A stretch of DNA of 64,000 nt. Source: an uncultured virus (IMG/VR IMGVR_UViG_3300017642_000089). Its lineage: Duplodnaviria; Heunggongvirae; Uroviricota; Caudoviricetes. The first letter of the stretch is position 1. Each line of letters starts with the position of its first letter. Positions 1 through 64,000 of this stretch are shown one piece after another. A program made the translations under genes and the position numbers. The notes beneath the pieces were generated by a model. The model saw nothing but the letters and a program-made list of their open reading frames with translations, searched no databases and was not told where the DNA came from. The stretch lies in the IMG/VR virus record IMGVR_UViG_3300017642_000089; one strand, given 5' to 3'.

Positions 1-2109
1 CTATATCTTGGCCAAGTACGCTTCCAACTGTGGCGTAGACTTCCTTTGTTTCAAGTCTTCCCAGTGAATGCCTATTTGCTCGGACAATTGTGCGGGCTGG
101 ACAAAATATAAAATATGGTTGTGTGTAAGGATGCCATCATCAACAAGCGCCTTGAGAACGGCCCTTCCCACCGCATTCTTCAAGACTCTCCTGTGTTGAA
201 CCTTGTCTCGATATTTTGCCAATCCTCCTTTGGAGTGGGAACGGAAATCGACGAATATTCTTCTCAAACGATTGTACTTTTCTTGTACGTCGTCATTCAT
301 GTGAGAAGAAAGCGATTGGGAGGCAAACCTAACGAGTGGATATTCAAGAGTGTGTTGCTCACACAAAAGTGTCAGCGCGGCATCCTTTGGGGAAAGTATC
401 TCGACGCCCCCTGATATCTTTTCTGACTCGATCATAAGTGCTGTAGGGATAGGCTTATCGTCAACTTTGGCAACACTAATTCTAGAAATAGAGAGCTCTG
501 GTGCTTGGAAATGAACTTCTCTTCCTGCAACCAAACAATCACCGAACACGTCTATCCGTTTGTTACCGTTTATGTTTATGTCGCAAGGGAGATGTACCTT
601 CGCCCCAACAAGAACAGGTCCAAGATTAAATTTGTCTTGAGAGTGAACTTGCGCTTTGAATGAATATTTTTTTTCGTTCTTCTTGTGCTTAAGATCGATG
701 ATGATTGACAGTTCTGCCTCGCTCAATTGTTGAGTATCATCCCAGGAGTCGCCTTCCAAATCAATGGCAACATCGGCATCGAGAGCTAAAAAATCCGAAC
801 AAGACTGCATGAGCATGTTACATGCGGCCAGGGGAATTGCGCCTCCGTTGTGTAGCGCCCCCATGATATATAGCAATAGATAACTCTGCGGATTCTGATT
901 TGCATATTTAATTGCGATCGTTTTGTATTCGTCGACGTCACTTAGCAAGCAACGGACAATAGAAACCGCCGAAAATACAGGGTTTCGCAAGGTGTTGTCA
1001 TTTGTAAATACGTGCTCAGAAAGCCATGTCTCAACAGCATTTTCATATTCTTGGTTGATCGCCAAGTCTGAAATATATTGATGATGTAATGGGACACCAA
1101 GGGATTGTGCGAGAAGACGGGCGCACTGTTCCTCCCGGTTGTATAAGCTATCTTTGAGTGTCTTTCTCAAGCCTCCCTCAAGTTTCTCAACGATCCCATT
1201 GACGAAATTCGGCCACGCTTTTTCCTTTTGATCCCTGTCCAGGAGGTAGTCCCCAATCCGTATGAGAAGATTCACTTCAAGGTCATCGCCCGCCCCCCCC
1301 GCAAGGTTTTGGCAAATCTTGTGGTAATTGCCTTCCTCCCGGAGCAGAGTCGAAATGGCGTCCAGAACTGGCGGATACCCCAGGAAAGTGATGAACTCAT
1401 CTTTCTCCCCATCTGCCGCTTTGAAAGCCGCGCCCAAGGTGTTGAGTATTTCATCCCGGGCCTGAACGTAATTCGCTTCCTGACCTGTTTGAGGCTTCTC
1501 AACATGGACATCAATATATCTCTTGGCTTGATCAAGGTCGAATGCTTCAATCTGGATTAACCCTGTAGCAACACCATTATCTTCCAGGTAGCACCAGGTG
1601 TTTATGAGGGTCTGGCCTCTCCCAAATACAACTATCGAGGTTCGCTCCGCGCCTTTGGTCAATTTGATGATGTTGTCCAGAAAGGCTTCAAAGGCTTCCT
1701 CTGTTACCTTTGAGCGACCTTCGTCAATGCCGTCGATGATGACACCGCATGTGCCGGTCTTCAGGCCAGAGAGAACTTGTCCAATGTTGTTAGGGTAATG
1801 ATCGATAAGGATACCCGCAAGGGAGCTACTGCCAACAGGCTCATGTTTGGCGAGATCAAGGATGGGCATACCTGTGTCTACCGAAAGGGCATGCGCGGTA
1901 CTCGTTTTCCCCGAGGCTCCTACGGCTGAAACCAGAATGATCGTCGGGTGTTCAATGGGGAACTCTTTCTTCGAGAACTTCGGTTCGACATAGGTTTCCT
2001 GACGCTTGTCACATGCGAAAAAGGAGTCAGATTCCACGCCCAGTTCTGCTTGCTGCTTCTGCGAAGTGACAATCGATTTCAGCCCATAGTAGTTCATGCG
2101 CAGCTCCAT
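1..2109 (-). CDS. STAND/NACHT-like P-loop NTPase, uncharacterised (start may be 2169, 2109 or 2097)
   Basis: Walker A SAVGASGKT, Walker B GVIIDGIDE, GYPP motif; stop at 1-3; co-oriented downstream of hsdS. Confidence 0.7.
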   Translation of the reverse strand: MELRMNYYGLKSIVTSQKQQAELGVESDSFFACDKRQETYVEPKFSKKEFPIEHPTIILVSAVGASGKTSTAHALSVDTGMPILDLAKHEPVGSSSLAGILIDHYPNNIGQVLSGLKTGTCGVIIDGIDEGRSKVTEEAFEAFLDNIIKLTKGAERTSIVVFGRGQTLINTWCYLEDNGVATGLIQIEAFDLDQAKRYIDVHVEKPQTGQEANYVQARDEILNTLGAAFKAADGEKDEFITFLGYPPVLDAISTLLREEGNYHKICQNLAGGAGDDLEVNLLIRIGDYLLDRDQKEKAWPNFVNGIVEKLEGGLRKTLKDSLYNREEQCARLLAQSLGVPLHHQYISDLAINQEYENAVETWLSEHVFTNDNTLRNPVFSAVSIVRCLLSDVDEYKTIAIKYANQNPQSYLLLYIMGALHNGGAIPLAACNMLMQSCSDFLALDADVAIDLEGDSWDDTQQLSEAELSIIIDLKHKKNEKKYSFKAQVHSQDKFNLGPVLVGAKVHLPCDININGNKRIDVFGDCLVAGREVHFQAPELSISRISVAKVDDKPIPTALMIESEKISGGVEILSPKDAALTLLCEQHTLEYPLVRFASQSLSSHMNDDVQEKYNRLRRIFVDFRSHSKGGLAKYRDKVQHRRVLKNAVGRAVLKALVDDGILTHNHILYFVQPAQLSEQIGIHWEDLKQRKSTPQLEAYLAKI

Positions 2110-2199
2110 CAGTATTGCGTTGTGGTAGGGAAATAAGTTATTTGATACAGCCTCACATCGGTCATGCATTGTCTTTCATAAATGCCTGCCAGCGGCCTG

Positions 2200-3621
2200 T
2201 CAGTCATGATCGCTGAGATCTTCTTCCGCCTCTTCCGTGAGCGTATTTTCCTCGGCCTCGTCGAGGTCACCCAGGACTTCGCTGGCGTCCACGTCTTCCA
2301 CCTCTATCCCGCGCACATCCAGCTTGCCCGTCACCACGTCTGATATCAGACGGGTGCGGTATTCCCGGATGAGGTCGATTTCCATCTTGGCACGCTCAAT
2401 TAAGTGCTCGACTTTGGACAATTCATCCTCAATTTGTTCCACAATTTGAGCCTGCTCCGATTTCTCTGGCAGTCCGCACTGGAAGTTTTTCATGAAATCC
2501 GTCGGAACCCTTTGTTGTCCGGCAGCTCCCGTCATTGCCTCCTCGCCAAGGATTCGGAATCTTGAAAATCGCGTTATGTAGTAGAGATACTTGGGAAGGA
2601 TTCGGCCCCCTGGCCTCATGACGATAAACTCTGTGGTGCCAAATCCTATTGGCGTCTCCAGTTTGTCAAGGCATGCGCCTTTTCCATTTTCAAAGCAGGG
2701 CGTTATCTTTGCAACAACGATATCGTTCTTAGCGAAATACGTGAAACCTGACCATAACTCAGTGACAGGTCTAACCTCAGTGCAGTTTATTTCTCCTTCC
2801 GTCGAAACCTTTTCCATTGGCAAAAAGACAACGTTATCATTGCGTTGGAGATATTTGGCCGATTCCTGCTTTGAAGGATTGAATCCCACGATTCGCTTGA
2901 GTTTCAATACCTCCCAATGCTCGGGAATATCCCCCAGGTAATCCACACCGGACGGTTTCAGCCGAACATTGAGATCAAGCCCCCGTGTCACAGCGTGGTT
3001 GATGACCGCTTGCTTCTGCTCGTTCAGTAGGGCGATGAGCTTGCGTTTGGCCTGGATGAATCTGGCAATTTGGGTGGTCTTGGCTCGGAGATACTTCTCG
3101 ATGATCCCTTGCTCTCCCTTCGGCGGATAGACGAAGGGGATGCGCAGGAATTGATCGGGGTAGAGGCGAAGCCGTGAAGACCTGATCCCCGTTGACCGGC
3201 ATATGTACTCAGACACAAAGCTCTGAGTGCGAAGCAGGTTGTCCAGGAACAAGCGGGAGTAGGCGTCTTCCCCAAGAGGGCGATACACCCCATAGGAAGG
3301 ACTCACGATGCCCGAATGGCTGGAGACGCCAAGTGCAGCCATCCAGGCCCACATGGTGTTGATTACGATGTCCCCCGGCTTGCACAGCTTCGAGCCGGCA
3401 TACGACTCGGCCTTGAACATGGTGACGTTTTTCTCGGAGCGAGGAGTTATCCCTGTTTTATGAGAAACGGAGAGCAACTCTTCCTCTCCAGTCTCTGAAC
3501 GCTCATCCACCTCACGGAAGAAATACTTGGCCCGCTTTTCGACCCAGTGAGAGGGAATCTGTTCTAGCCAAGACATCTTTGCTGGCTTGTACGAAGGATA
3601 AGGTCTCAAATCTTGTGACAT
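2200..3621 (-). CDS. hsdS: Type I R-M specificity subunit
   Basis: Two TRDs with conserved IPSHW/IPEHW, PP.GEQ/LPE.SEQ, AVTRGLD and DVVTGKLDV regions. Confidence 0.92.
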   Translation of the reverse strand: MSQDLRPYPSYKPAKMSWLEQIPSHWVEKRAKYFFREVDERSETGEEELLSVSHKTGITPRSEKNVTMFKAESYAGSKLCKPGDIVINTMWAWMAALGVSSHSGIVSPSYGVYRPLGEDAYSRLFLDNLLRTQSFVSEYICRSTGIRSSRLRLYPDQFLRIPFVYPPKGEQGIIEKYLRAKTTQIARFIQAKRKLIALLNEQKQAVINHAVTRGLDLNVRLKPSGVDYLGDIPEHWEVLKLKRIVGFNPSKQESAKYLQRNDNVVFLPMEKVSTEGEINCTEVRPVTELWSGFTYFAKNDIVVAKITPCFENGKGACLDKLETPIGFGTTEFIVMRPGGRILPKYLYYITRFSRFRILGEEAMTGAAGQQRVPTDFMKNFQCGLPEKSEQAQIVEQIEDELSKVEHLIERAKMEIDLIREYRTRLISDVVTGKLDVRGIEVEDVDASEVLGDLDEAEENTLTEEAEEDLSDHD

Positions 3622-3622
3622 C

Positions 3623-4426
3623 TCAGCATCTCCCGAGCCCGGTTTGGACGCAGTCATCCAGCTTTCTGTGAAGCAGTGAAATCAGCGAAAGGTAATCTGC
3701 GGCATCATCTTCGCCGGACCAGAGGATCTTTGGTTCATGAGCAAGCGGGTTGCGAACGGCGGCAAAACAGCCTTTGAGCAATGCAGCATACCCTTTGTGC
3801 TCAGATTTTTCAGTTTCCGTTTGAAGTGAGTTGATGGCGAGCATTGGGTACTCGACGGAAAACACCTTGTCCACGAGTGCTGCACCATCTTTTTCAACGC
3901 CTGATAGTTCACGTATCCGTTGGGCAAGCCCCTTGGACGCCTCGAAAACCGCGTGGAAGTAATTGTCCTGCATAAGTTCTACACGACAGTATCTCAGAAC
4001 TTCATGATGCAGCCTTCGGCCTTGAAACTTAGCCTTGATCGTCCGCAATCTGCTCTCGGCTTCATCAAGCGTTTCTGCCGCCTTCTTCTGTCGGAACTGC
4101 CCATCGGCTCCATACTCAAGCCCCGAAAATGCCAGAATGACATTGAGTTCATCACGCCGTTGCTCGAACTCCTCCGATCTTCCCACGAACCGAGCGGGCG
4201 TTACGAAAGACTTGATAAAGTCGAGAACATGGTTGGCGCTATGAAACTGTCGCTGATATTCCAGGAATATGGCGTACAATCGACGCCACTTGGTCGACTG
4301 CCCGGAATTATCCTTCAGCCCCCTGTCATCTAACACTCGCGAGATATCCGAACCTGAACCGCATTCGCCAAGAACCTTGGCAAGGGACTCGACTTGCCCT
4401 TCGGAAAAGGTTGGAAAGCTAGCCAT
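3623..4426 (-). CDS. TIGR02391-family protein with HEPN-like RxxxxH motif
   Basis: NYFHAVFEASK, DGAALVDKVFS, RNPLAHEPK motifs; located in an R-M operon. Confidence 0.8.
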   Translation of the reverse strand: MASFPTFSEGQVESLAKVLGECGSGSDISRVLDDRGLKDNSGQSTKWRRLYAIFLEYQRQFHSANHVLDFIKSFVTPARFVGRSEEFEQRRDELNVILAFSGLEYGADGQFRQKKAAETLDEAESRLRTIKAKFQGRRLHHEVLRYCRVELMQDNYFHAVFEASKGLAQRIRELSGVEKDGAALVDKVFSVEYPMLAINSLQTETEKSEHKGYAALLKGCFAAVRNPLAHEPKILWSGEDDAADYLSLISLLHRKLDDCVQTGLGRC

Positions 4427-4469
4427 TACGTATATTGCCTCTACTTCAATGGCGGTTTAAATTTCACTA

Positions 4470-6578
4470 TTAGTGGTCTAACCCGTCACCATTGCCGAGC
4501 TGCCGCTCTAGAGCTTGGCGAACGAGCCCCATGACATATGGCAAGTCTTCCATCGACTCCAGGCCGAGTTCGACATCCCCATTTCCCCAGCGCCCAACAT
4601 TCGATACATCCCTGCATATCTCACGCGGATCATTAATTTCATGGAATCGCATATTCAGAGACAAACGAAGCCGTTTCGCCTGCGGGACGACATCAACAAA
4701 ATTTGTTTCCGCCTTGTACGCCACGTATAGTTTGAGAAATTCTTCGCTGACGCATTCATCCAGCGCCAGCACCTCCCGCCGGAACGCCTCGAAGAGGTTC
4801 CTCATGTCACCAGCAGCGGCAAGATAGGGATGGTCGTCTATGGAGTACGTCTCAAGCCTTTCCTGCTTCGGGCGATATGCTTCGAGAATGCTTTCTGGCA
4901 CAACTGGTGATTTCCAAACCTGATTTGCTAGGTCCGCTAGCCGCTCAGCCCGCGCCTGAATTGCATCAAGATTCCACGTGTCCAAAGCGCCTAATCCAGC
5001 ATTTAACTTCAATGGGCTTTCCTTGAATCCCCCATCCATGTCGCGCTTTGTCTCAAAGGAATTATCGCTGTATTCTGAGTTGTATCCGGTCAGCGTCAGG
5101 TTGCCGAGAGTATGCAACCAAACTTCTTGAGTCTGCTTCCACTCCGAACCCAATGCTTCTTGCCATTCTTTGGATAGGTTTGGATTTTGGGGGAGGATAT
5201 GCTCAATAGTGTATTCATCAACCGAGACACGCTCTTTTCGTCCGTGGTTTTCTATGCGTCGGAGCCAATAGCTACGGTTACGGAAGTAGTATAGATTGCG
5301 TATCTTCAATTCCCGCTTGAATTCATCGTCTTTCGGGAAGCGCCGATAGGATGGTAGCAGAAGAAAATGAGCCAAGATGCTTTCGATGTAACGATCTTTC
5401 TTCAAGGATCGACTGAACGTCGTGAATGTCTTGTTAAGAGAATTTGTCGGTATGGAGCATACAGCACGTCTAAATACATATGCCTCAATTGCTCTTACGG
5501 CGATAACGAAGTCTTCCCTGGAAAAATCATCTACGTGATAGTCGTGGTACAGCTCCAGCAGAAAGGGATAAGCGACCTCGACTTTCAGCTCGCGGAGGTC
5601 GCGGAAAGCCATTGCTAAATCTTTATCAGGCTCCTTCCCGAGAGCCATGAAGCAGTAGTGGCAGGAAAAGGTGTGTATATCCTCAACCAGCTTATCTACT
5701 CCCTGGATGGTAATGCGAGGCTCCCGCGTAAACTCCTTGAAGGCGTCATATACCTCGCTGATCTTTGGGATCTGTCCTGTTTTTAGGGTTAGGTAATGGC
5801 GCATGAAGGCGTCAAAATGTGATGTGTACGCCTCCTGCCCGAAGGCGACTTCCATCGGTCGCCAATGGTCTTCATAGAGACGTGTCTGGTGGTCGGGCTC
5901 AAGCCCCATTAAAACGTAGTTTCGGATCAAATCCGCTTGACTCAACTCTTTACCCGTCGAGTTCATGCATTCGAAGATCAGCTGAGGGTTGTCCTGCCCG
6001 CTATCCAGTGAGATATCGACAATAATAAGCTTCGCAAGCCCATTACAAAAAGTGGAAATGTCGGCACCAAGCCCACGGATCAAATGCTCAAATAGTTCGA
6101 AATTCTCCTTGATACGGAGGGAGTGCTCTTCAGGCAACGCCTTTTGCTGGACCAATGAAAGCAAACTGTCCTTGTCGGTTTTGCTCAGAATGAGTTTAAA
6201 TCCTCGCTCGCCCTCTTCAAGGGGGTTGAGAAGGTAATAGCTGCGGAGCTTTTTGGCTGAGAAGCCTTCTACGGGCTCCTCATCCTTAAGCGCTCGGGAC
6301 AGGGCTTCGATGATCAATGATATAGTGGTCAGGCGCTGCTGCCCATCAATGACCAGCAGTGGAGGCTGATAAGAGACGCTGTATAACCCCTTTTCTATAT
6401 AAACTATGGAGCCAACAAAATGCGCCGTGACGTCCTCATTACGACCTGCCCTCAGGATGTCGTCCCATAACTGCTTGCATTCCCTTTCAGTCCAGCTATA
6501 AACTCGCTGGTAAATTGGTATGACAAACTGGGGCGATTTTTTCATAAACCCCAGAAGCTTCGCTTCAGTGGCCTTCAT
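4470..6578 (-). CDS. GmrSD-like type IV restriction protein (DUF262 + DUF1524 HNH + C-terminal DUF5655-like domain)
   Basis: IPIYQR.YSW, IDGQQRLTT, IFECMNSTG, EHILPQ, LGNLTL, GRWGNGDVE. Confidence 0.88.
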   Translation of the reverse strand: MKATEAKLLGFMKKSPQFVIPIYQRVYSWTERECKQLWDDILRAGRNEDVTAHFVGSIVYIEKGLYSVSYQPPLLVIDGQQRLTTISLIIEALSRALKDEEPVEGFSAKKLRSYYLLNPLEEGERGFKLILSKTDKDSLLSLVQQKALPEEHSLRIKENFELFEHLIRGLGADISTFCNGLAKLIIVDISLDSGQDNPQLIFECMNSTGKELSQADLIRNYVLMGLEPDHQTRLYEDHWRPMEVAFGQEAYTSHFDAFMRHYLTLKTGQIPKISEVYDAFKEFTREPRITIQGVDKLVEDIHTFSCHYCFMALGKEPDKDLAMAFRDLRELKVEVAYPFLLELYHDYHVDDFSREDFVIAVRAIEAYVFRRAVCSIPTNSLNKTFTTFSRSLKKDRYIESILAHFLLLPSYRRFPKDDEFKRELKIRNLYYFRNRSYWLRRIENHGRKERVSVDEYTIEHILPQNPNLSKEWQEALGSEWKQTQEVWLHTLGNLTLTGYNSEYSDNSFETKRDMDGGFKESPLKLNAGLGALDTWNLDAIQARAERLADLANQVWKSPVVPESILEAYRPKQERLETYSIDDHPYLAAAGDMRNLFEAFRREVLALDECVSEEFLKLYVAYKAETNFVDVVPQAKRLRLSLNMRFHEINDPREICRDVSNVGRWGNGDVELGLESMEDLPYVMGLVRQALERQLGNGDGLDH

Positions 6579-8686
6579 AGTTCCGCCCTCTCGCCAATAA
6601 TCGCATCAAGCAACCCTTCCGATTCCTGCCCAAGCGCCAGGATGTCAGCCTTGATTTCATCCAGGGTCCGCAAGGGCTGCGGCTTGTAAAAGTATCTAGC
6701 GAAGGAGACTTCGTAGCCGATCAACGTCTTGTCGTGGTCGATCCAGGCGTCGGGCGCATAGGGCAGAACTTCCCTTTCAAAAAAGGCCTGGATGCCTCCT
6801 TCCTCCAAGAACGGAACCTGCTCCGTGTCGCGCAGTTCGCTGTCGGGTTCGTACTCGATGGTCCCGTCCTTGTGTCTCTTCTTGATCACTTCTGCCGCGT
6901 CTCCGTCCTTGGCCGCAAGCACTCCGCTGAGGAGCTTCTTGCGCTTGGCAGTCAACTTGAGATCGTACTCTTTCGCGACAGCCTTCACCGCCTCCATGAA
7001 CTTGTTGAAATCCATGTGAGGCCCTTCGCCCAACATATCCACCAGCTCAGACAGAAGCATCTCGCAGAATTTTACTTCGTTGTCTTTGGCGCAGGCAGCT
7101 TTGAATTCCTCCAGGCGCTCTACGGTCAGGTCAACTCGAAGCCGCAAGGGGCGCTCCACCGTGATCTTCCAGTAGCCGAATGCCTCGTTGGGAAAAATTT
7201 TGGACTTTTCATTGTCCTCAAAGTTCATAAAAGTATCAAGAATCAGCTTGATATGCTCCGATGCGAGTTCACAGTTCTTTTTTCCGAGGTTCTTTCGCAG
7301 GGGGCGGAACCACTCGGTGGCGTCTATAAGCTGGACCTTGCCCTTGCGATGGTCTGGCTTGCGGTTGGACAGCACCCAAATGTAGGTGGCGATACCCGTG
7401 TTGTAGAACATGTTCAGCGGCAAGGCGATGATGGCTTCGAGCCAATCGTTCTCGATGATCCAACGCCGAATGTTGCTTTCGCCCTGACCCGCGTCACCGG
7501 TGAACAGGCTGGAGCCGTTATGAATCGTGGCCACCCGACTCCCCATGGAGGAATCGTGCTTCATCTTGGAGAGCATGTTCACCAGGAACATGAGCTGCCC
7601 GTCGCTGGATCGCGTTACCAGCGGAAACTCGGGGTCTTCTCCATGATTAACCACGAACCGGAGGTCTAGCATCTCCTTTTTGTCGCCGCCGCATAGCCGG
7701 TCCAGATCGGTCTTCCAGCTTTTCCCATAGGGAGGGTTAGCGAGCATAAAGTCGAAACGAGTACTGGGGAATGAGTCGTTTGAGAGCGTCGAGCCAAATT
7801 TGATGTTGTCGGCTTCGTCACCCTCGCCTTTGAGCAGGAGATCCGCCTTGCAAATCGCGTAAGTCTCCGCGTTGATCTCCTGCCCGTATAGATGGATGGA
7901 GACCTCTTTTTTCTGTTCTTGGGCCAGCCCTGTCAGCACTTCATCCGAGACAGTGAGCATACCACCCGTTCCGCAGGCACAGTCATACACGAGGTAGGTT
8001 CCCGAGCCGATTTTCTCGGCCACGGGACGGAAGATGAGGGTCGCCATGAGGCTGACGACTTCCCGAGGGGTGAAGTGCTCTCCGGCCTCTTCGTTGTTCT
8101 CCTCGCTGAACCGCCTGATGAGTTCTTCAAAGACATAGCCCATGTCGTGGTTGGACAGTCCGGGTTTGTCGATTTCACCCTTGCCGTTCAGCACCGGCTG
8201 AGGGCTCAGGTTGATGCTTGGCGAAACGAATTTATCGATGAGGTGTCCCAGGGCGTCCGCGTCATCCAGCTTTTTAAGCTGATTCCTGAAATCAAATTTT
8301 TCAATGATCTCCTGGACGTTGGGCGAAAATCCGTCCAGGTAGTCTTTGAAGTTGGCGACCAATTGTTTTGGGGTGTTCAGCAGACTTTTGAGGGTGAACT
8401 TTGACGTATTGTAAAAGGCCTGCTTCGAGGACTGCCGCAACGCAGCGTCCTGGTTCATGATCCCAGCATCATCAAGGAGTCTTTTTTGCTTGAGGATATC
8501 TTCTTTGGTAGGTTCCAGCAAACAGTCTAAGCGACGAATAACTGTCATGGGGAGTATGACATCGCGATACTTGCCCCGGACATACACATCACGAAGGACA
8601 TCGTCGGCGATATTCCATATGAAATTAGCAATGGTAGTATGCGCTGCGCCGTTCACCATAATCTCCAATAGTTCGCGATTTTGCAT
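6575..8686 (-). CDS. hsdM: Type I R-M methyltransferase subunit (N6-adenine)
   Basis: GEHFTPREV, YDCACGTGGML (motif I), NPPY (motif IV), YEPDSELRDTEQVP C-terminus. Confidence 0.95.
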   Translation of the reverse strand: MQNRELLEIMVNGAAHTTIANFIWNIADDVLRDVYVRGKYRDVILPMTVIRRLDCLLEPTKEDILKQKRLLDDAGIMNQDAALRQSSKQAFYNTSKFTLKSLLNTPKQLVANFKDYLDGFSPNVQEIIEKFDFRNQLKKLDDADALGHLIDKFVSPSINLSPQPVLNGKGEIDKPGLSNHDMGYVFEELIRRFSEENNEEAGEHFTPREVVSLMATLIFRPVAEKIGSGTYLVYDCACGTGGMLTVSDEVLTGLAQEQKKEVSIHLYGQEINAETYAICKADLLLKGEGDEADNIKFGSTLSNDSFPSTRFDFMLANPPYGKSWKTDLDRLCGGDKKEMLDLRFVVNHGEDPEFPLVTRSSDGQLMFLVNMLSKMKHDSSMGSRVATIHNGSSLFTGDAGQGESNIRRWIIENDWLEAIIALPLNMFYNTGIATYIWVLSNRKPDHRKGKVQLIDATEWFRPLRKNLGKKNCELASEHIKLILDTFMNFEDNEKSKIFPNEAFGYWKITVERPLRLRVDLTVERLEEFKAACAKDNEVKFCEMLLSELVDMLGEGPHMDFNKFMEAVKAVAKEYDLKLTAKRKKLLSGVLAAKDGDAAEVIKKRHKDGTIEYEPDSELRDTEQVPFLEEGGIQAFFEREVLPYAPDAWIDHDKTLIGYEVSFARYFYKPQPLRTLDEIKADILALGQESEGLLDAIIGERAEL

Positions 8687-8730
8687 CCAAAAAACGAGAG
8701 GCTCCGAAGAACCTCTCGCAAGTAATCGCA

Positions 8731-9909
8731 TCAAACTCCAACAAGGCTGGGCAACTTCCCCACCGCCTTTTCCTTCTCGCCTTCCAGGTAGTGGTAGTAA
8801 ACATCAGCGGTCATCTTCACCGTCGAGTGCCCCATTAGCTTCGAAACCGCCGCCAAATCTGCGCCATTGGCGAGCATGGTCGTGGCGAAAAGATGCCGCA
8901 GGTCGTACATCCGCACATCAACCGTAATTCCGGCTTTGGCGCATGCCTTATTGAATCCACCTCGAATCGTCTTCACCGGTTTGCCCGCATACTCAACGAG
9001 ATATCCAGATCTAGATGTTTCCCGCATCACCCGCAAGCGTTCCAGGAAAGCCGCCATCACCGGGACCGTCCGAAAGGTCTTCGTCTTGGTCGCGTAAATC
9101 CGCACCGTCCCAGCGTCGAAGTCAACGTGCTCCCACCGGAGGGCGAAGAGCTCCGAGGGTCCCGGGCGAGTCCCCAGGTTGAAGCAAACCTCCATCGCCC
9201 AGCGGATATGCGGTTCAGCATGGTCCATAATCCGGCGGATGTCATCCACGGACACCTGGACATCCCGGGGACGCTCCTTCGCTTTCTTCCGACCCTTCAT
9301 CGGGCTCTTGGAAATGAGTTCCATTTCCATCCCGAAGTTGAAGATCGCGTCCACGTAGTCACAGTACCGATTCACCGTGGTCTGGGACCGTGGCTTGCCA
9401 GTCTGTGGGCTGACCCCTTGCATCTGGCGGATGAACGGGACAATGTCCTTCAGGTACGTCATCCCGGCTACCGGGGCATCCTTGCCGAGGATGTCGAAGA
9501 ACATGTGTTTGAGCAAGCTTTCAAGATTGGCAATGTGCTTCTCAGTCCGCCCCGACACTCGCAAGTGGTCCAGATACATCATCGAAAGCTGGCCAAAGGT
9601 AATTCCAGCCACAGGGGTAGACACGACAGGAGCCACTAACGGGGCCACCGCTAGTGCCGTCGTCACCTGGACGACTGGTTCAACAGCTGGCGCGGCGTTT
9701 TGGGCATTGAGGATCGTGCCTGTCACCGTTTCGATGACCGGAGCCACCTGAACAGGCGCTATGCCCTCGGCTTTCGCTTGCTGAATCGCAAAGTCGTAAG
9801 CCTCAGCCCGAAGTCGAGCCTCGTCGCCTCGGCCAAAAGATTTATCGTGCCGTTTGCAGTTCTCATGCCAATAGACCATATAACGCCCATCGCGTTGATA
9901 GATTCCCAT
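8731..9909 (-). CDS. Tyrosine integrase with N-terminal arm-binding-like domain and Ala/Val/Pro linker
   Basis: GTRPG, KT, YDLRH, LMGHS, YYH catalytic residues. Confidence 0.9.
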   Translation of the reverse strand: MGIYQRDGRYMVYWHENCKRHDKSFGRGDEARLRAEAYDFAIQQAKAEGIAPVQVAPVIETVTGTILNAQNAAPAVEPVVQVTTALAVAPLVAPVVSTPVAGITFGQLSMMYLDHLRVSGRTEKHIANLESLLKHMFFDILGKDAPVAGMTYLKDIVPFIRQMQGVSPQTGKPRSQTTVNRYCDYVDAIFNFGMEMELISKSPMKGRKKAKERPRDVQVSVDDIRRIMDHAEPHIRWAMEVCFNLGTRPGPSELFALRWEHVDFDAGTVRIYATKTKTFRTVPVMAAFLERLRVMRETSRSGYLVEYAGKPVKTIRGGFNKACAKAGITVDVRMYDLRHLFATTMLANGADLAAVSKLMGHSTVKMTADVYYHYLEGEKEKAVGKLPSLVGV

Positions 9910-10040
9910 ACAAATCTCCATTGTTGTTGAAGTTGACAAAGGATTTAGACCCTGAGCAGCAATGCTATTCAGGTCTTTGAAAAACCATTTGAAAACGAGT
10001 GATTGAAGCAAAAGGGGCAGAACACCCCTTTTTTGGAAAG

Positions 10041-10598
10041 TTAGATTGTATTCAGAAGAATTTCCTCTACTTCCTCCTCCTGTACGCCGAGATAACGTCT
10101 TGTTATCGATGGGCTGCTGTGGTTAAGCCGCTTCGCCAAAACTTCCCAGCTGACACCAAATGTCTTCCGTTGATGGTAACACCACGTTTTTCGAAGCGTG
10201 TGAGCCCCGAAGTTGCCGACGAGGTTGATTTCGTCAGCCCAGCGTTGCACCATCTGCGTAACCGCATAGGTTGTCAGTGGATAGTTTCTTCCCTTCCTGC
10301 TCTTAAACAGGAAATGATCGTCTTTAGGGTCAATGGTCTGCAAGTAGTCTTGAAGAGCAGCAAAGATCTCCTTGTTCATGATGAACACGTTTTCCTTGCC
10401 GGTCTTCTTTTCTTTGACAGCGATCCTATCGCCGATCTTGCACGTTTTGACGTCACCGATTTTGAGCGCGAGGATGTCCTGCACTCGAAGCCCAGAGTTG
10501 ATTCCCACGATGAATAGGAGTCGAGACCTGAGGTTGTTGCTTAAAAGCTTCTTGATGCTTTTAATGTTCTTCAAATCGATGATGGGTTCTACTTTCAT
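10041..10598 (-). CDS. Small tyrosine recombinase (catalytic domain only, resolvase-like)
   Basis: SGLRVQD, KKTG, HTLRKT, LNHSS, RYLG; GGAGG RBS. Confidence 0.9.
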   Translation of the reverse strand: MKVEPIIDLKNIKSIKKLLSNNLRSRLLFIVGINSGLRVQDILALKIGDVKTCKIGDRIAVKEKKTGKENVFIMNKEIFAALQDYLQTIDPKDDHFLFKSRKGRNYPLTTYAVTQMVQRWADEINLVGNFGAHTLRKTWCYHQRKTFGVSWEVLAKRLNHSSPSITRRYLGVQEEEVEEILLNTI

Positions 10599-10734
10599 AG
10601 GTAACTTCCTCCAAAGTTCGATTTTGGTTTTAAATGATGGGTAAACCCACATTCAAAACAGGGGGAGAGTCGGAGGTCCCGGGCCAACCGGAACGATCCT
10701 GTTGGAATTCAAAGACTTTTGAAGGCTTTGGTCC

Positions 10735-10768
10735 CCAATGTACGTTTCTATGTCAAATCGTACATTGG
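10735..10768. other. Putative tyrosine recombinase core site, 13-8-13 architecture
   Basis: CCAATGTACGTTT-ctatgtca-AATCGTACATTGG; arms are 12/13 inverted; ~135 bp upstream of the small recombinase. Confidence 0.7.
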
Positions 10769-10929
10769 CTTAATTTTGAATATCTGTATTTTTTTGCTTA
10801 AAATTACATAAGCAGCAATCGGATTGAGCAAAGAAACGCTTCAAGTTCAGTTGTCCATAAAATTGGAACTGGAGACGCAACAAAGAATAATGCCACGCAA
10901 TTGCTTACATGGCATTATCCAACAAGGCG

Positions 10930-11292
10930 TCAGTGCTCGATCTTGGTCAGGATGATCGAATTGCTCTCGACCATCACCGTGAACTCGTCGCCTTCGGTAA
11001 GTTGAAGGTCACCGAGTCCGAGATGCTTCAGATAGAGCTTGACCTCGTTGTTCTTGTTGACCTTTGGTCTGGTCGAACTCTTCACGTACATGCCCTTGAC
11101 TTCGTAGAAGATGCGATCATCGCTGATCAGCCTCAAGACGTACTGCTTGAGGGTTTGCTTGTGGGCAATCCCAAGCTTCGCCATGATTTCGTTGGCTGAT
11201 TCATTGTTCTTGATGCACTCCCGAAGCAAGGTCGGATTGTACTTCGACTCGATCTTGGTTCCCTTGGCGGGTTGATCGTCTTTCTTCGACAT
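10930..11292 (-). CDS. Small basic hypothetical protein, possibly DNA-binding (AbrB-like C-terminus)
   Basis: AAGGAG RBS before MSKKDDQP; C-terminal LGL..LTEGDEFTVMVESNSIILTK pattern. Confidence 0.6.
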   Translation of the reverse strand: MSKKDDQPAKGTKIESKYNPTLLRECIKNNESANEIMAKLGIAHKQTLKQYVLRLISDDRIFYEVKGMYVKSSTRPKVNKNNEVKLYLKHLGLGDLQLTEGDEFTVMVESNSIILTKIEH

Positions 11293-12741
11293 GACAAAAC
11301 TCCTTGTTGGATTTGTACTAATAAATATCTGTAGGTCACTGTTGAATCGACAATAAGAAAAACAAGGAAAACTACTTGAAAATGCGCAGTTTTTACTCAA
11401 AAATCGCAGAAAACCGCGCAAATATGCATGAAAATCATGGTCCTACACCTGTTGAAACCGTTGATTGGCCCTAGGCTGCGATTTCCGGGGCTTTGGGGGG
11501 TGTCCGGGACCCAAACCATGGGGTCGGGTCCGAAAATCCAGGAGAGGGGAGATTTGGGGGCCTGTTTTGGGGCTGATCCGGTGACCAACAGGACCGAGGG
11601 ATGGGAGCGAGCAAAACGACGCCACGCCGTTCGATTCTCCGCATCCCCTGGCAATCTGAAACAAAAAGAAGCTCATCCACATCAATGGACAAGCTTCGCT
11701 AGCATTTTGGCCTATCTTGAGTACCAACATGACATTGATACTCAAGATAGCCCCAAGATCGAATGGACTATCGCTAATCCAAGCTTCTTGTTACTTCTGG
11801 ACGTTCGGTTTTCCCGAATCCAGCTGTATGAGATGATGCAGCGCTAGAATAAACTGAAAATTTGAAAGGTATTTTTAAATTTATACACTTTTTGTTGCTC
11901 AAACTTTTAAGTCTTGATTTGTTACAATCTTATCGAATAGCATTTTTATGTTTACTGCATCATCTCATGGTTCCTTACGAACCGCTGCCACCCATAGATA
12001 CAAAGCTTCCTTGGCTTTGGCGTACAAATGGGCTTCCCGTGGTCAAATCGGTATCCTTGTTTTCAATATCCCGCGCATAATCGCTTCAATGTGCTATAAT
12101 GATTTCTCATTAAATTTCGAACGGCCATGGTTCTCATCCTGCACATTGGCCACCACTGCTTCATCTCCTTTGAGATTACGGGCTACTGAATCGTCTCAAC
12201 CACTCCTCCGTCTCGATTGCTCGATAACGGGTTGGTTCATCTCATGGATTCTGATTCAAAAGGAAGTGATCATCTTCTTTTATCATGAGACTCTTTGTTT
12301 TTTGACTTTTTTGCTCTGTGAAAGAGCTTGGATACCGATGCTTCACGGCTCCCATGACCAACTTTATTTGCTATGCAAAAGATTGTTGTCAATACTTACT
12401 TGTTTGAACAAAGTGTATAATTTTTAATATCTATCAAAGAATGATGATAACACAGAACTTTTTAGAGTCGTTTGTTTATAGAGACGGAGTGGTGTCGTGT
12501 TGAAAAATGAGATGGTGGTGGAGTGGAGTGCAGTGAAGAGCAGGGTTGGATTGGTAAATTTCAAAAGGATATGTTCTTATTGGCTTCGGTCGTCCTTATG
12601 CTTGAATTAGAGTGTTTTGACAAATCGAAACAAATTTTTACAGATATAATTCTCTCATTGCAAGTTTTCTTGCATTTATTTTGTCATGACGGTGCGGTAG
12701 TCATGAATACCAATCTGTCGCCTCCATAGGGTCTATGGAGC

Positions 12742-12767
12742 AGCCCCTCCTGTCGAGGGGCTTTTTT
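12742..12767 (+). terminator. Intrinsic terminator-like hairpin
   Basis: AGCCCCTC/GAGGGGCT stem followed by T-tract. Confidence 0.55.
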
Positions 12768-12854
12768 ACGAATTATTTACCCAAGAGAAAGAATGGGGGA
12801 AGCCATAGTAGCCTCCCCCAAGGTGTTTACCGCAAAATCAGTATCTTAACGGTA

Positions 12855-13271
12855 CTATCCAGTGTAGTCATCAATTTCAGGTTCAATTGGTAGCTCTGCT
12901 TTTTGCTCAAAGTTGTCACATTGAACTTCAGTTGATGTAAGATATTTACTCATGGAACAGCATCGATAATCATTTTCGCCTGGACTAATTTCTTCAATGA
13001 TAAGGAACTGACACTTATTGCAATCGACTTTTTCAGATCTAGATGAATTTATAGCAATCTCGATTGGAACATTAGTTTCAATTGACTTGACGTTGTTTTC
13101 TTGAAAAGAAACTTTTTTGTTTGAATCGTCAGTCGAGTCATTTACATAAGCATCATCTTGTGGACTATTGGTTGAAACTGTATTGAGCTCAATAGAATGA
13201 CTATTCTCTGGAAATAGATTGAAACAATCTTCAGGCAAATTATAAAGACGAAGAAGCTTTTCATAGATCAT
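12855..13271 (-). CDS. Hypothetical protein with Cys cluster
   Basis: ORF with CNKC..CC..C; AT-rich. Confidence 0.4.
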   Translation of the reverse strand: MIYEKLLRLYNLPEDCFNLFPENSHSIELNTVSTNSPQDDAYVNDSTDDSNKKVSFQENNVKSIETNVPIEIAINSSRSEKVDCNKCQFLIIEEISPGENDYRCCSMSKYLTSTEVQCDNFEQKAELPIEPEIDDYTG

Positions 13272-13294
13272 GACTGAGTCCTTCTTTTCCCGGA

Positions 13295-13556
13295 GAAATA
13301 CTAAAAACAATTTTTAGTATTTTTTCCAGGGATTCAAAATTTTTAAAATAAAATTAAATAGATAGATTTTATACAAAATACTAACTTTTTCTGGGAACCC
13401 CTCACCCATTTTTTTTATTTATAAAAGAAGGTGAAGGTTTTTAATTTAATGGTTATATATAAATTTAGTATTTTAGTATTTTTGTTGTAACTATATAAAA
13501 TAAATATAAAATTTGATACTAAACAAGTTAATACTAGAGTTAGTGTTTTAGTACTT
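13295..13556. repeat. AT-rich iteron-like cluster (ATACTAA/TTAGTAT in both orientations), candidate replication origin
   Basis: Several ATACTA/TAGTA(T) copies directly downstream of the DUF927 gene. Confidence 0.55.
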
Positions 13557-13594
13557 CGTCACCAATTGAGTTAAAATATTTAACAAGATTGATA

Positions 13595-15532
13595 TCAACA
13601 GCTTTGACATGTGAAGTCTATATCGTTAGCTTTAAAGGCTTCTTTCTTGATGCAGTAGAGATTCTTCTTGATGGAGCCAGTCGAGTTACTGGTGATGACT
13701 ACTTGCTTCTGGCTTCCTTTAGAGCTTTTGTTGACATCTAAGAGTCCTTTTGTTTCTAATGTTCTTAATACTTCAGATTTATTTAATTGATTGTCTTTGA
13801 TGAGATGCTTAAATAGTTCTGAACTGATACCAATAAAGCTCCAGTCAGACCCGTCATAGTCAGTATAGATCTCAAAATCTTTCAAAACTATTTGTCCCGG
13901 TTTACTTGATTCAAGTTTTGTCAAGCATTTATTGGTATTCCCCATGATATAGTCTGACAAAATTTGAATAAATCTAGAGCCATTGTCTTCCAAAATAGAT
14001 TCTTTGTGCGCAAGCTCACTGATTTCATCGATAATAGCTTTCAGGTCAATGTCTCTTCGTAATTCTGGCATTGCGGCGTGGATCAAAGGAATAGCTGTTG
14101 CAATTGCTGCTATATTTTCACTGACACGACCTTGAACACCATTTAGATTTCCTTTGTTTGACAGCACTCGACAAATTTCCTTGTATGCTTCTTTCCATAT
14201 GTACCAGTCATTCTTGTAATTTAAAATAAAACTTGCAACACGTCTTGAAGCGTGCCCGTAGTTGTTGCTAAGAATATCATCTAACTTGGAAATGTAGTTG
14301 CGAATTTCTTTTGATTGCTTTTTAAAGGGATAACTCCAAAGAGAAATGATTCTCCCTCTTGATCCCCCATCGTTTGTCATGTCTATCGACGGGGATTCTC
14401 CAGATGACATCATAATTGTACTATAGGAAATGTTTTCTTCAGTTCCCGACAGTGTACCTCTTGATTTCCCTATACCAGTAGATACCATGTAGATCGTTTC
14501 TACAACGAGAGGTGTTGACGACTTCCCGTATTTGTCATATCCAGGAGCGTTTTTAGTATCATCAAAAATAATTGGAATGCCATTGACAGACTGTAAAATT
14601 CTTTCAGTAGCCGTGCTCGTATTTCTCCAAGTTCTGAAGAATCCACCGGTACTTTCATGAGGATCACCCCAACATGATGCAGCAATTTCAAGAGCAAATG
14701 TCTTGCCAGTAGAAGTAGGACTCGAAATTTCATACGAAAAGTTTTTACATTCAAATATTTTTAAGAACGGAGCGGTTAGCGATGTATAGAATGTAAATAG
14801 CACTATTGGAAACTCAAAAATAGTATTTATTCCCTCAACCCATTGATCATATGTACCTTTTATGCTGAAGCTTTCAACAAGCTGCTGTTCACCAGTGTCA
14901 ATGGCTCTGAATCTGTATGGTTTAGAGGCTTGACGCTCATACGGGCAAGTCTCTTCGTTAGGGTCGATTTCCGAAGAAGGTACTATGCAATCATTACCGA
15001 GTAGGAAACAGTGCATTTCTTTATTCCATCCCATCTGAGTGGTATTGATAATTACAGGAATATGGTCACGATTTATAAATTCATATAATTGTAAGTACGA
15101 TATTATTTGCTTTGCTGAATCAGAAGTAACTGGAAATCCATAGTCAGCGAGATCAACTATCTTTGTGTATTTACAAATATAACTACGATCAACTTCTATG
15201 AATTTCCATTGGTTGTCACGTATCCATGCCAATTCGACGGTTTCTCTTTGCGTTCTGGTGTCAACACCTCTATTTGTAATAAGAAGTGGACATGAAGCAA
15301 TAAACTCATCTTTATTTTCTTTAGCGTCGATGATTCTTTTGATAGTTTTGCTTGGAGAAAACGTATAGAGCAAGGGGAGAGTGCAATTTACTGATACCGG
15401 TGCTTCGGGAATTGCTTTTCTGATGTTTACGCGCTCTATTGTTGCCTTTTGACTGTTGATTTCTAATTGTTCATGATTCTCTGAAGAAACAGTGGTTACA
15501 TTATTTATTTGTTTGTTCATGATAATCCCCAT
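13595..15532 (-). CDS. DUF927-domain replicative helicase (Cch-like AAA+)
   Basis: QMGW, SPTSTGKT Walker A, IIFDD Walker B, GIGKSRG, SSGE, NYGHA. Confidence 0.85.
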   Translation of the reverse strand: MGIIMNKQINNVTTVSSENHEQLEINSQKATIERVNIRKAIPEAPVSVNCTLPLLYTFSPSKTIKRIIDAKENKDEFIASCPLLITNRGVDTRTQRETVELAWIRDNQWKFIEVDRSYICKYTKIVDLADYGFPVTSDSAKQIISYLQLYEFINRDHIPVIINTTQMGWNKEMHCFLLGNDCIVPSSEIDPNEETCPYERQASKPYRFRAIDTGEQQLVESFSIKGTYDQWVEGINTIFEFPIVLFTFYTSLTAPFLKIFECKNFSYEISSPTSTGKTFALEIAASCWGDPHESTGGFFRTWRNTSTATERILQSVNGIPIIFDDTKNAPGYDKYGKSSTPLVVETIYMVSTGIGKSRGTLSGTEENISYSTIMMSSGESPSIDMTNDGGSRGRIISLWSYPFKKQSKEIRNYISKLDDILSNNYGHASRRVASFILNYKNDWYIWKEAYKEICRVLSNKGNLNGVQGRVSENIAAIATAIPLIHAAMPELRRDIDLKAIIDEISELAHKESILEDNGSRFIQILSDYIMGNTNKCLTKLESSKPGQIVLKDFEIYTDYDGSDWSFIGISSELFKHLIKDNQLNKSEVLRTLETKGLLDVNKSSKGSQKQVVITSNSTGSIKKNLYCIKKEAFKANDIDFTCQSC

Positions 15533-15592
15533 AGAAATAGAAAGAGCCACCTGGGGGCAACCAAGTGGCTCTTCCGATTAAAGGTTATATTT

Positions 15593-16531
15593 TTATTTCA
15601 ACCAAATCACTGCCTGATCGTCAACTCTGTAACCATCGCCGTTCGAATAGACCAATATTTTCAATTTATCGACACAGTTTAATTGTTTTGCAGCCGCAGT
15701 AGTCATATTAATAAGATTTTCGACATAAAACATATGTAGTGTAGAAGTCCTAATCATATCAAATTGAGCTGCAATACTTTCATATCCATTCTTGTCTAGT
15801 GTTTCCATGCAACGAGCAATTCCAGGTCCACGAGGATTCAACGGTTCTGTCCAAATAGCTTCAGGATCACACTCCAAAACAGAAGATAGCATTTGTTCAT
15901 AGCTTTCAGGATCATTACCAATACCAGGAAGCACCGGGCAAATCATTCCAAAGGTTTTAATTCCAAGTGAGTGAGCTTTTTTCATAGCGTCAATACGTTC
16001 AGACATCAAAGAAGCATTCGGTTCGATCAATTTCATGATATTTTCTTTAGATACTGGACTCGTGATGCTTAACCCGATTCGAATCCGATCACCGAATTGT
16101 TTTATAAGATCAAAATCATTTTGAACGGCAGCGTTCTTTGTAAGGACTCTAACCTGGCACTTCGAATTGACAAGAACCTGCTCAAGGATCTTTCTACCGA
16201 GATTATACTTCTGTGCTTCTGGTGACCAGCAATCTGTAATCGTACTGATCATGACCATATCATAGGCGCTGAGATTCCCAATCTGGCGGCCAACACGAAT
16301 TGCTGTCCAGGGATCAATTACAGACCCACCATTTTCAAAATATTGAAAAGAAGAAATGCCCATGTCTCGAAATAGAGCATGGGTCCGTAGTAGAGAAGGC
16401 GTAGAGCAATAAGCACAACCATGTCCACAAAGCAACCCTCCATTGATAGCGTGTGTCGCTAACTGTTTTTTGTTAAACTCATCTGATTTTGTGACGCCTA
16501 CACTTCGTTGAAACTCTTGAACTTTATCCAT
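15593..16531 (-). CDS. Radical SAM protein (SPL/Rv2578c-like)
   Basis: CGHGCAYC (CxxxCxxC), STITD, LTKN, IEPNAS..SERI, PVLPGI. Confidence 0.85.
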   Translation of the reverse strand: MDKVQEFQRSVGVTKSDEFNKKQLATHAINGGLLCGHGCAYCSTPSLLRTHALFRDMGISSFQYFENGGSVIDPWTAIRVGRQIGNLSAYDMVMISTITDCWSPEAQKYNLGRKILEQVLVNSKCQVRVLTKNAAVQNDFDLIKQFGDRIRIGLSITSPVSKENIMKLIEPNASLMSERIDAMKKAHSLGIKTFGMICPVLPGIGNDPESYEQMLSSVLECDPEAIWTEPLNPRGPGIARCMETLDKNGYESIAAQFDMIRTSTLHMFYVENLINMTTAAAKQLNCVDKLKILVYSNGDGYRVDDQAVIWLK

Positions 16532-17547
16532 AGTGAACCAGCTTTATTGTTTTCATTTGTTTAATAACGTTGCCATACGACAGGGAATTGACACGAAATT
16601 TCTTGATTCACATTTTGTAATATCTGTAATTTTGTGTTCTTTTAGTGATGATCAATGCTGAAGACGAATAACGATGACCAATGCATTTACTTTGGTCCAT
16701 GGTTGGCGAATTTACTGATTTATAGAAACAAATGAGGCGACCATAAGGCCACCCCTTCCCTAACGGTTTGCGGATAAGCGCATGCAATCGCGTTTTTGGA
16801 ACCTTTTCGGGGACGGTCTATAGGATTTTGGCTGAGTTTCCCACTTCACGCCCAATTCTCAGAGATAGGTGCTCAAAATTCCAGGGTGAGACTTTCAGAT
16901 TTACCACTTCATTGGGCCAAGCACCTCTATTCTGAGAAATTTTCACCACTTCTCTTTGAATCGAAACTTAGCTAATTCATCTGGATTTCGTATAGTATAA
17001 GAGCGCGTCCCTCTGAACCAATTCAGCCCCAATCCACCGTCATTATTGCAAATTTATCGACATAATGACGCCGGTCACCATTTTTGATAGTGCTTCGGCA
17101 TGGATTGGATCACCGGCATCATCATGGGCATCGTGGCTCTCATCGCGCTCGGGGCTGTCCTACTCGGCGTCAAATCCGGGAACGACAGACCGGTCCCAGA
17201 ACGATTCGATTTCGATGGGTACAAGGAACGCGAACTTTTTGGACGGGGTTTATTCGATAAGACCAAGTGGCGGTGATACTGGAGTTAAGATCGATGTGAT
17301 GGTGAACAAATATAACAACGAAAATTTGTCTTCATTGTCTTCAATAAGTCTTTATTAAACTTTATATCTGATTAGATGAGCCTTTCTCTCAGATGTTTAT
17401 CCAATCAACGCCTGATAGGATGGCGGATATTCGAACAACCAATCAGAACTATCATATTTACTCAAATCGAAATACAGCTATTTAATCTGAAATACGTATG
17501 AAATAAATGCATGGCATTTCGAATAGAACAGATCGATTTCAAACAAA

Positions 17548-17937
17548 TTAATCGTCCTCGGGCAGCATAAGTGTCAGAACAGGCTCCCCCTGATCACCAG
17601 GACCGATGTGCGCGATGACATCCACCGTCTCCGTCCGCCCTGGTTCCATAAGGAACGCGATCCTGACGGTGGCTCGATCCGCACCAGGGTGGCTCTTTTT
17701 TGCTGAGCAGAGCACCAGAAACAGCAGATCGTGGAGGCGGCCAGACGTACTTTGCCCTTCACCGGTCAACCCATCCGGCGGTTCGACGTACCCGTGGTAG
17801 AGGTGCTCGGAGACGGCGGTATGGACCTTGAACCCGACAGCCCTGGCCGCGTCGGTGATGTCGATGAGCACGCCGTCAGCGATGGCCTGTGCTCGGGTGT
17901 AGCTGTAGATCAGATTCCAATCGTTATCAGTGGTCAT
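17548..17937 (-). CDS. DUF6573-like hypothetical protein
   Basis: IYSYTRAQAIADGVLIDIT and GPGDQGEPVLTLMLPED motifs; AAGGA RBS. Confidence 0.75.
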   Translation of the reverse strand: MTTDNDWNLIYSYTRAQAIADGVLIDITDAARAVGFKVHTAVSEHLYHGYVEPPDGLTGEGQSTSGRLHDLLFLVLCSAKKSHPGADRATVRIAFLMEPGRTETVDVIAHIGPGDQGEPVLTLMLPEDD

Positions 17938-18151
17938 CGTCAGAGTCCTTTCCTTGCGGGGGTAAAATACCGTCCAGTTTCCTTCGGAAATTCTGGCACA
18001 ACTCGAGACCGACCTCAGCGCATGAGCATGCAATGTCCCCAGATAACTCTGACGAAGACTTGTCCATGATCTTGAAAAGCTGTTCTACTGGTCGGAATGC
18101 GTTGATAATCTCTGACTTCAACTCAAGAATATCTGGTTGATCGTGTTCCAT
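17927..18151 (-). CDS. Hypothetical protein
   Basis: ORF overlapping the start of the next gene; AAGGA upstream. Confidence 0.5.
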   Translation of the reverse strand: MEHDQPDILELKSEIINAFRPVEQLFKIMDKSSSELSGDIACSCAEVGLELCQNFRRKLDGILPPQGKDSDDDH

Positions 18152-18257
18152 ACGAATTCAATCCTTGCGAATGTACCATATTTGCTAGATATAAAGCGAC
18201 GATGAATAAAAAATCGCAGGACGCCACTGCTGACGCCCTGCGATCACGTTGAAGATG

Positions 18258-18413
18258 TTAACCGTCGGCGGCGTCGTCCATTTCCTTCACAAACTCCTCC
18301 TGCTCTGCGGCGGGCATCCGTTCGAAGGAATCGTACATCTCTTGCCGCTCAGGATCGGGACCCAAGTCGGGAGCTCCAGGGATAACGACCGGACCAAAAG
18401 GATTCTCAACCAT
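18258..18413 (-). CDS. Small acidic hypothetical protein
   Basis: GGAGG RBS; followed by a hairpin and T-tract at ~18207-18245. Confidence 0.4.
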   Translation of the reverse strand: MVENPFGPVVIPGAPDLGPDPERQEMYDSFERMPAAEQEEFVKEMDDAADG

Positions 18414-18491
18414 AATGCTGACCTCCGTAACTTTGTTCAGGATTGCAACAGATTGTCGTGGCATGCTGTTGCATTGCAGCTACGGGGAAAA

Positions 18492-18692
18492 GATACCCTG
18501 GGCCTGGGGCCAGGTCACGGTGGAGATGGAGAAATTGGACGCGTCGCCATGAAAAACGGACATTGGCCCGGAGCGGGGTTTCCCTGAGCGTTGGGATCAA
18601 GGGTGAGCCAATGGGGGAGGCCCAGGGGAAAGGTCCAGGAGCAGGCCGTAGGACGCGAATCCAAGGCCTGTCCGGGGTGGGAGCACAACCCC
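18492..18692 (+). repeat. Direct repeat family, copy A (~200 bp, close to copy B)
   Basis: AAACGGACATTGGCCC...CCAAT...CCAGGA...CGCGAATCCAAGGCCTGTCCGGG. Confidence 0.9.
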
Positions 18693-19163
18693 CAAATCCC
18701 CCCAAGGGGGGCTGGGACTATTTCCTGAGAGAAAGCAACGAATTTTTAGTCAGTTCTGCGGTACATGGCGCTGCACCTTATGATGTTCAGTAGGTGGAGC
18801 AGGAAATAGGTCGGTTTTGAGTGCAACAACGCTGCCGGTGTCGTTAGAAGTTTTTCTTTGTAATCTCGCTAAAATGCATCATTTTTATAAAAACGATCCT
18901 AAAATGCTGTACCGGAGGGCAGCCTCCAGCCATTTTCAGGTGTGTATTGTTTTCGCCTAAGCCAGTGAAGGCGTATCTGAGACGCGTGAGGGTTCGGCTG
19001 TCACGATGAAACGCCACATTATATTAAGGAATTCGATTTATTCGAGAGACAAAGATGTCTTTTGCCGTTTTCCCTTCATAACAAGGACCGGACATTAAGT
19101 TTATTGGCAATGAGAACCAAACTCCACACCCCCAAGTAAAAATTTAAATATAAAGTTAGGAAG

Positions 19164-20999
19164 TTAGTATTTCAACCTCAAATCGCACTCATGCTTACAG
19201 GATGATTCAGTTGCTCTAATGATGCGATCCCTATCAACAAATTCTTTTGCTTTTCCCTGAGCATAATTTACAGCCATTCCAAAGCAATCTGAGTAGCATT
19301 GTTCGAGGGCCTTTTGCCGAGGTGTTTTTTGAGCTTCTTGAATCGTTTGTTTTTTTCTCCTTTCATCTGCTCTTTTTTCCTCTTTCGCTAAATTCGTAGT
19401 CACAGCAGATTGAAGCTTGTTTTCCATTTTATTGCTATAATCTTCTGTGAAACCATGAAAAGCATAAAGTGTTTCATCGCTAGCCCAGATGCAAGGGTCT
19501 AAATCCTGGCTCCATACCCCTCCACTAAGTGAGGCGGTAATTTCTGTTTCATCATCTCCGATAACTTCTTTCAATGTCACATATTTATATTTATCTTTAT
19601 TGTATCTTTTGTCGCGCTCGTCATAAAAATAACATTTATCTCGAAAAAGTTTATGAAATTTTATTGTACAGCTATTTGTCTTTAGTCCAGTGGCGCAATA
19701 TACATTATCTCCATCCGAGTCAGTATATGATTTTTCGTAAATGAATTTGCCTTTAATCGCTTGGTCTTGTCCGTAACTTTTAAAATGACTCCCTTCTGTT
19801 GGATGTGGATACTTAGTCATAGAAAATATTAAGCATGTTAAGTTTATTAATTTTTCTTCTTTTGACTTTGTATCAACTCGAAGTATCTTCGCAACGATAT
19901 AATCATTCACCTGGAGTCTGGTGAGAAAATCCATGAGATCGCTAGCGTTTGCTATATCCATTTGTGCTGGATGAGTTTTGTTAGAAGCATTTATAACTAG
20001 ATCGCCGCGTTGAAAACCAGCTGTTGCAGCTGGGCTATTTGGCGTTACATCAGTGACCCTGGCTCCCTTTAAAGATGGAAGTTCAAATTTAAAGTCTGCC
20101 ATTCGTATTCCCATTAAAGGTTTGTCTGGATGTTCTGGCGTTTGAAAAATTGTCACAATCGATCGGACTTCATTTGTAGTATGTCTTTCTTTGTCTGGTC
20201 TGATTGATATTATTTCAACTGAATCTCCAAAGTGCATGTCGTTACAAAACGAATGAGCTTGAAATCCATTTGAAATAGTAGCGACCTTATTTTGTGTTTT
20301 ATTTATTACTTTGATTATTAAGTCGTCAATTTGCAAACCAGCCTTCGCAGCTGGGGTATTCGGTGTTATCTCGACAATCCGTGCAGCTTCTTTGGGGAGT
20401 GATACTTTTGGTGGAAAGTCTGTTACTTGGATGCCAAGGATTGGCTTGTCAGTAGTATTGTCTTTTGTGTTGAGCGACGGATGTTCTGAATTTTTATTTA
20501 AATTCACAACTTCTTTGGGTGACGAATTTTGTGTGCTAGGCTGTTTATCTTGCACTTGTGAACCAGTGGCAATGTTTGTTTCAGGCTTATAAATGTAATC
20601 TCCATCAACAGAACCATTGAACCCAAACGAGCAAGAAGAGTAATTCCCCGATAGCTTCACATTGGCTGTTTTATTTGACAATCTAATGGTTAAGCGACAA
20701 TTTCTATTATTACTACTTGTTACCTCTATTGATCCATTTTTAACTATCCCATCTCCTTCGAATTCGCTAATAGCTGATCTTCCTGTTTCTTTGTCGAAAA
20801 TTATAATGTTCTGTATCGTTACATGGCAAGCTCCATTTCCAGTGTCACGGACAATGAGACTTCCACTTCGCCCATCTGTTTCCATAACAAAAGAGAAGTT
20901 TGGCTGAGCACAATAACCGGTTGCCCGTATTAATAACACAAATAAAATAAAAAATCCCAGCAAAACTGCCTTTGATGCAATATTCATCACCCTCTCCAT
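19164..20999 (-). CDS. Exported protein with two PDZ domains
   Basis: N-terminal hydrophobic segment; two PILGI/PLMGI...TPNTPAAKAGLQIDD / TPNSPAATAGFQRGD repeats. Confidence 0.85.
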   Translation of the reverse strand: MERVMNIASKAVLLGFFILFVLLIRATGYCAQPNFSFVMETDGRSGSLIVRDTGNGACHVTIQNIIIFDKETGRSAISEFEGDGIVKNGSIEVTSSNNRNCRLTIRLSNKTANVKLSGNYSSCSFGFNGSVDGDYIYKPETNIATGSQVQDKQPSTQNSSPKEVVNLNKNSEHPSLNTKDNTTDKPILGIQVTDFPPKVSLPKEAARIVEITPNTPAAKAGLQIDDLIIKVINKTQNKVATISNGFQAHSFCNDMHFGDSVEIISIRPDKERHTTNEVRSIVTIFQTPEHPDKPLMGIRMADFKFELPSLKGARVTDVTPNSPAATAGFQRGDLVINASNKTHPAQMDIANASDLMDFLTRLQVNDYIVAKILRVDTKSKEEKLINLTCLIFSMTKYPHPTEGSHFKSYGQDQAIKGKFIYEKSYTDSDGDNVYCATGLKTNSCTIKFHKLFRDKCYFYDERDKRYNKDKYKYVTLKEVIGDDETEITASLSGGVWSQDLDPCIWASDETLYAFHGFTEDYSNKMENKLQSAVTTNLAKEEKRADERRKKQTIQEAQKTPRQKALEQCYSDCFGMAVNYAQGKAKEFVDRDRIIRATESSCKHECDLRLKY

Positions 21000-21045
21000 G
21001 TTTGGTTTCGTGATGCTATGATGTGGTGAATAAAGATGGCCACAA

Positions 21046-23148
21046 CTAGTTACTCCCTTCGATCAATTGTAACGCCATCTTCGGCATTGAATTGGCTTGA
21101 GACAGCATAGCGACGGATGCTTGTGTAAGTATCTGTTCTCGAACAAACGTTGTCATTTCTTGCGCAATATCCGTGTCTGAAATTTGCGATTCGGCGGCCT
21201 GGAGGTTTTCTGCTTGGATTTGTAAATTTGATATCGTATTCTCGAGCCGATTTTGTGTCGCTCCGAGATTTGCCCTGATTTTGTCTTTTTTAACGATGGC
21301 AGATGAAATTTGATCTAACTGGTCTTGGGCTCTCGTTTGCGTTCTGATATCTAAGAATGAATTAAATACTCTCATAGAAATACCATAACCAGAGGAGTCG
21401 CCAGAAGAATTGTCATTATTATAAGCTATCGCAAAATTACCATTATTCAAAACAGTTATAGATGGGTTTGATTGATCGCCATTAGTCTCTGTATTTACCA
21501 TGAACTCCTTCCCTAAGAATTTCCCTGAATAGTCTATTACTTGAGCGGCCGTTGTCCAACCAGACCGTCCATCAAATCCTCCAGAATTATATGCCACTAC
21601 AAAAGCACCATTGCCAAGGTCAGCAATCACTGGCATATGTTGATCATTGTTCGAAAAAGTATTAACTTTAAATTCATCTTTATACACAGAGCCGTCTTGG
21701 TTGTAAATTTTGGCATAAACACCCCATGAACTTGAATCTTCCTGTTTGTATGATGACCAAGCTGCTACATACTTTCCATCTGATAATGATTGAACGGTTG
21801 ACCAATTTTGTGTATCTGCCGTATAAGTGTTTACTAAAAAATTATTACCGATCTTGTTTCCATTTTCATCAAATTCCTGTCCATATATTCCATAGTCACT
21901 TGGGTCAAGACCACCCCCGCCACTTGAAAAAGTCACTAATATGTGGCCATTTGTTAGTTTTGTAGCTGATGGTATGATGTTTGATGCGTTAGCATAGTCA
22001 CTAACGACTATTTCGTTGGTAGATGCTGTTCCATCATTGTTGAACAATCTAAGAATAATGTTTGAGCCACTCCCTCCTTGTTGATCAGATGACCAAACAG
22101 CCGCAAATTTATTGTTATCCAATGACATCAATGGATTACCGTCATTTGAAATTGATGTCTGCTGATCATGCAAAGTGGTACTATTTAATTTGAACTCTGA
22201 GCCAATTTTAGATCCATTCTGATCAATGATCTGTCCGTATACGCCTAAACCGGAACCATCTTGGCCTTGCGAAGCCCAGGTCACTAAAGCATTGCCATTC
22301 TCTAAAGTTGTCGTTTTTGGTTCTGTTTGATCGCTTAAGTTGTATGTATTTACTTGGAATTCTCCACCAATTTTTTTCCCGTTTGAGTCTAATACTTGTC
22401 CGTAGACTGACCATCCAGATTTGTTTTGATTTTCTGATTGCCATGTTGCTAGCACATTACCATTAGGCAACGAAGTTATTGATGCATATTGTTGGTTTCC
22501 GCTTGTATATGAATTAACTTGAGTGCTTTCGGAATTCCCTTCATATAAATTAATAGCATTCGCCGTGACGTCCCCGACTAAGTTTGCATTACTAAAAAGT
22601 GATGTAAGCTTTGTGCTATCAATAGATACGTAATAATAATCTTCTGCTGAATCATTTCCTGTTCCAAAATGAATTTTCGCTTTTCCTGTCGAATTTATTC
22701 CAGAACCATTAAACGACCCACTTAAATTTCCATTTAATAGATATATGCCATTAAAATCAGTTGCGTTCGATATTCTCTCAATTTCTAAAGCCATTGACTG
22801 ATATTCTGAATTTATTATTGACCTCTGATCATCCGTATATGTCCCTGTCGCTGCCTGCTCGGCCAATTCCTTCATCCGAATCAATTTTTCATCGACGACT
22901 TGCAACGCACCGTCAGCAGTTTGAATCATCGAGATGGCATCATTCGCGTTTCTGATTCCCTGGTTCATGGTGGCGATATCGGAGCGCATCAACTCCCGGA
23001 CTGCGAGGCCGGCAGCATCGTCGGCGGAGGAATTGATCCGCAAGCCGGACGACAACCGCTGCGTCGAGGTGCTCATCGCCCCGTAGTGGTTCGACAAGTT
23101 TCTGGCGGTGTTCAGCGCCATCAGGTTGTGGTTGATGACCAATGCCAT
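21046..23148 (-). CDS. fliC: Flagellin with a large seven-repeat insertion in the variable region
   Basis: MALVINHN..RLSSGLRINSSADDAAGL N-terminus; RANLGATQNRLE..AAESQISDTD..MLSQAN C-terminus; AAGGAG RBS. Confidence 0.93.
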   Translation of the reverse strand: MALVINHNLMALNTARNLSNHYGAMSTSTQRLSSGLRINSSADDAAGLAVRELMRSDIATMNQGIRNANDAISMIQTADGALQVVDEKLIRMKELAEQAATGTYTDDQRSIINSEYQSMALEIERISNATDFNGIYLLNGNLSGSFNGSGINSTGKAKIHFGTGNDSAEDYYYVSIDSTKLTSLFSNANLVGDVTANAINLYEGNSESTQVNSYTSGNQQYASITSLPNGNVLATWQSENQNKSGWSVYGQVLDSNGKKIGGEFQVNTYNLSDQTEPKTTTLENGNALVTWASQGQDGSGLGVYGQIIDQNGSKIGSEFKLNSTTLHDQQTSISNDGNPLMSLDNNKFAAVWSSDQQGGSGSNIILRLFNNDGTASTNEIVVSDYANASNIIPSATKLTNGHILVTFSSGGGGLDPSDYGIYGQEFDENGNKIGNNFLVNTYTADTQNWSTVQSLSDGKYVAAWSSYKQEDSSSWGVYAKIYNQDGSVYKDEFKVNTFSNNDQHMPVIADLGNGAFVVAYNSGGFDGRSGWTTAAQVIDYSGKFLGKEFMVNTETNGDQSNPSITVLNNGNFAIAYNNDNSSGDSSGYGISMRVFNSFLDIRTQTRAQDQLDQISSAIVKKDKIRANLGATQNRLENTISNLQIQAENLQAAESQISDTDIAQEMTTFVREQILTQASVAMLSQANSMPKMALQLIEGSN

Positions 23149-23290
23149 GGCACGGCATCTCCTTCCCTGTCTCGTATCCGGTTTCCCGTGATTTCCCGGA
23201 ATTCTTTGCCGGCGGCCCGGCTCCTGACCCGCCAGAAACCCAGTCATCAGGGGATAATTTACCAAAACATAAAGTTTACTTGTTAATATC

Positions 23291-23308
23291 TAGCAAATTG
23301 CATACCTA
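23291..23308 (-). promoter_or_regulatory. Sigma54 (-24/-12) promoter candidate for the flagellin gene
   Basis: Minus strand taGGtatgcaatttGCta = GG-N10-GC, ~145 bp upstream of the ATG. Confidence 0.6.
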
Positions 23309-23363
23309 GTTTGCTTATAGAGGAAGTCCGCTTTCCCTAGACTGTCCGAAAAGGACGGTCGTC

Positions 23364-23690
23364 ATGGGCGAGATTCTTAAGATTTTTGGAAAACGTCTCC
23401 GGTCGCTGCGCCGGGCCAAGGACATGACCCAGGAGCAGGTTGCCGAACGCGCAGGGCTGTCCCTCCAAAGCGTCGGCGAGATCGAACGGGGCAGGGGGAA
23501 TCCGACCTTGGTGAACGTCGAACGTCTTTCTGATGCTCTCGACGTCGAACTGACGGAGCTTTTCGACCTCGGTGACGTCAAGATGACGAGGGAACAGGCG
23601 GTGCAGGAGATATTGGCCCGGCTGGAAGGTGCGACCGAAGAGCAGGTCCGAGCGCTCCTGATGATGGTCAGGGTTTTGGTCCAGAAATGA
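23364..23690 (+). CDS. XRE-family HTH regulator
   Basis: FGKRLRSLRRAKDMTQEQVAERAGLS..IERGRGNPTL. Confidence 0.9.
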   Translation: MGEILKIFGKRLRSLRRAKDMTQEQVAERAGLSLQSVGEIERGRGNPTLVNVERLSDALDVELTELFDLGDVKMTREQAVQEILARLEGATEEQVRALLMMVRVLVQK

Positions 23691-23763
23691 CGGAAATATG
23701 GCGCTGCCAGTTTAAGCACGAGGAATTTACCTCTAATCCCCGGAAACACAGAGTTAGAAGAAG

Positions 23764-23968
23764 GGTACCCTCGGCGCTGGGGCCAGGTCACGGGGGAGGC
23801 GGAGAAATTGGACACGCCGCCACGGAAAACGGACATTGGCCCGGAGCGGGGTTCTCCTGCGAGTTGGGATCAAGGGGGGAGCCAATGGGGGAGGCCCAGG
23901 GGAAAGGTCCAGGAGGGGCAGGAGGGCGCGAAATACAGGGGTGTCCGGGGCGGGAGTACAAACACCCC
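23764..23968 (+). repeat. Direct repeat family, copy B
   Basis: Aligns with 18492-18692 over its whole length. Confidence 0.9.
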
Positions 23969-24208
23969 CCGGGCTTGGAGACCACCCCGTTTTCAGGGTG
24001 GTAGCGCCATGACGGAAGCACATGGGAAACTGCCTTAGAAGAGGCCTAGAGCGTGAGTTTCACAAGGATGACCGCGGGCGATAGCGCAGAGCAACGGCCG
24101 GAGCCGGTGCCGCAGGCGGCGGCTTGCTGACGACGATTCCAGGAAGGGAAAGGACCGCCTCTCCCTCCCTGGTGTTGAACCTGCTAAACGGTTCGGCCGG
24201 TTGGGCGC

Positions 24209-25516
24209 TTAACGCAACCGCGCCGGGAAGCCGACCTCTTTGATCTCCTGGGCCATATACGCGTCCAAGGTGGCCGCATCCCGTTTGCCTACGAACCACT
24301 GATGCCAATACCACGTCCGTTCCAAGGTGAGGATGATGGTTTCTCTCATGTACGGAGAAAAGGCTTTCGGATAACGCTTCTCTATATCACAAAAGATACG
24401 CCTAAGCCGACCATTCAGGTTCGTCGGACTCGTCGCCTTCGCAAGTTCACCGGTGAGGTCGTACTGATCGATGATCATTGCAAAGAACTTATCTAATTGC
24501 AGGTTGCTATATACATTTAATGGACTCAAAGACGCGGAATTCTCAAGCCGTGTCTTGGCGCGTCGACGCTCTATTTCTGACATAATCATCTGCACATGAT
24601 TTTCATCAATAGTAACGCCACGCAATACATCTTCTGGGGCATCCAATAGTGAAGGATAAATCCTAAACTCTCCGCCGTTGAAACTAAATAAAGGCACGTC
24701 GGCATTCATCCTCACTGTATGCACAGGATTTATTGAATCATACGACATCTGAATTGTCGACACGCCAGAAATATAGCCACCAAAAAGCTTCTCGAGGAAA
24801 GATATGCAGAACCTGTCTGTCTTCGCATACACACCAAGATAGTGCATCCGAAAACTATCATCAACAACCAATTCTTGCAGCTTACGATTAAGGATGTAAA
24901 AGCTTATCCCCATAAATGGGACAAACTTTACTCTTGTTGCTTCTCTTATACCAACAAGTCCACCGATCGCATGGTTTTTAACAAATCTACACATTTCAAG
25001 CCGCTCATAAATGGCTTTCCATATAGCAAACTGCTCAGGAATTTTAAAGTGCCAAACATAATAAAATTTATCACGAAGAGACTCATTACATTCAAGGACA
25101 TGACGTGATTCAGATATAGATTTAATATTGGCCTCTAGCACATTTCCGACTGTATTGAATGACTCATACTTCATACTAAAAGGAATGTCCAAAGAAAAAA
25201 CATAATCATATTCTGTGATTTCACTTTCAAGATAAACATTGTAGCAATCAATCATCATTGGTAAATTTCCTGGCGAAATATCACCTTTTATGAAAGAATA
25301 GCCACCAGAATCTGTTACTATCTTTCCATTTACAGGCGTGATAAAGCGCTTGGAAAATTCTCTGATATCATATGTTATATTTTCAATGGTATGTAGTCCA
25401 AAGTCTTTCTGCCTGAGCCCGCCAATTAGCGAGTACAGGGCAAACTGCGTTTGCTGCGTTATCGCTCGATCCATTGCGTCATCGGAGCCACCGCCTGCTA
25501 CATAAACATATTGCAT
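24209..25516 (-). CDS. TGT/DpdA-fold (guanine transglycosylase-like) protein
   Basis: Ordered motifs DSGGYS, SLD, VWH, IGGL, HYLG, YDS; GAGGAGG RBS. Confidence 0.7.
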   Translation of the reverse strand: MQYVYVAGGGSDDAMDRAITQQTQFALYSLIGGLRQKDFGLHTIENITYDIREFSKRFITPVNGKIVTDSGGYSFIKGDISPGNLPMMIDCYNVYLESEITEYDYVFSLDIPFSMKYESFNTVGNVLEANIKSISESRHVLECNESLRDKFYYVWHFKIPEQFAIWKAIYERLEMCRFVKNHAIGGLVGIREATRVKFVPFMGISFYILNRKLQELVVDDSFRMHYLGVYAKTDRFCISFLEKLFGGYISGVSTIQMSYDSINPVHTVRMNADVPLFSFNGGEFRIYPSLLDAPEDVLRGVTIDENHVQMIMSEIERRRAKTRLENSASLSPLNVYSNLQLDKFFAMIIDQYDLTGELAKATSPTNLNGRLRRIFCDIEKRYPKAFSPYMRETIILTLERTWYWHQWFVGKRDAATLDAYMAQEIKEVGFPARLR

Positions 25517-25573
25517 ATTACCTCCTCATTGTGGGGAGGAGAGGCTGATCCTCCCCTCCCGGTTTTACATGCG

Positions 25574-26365
25574 TTAAACGCGTCCTTCGTACAGACATTC
25601 CCAAGTGGTGAGATTATTGATCAAGCTCGGCTTAGAGGAGGTCTTCAGCCAGTAGCCAGCAGCATTGCGGTAAATGCCGAGTGACAACTCCAGCCCCCCG
25701 GCCAACGCCAGGAAATTTTGGCTGGTCAAAACCAAGTCTGGACTGCGTCCCTTCAGACAAGGCGCAGAATTCTTGTGGAGGGTGTAGGGATGCTTGCCAC
25801 GCACCGAGATCTGTTCAAGCTGCCCCTCGTAGCAGCACAAGACGACAAACCCGGCTTTCGCAACATACGAACTGAGGGCAGAGCGGTCGTCAATCTTCAC
25901 TTCCTCGCCGAGCCGGTTATCGCCCGTCGGCAACTGAGCCGCTGAGTGGATGACACCGGGTGCCGGCTGGAAGAGACGCCCCTTAGTGTGCTCATCGCTA
26001 AAAACAAGTTCGCTGCCTTCACCGTAAACGGTGATCAGATCTGTCCCTGTAAAGGCAGGCAGTTGACGAAGGTCCCGCTCGGTCGCCTGGATGCTGAAGC
26101 TGACACCTTGAGTGTCAACAATATTGTCTGTAGCCGAAGGATTATTTTTGTCAGTTGGCGGCGTGAGAAGAATGCCCAGATCGATATCCGCCCAAAAAAA
26201 TTCATGGCCGAGTTGTTGGGTGATTCGTGAATTTTCAATGTGAATTGGCCGTGGTCCGTGGAGCTGGACCATTTGGCGGGCCAGCCGTACGAAGGCCTTG
26301 TACCGGGCCGGTTTAAGGATGCAGAGGGGTGGTTCCTGAGACGAGTTGTCGTTGACTGGTTCCAT
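25574..26365 (-). CDS. Hypothetical protein
   Basis: AGGAG RBS; lies between the primase and the TGT-like gene. Confidence 0.65.
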   Translation of the reverse strand: MEPVNDNSSQEPPLCILKPARYKAFVRLARQMVQLHGPRPIHIENSRITQQLGHEFFWADIDLGILLTPPTDKNNPSATDNIVDTQGVSFSIQATERDLRQLPAFTGTDLITVYGEGSELVFSDEHTKGRLFQPAPGVIHSAAQLPTGDNRLGEEVKIDDRSALSSYVAKAGFVVLCCYEGQLEQISVRGKHPYTLHKNSAPCLKGRSPDLVLTSQNFLALAGGLELSLGIYRNAAGYWLKTSSKPSLINNLTTWECLYEGRV

Positions 26366-26425
26366 ATTTTCTCCTGACGGTAGAGGAATTGGCGGAGGCC
26401 CCGGTTGGAGCCCCCGCACAGTTGA

Positions 26426-27886
26426 TTAGCTGGCTAAATTCAGCACTAAGCCCTTCCAAAAGCGGGTCGATCCTGCACGATCCTGCCGAACTCCCCGGGA
26501 GCGAAGAAGGTCGCCAAGCTGGTGCTTGCCAAGAGGCTTCAGGCCTGAATCCCGCGCCCACGCGCAGTAGTCGTCGAAAAGGTGCTTCACCGGCGTTTTC
26601 CCGGCGGGATCTTCGACTGTGCGTTCGGCGAGGTATGTCCCAATGTGGTCGTTGACCTGGAAGTACTCCTCAGTCGCCTTAAGGACGGCTTCGGGCGGGT
26701 TCAGACCCTGCTCCCGCCATTCCTTGAAGCCGCGCACCATCCAGTCGAAAACCCCTTCTTTTTCGGCCATGATTTGGCGTTCGATCTCTTCTTTGCGTTT
26801 TTTTCCGTCAAAGCTGCCATTAAATGGCACGACCTGGAGGCGGCGTCGTATAGCGCGGTCACTTCCGACAAGGCCAGGAAGGTGGTTCACCGCCATAATT
26901 ATCGTCGCTTGTGGCTTGAACTGCACCGGATTTTCACCGATAGCGCGTCCAGATGTTTCATCTCCTCCAGTAAGCGTCTTCACCACTGCTTCATTCAACG
27001 TGCTTCCCCGGTTGACCTCAATAGCCAAGGCCACACGCTTGCCTTCCAGCTGGCGATGTTCATAGGGGAGGCCGTAGGTACTTGAATTCAAGATAGAATC
27101 TGGACTTAACGTGTGCGAGTATTCTCCAGAACCCAAGATATCGCGAATGGTGCCGAGATAAATGCTCTTTCCATTCGCGCCTGCCCCGTAGAGGATCGGC
27201 AGGACCTCTTCCTGAGTGGAGCCACTCAGGCAGTAGCCGCACAGGCGTTGGAGATACGCGGCCAATTCCTTGTCACCAACGGTTATATCTTCAATAAAAT
27301 CTTTCCAGAATGCACACGGCGCATCCGGAACCCACGAAACAGGTGCCAGCTTTGTCACCAATTGCGACGGATCGTGCTGCGTCAAAGTCTTGGATTCGAG
27401 ATTGAACAGCCCATTAAGGAGGTTGATCTCGTACGGATTCGCGTCGAACTCTTTTGATACCGCATGAATACGGGAATCGAGGCGTGCCAGCTTCAGGGTC
27501 TGCTGGACCATGCCAAGCGTGCGAACCTGCGCCTGAAACTGAAGCAGAGCCTTCAGTTCGACCTGAACCCCATACTCGTTCACGTGCAGCATCCCCGGCA
27601 CATATTCGAGATGGATATTCTTCAGGACATCAAGGGCGAGCCCTTCGGCAAGATGTGGGAAGTTGCCGTAGCGTCGGCCGTCATGCACCCAAAGCTTTTG
27701 CCGGTCAGTCAAAAACCGCATCTTCTGATAATGCTCGTCCAGGACACGGTCTCGAGCTCCAACTGGGTCAAGGTTTTTTAATTTAATTTTGCATGGTCTT
27801 GTATTTTCCTTTTCGCCAATATTAAGGCTATCATCTGCAATTTTCGATTTTTCATCAGGAGCAGCAGCGTTTTCTTTTTTACTCAT
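26426..27886 (-). CDS. P4-family/D5-like primase-helicase (D5_N + SF3 helicase)
   Basis: NLLNG, LYGAGANGKS, VKTLTGGD, FKPQ, NHLP, AIRRRLQVVPF. Confidence 0.9.
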   Translation of the reverse strand: MSKKENAAAPDEKSKIADDSLNIGEKENTRPCKIKLKNLDPVGARDRVLDEHYQKMRFLTDRQKLWVHDGRRYGNFPHLAEGLALDVLKNIHLEYVPGMLHVNEYGVQVELKALLQFQAQVRTLGMVQQTLKLARLDSRIHAVSKEFDANPYEINLLNGLFNLESKTLTQHDPSQLVTKLAPVSWVPDAPCAFWKDFIEDITVGDKELAAYLQRLCGYCLSGSTQEEVLPILYGAGANGKSIYLGTIRDILGSGEYSHTLSPDSILNSSTYGLPYEHRQLEGKRVALAIEVNRGSTLNEAVVKTLTGGDETSGRAIGENPVQFKPQATIIMAVNHLPGLVGSDRAIRRRLQVVPFNGSFDGKKRKEEIERQIMAEKEGVFDWMVRGFKEWREQGLNPPEAVLKATEEYFQVNDHIGTYLAERTVEDPAGKTPVKHLFDDYCAWARDSGLKPLGKHQLGDLLRSRGVRQDRAGSTRFWKGLVLNLAS

Positions 27887-27916
27887 AATGCCCTCACACG
27901 GTTTTGGTTTGGGAAT

Positions 27917-27944
27917 AAAAAAAGGCCACCCCTGAAGGTGGCCT
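27917..27944 (-). terminator. Intrinsic terminator/attenuator upstream of the primase
   Basis: AGGCCACC/GGTGGCCT stem with T-tract on the minus strand. Confidence 0.6.
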
Positions 27945-27968
27945 GCCATTTTCAAAATTGTATTAGTA

Positions 27969-28319
27969 TCAGTGTTTGTCGTACCGTGGCTGCATCAGCC
28001 TCACCTTCGGCACGCGGCGTGGATCTGGTTTGCCGGCCCGGTCGTAGCCGGAAACGCTGATGGACAGATCGTTTCCGACATGCGCGGCGAGCTGGCGTAC
28101 TGCTGGGTTGGCATGGCCCTTGGCGAGTTCCTCGAGCTTGCGCTGGAAAGTCGCCAGCCGCATAGCAGTGAACGGCGCTTCGGCCAGAAAAGGAAGTCCA
28201 GCGTCCCAATAGGCCTGAAGCACCTGGGTCGGAATAAGCCGCCCTTGCTCCCAACTCGTCCTTTGCGATTCCGTGATTCCCAACGTTCGATCACGAAAAA
28301 GATCATTAAAAAGTCGCAT
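27969..28319 (-). CDS. Hypothetical protein
   Basis: AAGGAG RBS; first gene of the primase module. Confidence 0.6.
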   Translation of the reverse strand: MRLFNDLFRDRTLGITESQRTSWEQGRLIPTQVLQAYWDAGLPFLAEAPFTAMRLATFQRKLEELAKGHANPAVRQLAAHVGNDLSISVSGYDRAGKPDPRRVPKVRLMQPRYDKH

Positions 28320-28839
28320 CTCTGCTGCTCCTTTTTCCCCGTTGGTCCGAAGGTTTCCAGGGTGATTGTATGGACCACGCCGGCGAGCGGCATGGTGATG
28401 TTTTTTGATCGCGCTGCTTGGGGGCGTACCTCCTTCGTTGGGTGTCGGGATGGCGCGATAACCGCGCTGCCCACGACTTCTTGATACGGGGACAAGGCCT
28501 CGATGGGTAATTTGTTTGTTTGATTTTTTTTAGAAATTATAATTTTATTATCGCACAAATATTTTTTGAGCCTTATCGCCCCAAGGACATGGACGAACCA
28601 GGACAACGGCCCTACAAAACGAACGAGATTCGGTTTCCGATCAGCCGGCCGTGCCCCGGGTTCATCTGATAGACCAAGAAGTCAGGGGTGCCCGGGAACT
28701 CTGGGACTAGAGGTAGACGATTGGCGGGCATTGCCGTGGAATTTGGAGGTAACACTTTGCCGCTAATTGTCCGCAGCAAATATTTCTTGTAATATGGTCA
28801 GAGCATGCCAGAAAGTTAAATTAATTTGTGATCATTTTT

Positions 28840-29910
28840 ATGAGCCAGAAAAATAAATACCTACTTCGGAATATAGTTGCAGATCTCCTGGCTGCTTATG
28901 AGGATTTTTCTACACATGAATTGTCTACACATGATTATGATAGTTTTATTTTAAATCTAGAAAAGTCATTTAAATCATATTTTTCTAATGTAGCTTTTAA
29001 GAAATATCAGACATATCCTAAAGACGATCAGCTAAATAGATCTTATCATATAGCTAGTTTTTCAATTTATGACGACGACAGTTCGGAAACGCAATCACTA
29101 TCGAAAAATTTTACAATTACTTATATTAATTTAAAAAGCGCTTTGTCCTTGATCGCTAGTTTAAAAAAATGCATAGCGAATGGATACTGCAATCTTATTT
29201 TCGTTTCAGAAAGAAATATTTTTAAAAGAACTACTTTCGCCATCAACAATAAGGAAACACCAGAAACCGACGCAACTTCCATGACCTTTAAAATAACTCC
29301 GCACCTTAGCGCGCAATCCGAAATTGTTGACTCTTTTTATATTGATTTAATGACATCCGGAGCTGTTGATGCTTTTGAGGATTACTCTATAGCCACTGAC
29401 TTTTCCTCAGATTCTTGGGAATTTTTTACTGATTTTGTTCGATCTGCGCTGATAAATTACCATATCGCTTACGATGACTTCAGTTTAATCCATATCTGCA
29501 AAGCCTGTGGAAAAATTTTTCTTCCTCAAAAATCAGGTGAGCAACGCGGTATTTTTTGTTCTATAGAATGCAAGAACTTGTTATACAAAACAAACAACAA
29601 AGTCCTAACAAACTGCATTCAAAATCAAAAAAACAGAATCAATACCATGGCCACATCATGCAGTAGCAAGGAATCAGATGGTTTAATTTCAAAGATAACC
29701 CTACCCTCAATCGAAGACTGCAGGAATTGCCCTTCGATTAGATCTTTAGAACAAGAACGTAGTGTAAAAGCAGGGAATTGTCCTGTTTTGCTGAATGATA
29801 AATGTTTTACTCTACTAACTGAGGCATATTTAAAATACAAAGAGTTAAAAAAGCTTAAGAAAAAGAAACACAAAAATGGAGATGATGAAGAATATCAATT
29901 GTTGCTCTAG
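28840..29910 (+). CDS. Low-GC hypothetical protein with CGNR-like zinc finger
   Basis: CKACGKIF..FCSIECK plus a further CxxC; basic C-terminus. Confidence 0.7.
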   Translation: MSQKNKYLLRNIVADLLAAYEDFSTHELSTHDYDSFILNLEKSFKSYFSNVAFKKYQTYPKDDQLNRSYHIASFSIYDDDSSETQSLSKNFTITYINLKSALSLIASLKKCIANGYCNLIFVSERNIFKRTTFAINNKETPETDATSMTFKITPHLSAQSEIVDSFYIDLMTSGAVDAFEDYSIATDFSSDSWEFFTDFVRSALINYHIAYDDFSLIHICKACGKIFLPQKSGEQRGIFCSIECKNLLYKTNNKVLTNCIQNQKNRINTMATSCSSKESDGLISKITLPSIEDCRNCPSIRSLEQERSVKAGNCPVLLNDKCFTLLTEAYLKYKELKKLKKKKHKNGDDEEYQLLL

Positions 29911-29929
29911 AAAATGAACCCACCCAAGA

Positions 29930-30062
29930 ACACGTACTTTCCTCAATTGCTCCCCACCCATCCCTGGGCTGGGGGCTGACTGTCCCGGGCATCCTCGGTG
30001 AGTGGGATGGGAACCCCCAGGAAGGGGGCTACCGAGCGAATCCAGGGGGTGTCCGGGCTGGC
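29930..30062 (+). repeat. Direct repeat family, copy C (5' part degenerate)
   Basis: CCCCAGGAAGGGGGCTACCGAGCGAATCCAGGGGGTGTCCGGGC. Confidence 0.75.
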
Positions 30063-30229
30063 GGACGGGGGGAGGCCCAGAGAGACCAACGGAACCGGGT
30101 AGAAATCGATCCCCTGTAACTCAATAGGCCTATGGCTGCGGCATTTCCTTGATCAAGCTCGGACTTTGACGGCGGCGGCGAGAAACGGAGCGGTGGTTTT
30201 CACTTGGGATTTCGTAGCGCCCATACTTG

Positions 30230-30596
30230 AAATGTCACCTTTGTCACCTGTGAAAAATCCATTTTAATTCATCATGTTGTCTGACAATGGTCGGCGTACG
30301 GGGTGACATTTGGTCCGCTGGATCGACACGGGCCAGGATCAGGACAGACCAATCAGCCCCGGTAAAAATCCAACCCATTTTGGCTCCATAGGCCAATTCC
30401 TGCATCTTTTCCTGCATCAGGGTTCGTCTTTGATGCCGGCGGTAGTACCGGGGCAGCGGTTTACATCTTGGTTGCTGCCCTCAAGCACCACACCTGGGGA
30501 AAAGGGCCAGCAGCAAATGTCACAAATGTCACTGTGAAATTTATTCCAAGATTACCAATGGATAGATCGATATTTGGAGCGGAGGCAGTGACATTT
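30230..30596. repeat. Two 82-bp iteron-like blocks (30230-30311, 30515-30596)
   Basis: Each reads AAATGTCAC..TGTCAC..TGTGAAA-AT rich-GTGACATTT. Confidence 0.7.
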
Positions 30597-30610
30597 TATC
30601 ACCATCCCAG

Positions 30611-30740
30611 AAATCTGACATTGCCCCTAGGGGGGCCACCCTGGAGCGGGACCAGGCCCGGGGAACCAATCCTCCAGGCCCAGAGGAACGGCCCAGGAAA
30701 GCCCCCTACCGCGCGAATCCAGGGGGTGTCCGGGCCGGCG
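30611..30740 (+). repeat. Direct repeat family, copy D
   Basis: AAATCTGACATTGCCC...CCAAT...CCCAGGA...CGCGAATCCAGGGGGTGTCCGGGCC. Confidence 0.85.
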
Positions 30741-30788
30741 GCTGGGGGAGAGGACCGGGACAGTCTCAAAATGATTTATCCAGGCTAA

Positions 30789-31211
30789 TCATTTCTTGGT
30801 GCCTTTAATACTTTTAAGTCCGAGTACGGATATTAACTCATTTTTTTCATCGCGCGCAGATACATCCTCAAAAGTTACCTTTCCTTTCTTTGCACCGTTC
30901 CAGTGAACGAGAAGATGATCCTTAATCGCGTACAAAATTTGCAAATAATTTGGATAATTAGTGTCCTTGATGGATTCGTGATATATTGAATATATGGCCC
31001 CAGTCCGCACGGGAGAGACACTTCCCTCGGATGAATCACTTAGCCTTGCAATATGGGCATTTATCTCCTCTAACAATACTTCAACATTATAAGCAAAATG
31101 CCATTTATCTCCATTGAAAATCATCATTGTCAGAATACTCAATAGCCAATTGTTAAAAGCCATATCTTTCCTGAGGCCCTCAATTGTTTCCTGATCTGAT
31201 AAATTTTTCAT
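30789..31211 (-). CDS. Low-GC hypothetical protein between repeat copies D and E
   Basis: 140-aa ORF with GAGGA RBS. Confidence 0.65.
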   Translation of the reverse strand: MKNLSDQETIEGLRKDMAFNNWLLSILTMMIFNGDKWHFAYNVEVLLEEINAHIARLSDSSEGSVSPVRTGAIYSIYHESIKDTNYPNYLQILYAIKDHLLVHWNGAKKGKVTFEDVSARDEKNELISVLGLKSIKGTKK

Positions 31212-31291
31212 TTTACATCCTCATAAAATTTTAGTGTTGCATGTTAAGAGGCGTATGCTATGTGCTGATAGCATAGGTACTACGCACGATC

Positions 31292-31420
31292 AAAACGTAC
31301 ATTGGCCCATATCGCGCTCCTCCTGGAAGAGGGACGGGCCGGGGAGACCAATCCCCTCTCCCAGGGAAAAGCCCCAGGAAGGGGCCCTACCACGCGAATC
31401 CAGGGGGTGTCCGGGCCGCC
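31292..31420 (+). repeat. Direct repeat family, copy E
   Basis: AAAACGTACATTGGCCC...CCAAT...CCCCAGGA...CGCGAATCCAGGGGGTGTCCGGGCC. Confidence 0.85.
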
Positions 31421-31794
31421 GGCCAGGGGAGGGAGGTCGGGGCTGGCCCAGGAAACCAGCGGGGCCGGGTAAATCCTCGTCGCCATGGCGTTCACTCGGG
31501 CTGTTCCTGCGTCAACACCGCCGCCACCGTTTGACTTGAAGGACCGTGATATGCGGTCTCAGGAGCATTTGCCCCTGGGACCAAACTTTCTTCGGAGGAT
31601 GCACCCGAAAAGTCCAAATGTCCAAAAGAGGGGGGGGGCGCTTGAAAATCCCACAAGCGACCGTGGTTTCATTTCTTGTACAACTATGCGTAAAATAATG
31701 GAAATATGTTGACAGGAGCGAAAGAGACGGAGGGGTGGGGGTGACCTCTTGAAAATATTCAAGCGATCCCGGAATAATTTCTTGGTCTCACGAG

Positions 31795-31951
31795 TGGACC
31801 GGGGAGGCGATCAATTTGGCACTAGGAAAGGGAAGGGACAAACGGCCGTGAAGGTCCGCGACATCTAGGTTTGCGGACGGAAACAGGGCCTAAGACGATT
31901 TGGCACTGATTGCTTGAAAATGGAAAAAAATTGCGCGGATTTTGGCACTGA
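31795..31951 (+). repeat. Prophage left end with three TTTGGCACT transposase-binding-like repeats
   Basis: TTTGGCACT at ~31815, 31899 and 31941; candidate terminal TG at 31795. Confidence 0.6.
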
Positions 31952-31977
31952 GGTGCACGCGCTTTGATCGAAAACTG

Positions 31978-32769
31978 TTAGCGAACGTACTCGCGGCAGC
32001 TCCAGACGACGCGACCAATGATGCGCACCGAATCCGATATTTGACCGTTCATATCTACTTCAATGGGCTCGTAACGGTCGTTTCTGCTCCGCAAGATGAG
32101 CTTCCCGGGGATTCTGTCCAAGTACTTGACAAATACTTCGCTTTCTACGCTGACAGCAAATAAGCCGCCAGAGATGATTTCATTCTGTCCTTCATCAATG
32201 AGCACCGTATCGGAATCCATAAGTACGGGCTCCATGCTATCCCCTGCCACATCCATCAATACCATTTTCTTGGGCGCCCCCTTACGCTTCAAGAAGTCCG
32301 TCTTGAAGGCGTAAAGCCCGATCACTTCTCCATCCGTCTCTAGACTTCCTGTCCCTGCCGCTAGGCGTGCTCGCACTTTGGGAACCAGCGTGTAGCCCAT
32401 GCTCGGCGCGGCCTCTGGGGCCATCCACTGCGGTTCCCCCTCCGGGATCGGGTTAATCTTGCCCGGAGTTGGGGCTGTGGGCTGGGCATTGCCGCGGTGC
32501 ATGGGACCATCACCAGTCACAAGCCAATCAATTGAAATATTTGTTTTTTCTCCAACAATGACAAACCATGACGGGGGGATTTTGTTTTTTGCGGTAGCGC
32601 TGTTGATCGCTTGTCTCGAAATGCCGAGAAAATTTGCCAGGTTGCTCGCATCACCCCCGCCTGAAGCCAGAATAAGTCTATCCAGGGACGCTTTAAAACG
32701 GTTCCGGCTTTCTTCTGAAAAGTCGGAACCAAAGTCGGAAGTTTTACTTTTTACAAGATCATCATTCAT
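31978..32769 (-). CDS. Phage repressor, CI-type HTH + S24 peptidase
   Basis: ISIDWLVTGDG, AAGTG cleavage region, GDSMEP, FVKYL, IIGRVVW. Confidence 0.92.
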   Translation of the reverse strand: MNDDLVKSKTSDFGSDFSEESRNRFKASLDRLILASGGGDASNLANFLGISRQAINSATAKNKIPPSWFVIVGEKTNISIDWLVTGDGPMHRGNAQPTAPTPGKINPIPEGEPQWMAPEAAPSMGYTLVPKVRARLAAGTGSLETDGEVIGLYAFKTDFLKRKGAPKKMVLMDVAGDSMEPVLMDSDTVLIDEGQNEIISGGLFAVSVESEVFVKYLDRIPGKLILRSRNDRYEPIEVDMNGQISDSVRIIGRVVWSCREYVR

Positions 32770-32960
32770 ATTGGGATCTTACCATGTCTATCCGAAAATT
32801 TTACTTTCACAAAAGCCGGAAGTTGAAAATTGTGGTTGACGACAAAAGTTTCGAGTCGTAAACCTTTACTTACATGAGCGACGGTTAGCCGTTTCAAACG
32901 TAGCTACCAGCCCCCGCCCGGTTACACAATGTCCGAGAACCAGGAAATTCCGGATCAAGG

Positions 32961-33404
32961 ATGACGATTTTGATACCGACCGCCAGACGCCGCAGCCTGC
33001 TGGACCTGCCCAGCCTCAACGTGGATGCCGACATAGCCGCATCCATGGCTCGGATCGTCGAAGCATCCGGGCTTTCGCGGGCGACCGCCGTGGACAGGCT
33101 GAACGAAGCGGCGCGGCGCTACGGCGTACGGCTGTGCGGCGGCAACGCCGAGGCCCTCACCCTGGCCACCCTGGAAAAATGGCTCAACCCCAACGAGCCC
33201 AAGAACGTGCCGAGCATGCGGGCCTTGAACCTCTTTTGCCACGTGTTCCAGGCGACCGAGCCGTTGGACCTGCTGGCCCGGTCCCACGGGTTGGGCTGGC
33301 GGGTCATCAACGGCGAGGATGCCCGGCTCCTGGAGTGGGCCAGGACGGAACAGGAAATCAGGCGCCTGCGGGCGCGCAAACGCAAAATCGAGACGGAACT
33401 ATGA
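32961..33404 (+). CDS. Early phage hypothetical regulatory protein
   Basis: First ORF divergent from the repressor; overlaps the next ATG. Confidence 0.7.
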   Translation: MTILIPTARRRSLLDLPSLNVDADIAASMARIVEASGLSRATAVDRLNEAARRYGVRLCGGNAEALTLATLEKWLNPNEPKNVPSMRALNLFCHVFQATEPLDLLARSHGLGWRVINGEDARLLEWARTEQEIRRLRARKRKIETEL

Positions 33405-33619
33405 AGCGGGAAGGCAACAAGATTCGTTCGTGGTTGGTGGAGCGGCGCATCACGATAAGCGAGCTCGCCCGCCGGGCCGGCATCGCACGATCCATGGTCT
33501 CGGAAACCGTCCACGGTCGGCGCAACAATCGCAAAGCCCTGCGGGAACTGGTGGCGGTCGGCTGCCCGGCGCGGCTGTTGGATTTGCCGGAAGACATGAA
33601 AGGACAGCAAGCGGCCTAG
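33401..33619 (+). CDS. Ner/Cro-like HTH protein
   Basis: MKREGNKIRSWLVERRITISELARRAGIARSMVSETVHGRR; upstream of the transposase. Confidence 0.75.
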   Translation: MKREGNKIRSWLVERRITISELARRAGIARSMVSETVHGRRNNRKALRELVAVGCPARLLDLPEDMKGQQAA

Positions 33620-33644
33620 CGGCTGTTGCAGGGACGGCAAAACG

Positions 33645-35756
33645 ATGCGCGACATGGTCACGGCAAAAGAGGTTGCGGCAACGCTCGGCATTTCGGAACG
33701 CGCGGTAAGACTTCGGGCGTCAAAGGATTCTTGGGTCACCGACGAAGTCACCTGCCGTGGCGGCAAGCGCCGCCTCTATCCCGTGCGTTCGTTACCTGAT
33801 GACGTGCGGCAGGCCATTGCCGCCGCCATGCTGGCCGGCGGGACCGCGCCCGACACCCCGGCCGCCGTGGCCGAAGCCGGCCTGCCGGCCGCCACGGTGC
33901 AAGCCGAAGCCACATCCTTGGCCCGGCTCACCGCGCACCAGCGCAACACCGCCCTGGCTAGGCTGGCCTTTGTCCGCGAGATCGAACGGGCGACGCCGCT
34001 GGTCGGCAAGGAAGCCGCCATCCGCAATCTGGTACGGGCGGCCAGGGACGGCGCGCTGGCCGGCCATCTGGCCGACCTAGTGGCCGTGGCCAACGACCGC
34101 ATGGCCGCCGGACGCGGCCTGTCCCGTCGCCGGCTCTACGACTGGTGCCGGATGTTCTCTGCTGGCGGCGAGGCGGCCCTGGCCCCGCATCATCCCGGCA
34201 AGATCATGGCTGTGCCCGACTGGGCGCCGACCTTCCTTGCCATCTGGCAGCGCCCGCAAAAGCCGACCGTGGCCGACGCCTACAAGGAATTTTCCGACTG
34301 CTGCGAAGACCCCGCACCGTCCATCTTCGCCGTACGCCGCTTCCTGGCCAAAATGGCCGATGCCGACCGCGAGGCCGGCCGCGAAACCGGCAATGCCCTG
34401 CTCAAGCGTCGGCCCCACAAACGCCGCAGCACGGACGAACTCTGGCCCACCGACGTCTATACGGCCGACGGCACCACCTTCGACGCCGAAATCCAGCACC
34501 CCATCCACGGTCGCCCGTTCAAGCCCGAAGTCACCTTTATTTTGGACGTGGCCACGCGCCGTTGCGTGGGCATGAGCATCGGTGAGGCCGAAGGAGCCGG
34601 CGTCGTGCTCGACGCCTTGCGCATGGCCTGCCTGTTCGGCGGTATTCCGGCCATGTTCTACACCGACAACGGCCCCGGCTACGTCAACAACCTCATGGAG
34701 GCCCCGGGAACGGGCATGCTCGACCGCCTGGGCATCGACGCCGTGCGGGCCATACCCGGCCGGCCGCAAGGCAAGGGGCTGATGGAGCGGGCGGTCAAGA
34801 CCTTGTGCGAGCCGCTGGCCAAGCGCCTGCCGTCCTGCACCCATGCCGACATGGACCAGGACGCAGCCCACAAGGTTTTCAAGGTCACCCGGGCGGACCT
34901 GAAAAAACACGGGAAATCCAAGCTGCTGCCCACCTGGGAGACGTTCAAGGCGGCGCTTCTGGCCCGTGTCGAGGCGTACAACGCCGCGCCGCACCGGGCG
35001 CTGCCCAGGATCGAGGACCAGGCCACCGGCCGGCGGCGGCATCTTTCGCCCAACGAATACTGGGGGCAGTTCGTGGCGCGCGGCTTCGAACCCTTCACCG
35101 TGCCGCCGGCCATCCGCGACGAGCTCTTCATGCCGGGCATCCCGCGCAAGGTGCGAAACGGCGAGGTGGCGCTCGCGAACAACGTCTATTTTGCCGAGGA
35201 GTTGGCCGACTTTCACGGCGAATGGGTGGACGTGCGCTACGACATCTGGGACCCGTCGCACGTCCGGTGCTGGACGCTGGCCGGGGAACTCATCTGCACG
35301 GCCCGACTCGACGGCAACAAGCTCGCCTACTTCCCGAAAAGCCAGGTCGAGGCCGCCCGCGAGCGTCGCGAGCGCAAGCAGGTCGGCCTGCTCACCGGCA
35401 AAATCCGCCAGCTCGTGCCCGGGGCCACGGTCACGCTTCCCGAGGAGCCCCCAACCCTCATGGCCGACAGCTTCGCGCCGCCGGAGCCCGCGCTGGCGGT
35501 TTCGGCCGAGCCGGAACCCGTGGCCGAGACCGCGCCGCAGCCGGCCAGACGGCCGCTTTTCGGCTGCACCCAGGACCGCTACGCCTGGCTGGTGCAGCAT
35601 GGCGACGCCTGGACGGACAAGGACCGGGACTGGCTGGCCGCCTACGTGGCCGGCGACCAGTACGCCGACCTGGAACCGTATTTCGAGGCTCGGGGCCTTG
35701 CCTGGCAGGGCGAGCTGCGCCGGGCCAAACGCTCGAAACCAGGGGGAACGAGGTAA
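33645..35756 (+). CDS. MuA-like DDE transposase
   Basis: YTADG, YTDNGPGY, KGLMER catalytic triad; N-terminal Mu HTH; YNAAPH. Confidence 0.95.
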   Translation: MRDMVTAKEVAATLGISERAVRLRASKDSWVTDEVTCRGGKRRLYPVRSLPDDVRQAIAAAMLAGGTAPDTPAAVAEAGLPAATVQAEATSLARLTAHQRNTALARLAFVREIERATPLVGKEAAIRNLVRAARDGALAGHLADLVAVANDRMAAGRGLSRRRLYDWCRMFSAGGEAALAPHHPGKIMAVPDWAPTFLAIWQRPQKPTVADAYKEFSDCCEDPAPSIFAVRRFLAKMADADREAGRETGNALLKRRPHKRRSTDELWPTDVYTADGTTFDAEIQHPIHGRPFKPEVTFILDVATRRCVGMSIGEAEGAGVVLDALRMACLFGGIPAMFYTDNGPGYVNNLMEAPGTGMLDRLGIDAVRAIPGRPQGKGLMERAVKTLCEPLAKRLPSCTHADMDQDAAHKVFKVTRADLKKHGKSKLLPTWETFKAALLARVEAYNAAPHRALPRIEDQATGRRRHLSPNEYWGQFVARGFEPFTVPPAIRDELFMPGIPRKVRNGEVALANNVYFAEELADFHGEWVDVRYDIWDPSHVRCWTLAGELICTARLDGNKLAYFPKSQVEAARERRERKQVGLLTGKIRQLVPGATVTLPEEPPTLMADSFAPPEPALAVSAEPEPVAETAPQPARRPLFGCTQDRYAWLVQHGDAWTDKDRDWLAAYVAGDQYADLEPYFEARGLAWQGELRRAKRSKPGGTR

Positions 35757-36502
35757 TGCGCAAGCAGTTCGTGAAAACCGAGAATTACAGCCGCTTCACG
35801 GCCGGCATCGCGGCCGTGGAACAGCGCGGGGCGGCCGAGGCCGGCATGATGCTGGTGCACGGCGCGCCGGGGTTCGGGAAGTCTCACATCGTGGGGCATT
35901 GGGCGGCCGAGGTGGGGGCCGTGTTCTTGCGGGCCAACGTCGATTGGACGCCGAAATACTGTCTGGTCGAGCTGGCCAAGGCCATGCGGGTGGACCCGTC
36001 GGGCTCGGCGCAACAGCTTTTTTCCCGACTGCTGGAACGGGTGGTCGAGACGCAAACGCCCATCGTCATCGACGAGGCGGAGTTCACCTTGCATCAAAAT
36101 GCGGCCGCGCTGGAAAAGGTGCGCGACCTGTCCGACCGGGCCGAGGTGACGGTGGTGTTGATCGGCATGGAGCGCATCCAGCAAACCATCGCCCGGCACC
36201 GCCAACTTTCCAGCCGCATCGCCCAGGTGGTGGAGTTCGTGCCGTCCAGCGTGGCCGACGTGGCGCAAGCCTGCAACCAGCTCGCCGACGTGGCCATGGC
36301 TCCGGCCCTGGTGGCCGAGGTGCACCGGCTGTCCGGCGGCCGCATGCGCGAGGTGCTCAACATCATCGCGTCCATCGAACGGCTGGCCCAGCTCAACGGC
36401 CTGGGCAGCGTGGACGTGGCCGACCTGGAGGGCGTGCCCCTGGCCCATGACTGGCAAAGCCGCACGCAAAAGACCGTCCGGGCGGCGGCTGGGGGGCGTT
36501 AG
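35756..36502 (+). CDS. MuB-like AAA ATPase
   Basis: GAPGFGKS, IVIDEAE, RDLSD, LIGM, SSRI. Confidence 0.92.
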   Translation: MRKQFVKTENYSRFTAGIAAVEQRGAAEAGMMLVHGAPGFGKSHIVGHWAAEVGAVFLRANVDWTPKYCLVELAKAMRVDPSGSAQQLFSRLLERVVETQTPIVIDEAEFTLHQNAAALEKVRDLSDRAEVTVVLIGMERIQQTIARHRQLSSRIAQVVEFVPSSVADVAQACNQLADVAMAPALVAEVHRLSGGRMREVLNIIASIERLAQLNGLGSVDVADLEGVPLAHDWQSRTQKTVRAAAGGR

Positions 36503-37048
36503 ATGGCCTGGGCAGCGATGGCGATTCTTCACGTCTTGGCGGAAGGGCCGAAATTGACGCGTCAGCTCATGGTCGACCTCGGCAAGGACCGCGAATCCAT
36601 GCGCCGTTGCCTTGTCTATCTTCGTCAAAAGGGATTCGTGACCTCGGCCGAGGGCGTGCACCAGCTCACGGACAAGGGGCGGCAGTTCCTGGCCGACGGA
36701 TGCGTCATCACGTCCGGGCCGTGCACCGGCGATGCCGCCAGCCGGCGCGGCTCGACCCTGCGACAACGGGCCTGGCGGGTCATGGGCATACGTGACGGCT
36801 TCGGCCTCGACGACCTGCTCACCATGTTGTGCGACGGCAGCGAAAAGGACGCGGGGCGAAGCCTTTCCCGCTACCTGGAGGCGTTGGAGGCTGCCGGCTA
36901 CCTGCTGGCCCTGCCCCGGCGGGGCGAGGACGGGGGAAAACGCTGGCGCTTGCGGCGCGACCGCATCACCGGCCCCGAGGCCCCGGCCTACAACACGCGC
37001 ACGCGGCGTGTGACCGACTGCAACACCGGGGAGGTCAAAGCGATATGA
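36503..37048 (+). CDS. Phage hypothetical protein (winged-helix-like)
   Basis: Tightly coupled ORF after MuB. Confidence 0.75.
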   Translation: MAWAAMAILHVLAEGPKLTRQLMVDLGKDRESMRRCLVYLRQKGFVTSAEGVHQLTDKGRQFLADGCVITSGPCTGDAASRRGSTLRQRAWRVMGIRDGFGLDDLLTMLCDGSEKDAGRSLSRYLEALEAAGYLLALPRRGEDGGKRWRLRRDRITGPEAPAYNTRTRRVTDCNTGEVKAI

Positions 37049-37386
37049 GCGCCCCCTGGCTGGATTTTCTCGCGGACGAGGCGGCCCGTACGTCCATCGC
37101 GGCCACGGCCCGGCGGCTGGGCTACTCGCGCACGGCCGTAAGCCTGGCCCTGGCCGGCAAGTACCCGGGCAGCACGGACAAGCTGGCCGCCACGGTGCTG
37201 GACATCCTCGGCCGACTGGCCTGCCCGCACCTGGAGCGGGAGGTGACGCCCGGCGAATGCGCGGTAAACGGCGGCCAGATGCCGACGTCCAGTCCGGCAG
37301 CTTTGCGCCTGTGGCGGGCCTGCCAGACCTGCCCCCATAACACGACACGCCGGCCCGGGACGGCCGGAAAGGAGCATGCGGCATGA
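37045..37386 (+). CDS. Phage HTH protein with Cys motif
   Basis: ATARRLGYSRTAVSLALAGKYPG; CPHL..CQTCPH. Confidence 0.75.
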   Translation: MSAPWLDFLADEAARTSIAATARRLGYSRTAVSLALAGKYPGSTDKLAATVLDILGRLACPHLEREVTPGECAVNGGQMPTSSPAALRLWRACQTCPHNTTRRPGTAGKEHAA

Positions 37387-37991
37387 CGACGATGCTGGAA
37401 GGCTACATGGAAGACGCCAAGGGGCACCTTATCCCCGTGGCCAAGGTCAAGGACGTGGACAAGCTGCGCGACGAACTGACGCGCGGCGTCGTGCGGGGCG
37501 CCAAGGACCTGCAAACGGCCATGAAGTCGTTTCGCGCCGCGACGTTGAGCGACATTCAGGCCTTCGCCGACCTGTCGGCGGAGAAGTACGGGGCCAAGCG
37601 CGGCGGTCTCAAGGGCAATCTCACTCTGGCGAGCTTCGACGGCCGCTACAAGGTGCAGGTGCAGATCAGCGAACGCCTGCAATTCGACGAGCGGTTGCAG
37701 GCGGCCAAGGCCCTTATCGACGAATGTCTGACCGAATGGACGCAAGACAGCAAGGACGAGATCAAGGCCATCATCAACCAGGCCTTCGACATGGACAAGG
37801 AAGGCCGTGTGAACACGGGCGCGATCCTGGGCCTGCGCAAGCTGGACATCGAGGACCCGCGCTGGCGCGAGGCCATGGAGGCCATTGCCGACAGTCTGCA
37901 AGTGGTGGGCAGCAAGAAGCTGCTGCGGGTCTACGAGCGCCGGGAGGACGGCGTTTACACGCCCATCGCCCTGGACCTGGCGGCGCTGTGA
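37383..37991 (+). CDS. DUF3164-family Mu-like phage protein
   Basis: YMEDAKGHLIP, KGNLTLASFDG, FDERLQAAKALIDEC. Confidence 0.88.
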   Translation: MTTMLEGYMEDAKGHLIPVAKVKDVDKLRDELTRGVVRGAKDLQTAMKSFRAATLSDIQAFADLSAEKYGAKRGGLKGNLTLASFDGRYKVQVQISERLQFDERLQAAKALIDECLTEWTQDSKDEIKAIINQAFDMDKEGRVNTGAILGLRKLDIEDPRWREAMEAIADSLQVVGSKKLLRVYERREDGVYTPIALDLAAL

Positions 37992-38209
37992 TGGACGCGT
38001 TGCCTGTCGAGGTGCGGGAGGCTTTGGAACGGATGCCGGCCGTTACGGATGCCGTTGCCGTTACGTGGGCGCACGGCCTGGCCAGCTGTGGGCTGGATGT
38101 TTGCCAGGCCCTGCTCAAGGAACAGCGTGCCAGTGCCCGGGAGGTGGCGGTCAGGCTGGCCGCCGCCAGCATCCGGCTGGTGGAACATCTGGAAGAGGAC
38201 TGGCCGTAG
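37991..38209 (+). CDS. Phage hypothetical protein
   Basis: ATG coupled to the previous stop. Confidence 0.55.
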   Translation: MDALPVEVREALERMPAVTDAVAVTWAHGLASCGLDVCQALLKEQRASAREVAVRLAAASIRLVEHLEEDWP

Positions 38210-38215
38210 GCGGCC

Positions 38216-38476
38216 ATGGGAGACGACATGGACAATCTGAGACATGCCAACGAGCCGGGTGCGGCCGCGCCGGTGGGGCGCCCGGTGCCCCTGCGGGTGT
38301 TGCGGAGCGCCGAAACGCAGGCGTTACATTGGAAAAAGCAGGCCGAACGGCTGTCGGCCCTTATCGAACGGGCCGGGCAGGCCCAGGCGCTTCCGACCAA
38401 CTACTTGACCGAAGCCAGGATGATCCAGGCTGGAATGATTGGCCCCAACGATTTGGGATATAAGGAACAATCCTGA
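38216..38476 (+). CDS. Phage hypothetical protein
   Basis: ORF within the early operon. Confidence 0.55.
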   Translation: MGDDMDNLRHANEPGAAAPVGRPVPLRVLRSAETQALHWKKQAERLSALIERAGQAQALPTNYLTEARMIQAGMIGPNDLGYKEQS

Positions 38477-38556
38477 ATTGATTGCGAAACCGCCCTGCGC
38501 GGGCGGTCGTCCCGGCGTGGCGGCCGGGGCCTGATGAGCAGCCGAAGAGAATCATT

Positions 38557-38982
38557 ATGCGCGTCGAATCCCGAAAAAGTTTGCTGGCCAAGGTGCATAT
38601 CGCGAAAAAGGACCTGGGCCTGGACGACGACACCTACCGGCTCATGCTGGAAACCCTGACCGGCGCGGACAGCGCGGCCAAGCTCACCGTGCCGCAGCTG
38701 GTGCGGGTGGTGGCCGACCTGCGCAAGCAGGGCTGGCAGGGCCAGCCCCAAAAGCCCGCCGCCGTCCGGCGCGGCAAGCCGACCGCTCGGCCCGAAGCGG
38801 CCGGCTACCTGGCCAAGATCGAGGCGCTTTTAGCCGAGGCCGGCCGGCCCTGGTCCTACGCGTCGGGCGTGGCCCGGCGCATGTACCGGGCCGACAGCCT
38901 GGAGTGGCTCACCGCCGAGCAGATGCGGGGCGTGCTGACAGCCCTTTCCCGCGACGCCGCGCGCCACGGGAGGCCGGCATGA
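38557..38982 (+). CDS. gemA: GemA/gp16 (DUF1018) family protein
   Basis: LLAKVHIAKKDLGLDDDTYR, KIEALL; precedes mor. Confidence 0.88.
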   Translation: MRVESRKSLLAKVHIAKKDLGLDDDTYRLMLETLTGADSAAKLTVPQLVRVVADLRKQGWQGQPQKPAAVRRGKPTARPEAAGYLAKIEALLAEAGRPWSYASGVARRMYRADSLEWLTAEQMRGVLTALSRDAARHGRPA

Positions 38983-39395
38983 GCGGGGGCGGTCTGCCCG
39001 CTTCGGTGGCGGAACTGGTGGATTTGATCGGCCTGGATACCGCCATGAAGCTGGTGCGCACCCTTGGCGGCACCACCTTTCCCGTGCCCAAGCGGGCAAC
39101 CAAGCTCGGCGAACTGCGCTACAACGTGCTGGCCGACGTGGTGGGCGTGGATGCGGCGGACGCGCTGGTCAAGCATTTCGGCGGCGAGGAACTGTATATT
39201 CCGCGTTGCTCCGCCGCCTTGCAGACCGTCCGGGACGCTGAAATCAACAATTATTTCGTGGCCGAGACCAACAAAGGCCGGTCGTCGGCCGAGGTTGTTT
39301 TTCAGCTGGCGAGGCGCTACAAAATTTCCGATAGGCGGGTGTGGGATATCTTAAAGACGTTGCCGAAGACCGAAGTTTGGCTGAATCTGTTTTAA
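38979..39395 (+). CDS. mor: Mor/C-family late transcription activator
   Basis: LVRTLGGTTFPVPK, FGGEELYIPRC, RDAEI, LARRYKISDRRVWDIL. Confidence 0.88.
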   Translation: MSGGGLPASVAELVDLIGLDTAMKLVRTLGGTTFPVPKRATKLGELRYNVLADVVGVDAADALVKHFGGEELYIPRCSAALQTVRDAEINNYFVAETNKGRSSAEVVFQLARRYKISDRRVWDILKTLPKTEVWLNLF

Positions 39396-39438
39396 AAGAA
39401 AAAAATGTAACTTGCCGCAATATTTAAAGGATCAAATA

Positions 39439-40293
39439 ATGGCAGGAGATATAAGTCAAATAGCATCATTGCAGCAATCAATACCACTTTATCAACAACT
39501 AATTTCATTTTATTTAAGTCTCGGAATCACAGCCTTGTCTTTATTCTTTTTAACAAGGAATTTAGTATTGCAGGCAAAATTAAAGTTTTATATTACTAAA
39601 TATTTTTTCATTCGTGTCGCCCCATTTGGAGAGTCACTTTATGTACACACAATACTAATGAGTTCAAATGATTCTGCATTAATTAAAAACGTCTATGCTA
39701 AATTAGTCAAAAAAGATGGTGCCAACAAAAAATACACATTAGAGACCCAAATGGTTTGTGAAGTAACAAACCAAGGTTTGTCTGGTGACTACAAAATGCT
39801 GTCTTCATCACCTCTTGAAATTTTAGAAAAAGACAAAGTAAATTCAAGGGTATATGTCTTTGTCATATCTGAGTATATGAATAAAATAAAAGAACTCGGA
39901 TATTCTTTAGAAAATTTTATATTGAATCAAAGATTGCAGGCTTCTACGCAAAACATTAGTGCTGAACAGCGAAAAAAAATGACACTTGATTTGGTCAATC
40001 TCCAATTTGAATTGACAAATCAAGTTTATGATTGCCTCCAAATAGAAGAAGGGGAGTATGAGCTTACAATGTACATGGAATATGAAAAAAAGGTTGCTTG
40101 TTTAAACTACAAACGTACAGTAAAAGTCAACAACTCATTAACGTTTAGTGTCGACGCTACATATAAACAATCTGCACGAGATAAAATTTTAAAATATATT
40201 AAAGAAGCAAGTCTACAAATTTTAAAAGGTTCGCAACTAACAGCCCCATTGCCACAATACGTCCCACCTAAAATTATTGAAAAAACAAATTAG
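39439..40293 (+). CDS. Low-GC moron, N-terminal TM hypothetical protein
   Basis: AT-rich ORF within the GC-rich prophage; one hydrophobic helix. Confidence 0.75.
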   Translation: MAGDISQIASLQQSIPLYQQLISFYLSLGITALSLFFLTRNLVLQAKLKFYITKYFFIRVAPFGESLYVHTILMSSNDSALIKNVYAKLVKKDGANKKYTLETQMVCEVTNQGLSGDYKMLSSSPLEILEKDKVNSRVYVFVISEYMNKIKELGYSLENFILNQRLQASTQNISAEQRKKMTLDLVNLQFELTNQVYDCLQIEEGEYELTMYMEYEKKVACLNYKRTVKVNNSLTFSVDATYKQSARDKILKYIKEASLQILKGSQLTAPLPQYVPPKIIEKTN

Positions 40294-40332
40294 ATTTATT
40301 GCCACATATTAATTTTTATCTATAAATTTTTC

Positions 40333-40385
40333 CTGAACCCCTTCACCTATCACGCCCCCGGCCCGCCGCCTAGCATAGGCGGCGT
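40333..40385 (+). promoter_or_regulatory. Late promoter motif 1 (lysis/head operon)
   Basis: CTGAACCCCTTCACCTATC; TAGCAT 25 bp after the TGAA-N4-TTCA palindrome. Confidence 0.75.
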
Positions 40386-40433
40386 CCGGGGGCGAATCGT
40401 TTCCGCCCCCGAAACCCTTTCGTGGAGGCGCAT

Positions 40434-40778
40434 ATGTCCAAACTCCGTTCCCCGCGCATGACCGCCTGCGGGTTCGTGGCCATGGGGCTGCTGACCCTGG
40501 TGGTCATCCTGTCGCCGCAGCAAGGGCCGGTGGCCGCCTACAAGCTGGCCCTGGTCCTGGCCGCCGGTTACGCCGGCTACTGGCTCGACCGCTGGGCCTT
40601 TCCCTACGCCCGGCCGGACAGCTATCTGCAATTCCCGGAGTGGCGCTCGCTCCGGGGCAAGATCTACCAGGCCGACAATCCGGTGGCCGACGGCCACGCC
40701 ATCCCCTTTGCCGCCGCCATGCTGCGCCGGGCTGTAGTCATGGGCGCGTGCATGCTGGCCGTGGGCCTGGGGCTGTAG
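40434..40778 (+). CDS. Putative holin
   Basis: Small multi-TM protein, GYWLDRWAFPYARP; precedes the endolysin. Confidence 0.8.
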   Translation: MSKLRSPRMTACGFVAMGLLTLVVILSPQQGPVAAYKLALVLAAGYAGYWLDRWAFPYARPDSYLQFPEWRSLRGKIYQADNPVADGHAIPFAAAMLRRAVVMGACMLAVGLGL

Positions 40779-40780
40779 TC

Positions 40781-41512
40781 ATGCGCCGTCTGTTGGCCGA
40801 CGCACTGCGGCGCATCCGCACGGTCTGCGACGACCGGGTGGAGGCTTTTGCGGACTTCCTCTTTAAGCCCATCATCACGGGCTTTCTGTGGGGCATGGGC
40901 TTCGGACTCGGGGCCTTTGTCATGCTCGTTGCCTGCGCCTCACTGGCCAAGGCCGAAACCATCCCGACGGCGGCCGCCAGGCACCGGGCCGAGCTGACCC
41001 GGTGCGGTCGCTACGCCTTCGGCCTTTCCGCTCCGGTGGCGACGCTGGCCGCACAACTCCACCAGGAATCCGGCTGGCGCGCGGATGCCGTGTCGCCGGT
41101 CGGCGCGCGCGGGCTGGCGCAGTTCATGCCGGCCACATCCCACTGGATTGCCGGGCTGGTTCCCGAACTGGCCGATAATGCCCCCTTCAACCCCGGCTGG
41201 GCCATGCGTGCCCTGGCCGAATACGACCGCTGGCTGTGGGACCGAGTGCGCGCCCGGGACGATTGCCAGCGCATGGCCATGGCACTTGCCGGCTACAACG
41301 GCGGCCTGGGCTGGGTGCAGCGCGATACCGCCCTGGCCCGCCAACACGGCGCGGACCCGTTAACCTGGTTCGACCACGTGGAGCATTTCAACGCCGGCCG
41401 GACCGCAGCCTCCTTCCGGGAGAACCGGGGCTATCCCCGGCGCATCCTTTTGACCTTGGAACCGCTCTACATGACGGCCGGCTGGGGCCCGGGGGTGTGC
41501 CATGCTCGGTAA
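40781..41512 (+). CDS. Endolysin, SLT lytic transglycosylase with N-terminal TM
   Basis: QES.W, GLAQFMPAT, GYNGG, ENRGY. Confidence 0.9.
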   Translation: MRRLLADALRRIRTVCDDRVEAFADFLFKPIITGFLWGMGFGLGAFVMLVACASLAKAETIPTAAARHRAELTRCGRYAFGLSAPVATLAAQLHQESGWRADAVSPVGARGLAQFMPATSHWIAGLVPELADNAPFNPGWAMRALAEYDRWLWDRVRARDDCQRMAMALAGYNGGLGWVQRDTALARQHGADPLTWFDHVEHFNAGRTAASFRENRGYPRRILLTLEPLYMTAGWGPGVCHAR

Positions 41513-42083
41513 GGCCGTCGCCGCCCTGGTGCTTGTCGCCCTGGCCTTCGGCGGCGGCTATCGGACCGGCTTCGACCGGGCCGATGCCATGCGCCGAGCC
41601 GAGGTGGCCGAATGCTCCGCCAAGCTCGAAACATGGAAGGCCGAGCAGGCCCAAGCCTTGGCCGCAGCCGAGCGCACGGCCCGGGAGCAGGCCGAGGCCG
41701 CGACAACCCGGGCCAACGGCCTGGCCGCCAAACTGGACGCGGCCAGGAAGGCCCAGGCGGCCAAAATACGCGACATCACACGGAGGATACCCCATGCCAC
41801 GGCTGGTCTTGATTGCACTTTCGGCCCTGATTTTGTGCGCCTGTACAACGAGGCCATCGGTTGCGCCGCCGGTCGTGCCGGTGGTGGTGCCGTGTCCCAA
41901 GCTGCAAGTCCCGCCGTCGCTGCTGGAACGGCCGCAACCGCCCCGGCCGCTGGTCCCGGACTACGACCTGTCCGAGCCGTGACCCCGGCCGACATACTGG
42001 CCCATATCCGCGACTTCGGAGCGCGCAGCCAGGCCCTGGAGGGGCAAGTCAACGCCTTGATCGACCTGGTCGGGGACCAGTGA
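41502..42083 (+). CDS. i-spanin (Rz-like)
   Basis: N-terminal TM plus Ala-rich coiled coil; follows the endolysin. Confidence 0.75.
   Translation: MLGKAVAALVLVALAFGGGYRTGFDRADAMRRAEVAECSAKLETWKAEQAQALAAAERTAREQAEAATTRANGLAAKLDAARKAQAAKIRDITRRIPHATAGLDCTFGPDFVRLYNEAIGCAAGRAGGGAVSQAASPAVAAGTAATAPAAGPGLRPVRAVTPADILAHIRDFGARSQALEGQVNALIDLVGDQ
41794..41982 (+). CDS. o-spanin (Rz1-like lipoprotein) embedded in the +1 frame
   Basis: GGAGG RBS; MPRLVLIALSALILCAC lipobox; Pro-rich, 62 aa. Confidence 0.75.
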   Translation: MPRLVLIALSALILCACTTRPSVAPPVVPVVVPCPKLQVPPSLLERPQPPRPLVPDYDLSEP

Positions 42084-42337
42084 TGGACGCCGCCGTCTGG
42101 CTGCCTATGGCCCTCAACATCTTGCTGGGGCTGGTGGCCTTCTTCGGAGGCCTCTGGGTGCGCAACCTGCAAGCGGCGCTTGCCCGCACAGAGGTTGAAC
42201 TGGCCGCACTGCGGAACAAGGTGGCGGACGGCTGCGTGCGCCGCGACGACTATTTGTTGATGCGAACCGAGACCTTGGACCGGCTCAAGGCCATCGAGGC
42301 CAAGCTGGACCGGCTCATTGCAGGGGGGAAACCATGA
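42083..42337 (+). CDS. Small TM/coiled-coil phage protein
   Basis: TM segment plus VRRDDY..IEAKLD. Confidence 0.7.
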   Translation: MDAAVWLPMALNILLGLVAFFGGLWVRNLQAALARTEVELAALRNKVADGCVRRDDYLLMRTETLDRLKAIEAKLDRLIAGGKP

Positions 42338-42528
42338 CGGACCGGGGGAACGAGGAATCCACCGAGGTGACGCTGCTTAGGCGCATCGACGGCAAGGTGG
42401 ACAAGGTGACGGCGCAGCTCGACGCCGTGGGCCGGCGGGCGGCCGTGACCGGCGGACTGTCCGGCTCCATTGCCGGCGGCTTGGCGGCCATCGCCGTGCA
42501 CTACATCAAGATGAAAATGGGCTGGTAG
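42334..42528 (+). CDS. Small phage protein with C-terminal TM
   Basis: Coupled ORF. Confidence 0.65.
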   Translation: MTDRGNEESTEVTLLRRIDGKVDKVTAQLDAVGRRAAVTGGLSGSIAGGLAAIAVHYIKMKMGW

Positions 42529-42531
42529 GCG

Positions 42532-43032
42532 ATGGCCCATGCCAGGGAAACGGTGGCGGCGGTCCGGGCTGCCTACGTCCACGACCGGCTGCCCATCGAA
42601 GCGGCCGCGACCAAGGCCGGCGTGCCGGCCGCCACGGCGTCCCGCTGGAAGCGCAAGGCGCGCGAGGCCGGCGACGACTGGGACAAGTTGCGGGCCGCCA
42701 GCCTGCTGGCCGGCGACGGCGTGGAAGCGGTGGCCCGGCAGATGCTGGCCGACTACGTCCTTCAGCACAAGGCGCTCATGGAGACGATCACGGCGGACGC
42801 GGCCATGCCGGCCGCAGCCAAGGTGCAGATGCTTTCCAGCCTGGCCGACAGCTTCAACAAGACGGTCGCCGCGTCCAAGCGCGTGCTGCCGGAGACGTCC
42901 GAGCTGGCCACGGCGCTTGCCGTGCTGGACAAGCTCGGCCGCTTCATCCGCGACCATTACCCGCAGCACGGCCCGGCCTTCGTGGAGATACTGGAGCCGT
43001 TCGGGGCGGAAATCGCCAAGGCCTACGGGTAG
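42532..43032 (+). CDS. DUF1804-family protein (putative terminase small subunit)
   Basis: N-terminal HTH, GDDWDKLRAA; precedes terL. Confidence 0.8.
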   Translation: MAHARETVAAVRAAYVHDRLPIEAAATKAGVPAATASRWKRKAREAGDDWDKLRAASLLAGDGVEAVARQMLADYVLQHKALMETITADAAMPAAAKVQMLSSLADSFNKTVAASKRVLPETSELATALAVLDKLGRFIRDHYPQHGPAFVEILEPFGAEIAKAYG

Positions 43033-43038
43033 AACGCC

Positions 43039-44667
43039 GTGAAGCTCAAGCAAAAGGATTTCCTGGCCGAACTGGCCAAGCTGGCCGAGTCCCTGCGCCG
43101 CACCATCGAGGCCGAGTGCGACGGCTTTGCCGCCGATCCGGCCGCGTCCAAGGAACGACGCGAGCGCGTGCAAGGCGATTTCGCCTTTTTCCGGCGCACC
43201 TATTTTCCGCATTACTGCCGGTACGGTGACAGCGTCTTGCACACCTGGCTCGACGCCACCCTGCCGGCCCTGGTGGACCACCCGGACGGCCAGCGCCTGG
43301 CCGTGGCCGCCCCGCGCGGCGAAGCCAAGTCCACCGTCGTCTCCCTCATCTTCGTCCTGTGGTGCCTGCTAACCGGCCGCAAGCGCTACGTGATCCTCAT
43401 CGCCGATGCCTTCGAGCAGGCCGCTGCGCTCCTGGAGGCGGTCAAGGTGGAACTTGAGGCCAACCCACGCTTGGCCATGGACTGGCCCGAGGCCGTGGGC
43501 ATGGGCCGCGTGTGGAACGTGGGCGTGGTCGTCACCGCCGGCAACGCCAAAATCCAGGCCTTCGGCTCGGGCAAGCGCATGCGCGGCCAGCGCCACGGCC
43601 CGCACCGGCCGGACCTGGTTGTCTGCGACGACCTGGAGAACGACGAGAACGTCAAAAGCCCGGAGCAGCGCGACAAGCTGGAAAGCTGGCTCAAGAAAAC
43701 GGTGCTGTCGCTCGGCGCGGCCGGCGACACCATGGACGTGATCCTGGTCGGCACGGTGCTGCACTACGATTCCGTGCTGTCCCGGCTTTTGGGCAACAAA
43801 CTGTGGCGCTCGCGCACCTTCAAGGCGGTCGTCGAATGGCCGCACCGCCTCGACCTGTGGGACCGCTGGGAAGAGATTCTGCTGGCCGACGGCGAGGAGC
43901 CGGCCCGGGCCTTCTACCTGGAGCGGCAGGACGCCATGGAGGAAGGGGCGGTGGTCTCCTGGCCTACCGCCCGGCCGCTCTACAAGCTGATGCTCAAGCG
44001 CGCCCGGGACGGCCACGACGCCTTCGATTCCGAGCAGCAAAACGACCCGGTGGCCGGCGACGGCGCGCCCTTTGCCGGCTGCATCACGTTCTGGGTGGAG
44101 CGCAAGAGCGACTGGCTTTTCTTCGGCGCCCTGGACCCGTCTCTCGGCAAGTCCGGCAACAGCCGCGACCCCTCGGCCTTGCTGGTCGGCGGTTACTCGC
44201 GGGAGCGCGGCGTGCTGGACGTGGTGGAGGCCGCCATCCGCAAGCGGGTGCCGGACCGGATCATCGAAGACGTGATCACCATGCAACTGCACTACAACTG
44301 CCTGCTTTGGGTGGTGGAGACGGTGCAGTTCCAGGAGTTTTTGCGCACGGAGCTCATCCGCCGCGCCCGTGAGCGCGGCCTGTCCATGCCGGCCCGGGGC
44401 GTTTCGCCCATTGCCGACAAGGTGCTGCGCATAGAGGCCATCCAGCCCTACGTGGCCCAGGGCCGCATCCGGCTCCATCCCTCGCAGACCACACTTGTCG
44501 AGCAGCTCAAGCACTTTCCCAAGGCCGACCACGACGACGGGCCGGACGCCCTGGAAATGCTCTGGCAGGCCGCCACCACCGGCTTTACCACCATGCGCTT
44601 TACCCCCGTGCGCCCCTCGCGCGGGCGAAGCCTTGTACGGAGACGCCATGCTGACCCGGATGATTAA
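43039..44667 (+). CDS. terL: Terminase large subunit
   Basis: APRGEAKST, VVCDDLEND, LDPSLG, HDDGPDAL. Confidence 0.93.
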   Translation: MKLKQKDFLAELAKLAESLRRTIEAECDGFAADPAASKERRERVQGDFAFFRRTYFPHYCRYGDSVLHTWLDATLPALVDHPDGQRLAVAAPRGEAKSTVVSLIFVLWCLLTGRKRYVILIADAFEQAAALLEAVKVELEANPRLAMDWPEAVGMGRVWNVGVVVTAGNAKIQAFGSGKRMRGQRHGPHRPDLVVCDDLENDENVKSPEQRDKLESWLKKTVLSLGAAGDTMDVILVGTVLHYDSVLSRLLGNKLWRSRTFKAVVEWPHRLDLWDRWEEILLADGEEPARAFYLERQDAMEEGAVVSWPTARPLYKLMLKRARDGHDAFDSEQQNDPVAGDGAPFAGCITFWVERKSDWLFFGALDPSLGKSGNSRDPSALLVGGYSRERGVLDVVEAAIRKRVPDRIIEDVITMQLHYNCLLWVVETVQFQEFLRTELIRRARERGLSMPARGVSPIADKVLRIEAIQPYVAQGRIRLHPSQTTLVEQLKHFPKADHDDGPDALEMLWQAATTGFTTMRFTPVRPSRGRSLVRRRHADPDD

Positions 44668-46240
44668 CGCCATCAACGCGGCCGTAACGGCCTTCAAGGG
44701 CGGCCAGGCCGAGGGCGCGATGCAGACGCCCACCCTGGCCGCGCTGCACAACCGCTACATCGAGAGTCTGACCGGCGGGCTGACCCCGGACCGGCTGGAG
44801 CGCATCCTGCGCGCCGCCGACCAGGGCGACATCGTGCCCCAGCATGAACTGTTCGCGGACATCGAGGACCGGGACGAGCACATCCACGCCGAACTGTCCA
44901 AGCGCCGCCGGGCGCTGCTGGCCGTACCCTGGCGGGTGGTGCCGGGCCGGCCCGACGACAAGCGGGCCGAGGCCGTGGCGGCGGCCGTACGCGAGCAACT
45001 GGCCACCGTGGCCGATTTCGAGGACGTGCTTTTGGACATGGCCGACGCCGTGGGCCACGGATTTTCTTGCCTGGAGATCGAATGGGCCTTCGACGGCGGC
45101 CTGCATCTGCCGGCGGCCCTGCATCACCGGCCGCAAAGCTGGTTCCAGCTGGCCCCGGACCTGGAGACGTTGCGCCTGCGCGACGACAGCATGGACGGGG
45201 CCGAGCTGTGGCCGTTGGGGTGGATCGTGCACCGCCACCGCTCCAAGTCGGGCTGGTTCGCCCGGGCCGGCCTGTTCCGTGTGCTGGTCTGGACCTACCT
45301 GCTCAAGCAGTATTGCCGGGGCGACTTCTCGGCTTTTCTGGAAGTCCACGGCATGCCCATGCGCCTGGGCAAGTATCCGTCCGGCACCAGCGACGAGGAG
45401 CAGAAGGTGCTGCTGTCCGCCTTGCAGGCCTTGGGGCATGACGCGGCCGGCATCGTGCCCGACGGCATGATGATCGAGTTTCACGAGGCGGCGCGCGGCA
45501 GCGAAAAGCCGTTTCTGGCCATGCACGAGCTGTGCGAGACCGGGCAGTCCAAGGCCATCCTGGGCAGCACGCTCACCACCGACACCAAGGGCGTGGGCAG
45601 CCAGGCCCTGGGCGAGATTCACAACGAGGTGCGCCTCGACATCCGCGACAGCGACGCCCGGCAGATCGCCGGCACGCTGACGCGGCAGTTGCTCGCGCCC
45701 CTGGCCGTGCTCAACGCCGGCGTGACCGACGCGGGCTTGCTGCCCCGGTTCGTCTTCGACACCGCCTGCCCCGAGGACCTGGAAAAACTGGCCAACAGCC
45801 TGCCCAAGCTGGCGTCTGTCATGCGCATTCCGGCAACCTGGGCGCACGAACGGGCCGGCATCCCCATGCCCGAGGGCGGCGAGCCGGTGCTCGGCGCCCC
45901 GTCCGACGCCGGAAAAGACGCGGGAAGCGACACCGCTCCGGAGCCGGCCACGGCGGCCCTTGCCGCTACGCCGGGCGAGGACGGCGCGTCCGGCTACCCG
46001 GACCAGGACGCCGTTGACGCGGCTACCGTGCCGGACGCCACGCTCACTGCACTGGCCCGTGACCTGCTGGCGCCGCTTTTGGCCGAGGCGACCTCCGGCA
46101 CGTCGCCCGAGGCGCTCCTCGGCAAGCTGGCCGAAGTGTACCCCAGGATGGACACGGCGGCGCTGGAAGAGTTGTGCGCCCGGGTGTTGTTCGTGGGCGA
46201 GCTGTGGGGGCGGCTGTCCGTCCAGGACGAGGCCGATTGA
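44648..46240 (+). CDS. Portal protein (Mu gp29/DUF935)
   Basis: DAVGHGFSCLEIEW, GMPMRLGKY, SKAILGSTLT, HNEVR. Confidence 0.92.
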   Translation: MLTRMINAINAAVTAFKGGQAEGAMQTPTLAALHNRYIESLTGGLTPDRLERILRAADQGDIVPQHELFADIEDRDEHIHAELSKRRRALLAVPWRVVPGRPDDKRAEAVAAAVREQLATVADFEDVLLDMADAVGHGFSCLEIEWAFDGGLHLPAALHHRPQSWFQLAPDLETLRLRDDSMDGAELWPLGWIVHRHRSKSGWFARAGLFRVLVWTYLLKQYCRGDFSAFLEVHGMPMRLGKYPSGTSDEEQKVLLSALQALGHDAAGIVPDGMMIEFHEAARGSEKPFLAMHELCETGQSKAILGSTLTTDTKGVGSQALGEIHNEVRLDIRDSDARQIAGTLTRQLLAPLAVLNAGVTDAGLLPRFVFDTACPEDLEKLANSLPKLASVMRIPATWAHERAGIPMPEGGEPVLGAPSDAGKDAGSDTAPEPATAALAATPGEDGASGYPDQDAVDAATVPDATLTALARDLLAPLLAEATSGTSPEALLGKLAEVYPRMDTAALEELCARVLFVGELWGRLSVQDEAD

Positions 46241-47499
46241 TGCCCGAACCCGTTTCCCTTTCCTTCGCCATGGGCCTGCCGCCCAAGGATGCGGTCGCCT
46301 ATTTCGAGGGCAAGGGCTACCGCGTCACCTTCGACTGGAAGGAGCTTGACCAGGCCGCCCACGCCACGGGCTTCACCATCGCCAAGATGGCGCAAGCGGA
46401 CATGCTGCGCGACGTGCAAAGCTGCCTGACGCAGTGCCTTACGGAGGGCAAGACCGAAGACTGGTTTCGCAAGCGGATGGAACCGTACCTCAGGGCGCGC
46501 GGCTGGTGGGGGAAGCAGCCGATGATCGACCCGCGCACCGGCGAGGAGCGGCGCGTGCAGCTCGGCAGCCCGGCCAGGTTGCGGCTCATCTATCGTCAGA
46601 ACATGCAGACCGCGTTCATGGCCGGCCGCTACAAGCAGATGCTGGAGAACGCCGACGCCCGGCCGTGGTGGCAGTACGTGGCCGTGCTCGACGGCAAGAC
46701 CCGGCCGTCCCACAAGGTGCTTTCCGGCCGCACCTTCCGCTACGACGATCCTTTTTGGGCCAGCCACTACCCGCCCAACGGCTTCAACTGCCGCTGCCGG
46801 GTGCGGGCGCTTTCCGACTTCCGCCTGGACAAGGAAAAGGTCACCCCGGAGTCCGGCGTGGGCAACATGGTGACCGAACAGGTGGCCGTGCCGGACAGCG
46901 CAACCGGGGAGGTGCAGCGGCGTACGGTGACCGGCTACCGCGTGCCGCAGTCGGGCTATGTTGTGTTCACGGACGTCGGCTTCTCGGCCAATGCGGGGGC
47001 GTCCTGGCTGGGCGGCGCGCTGGCCGAACTGACGCGCACGCTCGACGCCGCGCCGGCGGAGGTAGCCCGGCTGGCCGTTAGGGACATGGTGACCGGTCCG
47101 GCCCTGCCGCAGTGGCTCACGCGCCCGGCCGGACCGTTTCCCCTGGCCGTTCTGCCGGAGGCGGACGCCGCGCTGGTCGGTGCGCGTTGCCGGGTGGCCC
47201 GTTTGTCGCCCGAAACGGCCGGCAAGCAGGCGTCGCGGCATCCCGAGCTGGCGGCGGCCGATTACGCCAAGGCGCAAGCGGCTGTGGATGCGGGCGAACG
47301 GGTGCAGGACGGGAAGCACAGCCTGGTCTATGTGCTGGACGAGCCCGGCGGCGTGGTTGTGGTGGTCAAGGCCACCCTGGAAGGCGGGGAATTGTACGTG
47401 CAGAGTCTGCGTCGGATGAGCGCCAAACAGGCCGAGCGAGACGAGGTTATCCGGCGCGTCAAAAGAAAAAGCGCCCGCCTGGGAAAAGACGAGCGCTAA
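46240..47499 (+). CDS. MuF (gp30) head morphogenesis protein with C-terminal PBECR-like extension
   Basis: VLDGKTRPSH, YPPNGFNCRC; extra ~130 aa with KQASRHPEL..VVKAT..ELYVQSLRR. Confidence 0.88.
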   Translation: MPEPVSLSFAMGLPPKDAVAYFEGKGYRVTFDWKELDQAAHATGFTIAKMAQADMLRDVQSCLTQCLTEGKTEDWFRKRMEPYLRARGWWGKQPMIDPRTGEERRVQLGSPARLRLIYRQNMQTAFMAGRYKQMLENADARPWWQYVAVLDGKTRPSHKVLSGRTFRYDDPFWASHYPPNGFNCRCRVRALSDFRLDKEKVTPESGVGNMVTEQVAVPDSATGEVQRRTVTGYRVPQSGYVVFTDVGFSANAGASWLGGALAELTRTLDAAPAEVARLAVRDMVTGPALPQWLTRPAGPFPLAVLPEADAALVGARCRVARLSPETAGKQASRHPELAAADYAKAQAAVDAGERVQDGKHSLVYVLDEPGGVVVVVKATLEGGELYVQSLRRMSAKQAERDEVIRRVKRKSARLGKDER

Positions 47500-47503
47500 A
47501 AAC

Positions 47504-47615
47504 CGTGGTGGAAGGCGAGGCCCCCTATCCGCTTTCGCGGCAACCTCGCATGGCGCTCCGGGCGGCTGCCCGTGCTACGGCCAGGGGAATGGCACCGTGT
47601 CACATCCACCGTACG
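47504..47615 (+). ncRNA. Predicted structured RNA (multi-stem with pseudoknot)
   Basis: Nested stems fill the F-G intergenic region; see findings. Confidence 0.45.
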
Positions 47616-47625
47616 AGACATAGCC

Positions 47626-48108
47626 ATGATCGAAGTCGAAGTAAACATCGCCGGGCTGGAGGCGCTGCTCGGTCGGGCCATTGCCCTGGGTGCGGACATG
47701 ACGCCCATTACCCGCGCCCTGGCCGGCGTGCTGGCCGACATCCCGGAACGGGCGTTCGCCAACCAGGCCGATCCGGTGACGGGGCAGGCCTGGGCGCCGT
47801 TGAAACCTTCCACGGTTAAGCGTCGGGGGAGCGCCACGCCGATATTGCAAGTCAGCGGCCACCTGGCCGGCTCCATGCAGAGCGAATCCGGGCCGGACTT
47901 CGCCCGCGTGACCACGGCCACGGTCTACGCCCCCACCCACCAGAACGGCGCGAAGAAAGGCGCCTTCGGCAGCACCAAGCGCGGCCGGCCCATCCCCTGG
48001 GGTGATATCCCGGCCCGCCGCTTCTTGGGCGTCGGTCCCGAGGACGAAGAGGAATTGCTGCAAACGGCCTCCCAAACGCTCCAACGAGTGCTGGCGGGGC
48101 GAGGCTAG
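47626..48108 (+). CDS. Virion morphogenesis protein (Mu G-like)
   Basis: WAPLKPST, YAPTHQNG, IPARRFLG. Confidence 0.88.
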   Translation: MIEVEVNIAGLEALLGRAIALGADMTPITRALAGVLADIPERAFANQADPVTGQAWAPLKPSTVKRRGSATPILQVSGHLAGSMQSESGPDFARVTTATVYAPTHQNGAKKGAFGSTKRGRPIPWGDIPARRFLGVGPEDEEELLQTASQTLQRVLAGRG

Positions 48109-48250
48109 GGGGAAGGGAGTAGGATGGATTTTAACGGGGGGTTAACGGGGTTTATCGCAGAGTTAATACTCGACAATGCGTTGCCGCCAGTATAGTTTTA
48201 AAAAAATTAATATTAGACCTCCAATAAGTAGCCAGGGGTGGAAGAGAAAT

Positions 48251-49810
48251 ATGTCTCGCAAGAAATCAGCAGATTATTCAAAGCTTCGAAGTATTATTCA
48301 AGAAAATTTGAGAGTTGAATGCGAGAGTACTAAGGATTTAATATATATTGATAGTGGGAATGAAGTCCAAGATATTTGCACACGCCAAAATCATGTTGTT
48401 TTTGCTCGTCGTGGATGTGGAAAAACATTACTACTTCATTATTCTGCGCGAGTATTAAATAATGACATAAAGGCTATTTATTTAAATTGCGAAGATTTTA
48501 AGCAGCATTCTTTCCCAAACGTACTTATCGAAATATTTGATGCTATTTTTAAAGAATTATTAAAAAATCTACATGGTTGGTTCGGAAGAAAAAAGAAGTT
48601 AAGGCAGATTGTAAAAGAAATTATAGACGAGTTAAGCTCTCTTCGTGAGACAGAAGATATATCAGATATTCAGGTAACAACAAAGACATCATCTGAGGAG
48701 GCCAAAAAAGTAGACTTTACAGCAGGGTATAATGCAAAAAAATTTGGCTCTTTGGAGATTGGAGCACAGACTGGTGCTAATCGCAAAGAAGATATTGAAA
48801 AAAATTTCTATACAAAAACAGATAAATTACAAAGAATCGATTTACGCCTTCCATGGTTTAAACAAAAAATACGAGAATTCTTTGAGATATCAAGCAATGT
48901 TAAATTTATTTTTTTGCAGATTGACGACTTCTACCATCTAAGACAAGAGGATCAGCCATATGTAGTTGATTATATACATAGGCTTTGTAAAGATGTCCCC
49001 CTCTTTTTTAAAATTGCTACTCTTAGGCATGTCTCTGTACTTTATTCTGATCATAAGGGACAACCAATAGGTGCACAGGAACGCCACGACTATCAACCAA
49101 TTAATATTGATTATACATTTGAAGATTTTCAAAAAACAAAAAACAAGAATAGACAAATTTTCCATCAGTTTGGTGAGCTTGCGGGGATTAAATCAACAGA
49201 ATTTGACACACTATTTTTTAAGGGGGAGGGCTTTGATCGGCTTGTATTAGCAGGCGGTGGTGTCCCGAGGGATACTTTGTCTCTCTTTTTAGAGGTTTTT
49301 AGCAATGTACAGCAAAATAGTGATGATCGTATTGGGAAAGATGATGTTCGTATCCTTAGCAAAGCAAATTTTGAACATCTCATTCAGGAATTAAAAAATG
49401 ACTCTGAGCTTATTGAACAGGAGCCACTTGTAAAAGCAATTTATGTAATCAGAACATTTTGCATGGAAAAACGGACAAGTATTTTTTTAGTTCAAGAGCA
49501 AACCTTGCAACAAGAGGATGCATTTCATAGAGTTATTTATAGATTGCTAGATTATAGAATAATACACACAGCTGCAACTGCACTTACCCATAAATCAAGA
49601 GAGGGAACCTATCAGGCTTTTTTAGTAAATATTGGTTGTTATGCCCATCTTCGAAAGCTTGATAAAAAAATTAACGAGATAGATTTATCTTCACCTACTG
49701 CCAAAGATAAGATGCGATCTGCTCCTATCCTTGAATTAAACCAGTTTAATACTCAATTTAAGCAGGCTCCAGACAATGTGGAACAAATACTAATTACAGA
49801 AGAAAACTAG
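48251..49810 (+). CDS. Low-GC moron, ORC/CDC6-like AAA+ ATPase
   Basis: ARRGCGKT Walker A, FLQIDDF Walker B, GGVPRD. Confidence 0.8.
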   Translation: MSRKKSADYSKLRSIIQENLRVECESTKDLIYIDSGNEVQDICTRQNHVVFARRGCGKTLLLHYSARVLNNDIKAIYLNCEDFKQHSFPNVLIEIFDAIFKELLKNLHGWFGRKKKLRQIVKEIIDELSSLRETEDISDIQVTTKTSSEEAKKVDFTAGYNAKKFGSLEIGAQTGANRKEDIEKNFYTKTDKLQRIDLRLPWFKQKIREFFEISSNVKFIFLQIDDFYHLRQEDQPYVVDYIHRLCKDVPLFFKIATLRHVSVLYSDHKGQPIGAQERHDYQPINIDYTFEDFQKTKNKNRQIFHQFGELAGIKSTEFDTLFFKGEGFDRLVLAGGGVPRDTLSLFLEVFSNVQQNSDDRIGKDDVRILSKANFEHLIQELKNDSELIEQEPLVKAIYVIRTFCMEKRTSIFLVQEQTLQQEDAFHRVIYRLLDYRIIHTAATALTHKSREGTYQAFLVNIGCYAHLRKLDKKINEIDLSSPTAKDKMRSAPILELNQFNTQFKQAPDNVEQILITEEN

Positions 49811-49819
49811 TTTTCTCTT

Positions 49820-49871
49820 CTGAACCCCTTCACCTATCGCTTCGCCCCCGTCCGCCACTAGCGTGGCGGAC
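49820..49871 (+). promoter_or_regulatory. Late promoter motif 2 (protease-capsid-tail operon)
   Basis: Same 19-bp motif; TAGCGT 26 bp after the palindrome; ATG 7 nt later. Confidence 0.75.
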
Positions 49872-51041
49872 ATGCGCAACGCGACCCCTCACCCGATACC
49901 CCACCCGACGGCCGTCCTGACCGTGGCGCTGGCCACGGCCCAGGGCGGCGATGCGTCGTCCCTGCCCGAGGGCATGAACGTCCAGCTCTTCCCGGACGGC
50001 GAATTTACCGCCCGCGACGGCCGGCCCGGCAGCATCGACGGCTGCACCACCACAGTCTGGCGCATGGACGCCGACATCGCCGCGTCGCTCATTGCAGCGG
50101 CCGAGGCGCGGGAAACGCCGCTCTGTATCGACTACGAGCACCACACGTTAACCGCCAAGGACGCCGGACACAAGGCCGTGGCCGCCGGCTGGATCGAAGC
50201 GCTTTGCTACGTGCCCGGCCGGGGACTCTTCGCCAAGGTCGCCTGGACCGAGACGGCCCGCGCCCACATACAGGCCGACGAATACCGCTACATCTCACCA
50301 CTTTTCACCTTCGACGGAAAAACCGGGGCGGTCCTGGAACTGGTGAACGCCGCCCTGACCAACAACCCGGCCCTGGACGGGCTGGCCGCCGTGGCCGCTG
50401 TCCGCCAGACGGCCGCAACCCAAGCCCTGCAAACGGAGGCCTGCATGGACGAACTGCTGGAACGTCTGCGCTGGATGCTGAATCTCCCCGTGACCGCCAC
50501 GGCCGAGGAGATCGCCGCGCAACTCGACAAGCTCAAAACGCAAATCGGCGCGGACGCGGCCGCCACAAGCGTGGACCTGCTGGCCATACTGGCCGGCAAG
50601 GACGCGACCATCGCGGCCCTGACCGCCAAGACGAAAGCGCCCGACCCGGCCCGGTTCGCGCCGGTGACGGCGCTTGCCGCGCTGACCAAGGAAAATGCCG
50701 ACCTCAAGGCCAAGCTGACCGAGGCCCTGGCCCAAAACGACCAGGCCGCCCTGACCGCCGCCATCGAGGCCGCCGTGGCCGACGGCCGCGTGCATACGTC
50801 GCTTGCCGGCTGGCTGGCCGAGCTGGCGGCCAAGGACCCGGACGCCGCCCGTGCCTATCTGGACGCGGCCACGCCGATGGCGGCGCTGACCGGCATGCAG
50901 ACGCACACCGGAGGCTTCACACCGCCCGCGTCCGGCACCGGCTCCGGCACGGCCGCGCTGTCGGCCGAGGAAGTCGAGGCCGCCAAGCTGCTCGGCCTGT
51001 CCGAGACTGATTTCGCCAAAGGGAAGGAGGGCAACGTCTAA
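49872..51041 (+). CDS. Mu I-like prohead protease/scaffold
   Basis: IDYEH, AAGWI, YRYISP, AALTNNPAL. Confidence 0.92.
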   Translation: MRNATPHPIPHPTAVLTVALATAQGGDASSLPEGMNVQLFPDGEFTARDGRPGSIDGCTTTVWRMDADIAASLIAAAEARETPLCIDYEHHTLTAKDAGHKAVAAGWIEALCYVPGRGLFAKVAWTETARAHIQADEYRYISPLFTFDGKTGAVLELVNAALTNNPALDGLAAVAAVRQTAATQALQTEACMDELLERLRWMLNLPVTATAEEIAAQLDKLKTQIGADAAATSVDLLAILAGKDATIAALTAKTKAPDPARFAPVTALAALTKENADLKAKLTEALAQNDQAALTAAIEAAVADGRVHTSLAGWLAELAAKDPDAARAYLDAATPMAALTGMQTHTGGFTPPASGTGSGTAALSAEEVEAAKLLGLSETDFAKGKEGNV

Positions 51042-51949
51042 TGGCCATCATCACACCGGCGCTGCTCACGGCGCTTTTTACCGGCTACCGTGCCGAATAC
51101 CAGCGGATGTACGGCGAAACGCCGACGAGCTGGGAGCGGATAGCCACGCTCATCCCGTCCACGTCCAAGTCCAACACCTACGGCTGGCTGGGGCAGTTCC
51201 CCAAGCTGGCCGAGTGGATCGGCGCGCGCGTCCTTAAGGACATGGCCGCCCAGGGCTACACCATCGCCAACAAGCTTTTCGAGGGGACGGTGAGCGTGCC
51301 GCGCACGAGCATCGAGGATGACGAGGTGGGCATCTACAAGCCGCTGTTCGGCGAGATGGGCCGCGCCGCCAAGGTCTTCCCGGACGAACTGACCTACGGC
51401 CTGCTGCCGCTGGGGCTTTCCACCCTGTGCTACGACAACCAGAACTTCTTCGACACGGACCACCCCGTCTATCCCAACGTGGACGGCACCGGCGCGGCCA
51501 AGGTCGTGGCCAACTTGATCGACGAAGCGGGCGGCACGCCCTGGTATCTGCTGGACACCAGCCGGGTCATCAAGCCGGTCATCTTCCAGGAGCGCACCAA
51601 GCCCGAGTTGACCACCATGACCAAGGCCGACGACGAGGCCGTGTTCATGTCCGACACCTACCGCTACGGCGTGCGCTACCGCTGCAACGCCGGCTTCGGT
51701 TTCTGGCAGACCGCGCTGTGCTCCAAAAAGCCGCTGACCACCGACAACTTCAACGCCGCCTATGACGCCATGTGCGCCTTTACGGCGGACGGCGGACGGC
51801 CGCTCGGCGTCAAGCCCTCCCTGCTGGTGGTGCCGACCACCTTGCGCACCAAGGCCAATGAAGTGGTGACGGTTTCGCGGCTGGCCAATGGCGCGGACAA
51901 CCCCAACGCGGGCATCGTGGACGTGCTGGTCACGCCGTGGCTCAACTAG
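51041..51949 (+). CDS. Major capsid protein (Mu T-like)
   Basis: NTYGWLGQFP, CYDNQNFFDTDHP, RCNAGFGFWQ. Confidence 0.95.
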   Translation: MAIITPALLTALFTGYRAEYQRMYGETPTSWERIATLIPSTSKSNTYGWLGQFPKLAEWIGARVLKDMAAQGYTIANKLFEGTVSVPRTSIEDDEVGIYKPLFGEMGRAAKVFPDELTYGLLPLGLSTLCYDNQNFFDTDHPVYPNVDGTGAAKVVANLIDEAGGTPWYLLDTSRVIKPVIFQERTKPELTTMTKADDEAVFMSDTYRYGVRYRCNAGFGFWQTALCSKKPLTTDNFNAAYDAMCAFTADGGRPLGVKPSLLVVPTTLRTKANEVVTVSRLANGADNPNAGIVDVLVTPWLN

Positions 51950-51960
51950 GGAGGGACGCC

Positions 51961-52245
51961 ATGAGCAAGGTAAACGCCATCCTGCGCACGAAAAGCCTGC
52001 GTGGCGGCCATTTCCGGGCCGGTCGCAAGCACGAAGAGGCCGAGACGGACTTTCCTCCCGGCACCTTCGAGGAAGAGGACGTCGCCCGGCTCCAGGCCGA
52101 TCCCGACCTGGAAGTGCGGCTTCTGGAACCGCCCCGCAAGAAGAAGTCGCCCGAGCCCGCTCCCGAAACGGACGGCGCCGCGCCGGCCGAAGAAGGGGAA
52201 GACTTCGACTTCGACGAGCCCGAAGCCAAGGACGCGGGCAAGTAA
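51961..52245 (+). CDS. Mu gp35-like (HI1506-related) small protein
   Basis: FRAGRKH, LQADPDLEV; GGAGG RBS. Confidence 0.7.
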   Translation: MSKVNAILRTKSLRGGHFRAGRKHEEAETDFPPGTFEEEDVARLQADPDLEVRLLEPPRKKKSPEPAPETDGAAPAEEGEDFDFDEPEAKDAGK

Positions 52246-52674
52246 ATGTACGCCGCCTGCCAGGACATGCGCGAGGCCTTCGGGGAGGAGGAGCTGCTCG
52301 CCCTGACGGACCGGGAACAAACGGGCCGCGTGGATGAGGATGTCGCCGGCGCGGCCCTGGTCCGGGCATCCGACGAGGCGGACAGCTACCTGGCCGGCCG
52401 CTACGCCGTGCCGGTGGCCCCGGTGCCGCCGGTGCTGGTCGCCATGGTCTGCGACATCGCCCGCTATCGCCTGACCGGCGGCGCGGCCCAGGAAACCGAC
52501 CCCATTGCCGAGCGCTACCGGCTGGCCATTGCCTGGCTTTCCCGCGTGGCCGAAGGCAAGGCCGACCTGCCCGGCGTGGGCTTGCCGGCCTCGGGCGGCG
52601 ACAACATCCGGTTTGCGACCGGCCGGCGGGTGTTCACGCGACAGTCCGCCGCCGGCAGGGGCAGCGATGCTTAG
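52246..52674 (+). CDS. Head-tail adaptor (Mu gp36/DUF1320)
   Basis: DSYLAGRYAVP, CDIARYRL. Confidence 0.88.
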   Translation: MYAACQDMREAFGEEELLALTDREQTGRVDEDVAGAALVRASDEADSYLAGRYAVPVAPVPPVLVAMVCDIARYRLTGGAAQETDPIAERYRLAIAWLSRVAEGKADLPGVGLPASGGDNIRFATGRRVFTRQSAAGRGSDA

Positions 52675-53287
52675 CCGTATAGAGGCCGCCATGGCCAGGC
52701 ATTTGGCCGAGGGCAAGTTGCCGTATCTGCGCACCGTGGCCACCTACGGCGGCGATTTCGACGACGGCCTGGCCGGTGTGGTGCGCCAGTTGCCGGCCGT
52801 GTGGCTGGCCTTTCGGGGCAGCGTCGGCGAGCCCAGGGCCATGGCTACCAGCCGGCGCGTCTGGCGCATGCCCGTGGCCTGGCTTTGCCTGTGCGGCGCG
52901 CGCCACCTGCGAAACGAGGCGGCACGCCAGGGCAGCGCCGCCAGCGTCGGCTGCTATCAGATGCTGGCCGACACGGCCCGGCTGCTGGTCGGCCGGGATT
53001 TCGGGCTGGAGATCGATCCGCTTGCCCCCGGGCCGGTGCGCTGCATCTGCAACAGCAAGACCGAACGCCAGGGCCTGGCCGTCTACAGCCAGGAGTGGCG
53101 CACGGCCTACGACCTGACCCTGCCGGCCGGCATGGAGGTCACGGACCTGGATACGCCGTATCCCGGCGCGGGCTGGCCGGCCGAGTCGCCCATGCTTTGT
53201 ACCGTGGGCCTGCGCTACCACCTGCTGCCCGACGACGGCGTCCCGGACGCCGAAGACCTGCTCACCCTGCAAGGAGACACCCCATGA
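52667..53287 (+). CDS. Tail terminator-like protein (Mu gp37/DUF1834)
   Basis: VATYGGDF, PAVWL; synteny. Confidence 0.82.
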   Translation: MLSRIEAAMARHLAEGKLPYLRTVATYGGDFDDGLAGVVRQLPAVWLAFRGSVGEPRAMATSRRVWRMPVAWLCLCGARHLRNEAARQGSAASVGCYQMLADTARLLVGRDFGLEIDPLAPGPVRCICNSKTERQGLAVYSQEWRTAYDLTLPAGMEVTDLDTPYPGAGWPAESPMLCTVGLRYHLLPDDGVPDAEDLLTLQGDTP

Positions 53288-53487
53288 AGACCATGACCGT
53301 GACGGCCGCGCCGGGCATCCGCGTGCCCATGGAAGGCGCGGCCCGTCGTTACATCACCGACGCCGCGCCGGTGAACGTGCCGGAATCCGCCTATTACCTG
53401 CGCCGCCTGGCCGACGGCGACTTGACGCTCGCACCCGAGCCCGCCGCCAAGCCCCGGGCCACGGCCAAGGAGACCGACAATGGCTAG
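53284..53487 (+). CDS. Mu gp38/DUF2635 protein
   Basis: GIRVPME, YYLRRLADGDL. Confidence 0.85.
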   Translation: MKTMTVTAAPGIRVPMEGAARRYITDAAPVNVPESAYYLRRLADGDLTLAPEPAAKPRATAKETDNG

Positions 53488-54901
53488 CCCCAACATCAGT
53501 TTCGACACCTTGCCGGCCAGCATCCGCAAGCCCGGCAAGTATTTCGAGTTCAACACCAAGCTTGCCGTGCGCACGTTGCCGGCCAACATCCAGAAGCTGC
53601 TGATCGTGGCCCAGCGCACGGCCGCCGGCAGCCAGGCGCCGCTTGCCGTGGTGAATGTCTACAGCGACGCCGAGGCGGCGGAACTGTTCGGCGTGGGCAG
53701 CCAGGCGCACCTCATGTGCCGGGCGGCGATTACTGCCAACGCCTACCTGCATCTGTCGGTCATCGCCATGGACGACGCCGAGGCAGGCATCGCGGCCACG
53801 GGCACCATGACCGTGACCGGCCCGTCGGCCGGCATCGGCGTGGTGGAGGCGCAAGTGGCGGGCCAGACCGTGCAGATCGCCGTGTCCCTGGGCGACACGG
53901 CGGCGGCCATCGCGGCCGAACTGGCCGACAAGATCAACGGTTCTCCCTCGCTGCCGGTGACGGCGACATCCGCCGCCGGCGTGGTGACGCTGACTTCCCG
54001 CAACAAGGGCGCTGCCGGCAACGGCATCCCGATTGCCGCCACGGCGGCAACGGACGGGGTGGCCGTCGCGGTCACGGCCATGACCGGCGGCGCCGTGGAC
54101 CCGGACATCACGGCCGCCCTGGCTGCGGTTTTCGCCGACGGGCATCACATCATCTGCACGCCCTATGCCGACCAGACGTCGCTTACCGTCCTGCGCCGGC
54201 ACCTGGACGCCGTGAGCCATGCCCTGGAGCAGCGCGGGGCCGTGGGCGTGGCGGCCACGACCGGCAGCCTCGCGTCGGCCACCACCTTGGCCGGGCTCAT
54301 TAATTCCGGCCGCATCACCCTGGCCGTGGCACCGGGCAGCGTAAGCCTCCCCTGCGAGGTGGCGGCCGCCTACGCCGCCGTCATCGCCTCGGAAGAGGAC
54401 CCGGCCCGGCCGCTCAACACCCTGGCCCTGACCGGCATCGACCCTCCGCCCTATGCCAAACGGCTCGGCCGCATGGAGCAGGAAACGGCGCTGTGGAACG
54501 GCGTCACGCCCCTGGAGGTCGGTCCCGGCGAGGTGGTGCAGATAGTGCGCTCCATCACCACCTACACCCGCGACGCCCAGGGCGTGGACGACATCGCGCT
54601 TTTGGACCTGACCACCATCCGCACCCTGGACTACGTGCGCAAGGCCTGCCGCGAGCGCATCGCACTTCGGTTCCCGCGCGAAAAGCTTTCCAGCCGCACG
54701 CCGCCCAAGGTCCGAAGCGAGCTGATCGACGTGCTCAATAAACTTGAGGAGCTGGAGATCGTGGAAGAGGTCAAGGCCAACCTGCCCGGACTCATCTGCG
54801 AACGCGACAGCCAGGACCCCAACCGGCTCGACGCCAAAATTCCCTGCGACGTGGTCAACGGCCTGCACATCTTCGCCGGCCGCATCGACCTGCTGCTGTA
54901 A
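53480..54901 (+). CDS. Tail sheath protein
   Basis: RKPGKYFEFN, DPARPLNTL, GVTPL, RSITTY, DPNRLD. Confidence 0.93.
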   Translation: MASPNISFDTLPASIRKPGKYFEFNTKLAVRTLPANIQKLLIVAQRTAAGSQAPLAVVNVYSDAEAAELFGVGSQAHLMCRAAITANAYLHLSVIAMDDAEAGIAATGTMTVTGPSAGIGVVEAQVAGQTVQIAVSLGDTAAAIAAELADKINGSPSLPVTATSAAGVVTLTSRNKGAAGNGIPIAATAATDGVAVAVTAMTGGAVDPDITAALAAVFADGHHIICTPYADQTSLTVLRRHLDAVSHALEQRGAVGVAATTGSLASATTLAGLINSGRITLAVAPGSVSLPCEVAAAYAAVIASEEDPARPLNTLALTGIDPPPYAKRLGRMEQETALWNGVTPLEVGPGEVVQIVRSITTYTRDAQGVDDIALLDLTTIRTLDYVRKACRERIALRFPREKLSSRTPPKVRSELIDVLNKLEELEIVEEVKANLPGLICERDSQDPNRLDAKIPCDVVNGLHIFAGRIDLLL

Positions 54902-54913
54902 GGAGGCAACCCC

Positions 54914-55288
54914 ATGGCACTGAAAGAGTATGTCGGCGCGGTGGTCCTGGAGGTGGACGGCCGCGAATACGAGGTCATCGACCTCTCCGTGGACCATCAG
55001 ACCGGCCGCAAGGTGGTCAAGACCATGAACCGCACCGGCCGGGCCTTGGGCTTCCACCAGGGCGTGGCCACCTATGAGCTGTCCGTCACCGCCGCCATCC
55101 CCAAGGATGACCCCCTGGCCTGGGAGGACGTGGAAGGGGCCAAGATCACCATCTATCCCCTGGGCGACGTGACGTCGCGCGAATCCTACCTGGACTGCGC
55201 CGTCATCTCCGCCGGCACCAAGTACAGCGTGGACAACGAGGCCCGCATCGACCTCAAGATTCTGGCCCTGGACCACGTACGGGAGTAG
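54914..55288 (+). CDS. Tail tube protein
   Basis: 124 aa immediately after the sheath; AGGAGG RBS. Confidence 0.8.
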   Translation: MALKEYVGAVVLEVDGREYEVIDLSVDHQTGRKVVKTMNRTGRALGFHQGVATYELSVTAAIPKDDPLAWEDVEGAKITIYPLGDVTSRESYLDCAVISAGTKYSVDNEARIDLKILALDHVRE

Positions 55289-55291
55289 CCC

Positions 55292-55624
55292 ATGACAACC
55301 ATTACCGGTTCCCTGACCTACGGCTACTGTGACGACGCCGGCACGGTGCACGCCGATTTCGAGATGCGCGTGCCGACGCTCTCCGATTTGGAAGCCGCCA
55401 TCGAACAGGCGCCGCCGAACGCCAGCCCGGCCCGGTTGTCGCGCTACGTCTGGGCGCGCACCGTCATCCGCCTGGGCACGCTGCCGGCCGAGGCCATCAC
55501 CCCGGAACTGTTGGGCGGTCTGCCCTATACCGAATACAGCGTCCTGGAAGCCGCCGAGAAGGCGCTTCTGGGAAAACTCGTGCCCGCGAGCGCCGGCTCC
55601 GCGACTTCCGGCTCCTCGAAGTAG
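55292..55624 (+). CDS. Tail assembly chaperone (a -1 frameshift would extend it to 55764)
   Basis: Between tube and tape measure; G GGA AAA at 55570-55576. Confidence 0.8.
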   Translation: MTTITGSLTYGYCDDAGTVHADFEMRVPTLSDLEAAIEQAPPNASPARLSRYVWARTVIRLGTLPAEAITPELLGGLPYTEYSVLEAAEKALLGKLVPASAGSATSGSSK

Positions 55625-55764
55625 CGCTGGCGGGCAGGAATCTGACGCTTGCCGACGTACGTGCCATGACCATGCCGCAAATCGAGACGTACATCAGTCT
55701 GCTTTCAGGCAAGGGACAAACTCCCGGCCGGCACGTCGTGCCCGCCCGGCGCGGAGGCCGCTAG

Positions 55765-57882
55765 ATGGGCAAGGATACCGTGGTCCAGGTCATCCTGCGC
55801 CTGCGCGACGAGATGGGCGGCCAGGCCAAAAAGTCCCTGGACGCCGTGGGCCAGGGCGCCAAGGGCGTGGCCCGGGGCGCGGCCACGGCCGGTCAGGCCG
55901 CCGACCGGCTCGCCGCCTCCGCCCGCGACGCCACGGGCCAGTTGCAAGGCGTCGGCCGGGCCGCCGGAGCCGTCCGGGGCGACGGCATCACCAGCGCCGC
56001 CCAGGCCGCCGGCCGGCTCGGACGGGAGGCCAAGACCTCCTCCCGGGAACTGGACGGGGCGGCCCGGGCCGGTGGTCATCTGGCCGGCGCCCTGGCCAAG
56101 GTCGGCAGCGCGGGCAAGGTCGCCTGGGCCACGATACGCGGCATGTCCAAGGCCGTGATGGGCGCGGCGTCCGGGGCCGCCGCCGGCGCTGCCGTGGCCG
56201 GCGCGGCGCTTCGTAAGCCCATTGATTTCGAGAAGCGCATGACGCTTATGGCCAATACGGCCTACGCGGACGAAAAGGACCCGGGCAAACGTCTGGCCGG
56301 ACGCGGCGCGCTGGTCACGTCGGTCAACGCCGCCGTGCGCCAGGGCGGCGGCACGCGCGACGAGGCGGCCGGAGCCCTGGACGCGATGCTTTCCTCGGGC
56401 GCCATCCAGGCGGATACGGCCCAAAAGCTGCTGCCCACCATCCAGAAGTTCGCCACGGCCTCGGGCTCCGGCTCCGGGGACATCGCGGAGATCCTCATCC
56501 GGGGCATCCAGCAAAAATTTTTCACCGAAGATCAAGCCGGCGAGGCCCTGGACAAGGCGCTGGCCGCCGGTCAGGCGGGCGGCTTCGAGCTCAAGGACAT
56601 GGCCAAGTGGCTGCCCAAGATGCTGGCCATGGGCAGCGGCATGAAGGGCATGGCCGGATATGAGCAGATTCTGGCCTATGCCCAGGCAGCGGCCACCACG
56701 GCCGGCAGCAAGGACGAGGCCGGCAACAACCTGGTCAACCTGCTGCAAAAGCTGAACTCCCAGGACACGCAAAAGGATTTCGCCAGACTCGGCATCGACC
56801 TGACCGGCACTCTGGTCAAGGCCCGGGAAAAGGGCATGTTGCCCCTGGAAGCCTTCGCCAAGCTCATCGAGAAGCACGTGGCCGGCAAGGACCCGCGTTA
56901 CAAGAAGCTGCAACAGCGGCTGGGTGCGGCCAAGGACGACGAGAAAAAGCAGATTCTTGGCGATATGACCGACCTGGCGAGTTCCTCGGCCGTGGGGCAG
57001 GTGGTGCAGGACCGGCAGGCCTTGCTGGCGCTGATCGCGGGCATCAACCAGAAGGACTACATCAAGGACGTCCAGGCCCGTATGCATGCGTCCGCCGGCG
57101 AGGGCGACCGCAGCTTCGCCACCTACCAGGGCTCCACGGCGTATTCCGTGGAGCGCGCCGCCAACGAGGCGGAAATCGCCCGTTCGAGCATGCTCGGCGA
57201 CGTTTCCGGGCCGCTTAAGGGCGTGGCGGACACGGCGGCGGACCTGGCCCAGCGCTTCCCCGCCCTGGCCACCGTGGCCATGGAGGCCACCACCGCTATC
57301 GGCGCCATGACGGCGGCGGCCGCCGCCTTTGGGGCCATGCGACTTTTCACCGGAGCCGGCAGTGCGGCCGGCGGGCTGGGCCTGCTTAAGGGGGCCGCCG
57401 CAACGGGCAAGGGAGTGTTCGGCATGCTCGGCGGCGCGGGCGGCGCGTTGGCCACGGCCGGCCTGGCCGCCTGGGACATCTACAGCACCGAGCAGGACGG
57501 CGCCCTTTCCCGCGCCCAGAAAAACGCCCGGCATGTCGAAAATGCCGGCGGACTGGCCGGAGCCATCGCCGGGGCGAAGCTCGGGGCCATGGGCGGGGCC
57601 GCCGTCGGTTCCGTCGTGCCCGGCCTGGGCACGGCCGTCGGCGGCGTTGCGGGAGGTCTGGCCGGCGGCGCCCTGGGCTACTTCGGCGGCGACTGGCTGG
57701 GCAAGCTCGTGGGCAACAAGGTTTTCGGCGGCGGCCCTTCCGAGGACACCAAGCAGGGCGCGCGCGAACTGGTCCAGCCGCGCCAGGAAAACATCAAAAT
57801 CGAGTCCGTCCTGCACCTGGACGGCCGCGAGGTGGCCCGGGCGGTCAACGAATACAACAAGACCGACTCGTTGCGGAATTGA
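55765..57882 (+). CDS. Tape measure protein
   Basis: Ala/Gly-rich; GGFELKDMAKWLP; synteny. Confidence 0.9.
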   Translation: MGKDTVVQVILRLRDEMGGQAKKSLDAVGQGAKGVARGAATAGQAADRLAASARDATGQLQGVGRAAGAVRGDGITSAAQAAGRLGREAKTSSRELDGAARAGGHLAGALAKVGSAGKVAWATIRGMSKAVMGAASGAAAGAAVAGAALRKPIDFEKRMTLMANTAYADEKDPGKRLAGRGALVTSVNAAVRQGGGTRDEAAGALDAMLSSGAIQADTAQKLLPTIQKFATASGSGSGDIAEILIRGIQQKFFTEDQAGEALDKALAAGQAGGFELKDMAKWLPKMLAMGSGMKGMAGYEQILAYAQAAATTAGSKDEAGNNLVNLLQKLNSQDTQKDFARLGIDLTGTLVKAREKGMLPLEAFAKLIEKHVAGKDPRYKKLQQRLGAAKDDEKKQILGDMTDLASSSAVGQVVQDRQALLALIAGINQKDYIKDVQARMHASAGEGDRSFATYQGSTAYSVERAANEAEIARSSMLGDVSGPLKGVADTAADLAQRFPALATVAMEATTAIGAMTAAAAAFGAMRLFTGAGSAAGGLGLLKGAAATGKGVFGMLGGAGGALATAGLAAWDIYSTEQDGALSRAQKNARHVENAGGLAGAIAGAKLGAMGGAAVGSVVPGLGTAVGGVAGGLAGGALGYFGGDWLGKLVGNKVFGGGPSEDTKQGARELVQPRQENIKIESVLHLDGREVARAVNEYNKTDSLRN

Positions 57883-57892
57883 CGGAGGACGC

Positions 57893-59254
57893 ATGGCCTG
57901 GCGGGACGATCTGCTCGATGCCACCTTTCGCGGGGTGTATTTCGCGGTCATTTCGACACGGGACGGGGCGGAACGGGCGCTGGTCCAGCACGAATACCCC
58001 TACCGCGACGGCACCGAAATGGAGGACATGGGCCGGCGGCCCCGCAAGTTCACCATCCGGGCCGTATTCTGGGGCGACGAGTACGCCGCCTACATGGACG
58101 ACCTGATCGGGGCGCTGGACGTTTCCGGCCCCGGCGAGCTGATCCACCCGGTGTTCGGCTCCGTCACCGTGTCAGTGTATTCCTACGAGATCGACCACCA
58201 CGAGGACCATCCCGACTACGCCGAGATCGAGATGGTCATGATCGAGACCGGCCAGGACCAGCCGTTTTTCGCCGCAACCTGCACGGCCCTGGGGCAGGCC
58301 GACGACAGGGCCTGCAACTTGGCCCAGGCCGTGGCCGATACCCGGGACTGGATGCTTTCGGTCTACGCCTCCTGGGTGGATACGATAGCGGCCCTGCCGT
58401 GCGTGCTGGCCGTGGCCGAGGCCGTGTCCGGCGTCAACGCCGTGTTGGCCTTGGCCCGGGACGTGGCCGCGCTCCCGCTCGTCGTGCTCGACGCCGTGCT
58501 GACCGCGCCGCTGGTCGTCTGGACCGAGGCCACGGCCGTGGCCGGGGCCGTGCTGGACACGGCGCTGGCCCTGCCCGAGGCGGCGGTGGGGGCCTTTTTG
58601 CCGTTCGCCCGCTTTGCCGGCGAGCTTGTGGCGCTGCCGCTGACGGTCGCCGGGGAAGTGCTGACCTTTCCCGCGACCGTCGGCAGTTATGCCGGCGCCA
58701 TTCTGGGCGGGCCGGTCGCGGACGAGCCGGGACCGCAGCCGGTTTTTACCCTGGCCCCGGCGGTCGATGCCGTAACGCGGCAGGCCCCCGACCTTGCCAC
58801 CGTCGCCGGCCAGGCCTGGGCCTACGGCGCCCTGGCCACCAACCTGGCCAGGACCGTGGCAGTGGTGGCCGAGGCCTCCCGGGTGCTTTCGGCCGAGATC
58901 ACGGTCCCGAGCCTGACCCCGGCCGAAGTGGAGACCGTCGTTGGCAGCACGCGGGCGCGCATGCAGGCCGCCATCGACGACGCCACGGCCGTGTTGCCGA
59001 CGCATGCGTCCTATCCCCTGGCCGAAACCCTGCGCACGGCAGCCTTGGACATCCAGGAACTGGGCCGCGCGGTCATCCACCTCAATCCGCCGCTTCTTGC
59101 CACGGCCGTGTCCAGCCCCTGCAATTTCCACTTGTTGGCGCATCGGCTCTACGGCGACTACACCAGGGCGGCCGAGCTGGCCCGGCTCAATCCCGGCGTC
59201 CGCAACCCCAATTTCCTGGCCAAGGGCCAGACCATCCTGCACTATGCCAAGTGA
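57893..59254 (+). CDS. DNA circularisation protein (Mu N-like)
   Basis: ATFRGV, HEYPYRDG, EDMG, GELIHPVFG, LAHRLYGD. Confidence 0.92.
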   Translation: MAWRDDLLDATFRGVYFAVISTRDGAERALVQHEYPYRDGTEMEDMGRRPRKFTIRAVFWGDEYAAYMDDLIGALDVSGPGELIHPVFGSVTVSVYSYEIDHHEDHPDYAEIEMVMIETGQDQPFFAATCTALGQADDRACNLAQAVADTRDWMLSVYASWVDTIAALPCVLAVAEAVSGVNAVLALARDVAALPLVVLDAVLTAPLVVWTEATAVAGAVLDTALALPEAAVGAFLPFARFAGELVALPLTVAGEVLTFPATVGSYAGAILGGPVADEPGPQPVFTLAPAVDAVTRQAPDLATVAGQAWAYGALATNLARTVAVVAEASRVLSAEITVPSLTPAEVETVVGSTRARMQAAIDDATAVLPTHASYPLAETLRTAALDIQELGRAVIHLNPPLLATAVSSPCNFHLLAHRLYGDYTRAAELARLNPGVRNPNFLAKGQTILHYAK

Positions 59255-60326
59255 TCCCGAATACATCACGCTACGCCTGGCCGGTCATGAACACCGGGAC
59301 TGGACCAGCTACCGCGTCGAATCGGATCTGCTCACCCCGGCCGACGCCTGGCGCGTTTCGCTGGGCATCCCGGCCGGACAGGTGCCGGCCTACGTCAAAC
59401 CCTGGGCCGAGGTGGAGCTGCTGCTTGGCGAGGACGTGGTGCTTTCGGGCCGCATCGACCGCATCGAGCGCAGCATCGCCAAGGGCGAGCACGTGCTGAC
59501 CCTAAGCGGCCGGGACAACGCGGCCGTGCTGGTGGATTGTTCCGCGCCGATCCGCACCCGGCGCGAGGTGGACCTGGCCGAGGCCGTGGACCTGCTCGTG
59601 AGGCCGCTGGGCCTGACCAAGGTGCGGGTGGATGCCGTCGGCCACAAGAAAAAGGTGGAGGTCGAGCCGGGCATGACGGCCTGGGACGCCCTCAAGCGGT
59701 TGTGCGAGGCCAACGGCTGCTGGGCCTGGTGCGAGCCGGACGGGACGCTGGTGGTGGGCGGCCCGGACTATACGGCCCCGCCCGTGGCCGACTTGCTGCT
59801 GCGCTTTGACGGCCTGGGCAACAACGTCATGAGCCTTTCGGTTACGGACGACGTGTCCGGCCGGCACAGCGAAGTGACGGTGCTGGGCCAGACGCACGGC
59901 ACCGAGACGGCGGCCGGGCAGCACAACCTGGTCGCCGTGGAGCGCGACCCGAACGTGGCCGGCTACCGGCCGCTGATCCTCACCGACGGCGACGTGGACA
60001 GCCAGGCCGAGGCCGTGCGCCGCGCCCGCAAGCAGATTGCCGACAGCACGCTTGAGGGGCTGACCATCGCGGTCAACGTACGCGGCCATCGCGCCGGCAC
60101 CGGCGAACCCTGGCGGCCCGGCCAGCGGGTGCGGCTGGTTTCCGAGCCCCACGGCCTGGACGCCATCTATTATCTGATGCACCGGGCCATCCTGGGCAAT
60201 CGGCGCAACGGCACCTATACCGAGCTGACCCTCAAGGCGGACGGCGTCTGGCTGCCGGACCAGGTCGCCGCCGCCAAGGGCAAGAAAGGCAAGGCCAAGC
60301 AGGCCTTGCGGGTGGTGGACCTATGA
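59244..60326 (+). CDS. Baseplate hub (Mu P-like)
   Basis: SDLLTPADAW, GRDNAAVLVDCSA, WRPGQRV. Confidence 0.9.
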   Translation: MPSDPEYITLRLAGHEHRDWTSYRVESDLLTPADAWRVSLGIPAGQVPAYVKPWAEVELLLGEDVVLSGRIDRIERSIAKGEHVLTLSGRDNAAVLVDCSAPIRTRREVDLAEAVDLLVRPLGLTKVRVDAVGHKKKVEVEPGMTAWDALKRLCEANGCWAWCEPDGTLVVGGPDYTAPPVADLLLRFDGLGNNVMSLSVTDDVSGRHSEVTVLGQTHGTETAAGQHNLVAVERDPNVAGYRPLILTDGDVDSQAEAVRRARKQIADSTLEGLTIAVNVRGHRAGTGEPWRPGQRVRLVSEPHGLDAIYYLMHRAILGNRRNGTYTELTLKADGVWLPDQVAAAKGKKGKAKQALRVVDL

Positions 60327-60961
60327 GCAATCCGCTGTGGGACCGGATCGACGCCCGCATTGCCCGCGCCCTGGCCAGCGTGCGCCAGGGATTCCGGGCC
60401 GTGTTGACGGGCCTGGACACCAAGCCGGGCGTGCAGCTTATGCAGGCCGACGGGCTGTCCGGTGAACAGCTGCAAGCCAGCGAGTTGATGCAGCATTTCG
60501 GCTTTACCAGCGCGCCGCCGGCCGGCACGCAGTGCATCGTGCTGCCCTTGGGCGGCAAGAGCGCGCACAGCGTCATTGTGGCCACGGAGTGCGGGGCCTA
60601 CCGCGTGACGGCGCTTCGAAGCGGCGAAGTGGCCGTCTACAATCAAAGCGGCGCCAAGATTGTCCTGAAGGACCAGCGGATTATCGAGATCGACTGCAAG
60701 GATTTGCGCATTGCGGCCGAGGAGTCGGTGACCATCGACACCAGGACGCTTGTTGCGAGCGCCGCGACGCACATGGAACTGCGCAGTCCCGACCTGGACC
60801 TTGGCGGCGACGGCGGCACTGCCGGCAGCGCCCGCATGCACGGGGATTTATGGATCACCGGCACCAGCCAGGCCGATACCGATCACGTCAGCGGCGGCGT
60901 GAGTCTGGTGCACCACCGCCATCCCGGGGATTCGGGAGGGACGACGGGAGAGGCGGAGTAG
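60323..60961 (+). CDS. Baseplate spike (Mu gp45-like)
   Basis: QHFGFTSAPP, GEVAVY, HHRHPGDSG. Confidence 0.9.
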   Translation: MSNPLWDRIDARIARALASVRQGFRAVLTGLDTKPGVQLMQADGLSGEQLQASELMQHFGFTSAPPAGTQCIVLPLGGKSAHSVIVATECGAYRVTALRSGEVAVYNQSGAKIVLKDQRIIEIDCKDLRIAAEESVTIDTRTLVASAATHMELRSPDLDLGGDGGTAGSARMHGDLWITGTSQADTDHVSGGVSLVHHRHPGDSGGTTGEAE

Positions 60962-60991
60962 TTGCTTGATCCCCAGCCTATTTCTTCTGGA

Positions 60992-61609
60992 TTAATTTTG
61001 GGCTCTATAACGCTTCAGTGTAGCCAATAACTCATGGCCTATTTGACGCACAGAAGCTAATTCAATGCCCAAGATTAAGCTGCTATGTCCTGGGGTCTCA
61101 TGGAACCATCCCGTTGCTTCTAATTTCTGAAGCTTGTCAAATTTTCCCTCTATGTCTGGATCAATATGAGCTCCTCCGTCCTTGTTCGCTAGGTATAGAA
61201 CTATATCCTTTCTCGAAAATGTGACGTTATCTTGTGGCTTTATTATAGTTTCGTCCCACCAACATGGGAAATTAACAAGTCTGGCATTGTTAAATTCATC
61301 CAATATTGGCATAAATACGGTTTTAACGTTATTTGAACGCTGGTATGTAAGCCCTTCATGGCTCATGAGATTGCTTGGAGAAAATTCAAAAGATGTATCG
61401 ATGAATTCCAGTGAATTTTTTGCATTTAATTGCGTCAGCAAAGAAATCGATTTGTCTGTGTCATGAACAAGGATCCTTGTGGCTACTGCAATTCTTTTGG
61501 CTTCACTTCTATCCCCTTCGTCGAAAAGTTTGCAAGAAGATTTAATGTGTGAAATTTGCTCATCAAGGGCTTCTTTAAGTTCGACTTCAGTTTTTTTCCT
61601 TTTGGTCAT
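60992..61609 (-). CDS. Low-GC antisense moron, hypothetical (possible HEPN-like)
   Basis: GAGGAGG RBS; LANKDGGAHID motif. Confidence 0.75.
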   Translation of the reverse strand: MTKRKKTEVELKEALDEQISHIKSSCKLFDEGDRSEAKRIAVATRILVHDTDKSISLLTQLNAKNSLEFIDTSFEFSPSNLMSHEGLTYQRSNNVKTVFMPILDEFNNARLVNFPCWWDETIIKPQDNVTFSRKDIVLYLANKDGGAHIDPDIEGKFDKLQKLEATGWFHETPGHSSLILGIELASVRQIGHELLATLKRYRAQN

Positions 61610-61625
61610 ACCATATCCTCCTCTT

Positions 61626-61677
61626 CTGAACCCCTTCACCTATCGCCCCGACCCCTTCCGCCACTACCGTGGCGGCC
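61626..61677 (+). promoter_or_regulatory. Late promoter motif 3 (baseplate/fibre operon)
   Basis: Same 19-bp motif; TACCGT 26 bp after the palindrome; ATG 7 nt later. Confidence 0.75.
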
Positions 61678-62034
61678 ATGGGCATCGACAGGGGACTTGA
61701 TCCCACCACCGGGGATTACGCACAAGCTAATATAAACCATCTAGGAAATGCCGTCTACGTGCGTTTGATGACGCCGCGCGGCTCCTGGTGGGCCGATGCG
61801 ACGCTGGGCTCGCGGCTCAACGAGTTGCAACGCGAGAAGGACGTGTCCCGCGTGCGCAAGCTGGCCGTGCAGTACAGCGAGCAGGCCCTGGCCCCGCTCA
61901 TTGCCGACGGACGCGCCAGAGCCATACGCGTCAGCGCGACACAGCCCCATGACGGCCGCTGCCATTTGCGCATCGAGGTGGACGACGCACTGGGGCGGAC
62001 CACCACCTTTCACCATGCCGTGCAGGTGTACTGA
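61678..62034 (+). CDS. Baseplate protein (Mu gp46-like)
   Basis: GSWWAD..LGSRL, ALAPLIADGRA. Confidence 0.88.
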   Translation: MGIDRGLDPTTGDYAQANINHLGNAVYVRLMTPRGSWWADATLGSRLNELQREKDVSRVRKLAVQYSEQALAPLIADGRARAIRVSATQPHDGRCHLRIEVDDALGRTTTFHHAVQVY

Positions 62035-63092
62035 TGTACGACATTCCCGACTTCGACAGCATACGCGCCACCTACCTGCGCGACGTGAGAAACCTGCTCC
62101 CGGACGCGGCCACAGACGCGGATTCGGACGTCTACGTCCGGGCAATGGCCGCTTCGTCGGCCGTCTATGGCCTGTATCAATACTTGCTGTGGATAGCCCG
62201 GCAGATCATGCCGGACACGGCCGACACCGAGAACCTGGAGCGCCACGCCGCACTTCGCGGCATCACCCGCAAGCCCGGAACAGTGGCCAGCGGCACGGTC
62301 ACCTTCGCCGGCCAGGTCGGCGCGGCCATACCGGCGGGCACGGCCGTCAAGCATGTGGCCACGGGCTTGCTGTGCCTGACGGACGCACTGGCCCAAATCG
62401 GGGAGACCGGCACGACCACCGTGGCCTGCCGCGCATCCGGCGTCGGCGCGGTGCCGGACTACGCCGACGAGCCCGTGCTGGCGGTCAGCACGCCGTCCGG
62501 CGTCCAGTCGCAAGCCGCGCTGACGCTTGCCGGCGGCACGGACGCCGAGACCGACGCCGAACTGCTCGCCCGGCTGCTGGATTACATGCGCAATCCGCCC
62601 GGCGGCGGCAATGCCTACGACTACAGGCGCTGGGCCATGGAAGTGGCCGGCGTGACGGCCGCCTGGTGCTACCCCCTGCGCCGGGGCATCGGGACCGTGG
62701 ACGTGGCGGTGCTTTCCGCCGCCGGCCTGCCGTCCGACGAGCTGGTGGCTGACGTGCAGGCCCAACTGGACGCAAAGCGGCCGGTCGCCTGCCCGGACGT
62801 CAGGGCCTTCGCGCCAACGCCTGTTGCCGTGGACGTGACGGTGCGCCTGCGCGTGAGCGGCACGACGCTTCCCGTGGTCAAGGCCGCCGCGAAGGAGGCG
62901 CTGACGCCGTATTTCGCCGGCCTGGCGCCTGGCGCGCTGGTGCTGCGCTCCCGCATCGAAACCATCCTTTCCGGACTGACCGGCGTGATGGACCGCGAGG
63001 TGGTCACGCCCGCCGCCAACGTCCAGGCCGTGGTGGATGCCACGCATTTGCAGTGGCCACGCCTGGGTACGCTCACCGTGGAGGCCTTGTGA
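62034..63092 (+). CDS. Baseplate J-like protein (Mu gp47)
   Basis: GGTDAETD, PPGGGNAYDY, GTVDV. Confidence 0.92.
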   Translation: MYDIPDFDSIRATYLRDVRNLLPDAATDADSDVYVRAMAASSAVYGLYQYLLWIARQIMPDTADTENLERHAALRGITRKPGTVASGTVTFAGQVGAAIPAGTAVKHVATGLLCLTDALAQIGETGTTTVACRASGVGAVPDYADEPVLAVSTPSGVQSQAALTLAGGTDAETDAELLARLLDYMRNPPGGGNAYDYRRWAMEVAGVTAAWCYPLRRGIGTVDVAVLSAAGLPSDELVADVQAQLDAKRPVACPDVRAFAPTPVAVDVTVRLRVSGTTLPVVKAAAKEALTPYFAGLAPGALVLRSRIETILSGLTGVMDREVVTPAANVQAVVDATHLQWPRLGTLTVEAL

Positions 63093-63667
63093 GCCACGCG
63101 GCGCTTTTGGCCATGCTGCTGCCGCCGGTCAGCTACGCGCCGGGCGAGCGGATGGAACCCGAGCTTGCCGCCGAGGGCGCGGCCCTGGACGCGGTGCATG
63201 CCGGCGCGGCGCGCGCCGTGCGGGGCATCAATCCCTTCCAGGCCACGGAATGGGTGGCGGACTACGAGCGCGTCTACGGCCTGCCCGACACGTGCGCCTT
63301 GCCGGGCCGCACCTACCAGGAACGGCTGGCGGCCCTGGCCATCGCCGTCATGGAGCGCAGGGGCATATCCCGGGCCTACTTCATTCGTCTGGCCGCACTT
63401 ATCGGCTACGCCATCGCCATCACCGAATACAAGCCGTTTACGGCCGGCTCCCGGGCCGGTGATCCGCTCAGTAACGGCAATTGGAAATTCGCCTGGTGCG
63501 TGCAGGCCCCGGCCGTGACGCTACGGCGCTTCGCCGCCGGCCGCAGTTGCGCCGGCGAGGCGCTGGCCGAATGGGGCGATGCATATCTGGAATGCGTCAT
63601 GCGCCGGCTTAAGCCCGCGCACACACAGGTGCTTTTTGCCTACGGAGGAACCTATGCACAGGATTGA
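63089..63667 (+). CDS. YmfQ/DUF2313 baseplate protein (Mu gp48)
   Basis: LLPP, ERVYGLPD, LECVMRRLKPAHT. Confidence 0.9.
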   Translation: MSHAALLAMLLPPVSYAPGERMEPELAAEGAALDAVHAGAARAVRGINPFQATEWVADYERVYGLPDTCALPGRTYQERLAALAIAVMERRGISRAYFIRLAALIGYAIAITEYKPFTAGSRAGDPLSNGNWKFAWCVQAPAVTLRRFAAGRSCAGEALAEWGDAYLECVMRRLKPAHTQVLFAYGGTYAQD

Positions 63668-64000
63668 TACGGCCACGGCCTTGCCCGGCGGCACCTTCAC
63701 CGAGGGCGACCCCATGGTGCCGGTGCCGGCCACGGAGGTCAGCGCCGACTGGCTCAACGCCGTGCAGGCGGAGCTTGCCGCCGTCATCACGGCGGCCGGC
63801 ATCGCCCTGGACAAGCAGGACAACGCGCAACTGGCCAAGGCCATCGCGGCCTTGCTCGCCGCCCACGCAGCGGCCGATCCGGCGCATCCGGCAAGCAAGG
63901 TCGGCTTTAACAATGCCGTGGCCGCACTTGCGGGGAATCCGACACGTGTGCAGGCCGCCATCGAAGCGCTCACCACCAAACTGACAGTTGCCCTCAATGA
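63654..64000 (+). CDS. Tail fibre protein, N-terminal part (truncated by window)
   Basis: MHRIDT..FTEGDP..ADWLNAVQAEL; not in the ORF track because no stop occurs in the window. Confidence 0.85.
   Translation, partial: MHRIDTATALPGGTFTEGDPMVPVPATEVSADWLNAVQAELAAVITAAGIALDKQDNAQLAKAIAALLAAHAAADPAHPASKVGFNNAVAALAGNPTRVQAAIEALTTKLTVALN

What the first reader, a model, noticed from the sequence alone, without database searches (positions are those of the whole stretch)
18492..31420. Same-orientation repeats carrying a recombinase arm delimit cargo blocks: candidate cassette-shuffling system
Seen: five direct copies (A 18492, B 23764, C 29930, D 30611, E 31292) plus core remnants near 11495 and 28682. 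A, B, D and E begin with AAA(C/T)-CG(G/T)ACATTGG-like sequence, matching the right arm (AATCGTACATTGG) of the lox-like site at 10756-10768. They then carry CCAAT, CCAGGA and a core of consensus CGCGAATCCAGGGGGTGTCCGGG. The arm C to core CGCG distance is exactly 97 bp in all four (18557-18654, 23830-23927, 30615-30712, 31296-31393), and A and B reach it through compensating indels. Copy E keeps the GTAC-N16-GTAC geometry of the 10735 site. The copies bracket self-contained blocks: PDZ+flagellin+XRE, the primase/TGT module with a Zn-finger gene, iteron blocks, and one AT-rich gene. Inference: these are core-plus-accessory recombination sites of the small tyrosine recombinase that capture or excise modules, integron-like in logic but not attC-like in sequence.
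Basis: partly seen in the sequence, partly recalled or inferred. Interest (0 to 1): 0.85.

Follow-up and report, generated by a model that had tools for sequence, protein, structure and literature searches.

The report
Recombinase-linked repeats bounding island gene blocks
About 145-base repeats that carry a recombinase half-site mark the joints between gene blocks in a family of genomic islands of sulfate-reducing bacteria, and they look like the sites of a cassette system different from integrons, though no recombination has yet been shown.

Summary
Five strong co-oriented copies lie at 18547, 23820, 29924, 30608 and 31290, with a weak sixth at 11452. All sit in a low-GC island that a Mu-like prophage has split.

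Each unit has three parts:
- a 14-nt head, identical at 11-13 of 14 positions in A, B, D and E to the right arm of an inverted-repeat site beside a 185-aa tyrosine recombinase;
- a spacer of fixed length;
- an invariant core, GGTGTCC.

The family is confined to islands of Desulfovibrionaceae that carry a conserved module: IntDes-type integrase, 185-aa recombinase, inverted-repeat site, HTH protein and a unit. These islands sit at tRNA-Ala.

On contigs that hold the recombinase, 47 of 49 units lie on the strand opposite to it. Four paralogous islands share the same flanks but hold 1, 2, 4 and 4 units, with 0, 1, 3 and 3 different gene blocks. The breakpoints lie at the core.

My best reading (0.45) is that the units are site-specific recombination sites that add and remove gene blocks. 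The logic is integron-like, but the enzyme and the sites are not. Binding and catalysis are inferred only. The rivals are homologous-recombination linkers, relics of tandem island accretion, and regulatory regions.

The parts
8731..10011 (-). Large tyrosine recombinase (426-aa ORF), IntDes-like. It overlaps the hsdM start.
   Evidence: Pfam Phage_integrase. The motif YDLRH stands where HxLRH is usual (translation), as PMC8138268 section 14 describes for IntDes. Found next to the small recombinase in 10 of 12 modules.
10041..10598 (-). 185-aa tyrosine recombinase made of the catalytic domain only.
   Evidence: Pfam, NCBIfam and PHROGs match the catalytic domain only. By my reading the catalytic residues R, K, HxxR, H and Y are all present. 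The family has 388 proteins, and nearly all of the 120 listed are 184-186 aa. Homologues align from residue 17-19 of the 203-aa ORF.
10611..10624 (-). Half-site just upstream of the recombinase RBS.
   Evidence: 2 mismatches. The same position is occupied in other modules, by my reading.
10735..10768 (.). lox/dif-like inverted repeat, CCAATGTACG-N14-CGTACATTGG.
   Evidence: An inverted repeat at this position is present in 12 of 12 modules, and both arms change together in the GCCGC lineage.
10888..10917 (.). Second inverted repeat, after the HTH gene. It may be a terminator or a binding site.
   Evidence: In other modules its arms read AAATGTCA/TGACATTT, the same motif as the iterons.
10930..11292 (-). 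About 120-aa module protein ('p163'): an HTH-like N-terminal part and a beta-rich C-terminal part.
   Evidence: Conserved in 12 of 12 modules. Alignment. The structure model has low confidence, pLDDT 55. No Pfam hit above the cut-off.
11452..11575 (+). F-type unit, next to the module and divergent from it.
   Evidence: The same arrangement recurs 750-900 bp from the recombinase start in other modules.
17548..17937 (-). DUF6573 gene, divergent from unit A.
   Evidence: Pfam. The pair 'DUF6573 gene then unit' recurs in G002, G004 and G043.
18492..18686 (+). Unit A. Upstream extension 18492-18546, head 18553-18566, core 18654-18677.
23764..23966 (+). Unit B. Head 23826-23839, core 23927-23949.
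28684..28696 (+). Core-only remnant, AGGGGTGCCCGGG.
29924..30084 (+). Unit C, with a degenerate head. Core 30036-30057, followed by the palindrome GTCCG-N6-CGGAC.
30100..30605 (+). 'Iteron' block with TGTCAC / GTGACATTTGG half-site-like motifs.
   Evidence: Homologous to the two tandem blocks of about 290 nt at the island end in S. aerotolerans.
30608..30760 (+). Unit D. Head 30611-30624, core 30713-30734.
30789..31211 (-). 140-aa low-GC gene, the single-gene block between D and E.
   Evidence: No family hit.
31290..31476 (+). Unit E with its extension. Head 31292-31305, core 31394-31415.
31590..31806 (+). Conserved terminal region of the island. In relatives it lies next to tRNA-Ala.
   Evidence: 84% identical to S. 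aerotolerans C140; reading.
31807..31950 (+). Left end of the Mu-like prophage that splits the island terminus. TTTGGCACT occurs three times, at 31815, 31899 and 31941.
   Evidence: Repressor and MuA genes. A contig of run X7 continues after 31797 with sequence that resembles the tRNA-proximal sequence of S. aerotolerans. The tRNA lies about 2.2 kb beyond the window end, in G001.

Best explanation
The repeats are bipartite recombination sites ('units', about 145 bp) of a family of genomic islands in Desulfovibrionaceae.

The islands integrate at tRNA-Ala(GGC). They carry a conserved module: an IntDes-type integrase, a 185-aa catalytic-domain-only tyrosine recombinase, a lox/dif-like inverted-repeat site, a small HTH protein and one unit.

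Each unit has three parts. The first is a recombinase half-site (the head). The second is a spacer of fixed length, rich in CCWGG and holding a small hairpin, which presumably binds accessory protein. The third is an invariant core, GGTGTCC.

I propose that strand exchange between two co-oriented units happens at the core. It would excise the block between them as a circle, and the reverse reaction would insert such a circle. That would build arrays of blocks and fuse or trim tandem islands.

Shown here: the anatomy of the sites, the co-occurrence, the orientation rule, the array polymorphism and the positions of the breakpoints. Inferred: protein binding, catalysis, which of the two recombinases acts, and whether the system is still active.
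For: 1. Half-site. The head motif has exact matches only at the right arm of the inverted repeat and at A, B and E, with 11-13 of 14 identities in A, B, D, E and F.

2. Inverted repeat. 12 of 12 modules have one between the recombinase and the HTH gene. In the L059/L060/L082 lineage both arms changed to GCCGC/GCGGC, and the head of the adjacent unit reads AAAGCGGCTTTGG.

3. Co-occurrence.
- S. aerotolerans (G002) has 19 unit hits and 9 recombinase paralogues, largely on the same contigs.
- Of 151 genomes sampled from the family, 15 have units, 22 have the recombinase and 10 have both. Fisher p = 1e-6.

4. Orientation. 47 of 49 units on recombinase-bearing contigs lie on the strand opposite the recombinase, or 33 of 35 when the module-adjacent units are left out. 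This is my own tally over.

5. Arrays. The same flanks (DUF6573 gene on one side, p163-like gene on the other) hold different contents:
- 1 unit and 0 blocks in G002 C104;
- 2 units and 1 block in G002 C90;
- 4 units and 3 blocks in G002 C53;
- 4 units and 3 other blocks in G004 C88.
The C53 insertion runs from just after the core of unit r1 (9547) to just after the core of r3 (11969). r3 has a different unit subtype, so the partners share only about 7-9 identical bases at the joint. The C88 breakpoint also falls in the core region.

6. Ends of homology. 55 of 177 right-hand ends of pairwise homology fall 0-19 nt after the core, and 41 of 169 left-hand ends fall at -140 to -121. The sequences after the cores of A, B and D have no homologue in any locus I fetched.

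7. Geometry. The distance from unit start to core end is 124-126 nt in 24 of 28 A/G-type copies despite internal indels. It is 97 bp exactly in A, B, D and E.

8. Mosaic. Window 24225-27451 matches the module that follows the F unit in a second island of G154. That is what fusion of two islands at unit B would produce.
Against: - No excision joint, circle or empty site was seen for any window block. The unit-to-unit joints in contigs have short sides and can come from other copies or other organisms.
- Left arms next to the heads are not conserved, so a head is a lone half-site.
- The core shows no clear dyad except in copy C, and its binding arms are not identified.
- In G137 the only recombinase found has GCCGC-type arms, yet the two units at tRNA-Ala have other heads. 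The type-3 island there has no unit beyond the adjacent one.
- 5 of 15 unit-bearing genomes gave no recombinase at E <= 1e-40. Four of those five are weak unit hits.
- The A-to-B flagellin block is syntenic in S. aerotolerans C53, so at least this block is scaffold and not a recent capture.
- Homologous islands share synteny, which alone explains part of the orientation rule. Phylogeny was not controlled in the co-occurrence test.
- The one relative of the 140-aa gene has no unit beside it.
Confidence: 0.45

Rival explanations
1. The units are conserved linker or boundary sequences between island modules. Blocks are exchanged, gained and lost by ordinary homologous recombination between these repeats of 130-400 bp. 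The recombinase half-site is unrelated to block exchange and might serve, for example, in autoregulation or in resolving dimers of a replicating excised island.
For: - Units are 70-90% alike over 130-400 bp inside a genome, which is enough for RecA.
- G-type units carry conserved extensions, and further clusters of homology ends lie at +120 and +340.
- Island scaffolds are syntenic.
- The islands carry replication genes: DUF927/Cch-like helicase, D5 primase, Replicase and Prim-Pol. A Cre/lox-like resolution role for the inverted repeat is therefore plausible.
Against: - The C53 joint links units of different subtype that share only about 7-9 identical bases at the breakpoint.
- The most invariant stretch of the unit coincides with the commonest end of homology.
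- The head-to-core spacing is fixed in 24 of 28 copies, which recombination by homology would not select.
- Heads match the recombinase arm.
Confidence: 0.2
2. The units are cis-regulatory regions (promoter/operator or 5' leader) of island genes. They are bound by the HTH proteins or by the recombinase acting as a repressor, and were duplicated together with their genes.
For: - In G-type arrays most blocks start with a gene co-oriented with the unit and 70-450 nt downstream of it.
- The extension holds a conserved palindrome, by my reading.
- Units sit in divergent intergenic regions beside DUF6573 and p163-like genes.
- A small hairpin around CCAGGAA keeps its pairing through changes on both sides: GCCCC/GGGGC, GGCCC/GGGCC and CCCCC/GGGGG.
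- One G-type copy folds with z = -4.5.
Against: - In the window the next genes after A, B and D are on the opposite strand.
- No Rfam family matches and there is no consensus RNA structure.
- A-E fold no better than shuffles, z = -1.9 to +0.26.
- Sigma-70-like sites are not enriched: 33 found, 36 expected.
- Regulation does not explain the array polymorphism or the strict co-orientation.
Confidence: 0.15
3. The copies are relics of repeated tandem integration of whole islands at tRNA-Ala. Each island ends with a unit, and later deletions removed the att copies and the integrase modules and left only the units.
For: - An A-type unit lies 0.45-1 kb from tRNA-Ala in G002, G137, G098 and G154, and units lie near that locus in G043 and G082.
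- Partial copies of the tRNA 3' half (45-51 nt) mark tandem islands in G154, G098 and G082.
- L105 shows an island end followed by another integrase module.
- The window's B-to-E part resembles the right half of a second island.
Against: - There is no partial tRNA copy anywhere in the window.
- Single-gene blocks between units (window D-E; G002 C53; G004 C88) are far smaller than islands.
- G-type arrays lie inside islands, away from the tRNA end, and the fetched part of that contig holds no partial tRNA copy.
- The deletions this model needs would themselves have to end at units.
Confidence: 0.12

Closest known systems
Integrons (IntI, attI, attC cassette arrays)
   Same: Arrays of co-oriented, mostly single-gene blocks, each ending in a site of about 60-150 bp. 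The sites are conserved within a lineage while the cargo varies. A tyrosine recombinase gene is divergent from the array, with a special site near it.
   Different: - The recombinases are not IntI: 65 and 23 bits against a cut-off of 265.
- The units are not attC-like hairpins.
- There are two recombinases plus an HTH protein.
- One genome holds many islands.
- Arrays lie on both sides of the module.
- The platform is itself a mobile tRNA island.
Xer sites with accessory sequences (cer, psi) and pdif modules
   Same: A short core plus about 100-180 bp of accessory DNA on one side at a fixed geometry, favouring recombination between direct repeats. In pdif modules, gene modules are bounded by recombinase sites. 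This comparison is recalled, not tested here.
   Different: - The recombinase is encoded by the island and is not XerC/D: 44-48 bits against cut-offs above 329.
- All sites are in direct orientation.
- The accessory part carries its own recombinase half-site.
- The accessory proteins are unknown.
Cre/loxP-type simple tyrosine-recombinase sites
   Same: The site at 10735-10768 has 10-bp perfect inverted arms around a central region, right beside the recombinase gene.
   Different: The 185-aa protein lacks the N-terminal core-binding domain. The same arm recurs as lone half-sites at the unit heads and in the 5' UTR of the gene.
Tandem accretion of tRNA-integrating islands (ICE/CIME-type composite islands)
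   Same: The islands sit at tRNA-Ala, with a direct repeat of the tRNA 3' half, and they stack in tandem.
   Different: The internal units are not tRNA-derived. They bound blocks as small as 0.7 kb, and no att copy accompanies them.
IntDes subgroup of tyrosine recombinases (Smyshlyaev et al. 2021, PMC8138268)
   Same: The 426-aa integrase shows the H-to-Y change (YDLRH) and the Desulfovibrio-group distribution described there.
   Different: That paper states that the function is unknown. Here the gene sits in a defined island module. Membership was judged from one motif only.

Membership tests
Integron | IntI-type integrase (model TIGR02249 / NF011946 above its cut-off) | tested here: not met
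   The 426-aa protein scores 65.4 bits and the 185-aa protein 23.3 bits, against a cut-off of 265.
Integron | attC sites: imperfect palindromes that fold as single strands | tested here: not met
   A-E fold with z = -1.9 to +0.26 on either strand. RNAalifold gives -7 kcal/mol with weak pairs, or no structure at all. The attC end consensus is recalled and was not scanned for.
Integron | Co-oriented array of cassettes whose content varies between related platforms | tested here: met
   0, 1, 3 and 3 blocks between identical flanks. Orientation tally 47 of 49.
Simple tyrosine-recombinase core site (lox/dif type), for 10735-10768 | Two inverted arms around a short central region, next to the recombinase gene | tested here: met
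   found in 12 of 12 modules, and both arms covary in one lineage.
Simple tyrosine-recombinase core site, for the units | Two inverted arms flanking the crossover region | tested here: inconclusive
   The head is a lone half-site. The core shows a dyad only in copy C (GTCCG-N6-CGGAC), by my reading.
tRNA-integrating genomic island | Island beside a tRNA gene, with a direct repeat of the tRNA 3' part at the far end | tested here: met
   for relatives G154, G098 and G082. In the window both island ends lie outside. The tRNA is in G001, about 2.2 kb past the window end.
att repeats of tandem islands, as an explanation of A-E | A tRNA-derived att sequence beside each copy | tested here: not met
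   no partial tRNA match in the window.
IntDes tyrosine recombinases | First His of the RKHRH pentad replaced by Tyr; shifted first Arg | tested here: inconclusive
   YDLRH is read in the translation. The shift of the first Arg was not tested. The definition comes from a passage of PMC8138268.
MITE | Terminal inverted repeats and scattered insertion in either orientation | tested here: not met
   No inverted arms at the unit ends. 47 of 49 units are co-oriented.
Known RNA family (Rfam 15) | A match at the gathering score | tested here: not met
   the only hit in the window is Hammerhead_II at 38482-38547.

The most novel reading that the evidence does not exclude
Desulfovibrionaceae carry a second kind of gene-cassette system that is independent of integrons. 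A catalytic-domain-only 185-aa tyrosine recombinase, perhaps working with the so far function-less IntDes integrase and a small HTH protein, uses bipartite sites of about 145 bp (arm half-site, spacer of fixed length, invariant crossover core). With them it inserts, excises and shuffles gene blocks inside mobile tRNA-Ala islands. The blocks carry flagellins, c-di-GMP enzymes, chemoreceptors and replication modules.
Probability: 0.35. Interest if true: 0.88.

Novelty: new variant of a known kind. Interest (0 to 1): 0.72.

Why it matters
If the units are active sites, this would be a cassette-capture platform built from parts unrelated to IntI and attC. It would give a function to the IntDes integrases, which the one paper describing them leaves without one. 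It would also give a function to a large, uniform family of 185-aa recombinases now annotated only generically as XerC, XerD or integrase.

It would explain how high-GC sulfate reducers assemble low-GC arrays of sensory, motility and defence genes.

The system can be tested directly in a cultured strain, Solidesulfovibrio aerotolerans DSM 16695, which carries at least 9 modules.

If the units prove to be only homology linkers or regulatory regions, the finding reduces to a well-defined new family of tRNA-Ala islands.

Tried and rejected
- Own genome and earlier findings: neither was available.
- IMG/VR scan for the core: 0 hits.
- Rfam: nothing on the units.
- RNA or single-strand structure: no consensus and weak z-scores. 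I rejected a structured RNA or an attC-like fold as the main reading.
- Sigma-70 and terminator scan: counts at chance level. By my own reading there is no sigma-54 spacing.
- Coding potential of the units: rejected, because indels between copies break every frame (alignments).
- One genome-contig hit, in a Paracoccaceae genome, lies in unrelated sequence and I dropped it as chance.
- PADLOC: no cassette protein matches a known defence family. Only the cargo to the left of the integrase does: PD-Lambda-3_B-like and GmrSD/Orf5-like, beside the type I R-M genes that Pfam names.
- Structure of the HTH protein: pLDDT 55, too poor for a fold search.
- Mobility of the 140-aa block: a match in 1 of 401 genomes, with no units beside it. 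Uninformative.
- Specificity test in G137: the type-3 island has only its adjacent unit. Uninformative.
- Sequencing runs: no RNA holder is listed.
- Contig joints: 18455/18468 to 23761, 23858 to 31360, 23878 back to 18614, 30760 to 31601 and 31415 to 31597. All have sides of 24-39 letters or letters in between, at 90% likeness. They can come from other unit copies or other organisms, so I do not count them for or against excision.
- Metagenome scan: 15 loci, of which L096-L098 are the same organism (99.93% identical) and show no rearrangement.
- Similarity of the core to the tRNA T-arm: 11 of 19 positions in one hand alignment, judged not significant.
- Papers: PMC2853133 (passages) concerns other Desulfovibrio R-M islands and is not relevant. 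Searches turned up no description of these repeats or islands. No supplements were consulted.


Full report
**Setting.** The window has a backbone of about 68% GC and a mosaic of 30-58% GC from 1 to about 31.8 kb.
- Pfam names a type I R-M system with GmrSD- and Ymh-type genes at 1-8.7 kb.
- A 426-aa tyrosine recombinase follows at 8731-10011 (-).
- A small recombinase lies at 10041-10652 (-). Homologues show that its real start is at 10598, which gives 185 aa.
- Then comes low-GC cargo: DUF927/Cch-like helicase, radical SAM, DUF6573, PDZ protein, flagellin and D5-type primase.
- From about 31.8 kb to the window end lies a Mu-like prophage, with a cI/S24 repressor at 31978-32769 and MuA at 33645-35756.
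- The window's own assembly is not held. The nearest record, G001, equals window 45589-64000 and runs 2.3 kb further.

The five copies, the weak sixth copy at 11452 and the core remnants are confirmed. So are the head motif, the exact 97-bp spacing with compensating indels in A and B, and the GTAC-N16-GTAC geometry of E. The units are GC-rich (0.64-0.71) and the cargo between them is AT-rich (0.33-0.41). Of the block contents, PDZ, flagellin, primase, the iterons and the AT-rich gene are confirmed. 'XRE', 'TGT' and 'Zn finger' are not.

**The repeats belong to a wider family tied to a gene module.**
- The 20-nt core occurs in Solidesulfovibrio aerotolerans DSM 16695, Desulfovibrio sp. DV and a Thermodesulfobacteriota MAG. 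A sixth hit, in a Paracoccaceae genome, is chance.
- A sequence-only model finds 19, 10 and 1 copies in these three genomes. That is an undercount, since only 150 candidates per genome were scored.
- The 185-aa recombinase has 9 paralogues in S. aerotolerans and 2 close ones, plus one weak match, in strain DV, largely on the unit-bearing contigs.
- tblastn shows a conserved module: large integrase, 185-aa recombinase and a protein of about 120 aa ('p163'), followed by a divergent unit of a distinct F subtype 750-900 bp from the recombinase start.
- Every one of 12 modules has an inverted repeat between the recombinase and p163. In the L059/L060/L082 lineage both arms read GCCGC/GCGGC, and the adjacent unit head reads AAAGCGGCTTTGG. 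Further half-sites lie just upstream of the recombinase RBS.
- The large integrase has YDLRH where HxLRH is usual. This fits the IntDes subgroup, which the paper describes as found only in Desulfovibrio and of unknown function (PMC8138268, passage of section 14). The word IntDes occurs in only that paper and its preprint.
- Neither recombinase is an IntI or a Xer protein by NCBIfam cut-offs.

**Distribution.** Among 151 sampled genomes of the family, units were found in 15 and the recombinase (E <= 1e-40) in 22, with both in 10. Fisher p = 1e-6. Phylogeny was not controlled, and only 19 candidates per genome were scored. On contigs that hold a recombinase, 47 of 49 units are on the strand opposite to it, or 33 of 35 without the module-adjacent units. 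This is my own tally over. The two exceptions are G002 C140:109259 and G104 C41:12157.

**The islands sit at tRNA-Ala.**
- In S. aerotolerans C140 the last unit is followed by an extension, two tandem 'iteron' blocks of about 290 nt, a terminal region of about 300 nt, and then a terminator, tRNA-Ala(GGC) and an ABC permease.
- The same tRNA-permease locus has units nearby in G043, G137, G098, G154 and G082. Copies of the tRNA 3' half, 45-51 nt long, mark the far ends or tandem islands in G154, G098 and G082.
- Window 31590-31806 is the homologue of that terminal region, 84% identical.
- The Mu-like prophage starts just after it, where TTTGGCACT occurs three times.
- The tRNA itself lies in G001, beyond the prophage.
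- A contig of run X7 continues after 31797 with sequence that resembles the tRNA-proximal sequence of S. aerotolerans (my comparison). So the prophage interrupts the island end.
- No partial tRNA copy lies in the window, so A-E are not att scars.

**Genes vary while sites persist.** Four paralogous islands share the same flanks, a DUF6573 gene on the left and a p163-like gene on the right. Between those flanks they hold:
- 1 unit and no block (G002 C104);
- 2 units and one block (G002 C90);
- 4 units and three blocks (G002 C53);
- 4 units and three other blocks (G004 C88).

Relative to C90, the extra DNA of C53 runs from just after the core of unit r1 (9547) to just after the core of r3 (11969). 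r3 lacks a head and has the core subtype of the window's copies, whereas r1 has the G subtype. The two partners therefore share only about 7-9 identical bases at the joint. The C88/C90 breakpoint also lies in the core region. If the crossover were at the head, the same block would need different units in C53 and C90, so the core model is the more economical one.

Across 41 anchored units, 55 of 177 right-hand ends of homology fall 0-19 nt after the core, and 41 of 169 left-hand ends fall at -140 to -121. After the cores of A, B and D the window sequence has no homologue in any fetched locus. The distance from unit start to core end is 124-126 nt in 24 of 28 A/G-type copies, and 113-117 nt in the 7 F-type copies.

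**Cargo.** Blocks in these arrays encode PAS, EAL/HDOD, GGDEF, response-regulator, histidine-kinase, chemoreceptor, flagellin and MucR-like proteins. None matches PADLOC.

**Limits on the cassette reading for the window itself.** The window and S. aerotolerans C53 share one scaffold: integrase, recombinase, p163, F unit, then a variable replication module, radical SAM, a variable part, DUF6573, a unit, flagellin and a unit. The A-to-B block is thus part of that scaffold, with an extra PDZ gene in the window. Window 24225-27451 (the 435-aa gene through the D5 primase) matches the module that follows the F unit in a second island of G154. The part from B to E therefore looks like the right half of another island joined at unit B. 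That agrees with unit-to-unit recombination in tandem islands, but also with other routes.

**Structure and expression.** No Rfam family matches. There is no consensus fold. A-E fold no better than shuffles, and one G-type copy reaches z = -4.5. A 3-5-bp hairpin around CCAGGAA keeps its pairing through changes on both sides. Promoter-like sites are at chance level. No RNA run is listed, so transcription is untested.

**Mechanism proposed.** An island-encoded tyrosine recombinase complex binds the head and the core of a unit across a spacer of fixed length, probably with the HTH protein or host factors on the CCWGG-rich middle. It exchanges strands at GGTGTCC between two co-oriented units. Intramolecular exchange removes a block as a circle that carries one unit, and the reverse reaction inserts it. 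The sequence relations, distribution, orientation and breakpoints are shown. Binding, catalysis, the acting enzyme and present-day activity are inferred. I put this at 0.45. The rivals are homology linkers (0.20), regulatory regions (0.15) and accretion relics (0.12).

**Comparison and novelty.** The logic resembles that of integrons and of Xer sites with accessory sequences, but the defining features of both were tested and not met. My literature searches (listings and two sets of passages only) found no description of these units or islands. I rate the finding a new variant of a known kind, that is, site-specific recombination sites bounding gene blocks in a genomic island. It would be a new cassette platform if recombination is demonstrated.

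Noticed in passing
window 38482-38547 (+): A type II hammerhead ribozyme (77.9 bits, E 1.3e-14) lies inside the Mu-like prophage, at the very start of the GemA-like ORF (38482-38982).
   Followed up: no
window 39412-40293, 48176-49810, 60992-61639; repeats 49815-49881 and 61621-61687: Three low-GC genes (31-39% GC) are inserted in the 68% GC Mu-like prophage. One is an ORC/CDC6-like AAA ATPase and two are unknown. Two of the three abut a 67-nt direct repeat that is 88% identical between its copies. They look like moron or defence-type inserts with their own boundary element.
   Followed up: no
window 31797-31950: The left end of the Mu-like prophage carries TTTGGCACT three times. A contig of run X7 goes on after 31797 with sequence that resembles the tRNA-proximal sequence of S. 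aerotolerans, so the prophage appears to be missing in a related strain.
   Followed up: partly
window 1-8734: Type I R-M genes (hsdM, hsdS) have a PD-Lambda-3_B/Ymh-like gene and a GmrSD/Orf5-like gene wedged between them. hsdM overlaps the 3' end of the IntDes-like integrase gene.
   Followed up: no
window 17548-17937; G002 C53 8722-9111 and many other loci: A DUF6573 gene (about 129 aa) sits divergently beside units in many islands, and directly after the F unit in the GCCGC-type modules. Its function is unknown.
   Followed up: partly
window 30230-30316, 30515-30600, 31607-31627; L007 (G002 C140): The motif AATGT(A/C)C and its TGTCAC/GTGACATTTGG variants recur in several places: the iteron blocks, the terminal region, the second inverted repeat after the p163 gene in other modules, the heads and the core. 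One DNA-binding specificity may decorate the whole island end.
   Followed up: partly
L052 14555-14851; L071 10016-10312; L069 13336-13635: A distant paralogue of the module HTH protein (34-37% identity) lies about 480 nt downstream of the last unit of G-type arrays and is co-oriented with it.
   Followed up: no
window 21046-23265; L053 15875-17386: Both islands carry a flagellin gene between two units. The N- and C-terminal domains are conserved and the middles differ. The S. aerotolerans copy has a laminin-G/lectin-like insert.
   Followed up: no

Follow-up and report, generated by a model that had tools for sequence, protein, structure and literature searches.

What takes the place of an immunity gene behind a MuF head protein that carries a nuclease-like tail? 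Immunity proteins encoded downstream have been described for MuF polymorphic toxins (Jamet et al. 2017, PMC5576092), and the available parts of that paper also point to many MuF tails of unknown nature in proteobacterial phages (Ct_MAD). In the available parts of a second paper, the PBECR and MuF-C domains of phage polyvalent proteins are presented as predicted RNases delivered with the DNA (Iyer et al. 2017, PMC5512222). We analysed a 64,000-nt stretch of DNA from an uncultured virus (IMGVR_UViG_3300017642_000089), referred to here as the window. In this 68% GC DNA, the ATG of a MuF gene shares one base with the TGA of the portal gene. Since MuF ends at 47499 and gpG begins at 47626, a gap of 126 bp (47500-47625) separates them (Table 1).

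A preliminary description of the locus had placed a structured RNA in this gap instead of an immunity ORF. Its coordinates were right, while its frame has to be corrected: the MuF coding sequence (46240-47499) stops at 47499. Its statement that the gap lacks a convincing ORF holds. The ORF scan and homologue comparison found no conserved ORF in the 126 bp; long alternative-frame ORFs typical of GC-rich DNA are the only ones to cross it, and homologous gaps vary by 1-2-nt indels in the loops, which disrupt any reading frame.

Table 1. Features of the MuF-gpG region, with positions counted from the first letter of the window.
Feature	Position	Strand	Basis or remark
MuF (gpF-like minor head / DNA-pilot protein), 419 aa	46240..47499	+	ORF and frame, PF04233, phrog_220
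Phage_Mu_F domain (residues 58-188)	46411..46803	+	Pfam PF04233, 86.8 bits, E 2.2e-24
Predicted C-terminal BECR-fold, PBECR3-like RNase domain (about residues 290-419)	47107..47496	+	homologues, PBECR3 score, AF2 model, structural matches
Intrinsic-terminator-like hairpin + T-run, within last MuF codons	47460..47497 (stem-loop 47470-47497, T-run 47460-47469)	-	11-bp stem, tail TTTTCTTTTG
Structured RNA core, ~104 nt (four-way junction + loop-loop pseudoknot)	47507..47610	- (likelier strand)	covariation, strand signals
P1, outer stem	47507-47514 / 47603-47610	.	7/8 pairs changed on both sides
P2, GCGAGG/CCTCGC	47515-20 / 47544-49 (arm 47515..47549)	.	encloses pseudoknot 5' strand and P2a
P2a, optional hairpin CCGC-TTTC-GCGG	47529-32 / 47537-40	.	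loop TTTC = GAAA on minus strand
Pseudoknot, CCCCT / AGGGG (in P4 loop)	47522-47526 / 47583-47587	.	4/5 pairs compensatory
P3, TGGCGC/GTGCTA	47551-56 / 47572-77	.	mostly sequence-conserved
P3a, hairpin GGGC/GCCC, 3-nt bulge	47560-63 / 47568-71	.	4/4 pairs compensatory
P4, CGG/CCG	47578-80 / 47595-97	.	invariant; loop bears pseudoknot 3' strand
Candidate sigma-70-type promoter	47617..47645: -35 TTTACT (47640-45), 17-nt spacer, -10 TATGTC (47617-22)	-	6 nt before P1
gpG (virion morphogenesis / tail completion), 160 aa	47626..48108	+	PF05069 E 3.3e-30; phrog_26

The comparison of homologous sequences indicates that the gap almost certainly holds a real structured RNA. The pseudoknotted RNA of the preliminary description is borne out by covariation and not by single-sequence thermodynamics. 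The plus strand folds no better than chance (MFE -47.8 kcal/mol against -49.0 +/- 3.9 for shuffles, z +0.31), and the z of -1.16 for a putative minus-strand transcript is uninformative. On the other hand, the proposed covariation analysis gave 94.5% of cells paired among 27 sequences, with 18 of the 36 pairs changed on both sides. Among 58 distinct homologues, 93.7% of cells were paired, against 40-48% in slid controls, and 25/36 pairs had changed on both sides; no shuffle out of 500 equalled either result. The pseudoknot, whose support is independent of the covariance search model since it was left out of it, is 96-97% paired (96.4% in the 58 distinct sequences) and covaries at four of five pairs. 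Model R1 gives a single match within the 64-kb window (47500-47619, 115.4 bits). Moreover, conservation of the spacer exceeds that of the coding DNA on either side, with a mean column identity of 80%, while the MuF proteins are about 70-75% identical.

The RNA is a member of an undescribed family. The comparison with Rfam 15, also suggested in the preliminary description, matched no family: the best score over 47200-47900 was 19.2 bits for suhB, at chance level and against a gathering score of 41, and 20 related loci gave 0 matches at the gathering score. No paper describing an RNA beside MuF was found in a literature search of full texts, which covered main-text passages of the two 2017 papers.

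The topology of the core is that of a tRNA-like cloverleaf without anticodon loop, in which a closing stem (P1) bears three arms and two of the arm loops are joined by a 5-bp Watson-Crick pairing. The helices named beforehand all lie where they had been placed, apart from a CCA/TGG extension of the last stem (CGG/CCG), which is not conserved; the pairing proposed between the loops AGGGG (47583-87) and CCCCT (47522-26) was confirmed by its compensatory changes. P2 shows exchanges of AU with GC (24 versus 34) and of CG with UA (32 versus 15) in 58 sequences, and P2a is missing from 17/58 members. P3 is poorly paired in a distant subgroup, where it is not retained as a helix. P4 gives no covariation evidence either way because it is invariant, and is followed by a near-invariant ACCGTGTC.

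The likeness to tRNA is confined to topology. On the minus strand, the closing stem is stacked on one arm with a 0-nt linker at its 3' side and a short 3-bp arm stands at the D position. The four arms (P1-P4) are combined with a contact between D-like and T-like loops, which pair through the pseudoknot. Unlike tRNA, the gap RNA has no anticodon loop, and its loop-loop contact is a 5-bp Watson-Crick helix. The tRNA covariance models returned no match at E<=10 on either strand, ARAGORN called 0 genes in the window, and the T-loop sequence (UUCRANY) is absent from the window element and the main group; the corresponding loop starts with UUCAA on the minus strand in two members only (L012 and L016).

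The MuF protein itself matches phrog_220 over residues 5-378 (E 9e-88) and phage Mu gp30 over residues 1-298 only. The extension of about 130 aa that the preliminary description had found PBECR-like by eye is supported as such: 50 homologues were found for residues 285-419, and the PBECR3 profile (PF18812) scores 14.9-16 bits on the window MuF (E 0.012-0.026), below the 30-bit Pfam cutoff. This weak match and Phage_Mu_F are the only Pfam families in the protein. Among 36 members of the domain family, the profile matches 13 at E<=1; the best family member, L133, reaches 27.6 bits with E 2.9e-6 over positions 7-112 of the 115 in the model, still under the cutoff. By its sequence, the domain is thus a divergent PBECR3 relative that stays below the Pfam cutoff. 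Its AF2 model (pLDDT 90.2) displays one helix followed by four strands, in agreement with the helix and 4-5-stranded sheet that define the BECR fold. The best structural matches of the domain model (VIA-align) are RNase toxins, tRNases among them, with middling Z scores of at most 6.3: BrnT (6.3), CdiA-CT NC101 (6.1), colicin D (4.8 and 4.5) and RelE (4.7). Foldseek returned nothing at E<=0.001 for the whole MuF or the domain alone, all domain-only E values being above 0.05, and a PDB sequence search gave chance matches only. Altogether, the model supports a predicted BECR/PBECR-type RNase fold for the MuF tail.

Conserved residues of the domain are S323, T326, K329, H334, Y342, K377-A-T379 and S389, H334 being kept in most members according to the alignment columns. 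A His after the first helix, a Lys preceding that His and a K-A-T motif on a strand would resemble the PBECR/colicin D active site, as described in the available parts of two sources (PMC5512222; bioRxiv 10.64898/2026.08.28.747851). As with PBECR/MuF-C in the former, MuF bears a predicted BECR domain, in which a His following the first helix and a later Thr/Ser may be the counterparts of the described residues; the window domain differs as a divergent PBECR3 relative, and the available parts of that paper do not mention an associated RNA.

In MuF loci, the RNA lies 3' of 42 of the 52 genes with a PBECR3-like tail and of 0/108 others. The preliminary description had made its reading depend on the element not occurring equally after short MuF genes: it follows 0/50 of them, as well as 0/53 long MuF genes with other tails. 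The median gap to gpG is 135 nt with this tail versus 2 nt for short MuFs. Ten of the 52 domain loci were not matched by the model; two look variant by eye and eight bear a different element. Of 80 viral contigs that contain the RNA core, 73 have MuF directly upstream, and among 151 Desulfovibrionaceae genomes, the 11 with the domain all have the RNA next to it. The family is represented in loci named as Desulfovibrionaceae, Nitrospirae, Brocadiaceae, Cupriavidus, Vogesella and Aquitalea.

Sequence comparison also indicates that the tail and the RNA travel and exchange together as a cassette. Three relatives (L008, L009, L011) are 57% identical to the window MuF, but only within residues 1-258, and have a different tail and a different RNA; two others (L010, L012), with 41-43% identity, nevertheless have the same tail and the same RNA. 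As far as these sequences go, the linkage of RNA to domain is strong but one-sided. As the two are physically linked, their co-occurrence could arise from adjacency alone.

Indeed, the RNA is not confined to MuF. It is present in 21 of the 151 Desulfovibrionaceae genomes, ten of which lack the domain, and 16 of its 27 matches there sit away from MuF: between housekeeping genes, after gpT or near tape-measure/tail genes, and sometimes in tandem. Tandem pairs are seen in two orphan loci only, the window holding a single copy. Orphans are found 3' of genes, and they face either way with respect to the neighbouring genes. The RNA must therefore also exist in its own right, apart from MuF; these copies can be read as orphan immunity, though not only so. 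Alternatively, this could be an autonomous tRNA-shaped small RNA unrelated to the MuF tail, acting as a decoy, of phage or host, for tRNA-targeting defence nucleases or as a sponge for a tRNA-binding host factor, the gap merely accepting cassettes. The orphans and their positions, the promoter and terminator signals described below and the presence of other RNA classes in the same gap beside other tails are in keeping with this explanation, which we nonetheless consider somewhat doubtful: short MuF genes, which abut gpG, are never followed by the RNA, each tail class has its own RNA class with which it is swapped jointly, and every domain-bearing Desulfovibrionaceae genome has the RNA at its side.

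The preliminary description read the RNA on the plus strand, which is probably wrong. Sequence signals point to the minus strand as the functional one for 47507..47610 with good though incomplete confidence. On the minus strand, 74 of 122 members have a -10-like box 3-13 nt ahead of P1, which in 38 of them agrees at >=5 of 6 positions; the plus strand gives 21 and 1, and shuffles a mean of 27 and a maximum of 40 (n=122). Its variants include TATACT (19 members) and TATAAT (5). A hairpin with a T-run after the element is found on the minus strand in about 21/37 and 32/122 members, versus 0-1 and 2 on the plus strand. The 4-nt P2a loops are of the GNRA/UNCG type (GAAA, GCAA, GUAA, UUCG) in 19/29 members when read on the minus strand and in 0/29 on the plus strand. 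In three orphan contexts, the element is followed on the minus strand by a GC-rich hairpin and then by a U-rich tail. In the window, the hairpin with T-run at 47460..47497 is the sole such site in 47200-47900; one site is about what shuffles would give (0.7 +/- 0.9), and the hairpin covaries among relatives. The candidate minus-strand promoter overlaps the ribosome-binding site and start of gpG. With a stricter rule, which the window's own -10 TATGTC fails, the promoter scan gave none in the window, and orphan copies have weak -10 boxes. Together, the minus-strand -10 box, terminators and tetraloops suggest an antisense, tRNA-shaped small RNA gene, probably with its own promoter and terminator. 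We thus infer strand and autonomy from such signals, and the RNA is probably not part of the MuF-gpG mRNA. In the 16 public RNA runs that contain a stretch of one related locus (L093), the sequences are contigs; comparison of four of these runs with the locus revealed neither strand nor transcript ends nor level, and no meaning can be attached to a contig break in one run (X1) near L093:3501-3523.

The G.U versus A.C counts are mixed: P3 favours the plus strand, P1 and the pseudoknot the minus strand. At two P3 positions a G.U pair is fixed on the plus strand, in 32 and 47 of 58 members, and corresponds to A.C on the other, which speaks against the minus-strand reading. Existing on the plus strand only, these pairs would suit a cis element of the late mRNA that controls gpG translation, acts in mRNA processing or stability, or splits the MuF and gpG cistrons as a self-cleaving ribozyme. 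The element ends 5-15 nt ahead of the ribosome-binding site of gpG, and in phage loci it always has the same orientation with respect to MuF (73/73). Self-cleaving ribozymes are scattered, sometimes tandem, phage-associated and rich in highly conserved unpaired nucleotides, and by analogy the distribution and conserved unpaired nucleotides of the element may recall them. However, the tetraloops, -10 box and terminators are all read on the minus strand, orphans occur in both orientations and 3' of genes, the P3 helix is lost in the distant subgroup and Rfam 15 matched no known ribozyme or cis-regulatory family. A plus-strand role thus appears unlikely.

If the minus strand is transcribed, the transcript or its promoter could also tune MuF/gpG in cis, by pairing or transcriptional interference, the fold serving stability only. 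The overlaps of the promoter with the gpG start and of the terminator with the MuF 3' end are suggestive in this respect, but a covarying four-way junction with a pseudoknot and near-invariant loops exceeds stability needs, and orphans sit at unrelated loci without antisense target, which makes such regulation quite improbable. Lastly, a functionless chance fold in a GC-rich spacer, or an unrecognised small ORF, would agree with the single-sequence z of +0.31 and deserves practically no credence: it is refuted by the strong covariation, by the 20-base core in at least 118 viral contigs, by loop indels that break the frame and by the 80% conservation of the spacer. A riboswitch was dropped in view of copies 3' of genes and in both orientations; a DNA structure of the integron attC or IS-end type was also dropped, the element being a four-way junction with a pseudoknot.

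We suppose instead that the MuF-gpG gap holds a small RNA gene of about 104 nt on the minus strand, antisense to the late operon, with its promoter at the gpG start and, as terminator, the hairpin and U-run in the last MuF codons. Such transcription would allow the RNA to be made in the lysogen while late genes are silent. The MuF head protein is thought to exit the capsid with the DNA. The RNA would form a mobile cassette with the predicted RNase domain on MuF, which is PBECR3-like and of the colicin D type, and be the cognate partner of this domain, a non-cleavable tRNA-shaped decoy or inhibitor that shields the producing cell and its lysogenic kin from the virion-borne RNase, in the role of an immunity protein. 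That the RNA is partner or immunity of the domain is suggested by context alone, and the whole chain including this last step is proposed tentatively. As a broader and more speculative extension, Mu-like phages might neutralise MuF-fused RNase domains with tRNA-shaped RNAs, each PBECR class (PBECR3-like, PBECR2, MuF-C) having its own RNA, swapped as toxin/RNA-immunity cassettes, and orphans being kept by bacteria and other phages as protection. If true, a polymorphic-toxin system would for the first time have an RNA as its immunity factor, and a tRNA mimic would serve as nuclease inhibitor.

The reading as an RNA partner of the domain echoes several known systems. Like the MuF polymorphic toxins in the available parts of their description (PMC5576092), the window has an N-terminal MuF domain, a nuclease-fold C-terminal extension of at least 100 aa (here about 130 aa and, according to the model, of the toxin-type BECR fold) and a temperate Mu-like phage context. 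Unlike them, it has no downstream small immunity ORF (<150 aa); a structured RNA gene replaces it, probably on the opposite strand, and the next gene is the structural gpG. In type III toxin-antitoxin systems (ToxIN, CptIN, TenpIN), a ToxN-like endoRNase is preceded on the same strand by a pseudoknotted RNA made of tandem short repeats. They share with the window a pseudoknotted RNA beside an endoribonuclease, here a predicted one, the absence of a protein antidote and, in our proposal, the logic of an RNA neutralising an RNase. Yet the predicted window toxin fold is BECR and not ToxN/AbiEii-type, its putative RNase is a domain of a virion protein and its RNA is a single cloverleaf, downstream and probably antisense. 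The gap RNA is thus not a type III antitoxin by the defining features of that family, the ToxN-type toxin and the upstream same-strand tandem repeats being absent. Colicin D/ImmD and CdiA-CT/CdiI, among the closest structural relatives of the domain model, are also toxins against which the producing cell requires a cognate inhibitor, though their inhibitors are proteins.

These data add an RNA family with a covariation-proven pseudoknot, previously unannotated, to a well-known phage module. They bear on a question of the two 2017 papers, the role of proteobacterial MuF C-terminal domains and the survival of producers, for which an RNA rather than a protein antidote is a directly testable candidate. 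If the RNA binds the RNase domain, RNA antitoxins would extend past type III systems to virion-delivered effectors, and a nuclease inhibitor in the shape of a tRNA would exist in nature. Should the link to the domain fail, this is still a well-defined family for structure and function work, and related phages hold other RNA classes in the same gap.

Each class of MuF tail is accompanied by an RNA class of its own in the gap before gpG. Where Mu-like phages have other tails, this gap contains a tRNA-like cloverleaf with a T-loop, again on the minus strand, which is in keeping with the strand proposed above. These sister elements have real T-loops (GGTTCGAGTCC). One of them (L017) scores 21 bits as tRNA-Sec against a gathering score of 47, and the sister gap of L042 had no match in Rfam. 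Over 26 loci, ARAGORN made a single call, also in the sister class (L034). In one sister subgroup, RNAalifold shows U.G wobbles in the acceptor stem, and a TATAAT box lies upstream of the sister class.

Gene calls and Pfam matches mark this region of the window as a Mu-like phage head module (see table); the nearest named relatives of its MuF are from Desulfovibrionaceae (Fundidesulfovibrio, Solidesulfovibrio and Desulfovibrio). The gap between MuF and gpG contains a conserved structured RNA, which is a new RNA family. Folded as a single sequence, the gap equals its shuffles (z +0.31), and Rfam 15 gave no match to it. In Rfam 15 and in full-text literature searches, no description of an RNA beside MuF was found.

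Coordinates and supporting matches of features in the head module
Feature	Position	Match or content
Portal gene	upstream of MuF	PF06074, E 1e-104
MuF	46240-47499	PF04233 on residues 58-188
Terminator-like hairpin, minus strand	47470-97	tail TTTTCTTTTG
MuF-gpG gap	between MuF and gpG	126 bp
Match to covariance model R1	47500-47619	115 bits
Structured RNA core	47507-47610	about 104 nt
P2 loop	47522-26	CCCCT
P4 loop	47583-87	AGGGG
gpG	47626-48108	PF05069
Low-GC island	48100-49850	32-36% GC
Low-GC inserted ORF	48176-49810, after gpG, before gpI	544 aa
gpI protease	after inserted ORF	PF10123

Across eight loci whose MuF proteins are about 70-75% identical, the spacer has a mean column identity of 80% and its differences cluster in hairpin loops. 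Among 160 MuF-anchored loci, an nhmmer profile detected the element in 32 and the covariance model R1 in 42, with exactly one R1 match in the window. The fold is a four-way junction made up of the closing stem P1, P2 with an optional P2a hairpin, P3 with P3a and a 3-nt bulge, and P4; the P2 and P4 loops pair in a 5-bp pseudoknot. In 27 sequences, 94.5% of cells are paired and both sides change in 18 of 36 pairs; none of 500 shuffles reached the observed pairing and covariation, and all slid controls were far lower. The covariation sought by the preliminary description persists in 58 distinct sequences (93.7% paired, both-side changes in 25 of 36 pairs). In this alignment, which was fitted to a nested model that leaves the pseudoknot out, the pseudoknot is 96.4% paired and compensatory in four of its five pairs, with the variants CUCCC/GGGAG, CUGCC/GGCAG, CCCCU/AGGGG and CUCUC/GAGAG. 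All helices initially drawn were recovered except the CCA/TGG extension of P4. Near-invariant unpaired stretches, read on the plus (MuF/gpG coding) strand as ACCGUGUC, GCGCUCC and CUACGGC, point to a specific tertiary fold or a surface for recognition.

The alignment of phage Mu gp30 to the MuF protein upstream is confined to residues 1-298 of the window MuF. For residues 285-419 there are 50 homologues of similar length. In this tail, S323 and K377 are invariant, T326, K329, Y342 and S389 are conserved at 90% or more, and H334 is kept in most members. Pfam PBECR3 matches the window protein below threshold (14.9-16 bits), reaches E<=1 in 13 of 36 members of the tail family and scores 27.6 bits at locus L133, where nearly the whole model is covered. 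AlphaFold predicts for the domain alone (42-sequence input) a helix followed by a four-stranded sheet, with pLDDT 90.2 and pTM 0.82. Foldseek returned no match to this model at E<=0.001, and an exhaustive VIA-align structure search ranked BECR RNase toxins first: BrnT (Z 6.3), CdiA-CT NC101 (6.1), 7vd7 (5.3), CdiA-CT O32:H37 (5.3), colicin D (4.8 and 4.5) and RelE (4.7). tRNases are among these nearest structural relatives. Since the Z values are middling, the fold assignment rests on structure and profile matches combined. MuF-fused PBECR domains are described by Iyer et al. 2017 (PMC5512222) as having, like colicin D, a first-helix His and a Thr/Ser further on. A 2026 preprint (bioRxiv 10.64898/2026.08.28.747851) places PBECRs in the colicin-like BECR group and counts PBECR3 among those in which a semi-conserved Lys precedes the His, in agreement with K329...H334 of the window MuF. 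The resemblance to PBECR first noticed by eye was thus right: the domain is alike in fold and motifs, yet stays under the Pfam threshold.

In the 160 MuF-anchored loci, the RNA lies downstream of 42 of the 52 MuF genes with a PBECR3-like tail versus none of the 108 others. Restricted to the 155 complete MuF genes, it follows 0/50 short ones, 0/53 long ones with other tails and 42/52 with the PBECR3-like tail, the median distance to gpG being 2, 105 and 135 nt, respectively; the equal occurrence after short MuF genes, which the preliminary description had set against its own reading, was not seen. Ten tail-positive loci were missed by R1: L133 and L148 seem, by eye, to be variants, and the remaining eight have another conserved element. 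The domain profile matches 11 of the 151 genomes that were sampled within the family of locus L003, and in all 11 the RNA adjoins the domain. A 20-base core of the RNA occurs in at least 118 viral contigs; MuF is directly upstream on the same strand in 73 of the 80 fetched, and three of the remaining seven have less than 130 nt of upstream sequence. The MuF proteins of L008, L009 and L011 are 57% identical to that of the window over residues 1-258 only and have another tail and another RNA, while L010 and L012, at 41-43% identity, have the same tail and the same RNA. Tail and RNA are thus exchanged as one cassette, in the manner of toxin-immunity modules. Their adjacency makes this co-inheritance uninformative about binding.

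The element of the eight loci with the same tail family and no R1 match (L013, L015, L113, L117, L049, L064, L108, L109) combines a closing stem with a CGGAGG...CCTCCG hairpin and a CTAGACCTCATCA motif, and is possibly a further RNA variant. In phage Mu itself (L161, NC_000929 16073-17859), F overlaps G by 4 bases, leaving no gap and no RNA, and F shows a weak MuF-C match (21 bits); passages of Iyer et al. 2017 (PMC5512222) predict this tail to be inactive and probably RNA-binding.

The helices are symmetric between strands, so the strand must be settled by other signals. Within 47200-47900, the only site resembling a terminator is a hairpin on the minus strand, directly after the element. Such sites follow the element in about 21/37 and 32/122 members on the minus strand, against 0-1 and 2 on the plus strand, and the hairpin covaries despite its position within the last MuF codons. 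The minus strand has a -10-like box 3-13 nt ahead of P1 in 74 of 122 distinct members, of which 38 match at 5 of 6 or better (TATACT in 19, TATAAT in 5); on the plus strand the count is 21 of 122, one at this level, and in shuffles it averages 27 and never exceeds 40. A -35-like hexamer is placed 17 nt upstream of the minus-strand -10, and several distant members have the -10 box apart from the gpG ribosome-binding site. Four-base P2a loops read as GNRA in 18/29 and UNCG in 1/29 on the minus strand and as neither on the plus strand (0/29), their GAAA/GCAA/GUAA variation falling at the free position of the tetraloop motif. Three orphan contexts (copies away from MuF) present, in minus-strand order, the element, a GC-rich hairpin and a U-rich tail, and related phages with other MuF tails have in the same gap a minus-strand cloverleaf bearing a genuine T-loop. 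Against this, two P3 positions are G.U on the plus strand in 32/58 and 47/58 members, an argument tempered by a distant subgroup in which P3 is not maintained as a helix; the window -10, TATGTC, fails the promoter-scan rule, one terminator-like match is near chance level for the scan tool, and the orphan promoters are weak. Sixteen public RNA runs contain the stretch of locus L093, as contigs that show neither strand nor transcript ends. On these sequence signals we consider transcription from the minus strand likely, and the plus-strand drawing of the preliminary description probably reversed.

In the minus-strand reading, the polarity of the junction is that of tRNA: the closing stem passes directly into an arm of 6 bp on its 3' side, and the D position holds a 3-bp arm. 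The two loops that correspond to the tRNA elbow are joined by a Watson-Crick helix, and the central arm is capped by a small variable loop instead of an anticodon loop. tRNA models and ARAGORN do not recognize the window RNA, and the likeness is therefore one of shape only.

Other elements occupy this gap elsewhere. In Mu-like phages with MuF-C-type or unassigned tails (L008, L011, L017, L034, L037, L039, L042, L099-L106, L115, L116, L134, L147, L155, L158), a gap of about 100 nt contains a different element of about 85-95 nt. Its minus-strand fold is a cloverleaf in which the acceptor stem has 9 bp, the D arm carries GG, the T arm has GGTTCGAGTCC-type loops, and a UACG or GCAA tetraloop stands where the anticodon loop would be. 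One subgroup has a TATAAT box upstream; ARAGORN calls L034 only among these loci, and L017 scores 21 bits to tRNA-Sec. Loci with a strong PBECR2 tail (L021, L026, L027, L035, L048, L062, L131, L142, L144, L145; E 1e-12 to 1e-28 at seven scanned, L131 and L145 being outside the scan) have gaps of 91-136 nt in nine cases and of 530 nt in L062. These gaps have closing stems, and the minus strand of L021 a TTTACA-17-TATCCT-like box.

MuF-type proteins are head-internal and annotated as DNA pilots, and the RNase domain would therefore be delivered to the next host together with the DNA. Observed here are the RNA, its fold, its autonomous-transcription signals and its genetic coupling to the tail, whereas we infer binding, inhibition and the substrate of the domain. 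In the proposed mechanism, the RNA would act as a non-cleavable tRNA-shaped mimic occupying the domain. Transcribed from a candidate sigma-70-type promoter of its own, opposite to the late genes, it would be present in lysogens and ahead of late expression, shielding the producer and kin lysogens, while naive cells without the RNA would suffer the RNase. This logic resembles that of type III toxin-antitoxin systems, but the pair lacks the features that define them: the fold of the toxin, the organisation of the repeats, the gene order and the strand. The architecture is that of MuF polymorphic toxins, except that the window locus has no immunity ORF: at the immunity position described in passages of Jamet et al. 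2017 (PMC5576092), which leave the tails of proteobacterial MuFs unexplained, there is here an RNA gene instead. The family offers a concrete, testable candidate for immunity by RNA to an RNase carried in the virion. The initial observation of a structured gap RNA beside an RNase-fold tail holds, more strongly than could be known from the sequence; its interpretation is borne out in part, the strand being probably the opposite one and an exclusive association with MuF being contradicted.

Exclusivity is refuted by the genome sample, where 21 of 151 genomes hold 27 RNA matches, 16 of them without an adjoining MuF homologue, and 10 RNA-positive genomes are without the domain. Fifteen orphans score like phage copies (62-125 bits); the other (L167:1501-1620, genome G002), at 46 bits weak and apparently decayed, is flanked by a sigma-54 response regulator gene and a CHAT-protease/AAA_16 gene. 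Orphans neighbour ybeY/argF, lysR/purD, an HD-GYP gene or Fic and DUF4926 genes, and are also found downstream of a Na+/H+ exchanger, behind Mu gpT and close to tape-measure genes. Tandem pairs with a GC-rich hairpin between the copies occur at two loci. By analogy, this distribution has the appearance of orphan immunity genes; the orphan copies would fit equally well with an autonomous small RNA that serves another purpose.

Away from any MuF gene, the tandem pairs L187+L191 (genome G044) and L170+L188 (genome G128, between ychJ and a POTRA/BamA-like gene) consist of two diverged copies about 50-60 nt apart, with a 13-bp hairpin between them. L176, L188, L191 and L167 share a conserved flanking motif, TTTGAGAC...TTTCGCACGATTTGATAC, about 70 nt on the model-plus 5' side, which is reminiscent of the transposase-binding repeats at Mu ends; these copies could stand at the end of another transposable-phage-like element. 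In one Desulfovibrionaceae genome (L189:1240-1593), a truncated RNA of 93 nt without the P3 arm follows a long hairpin downstream of the Mu-like major head gene gpT, a position at which the Rfam motif Mu-gpT-DE is reported. The orphan at L183:1501-2248 is beside a Fic gene and an ORF matching DUF4926 (E 1.4e-7), suggested in parts of the 2026 preprint (bioRxiv 10.64898/2026.08.28.747851) as the immunity protein of another MuF-fused BECR family; this neighbourhood, a single case, is perhaps an immunity island.

One viral contig has the element between an inserted gene and gpI. In the window, the G-I interval is a low-GC island in surroundings of 67-73% GC, and its single ORF matches an ORC/CDC6-like AAA ATPase (PF24389, 30.4 bits). 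PADLOC gave only a weak mad8 match (E 0.007), and the island resembles a moron that entered at the G-I junction, perhaps a defence gene.
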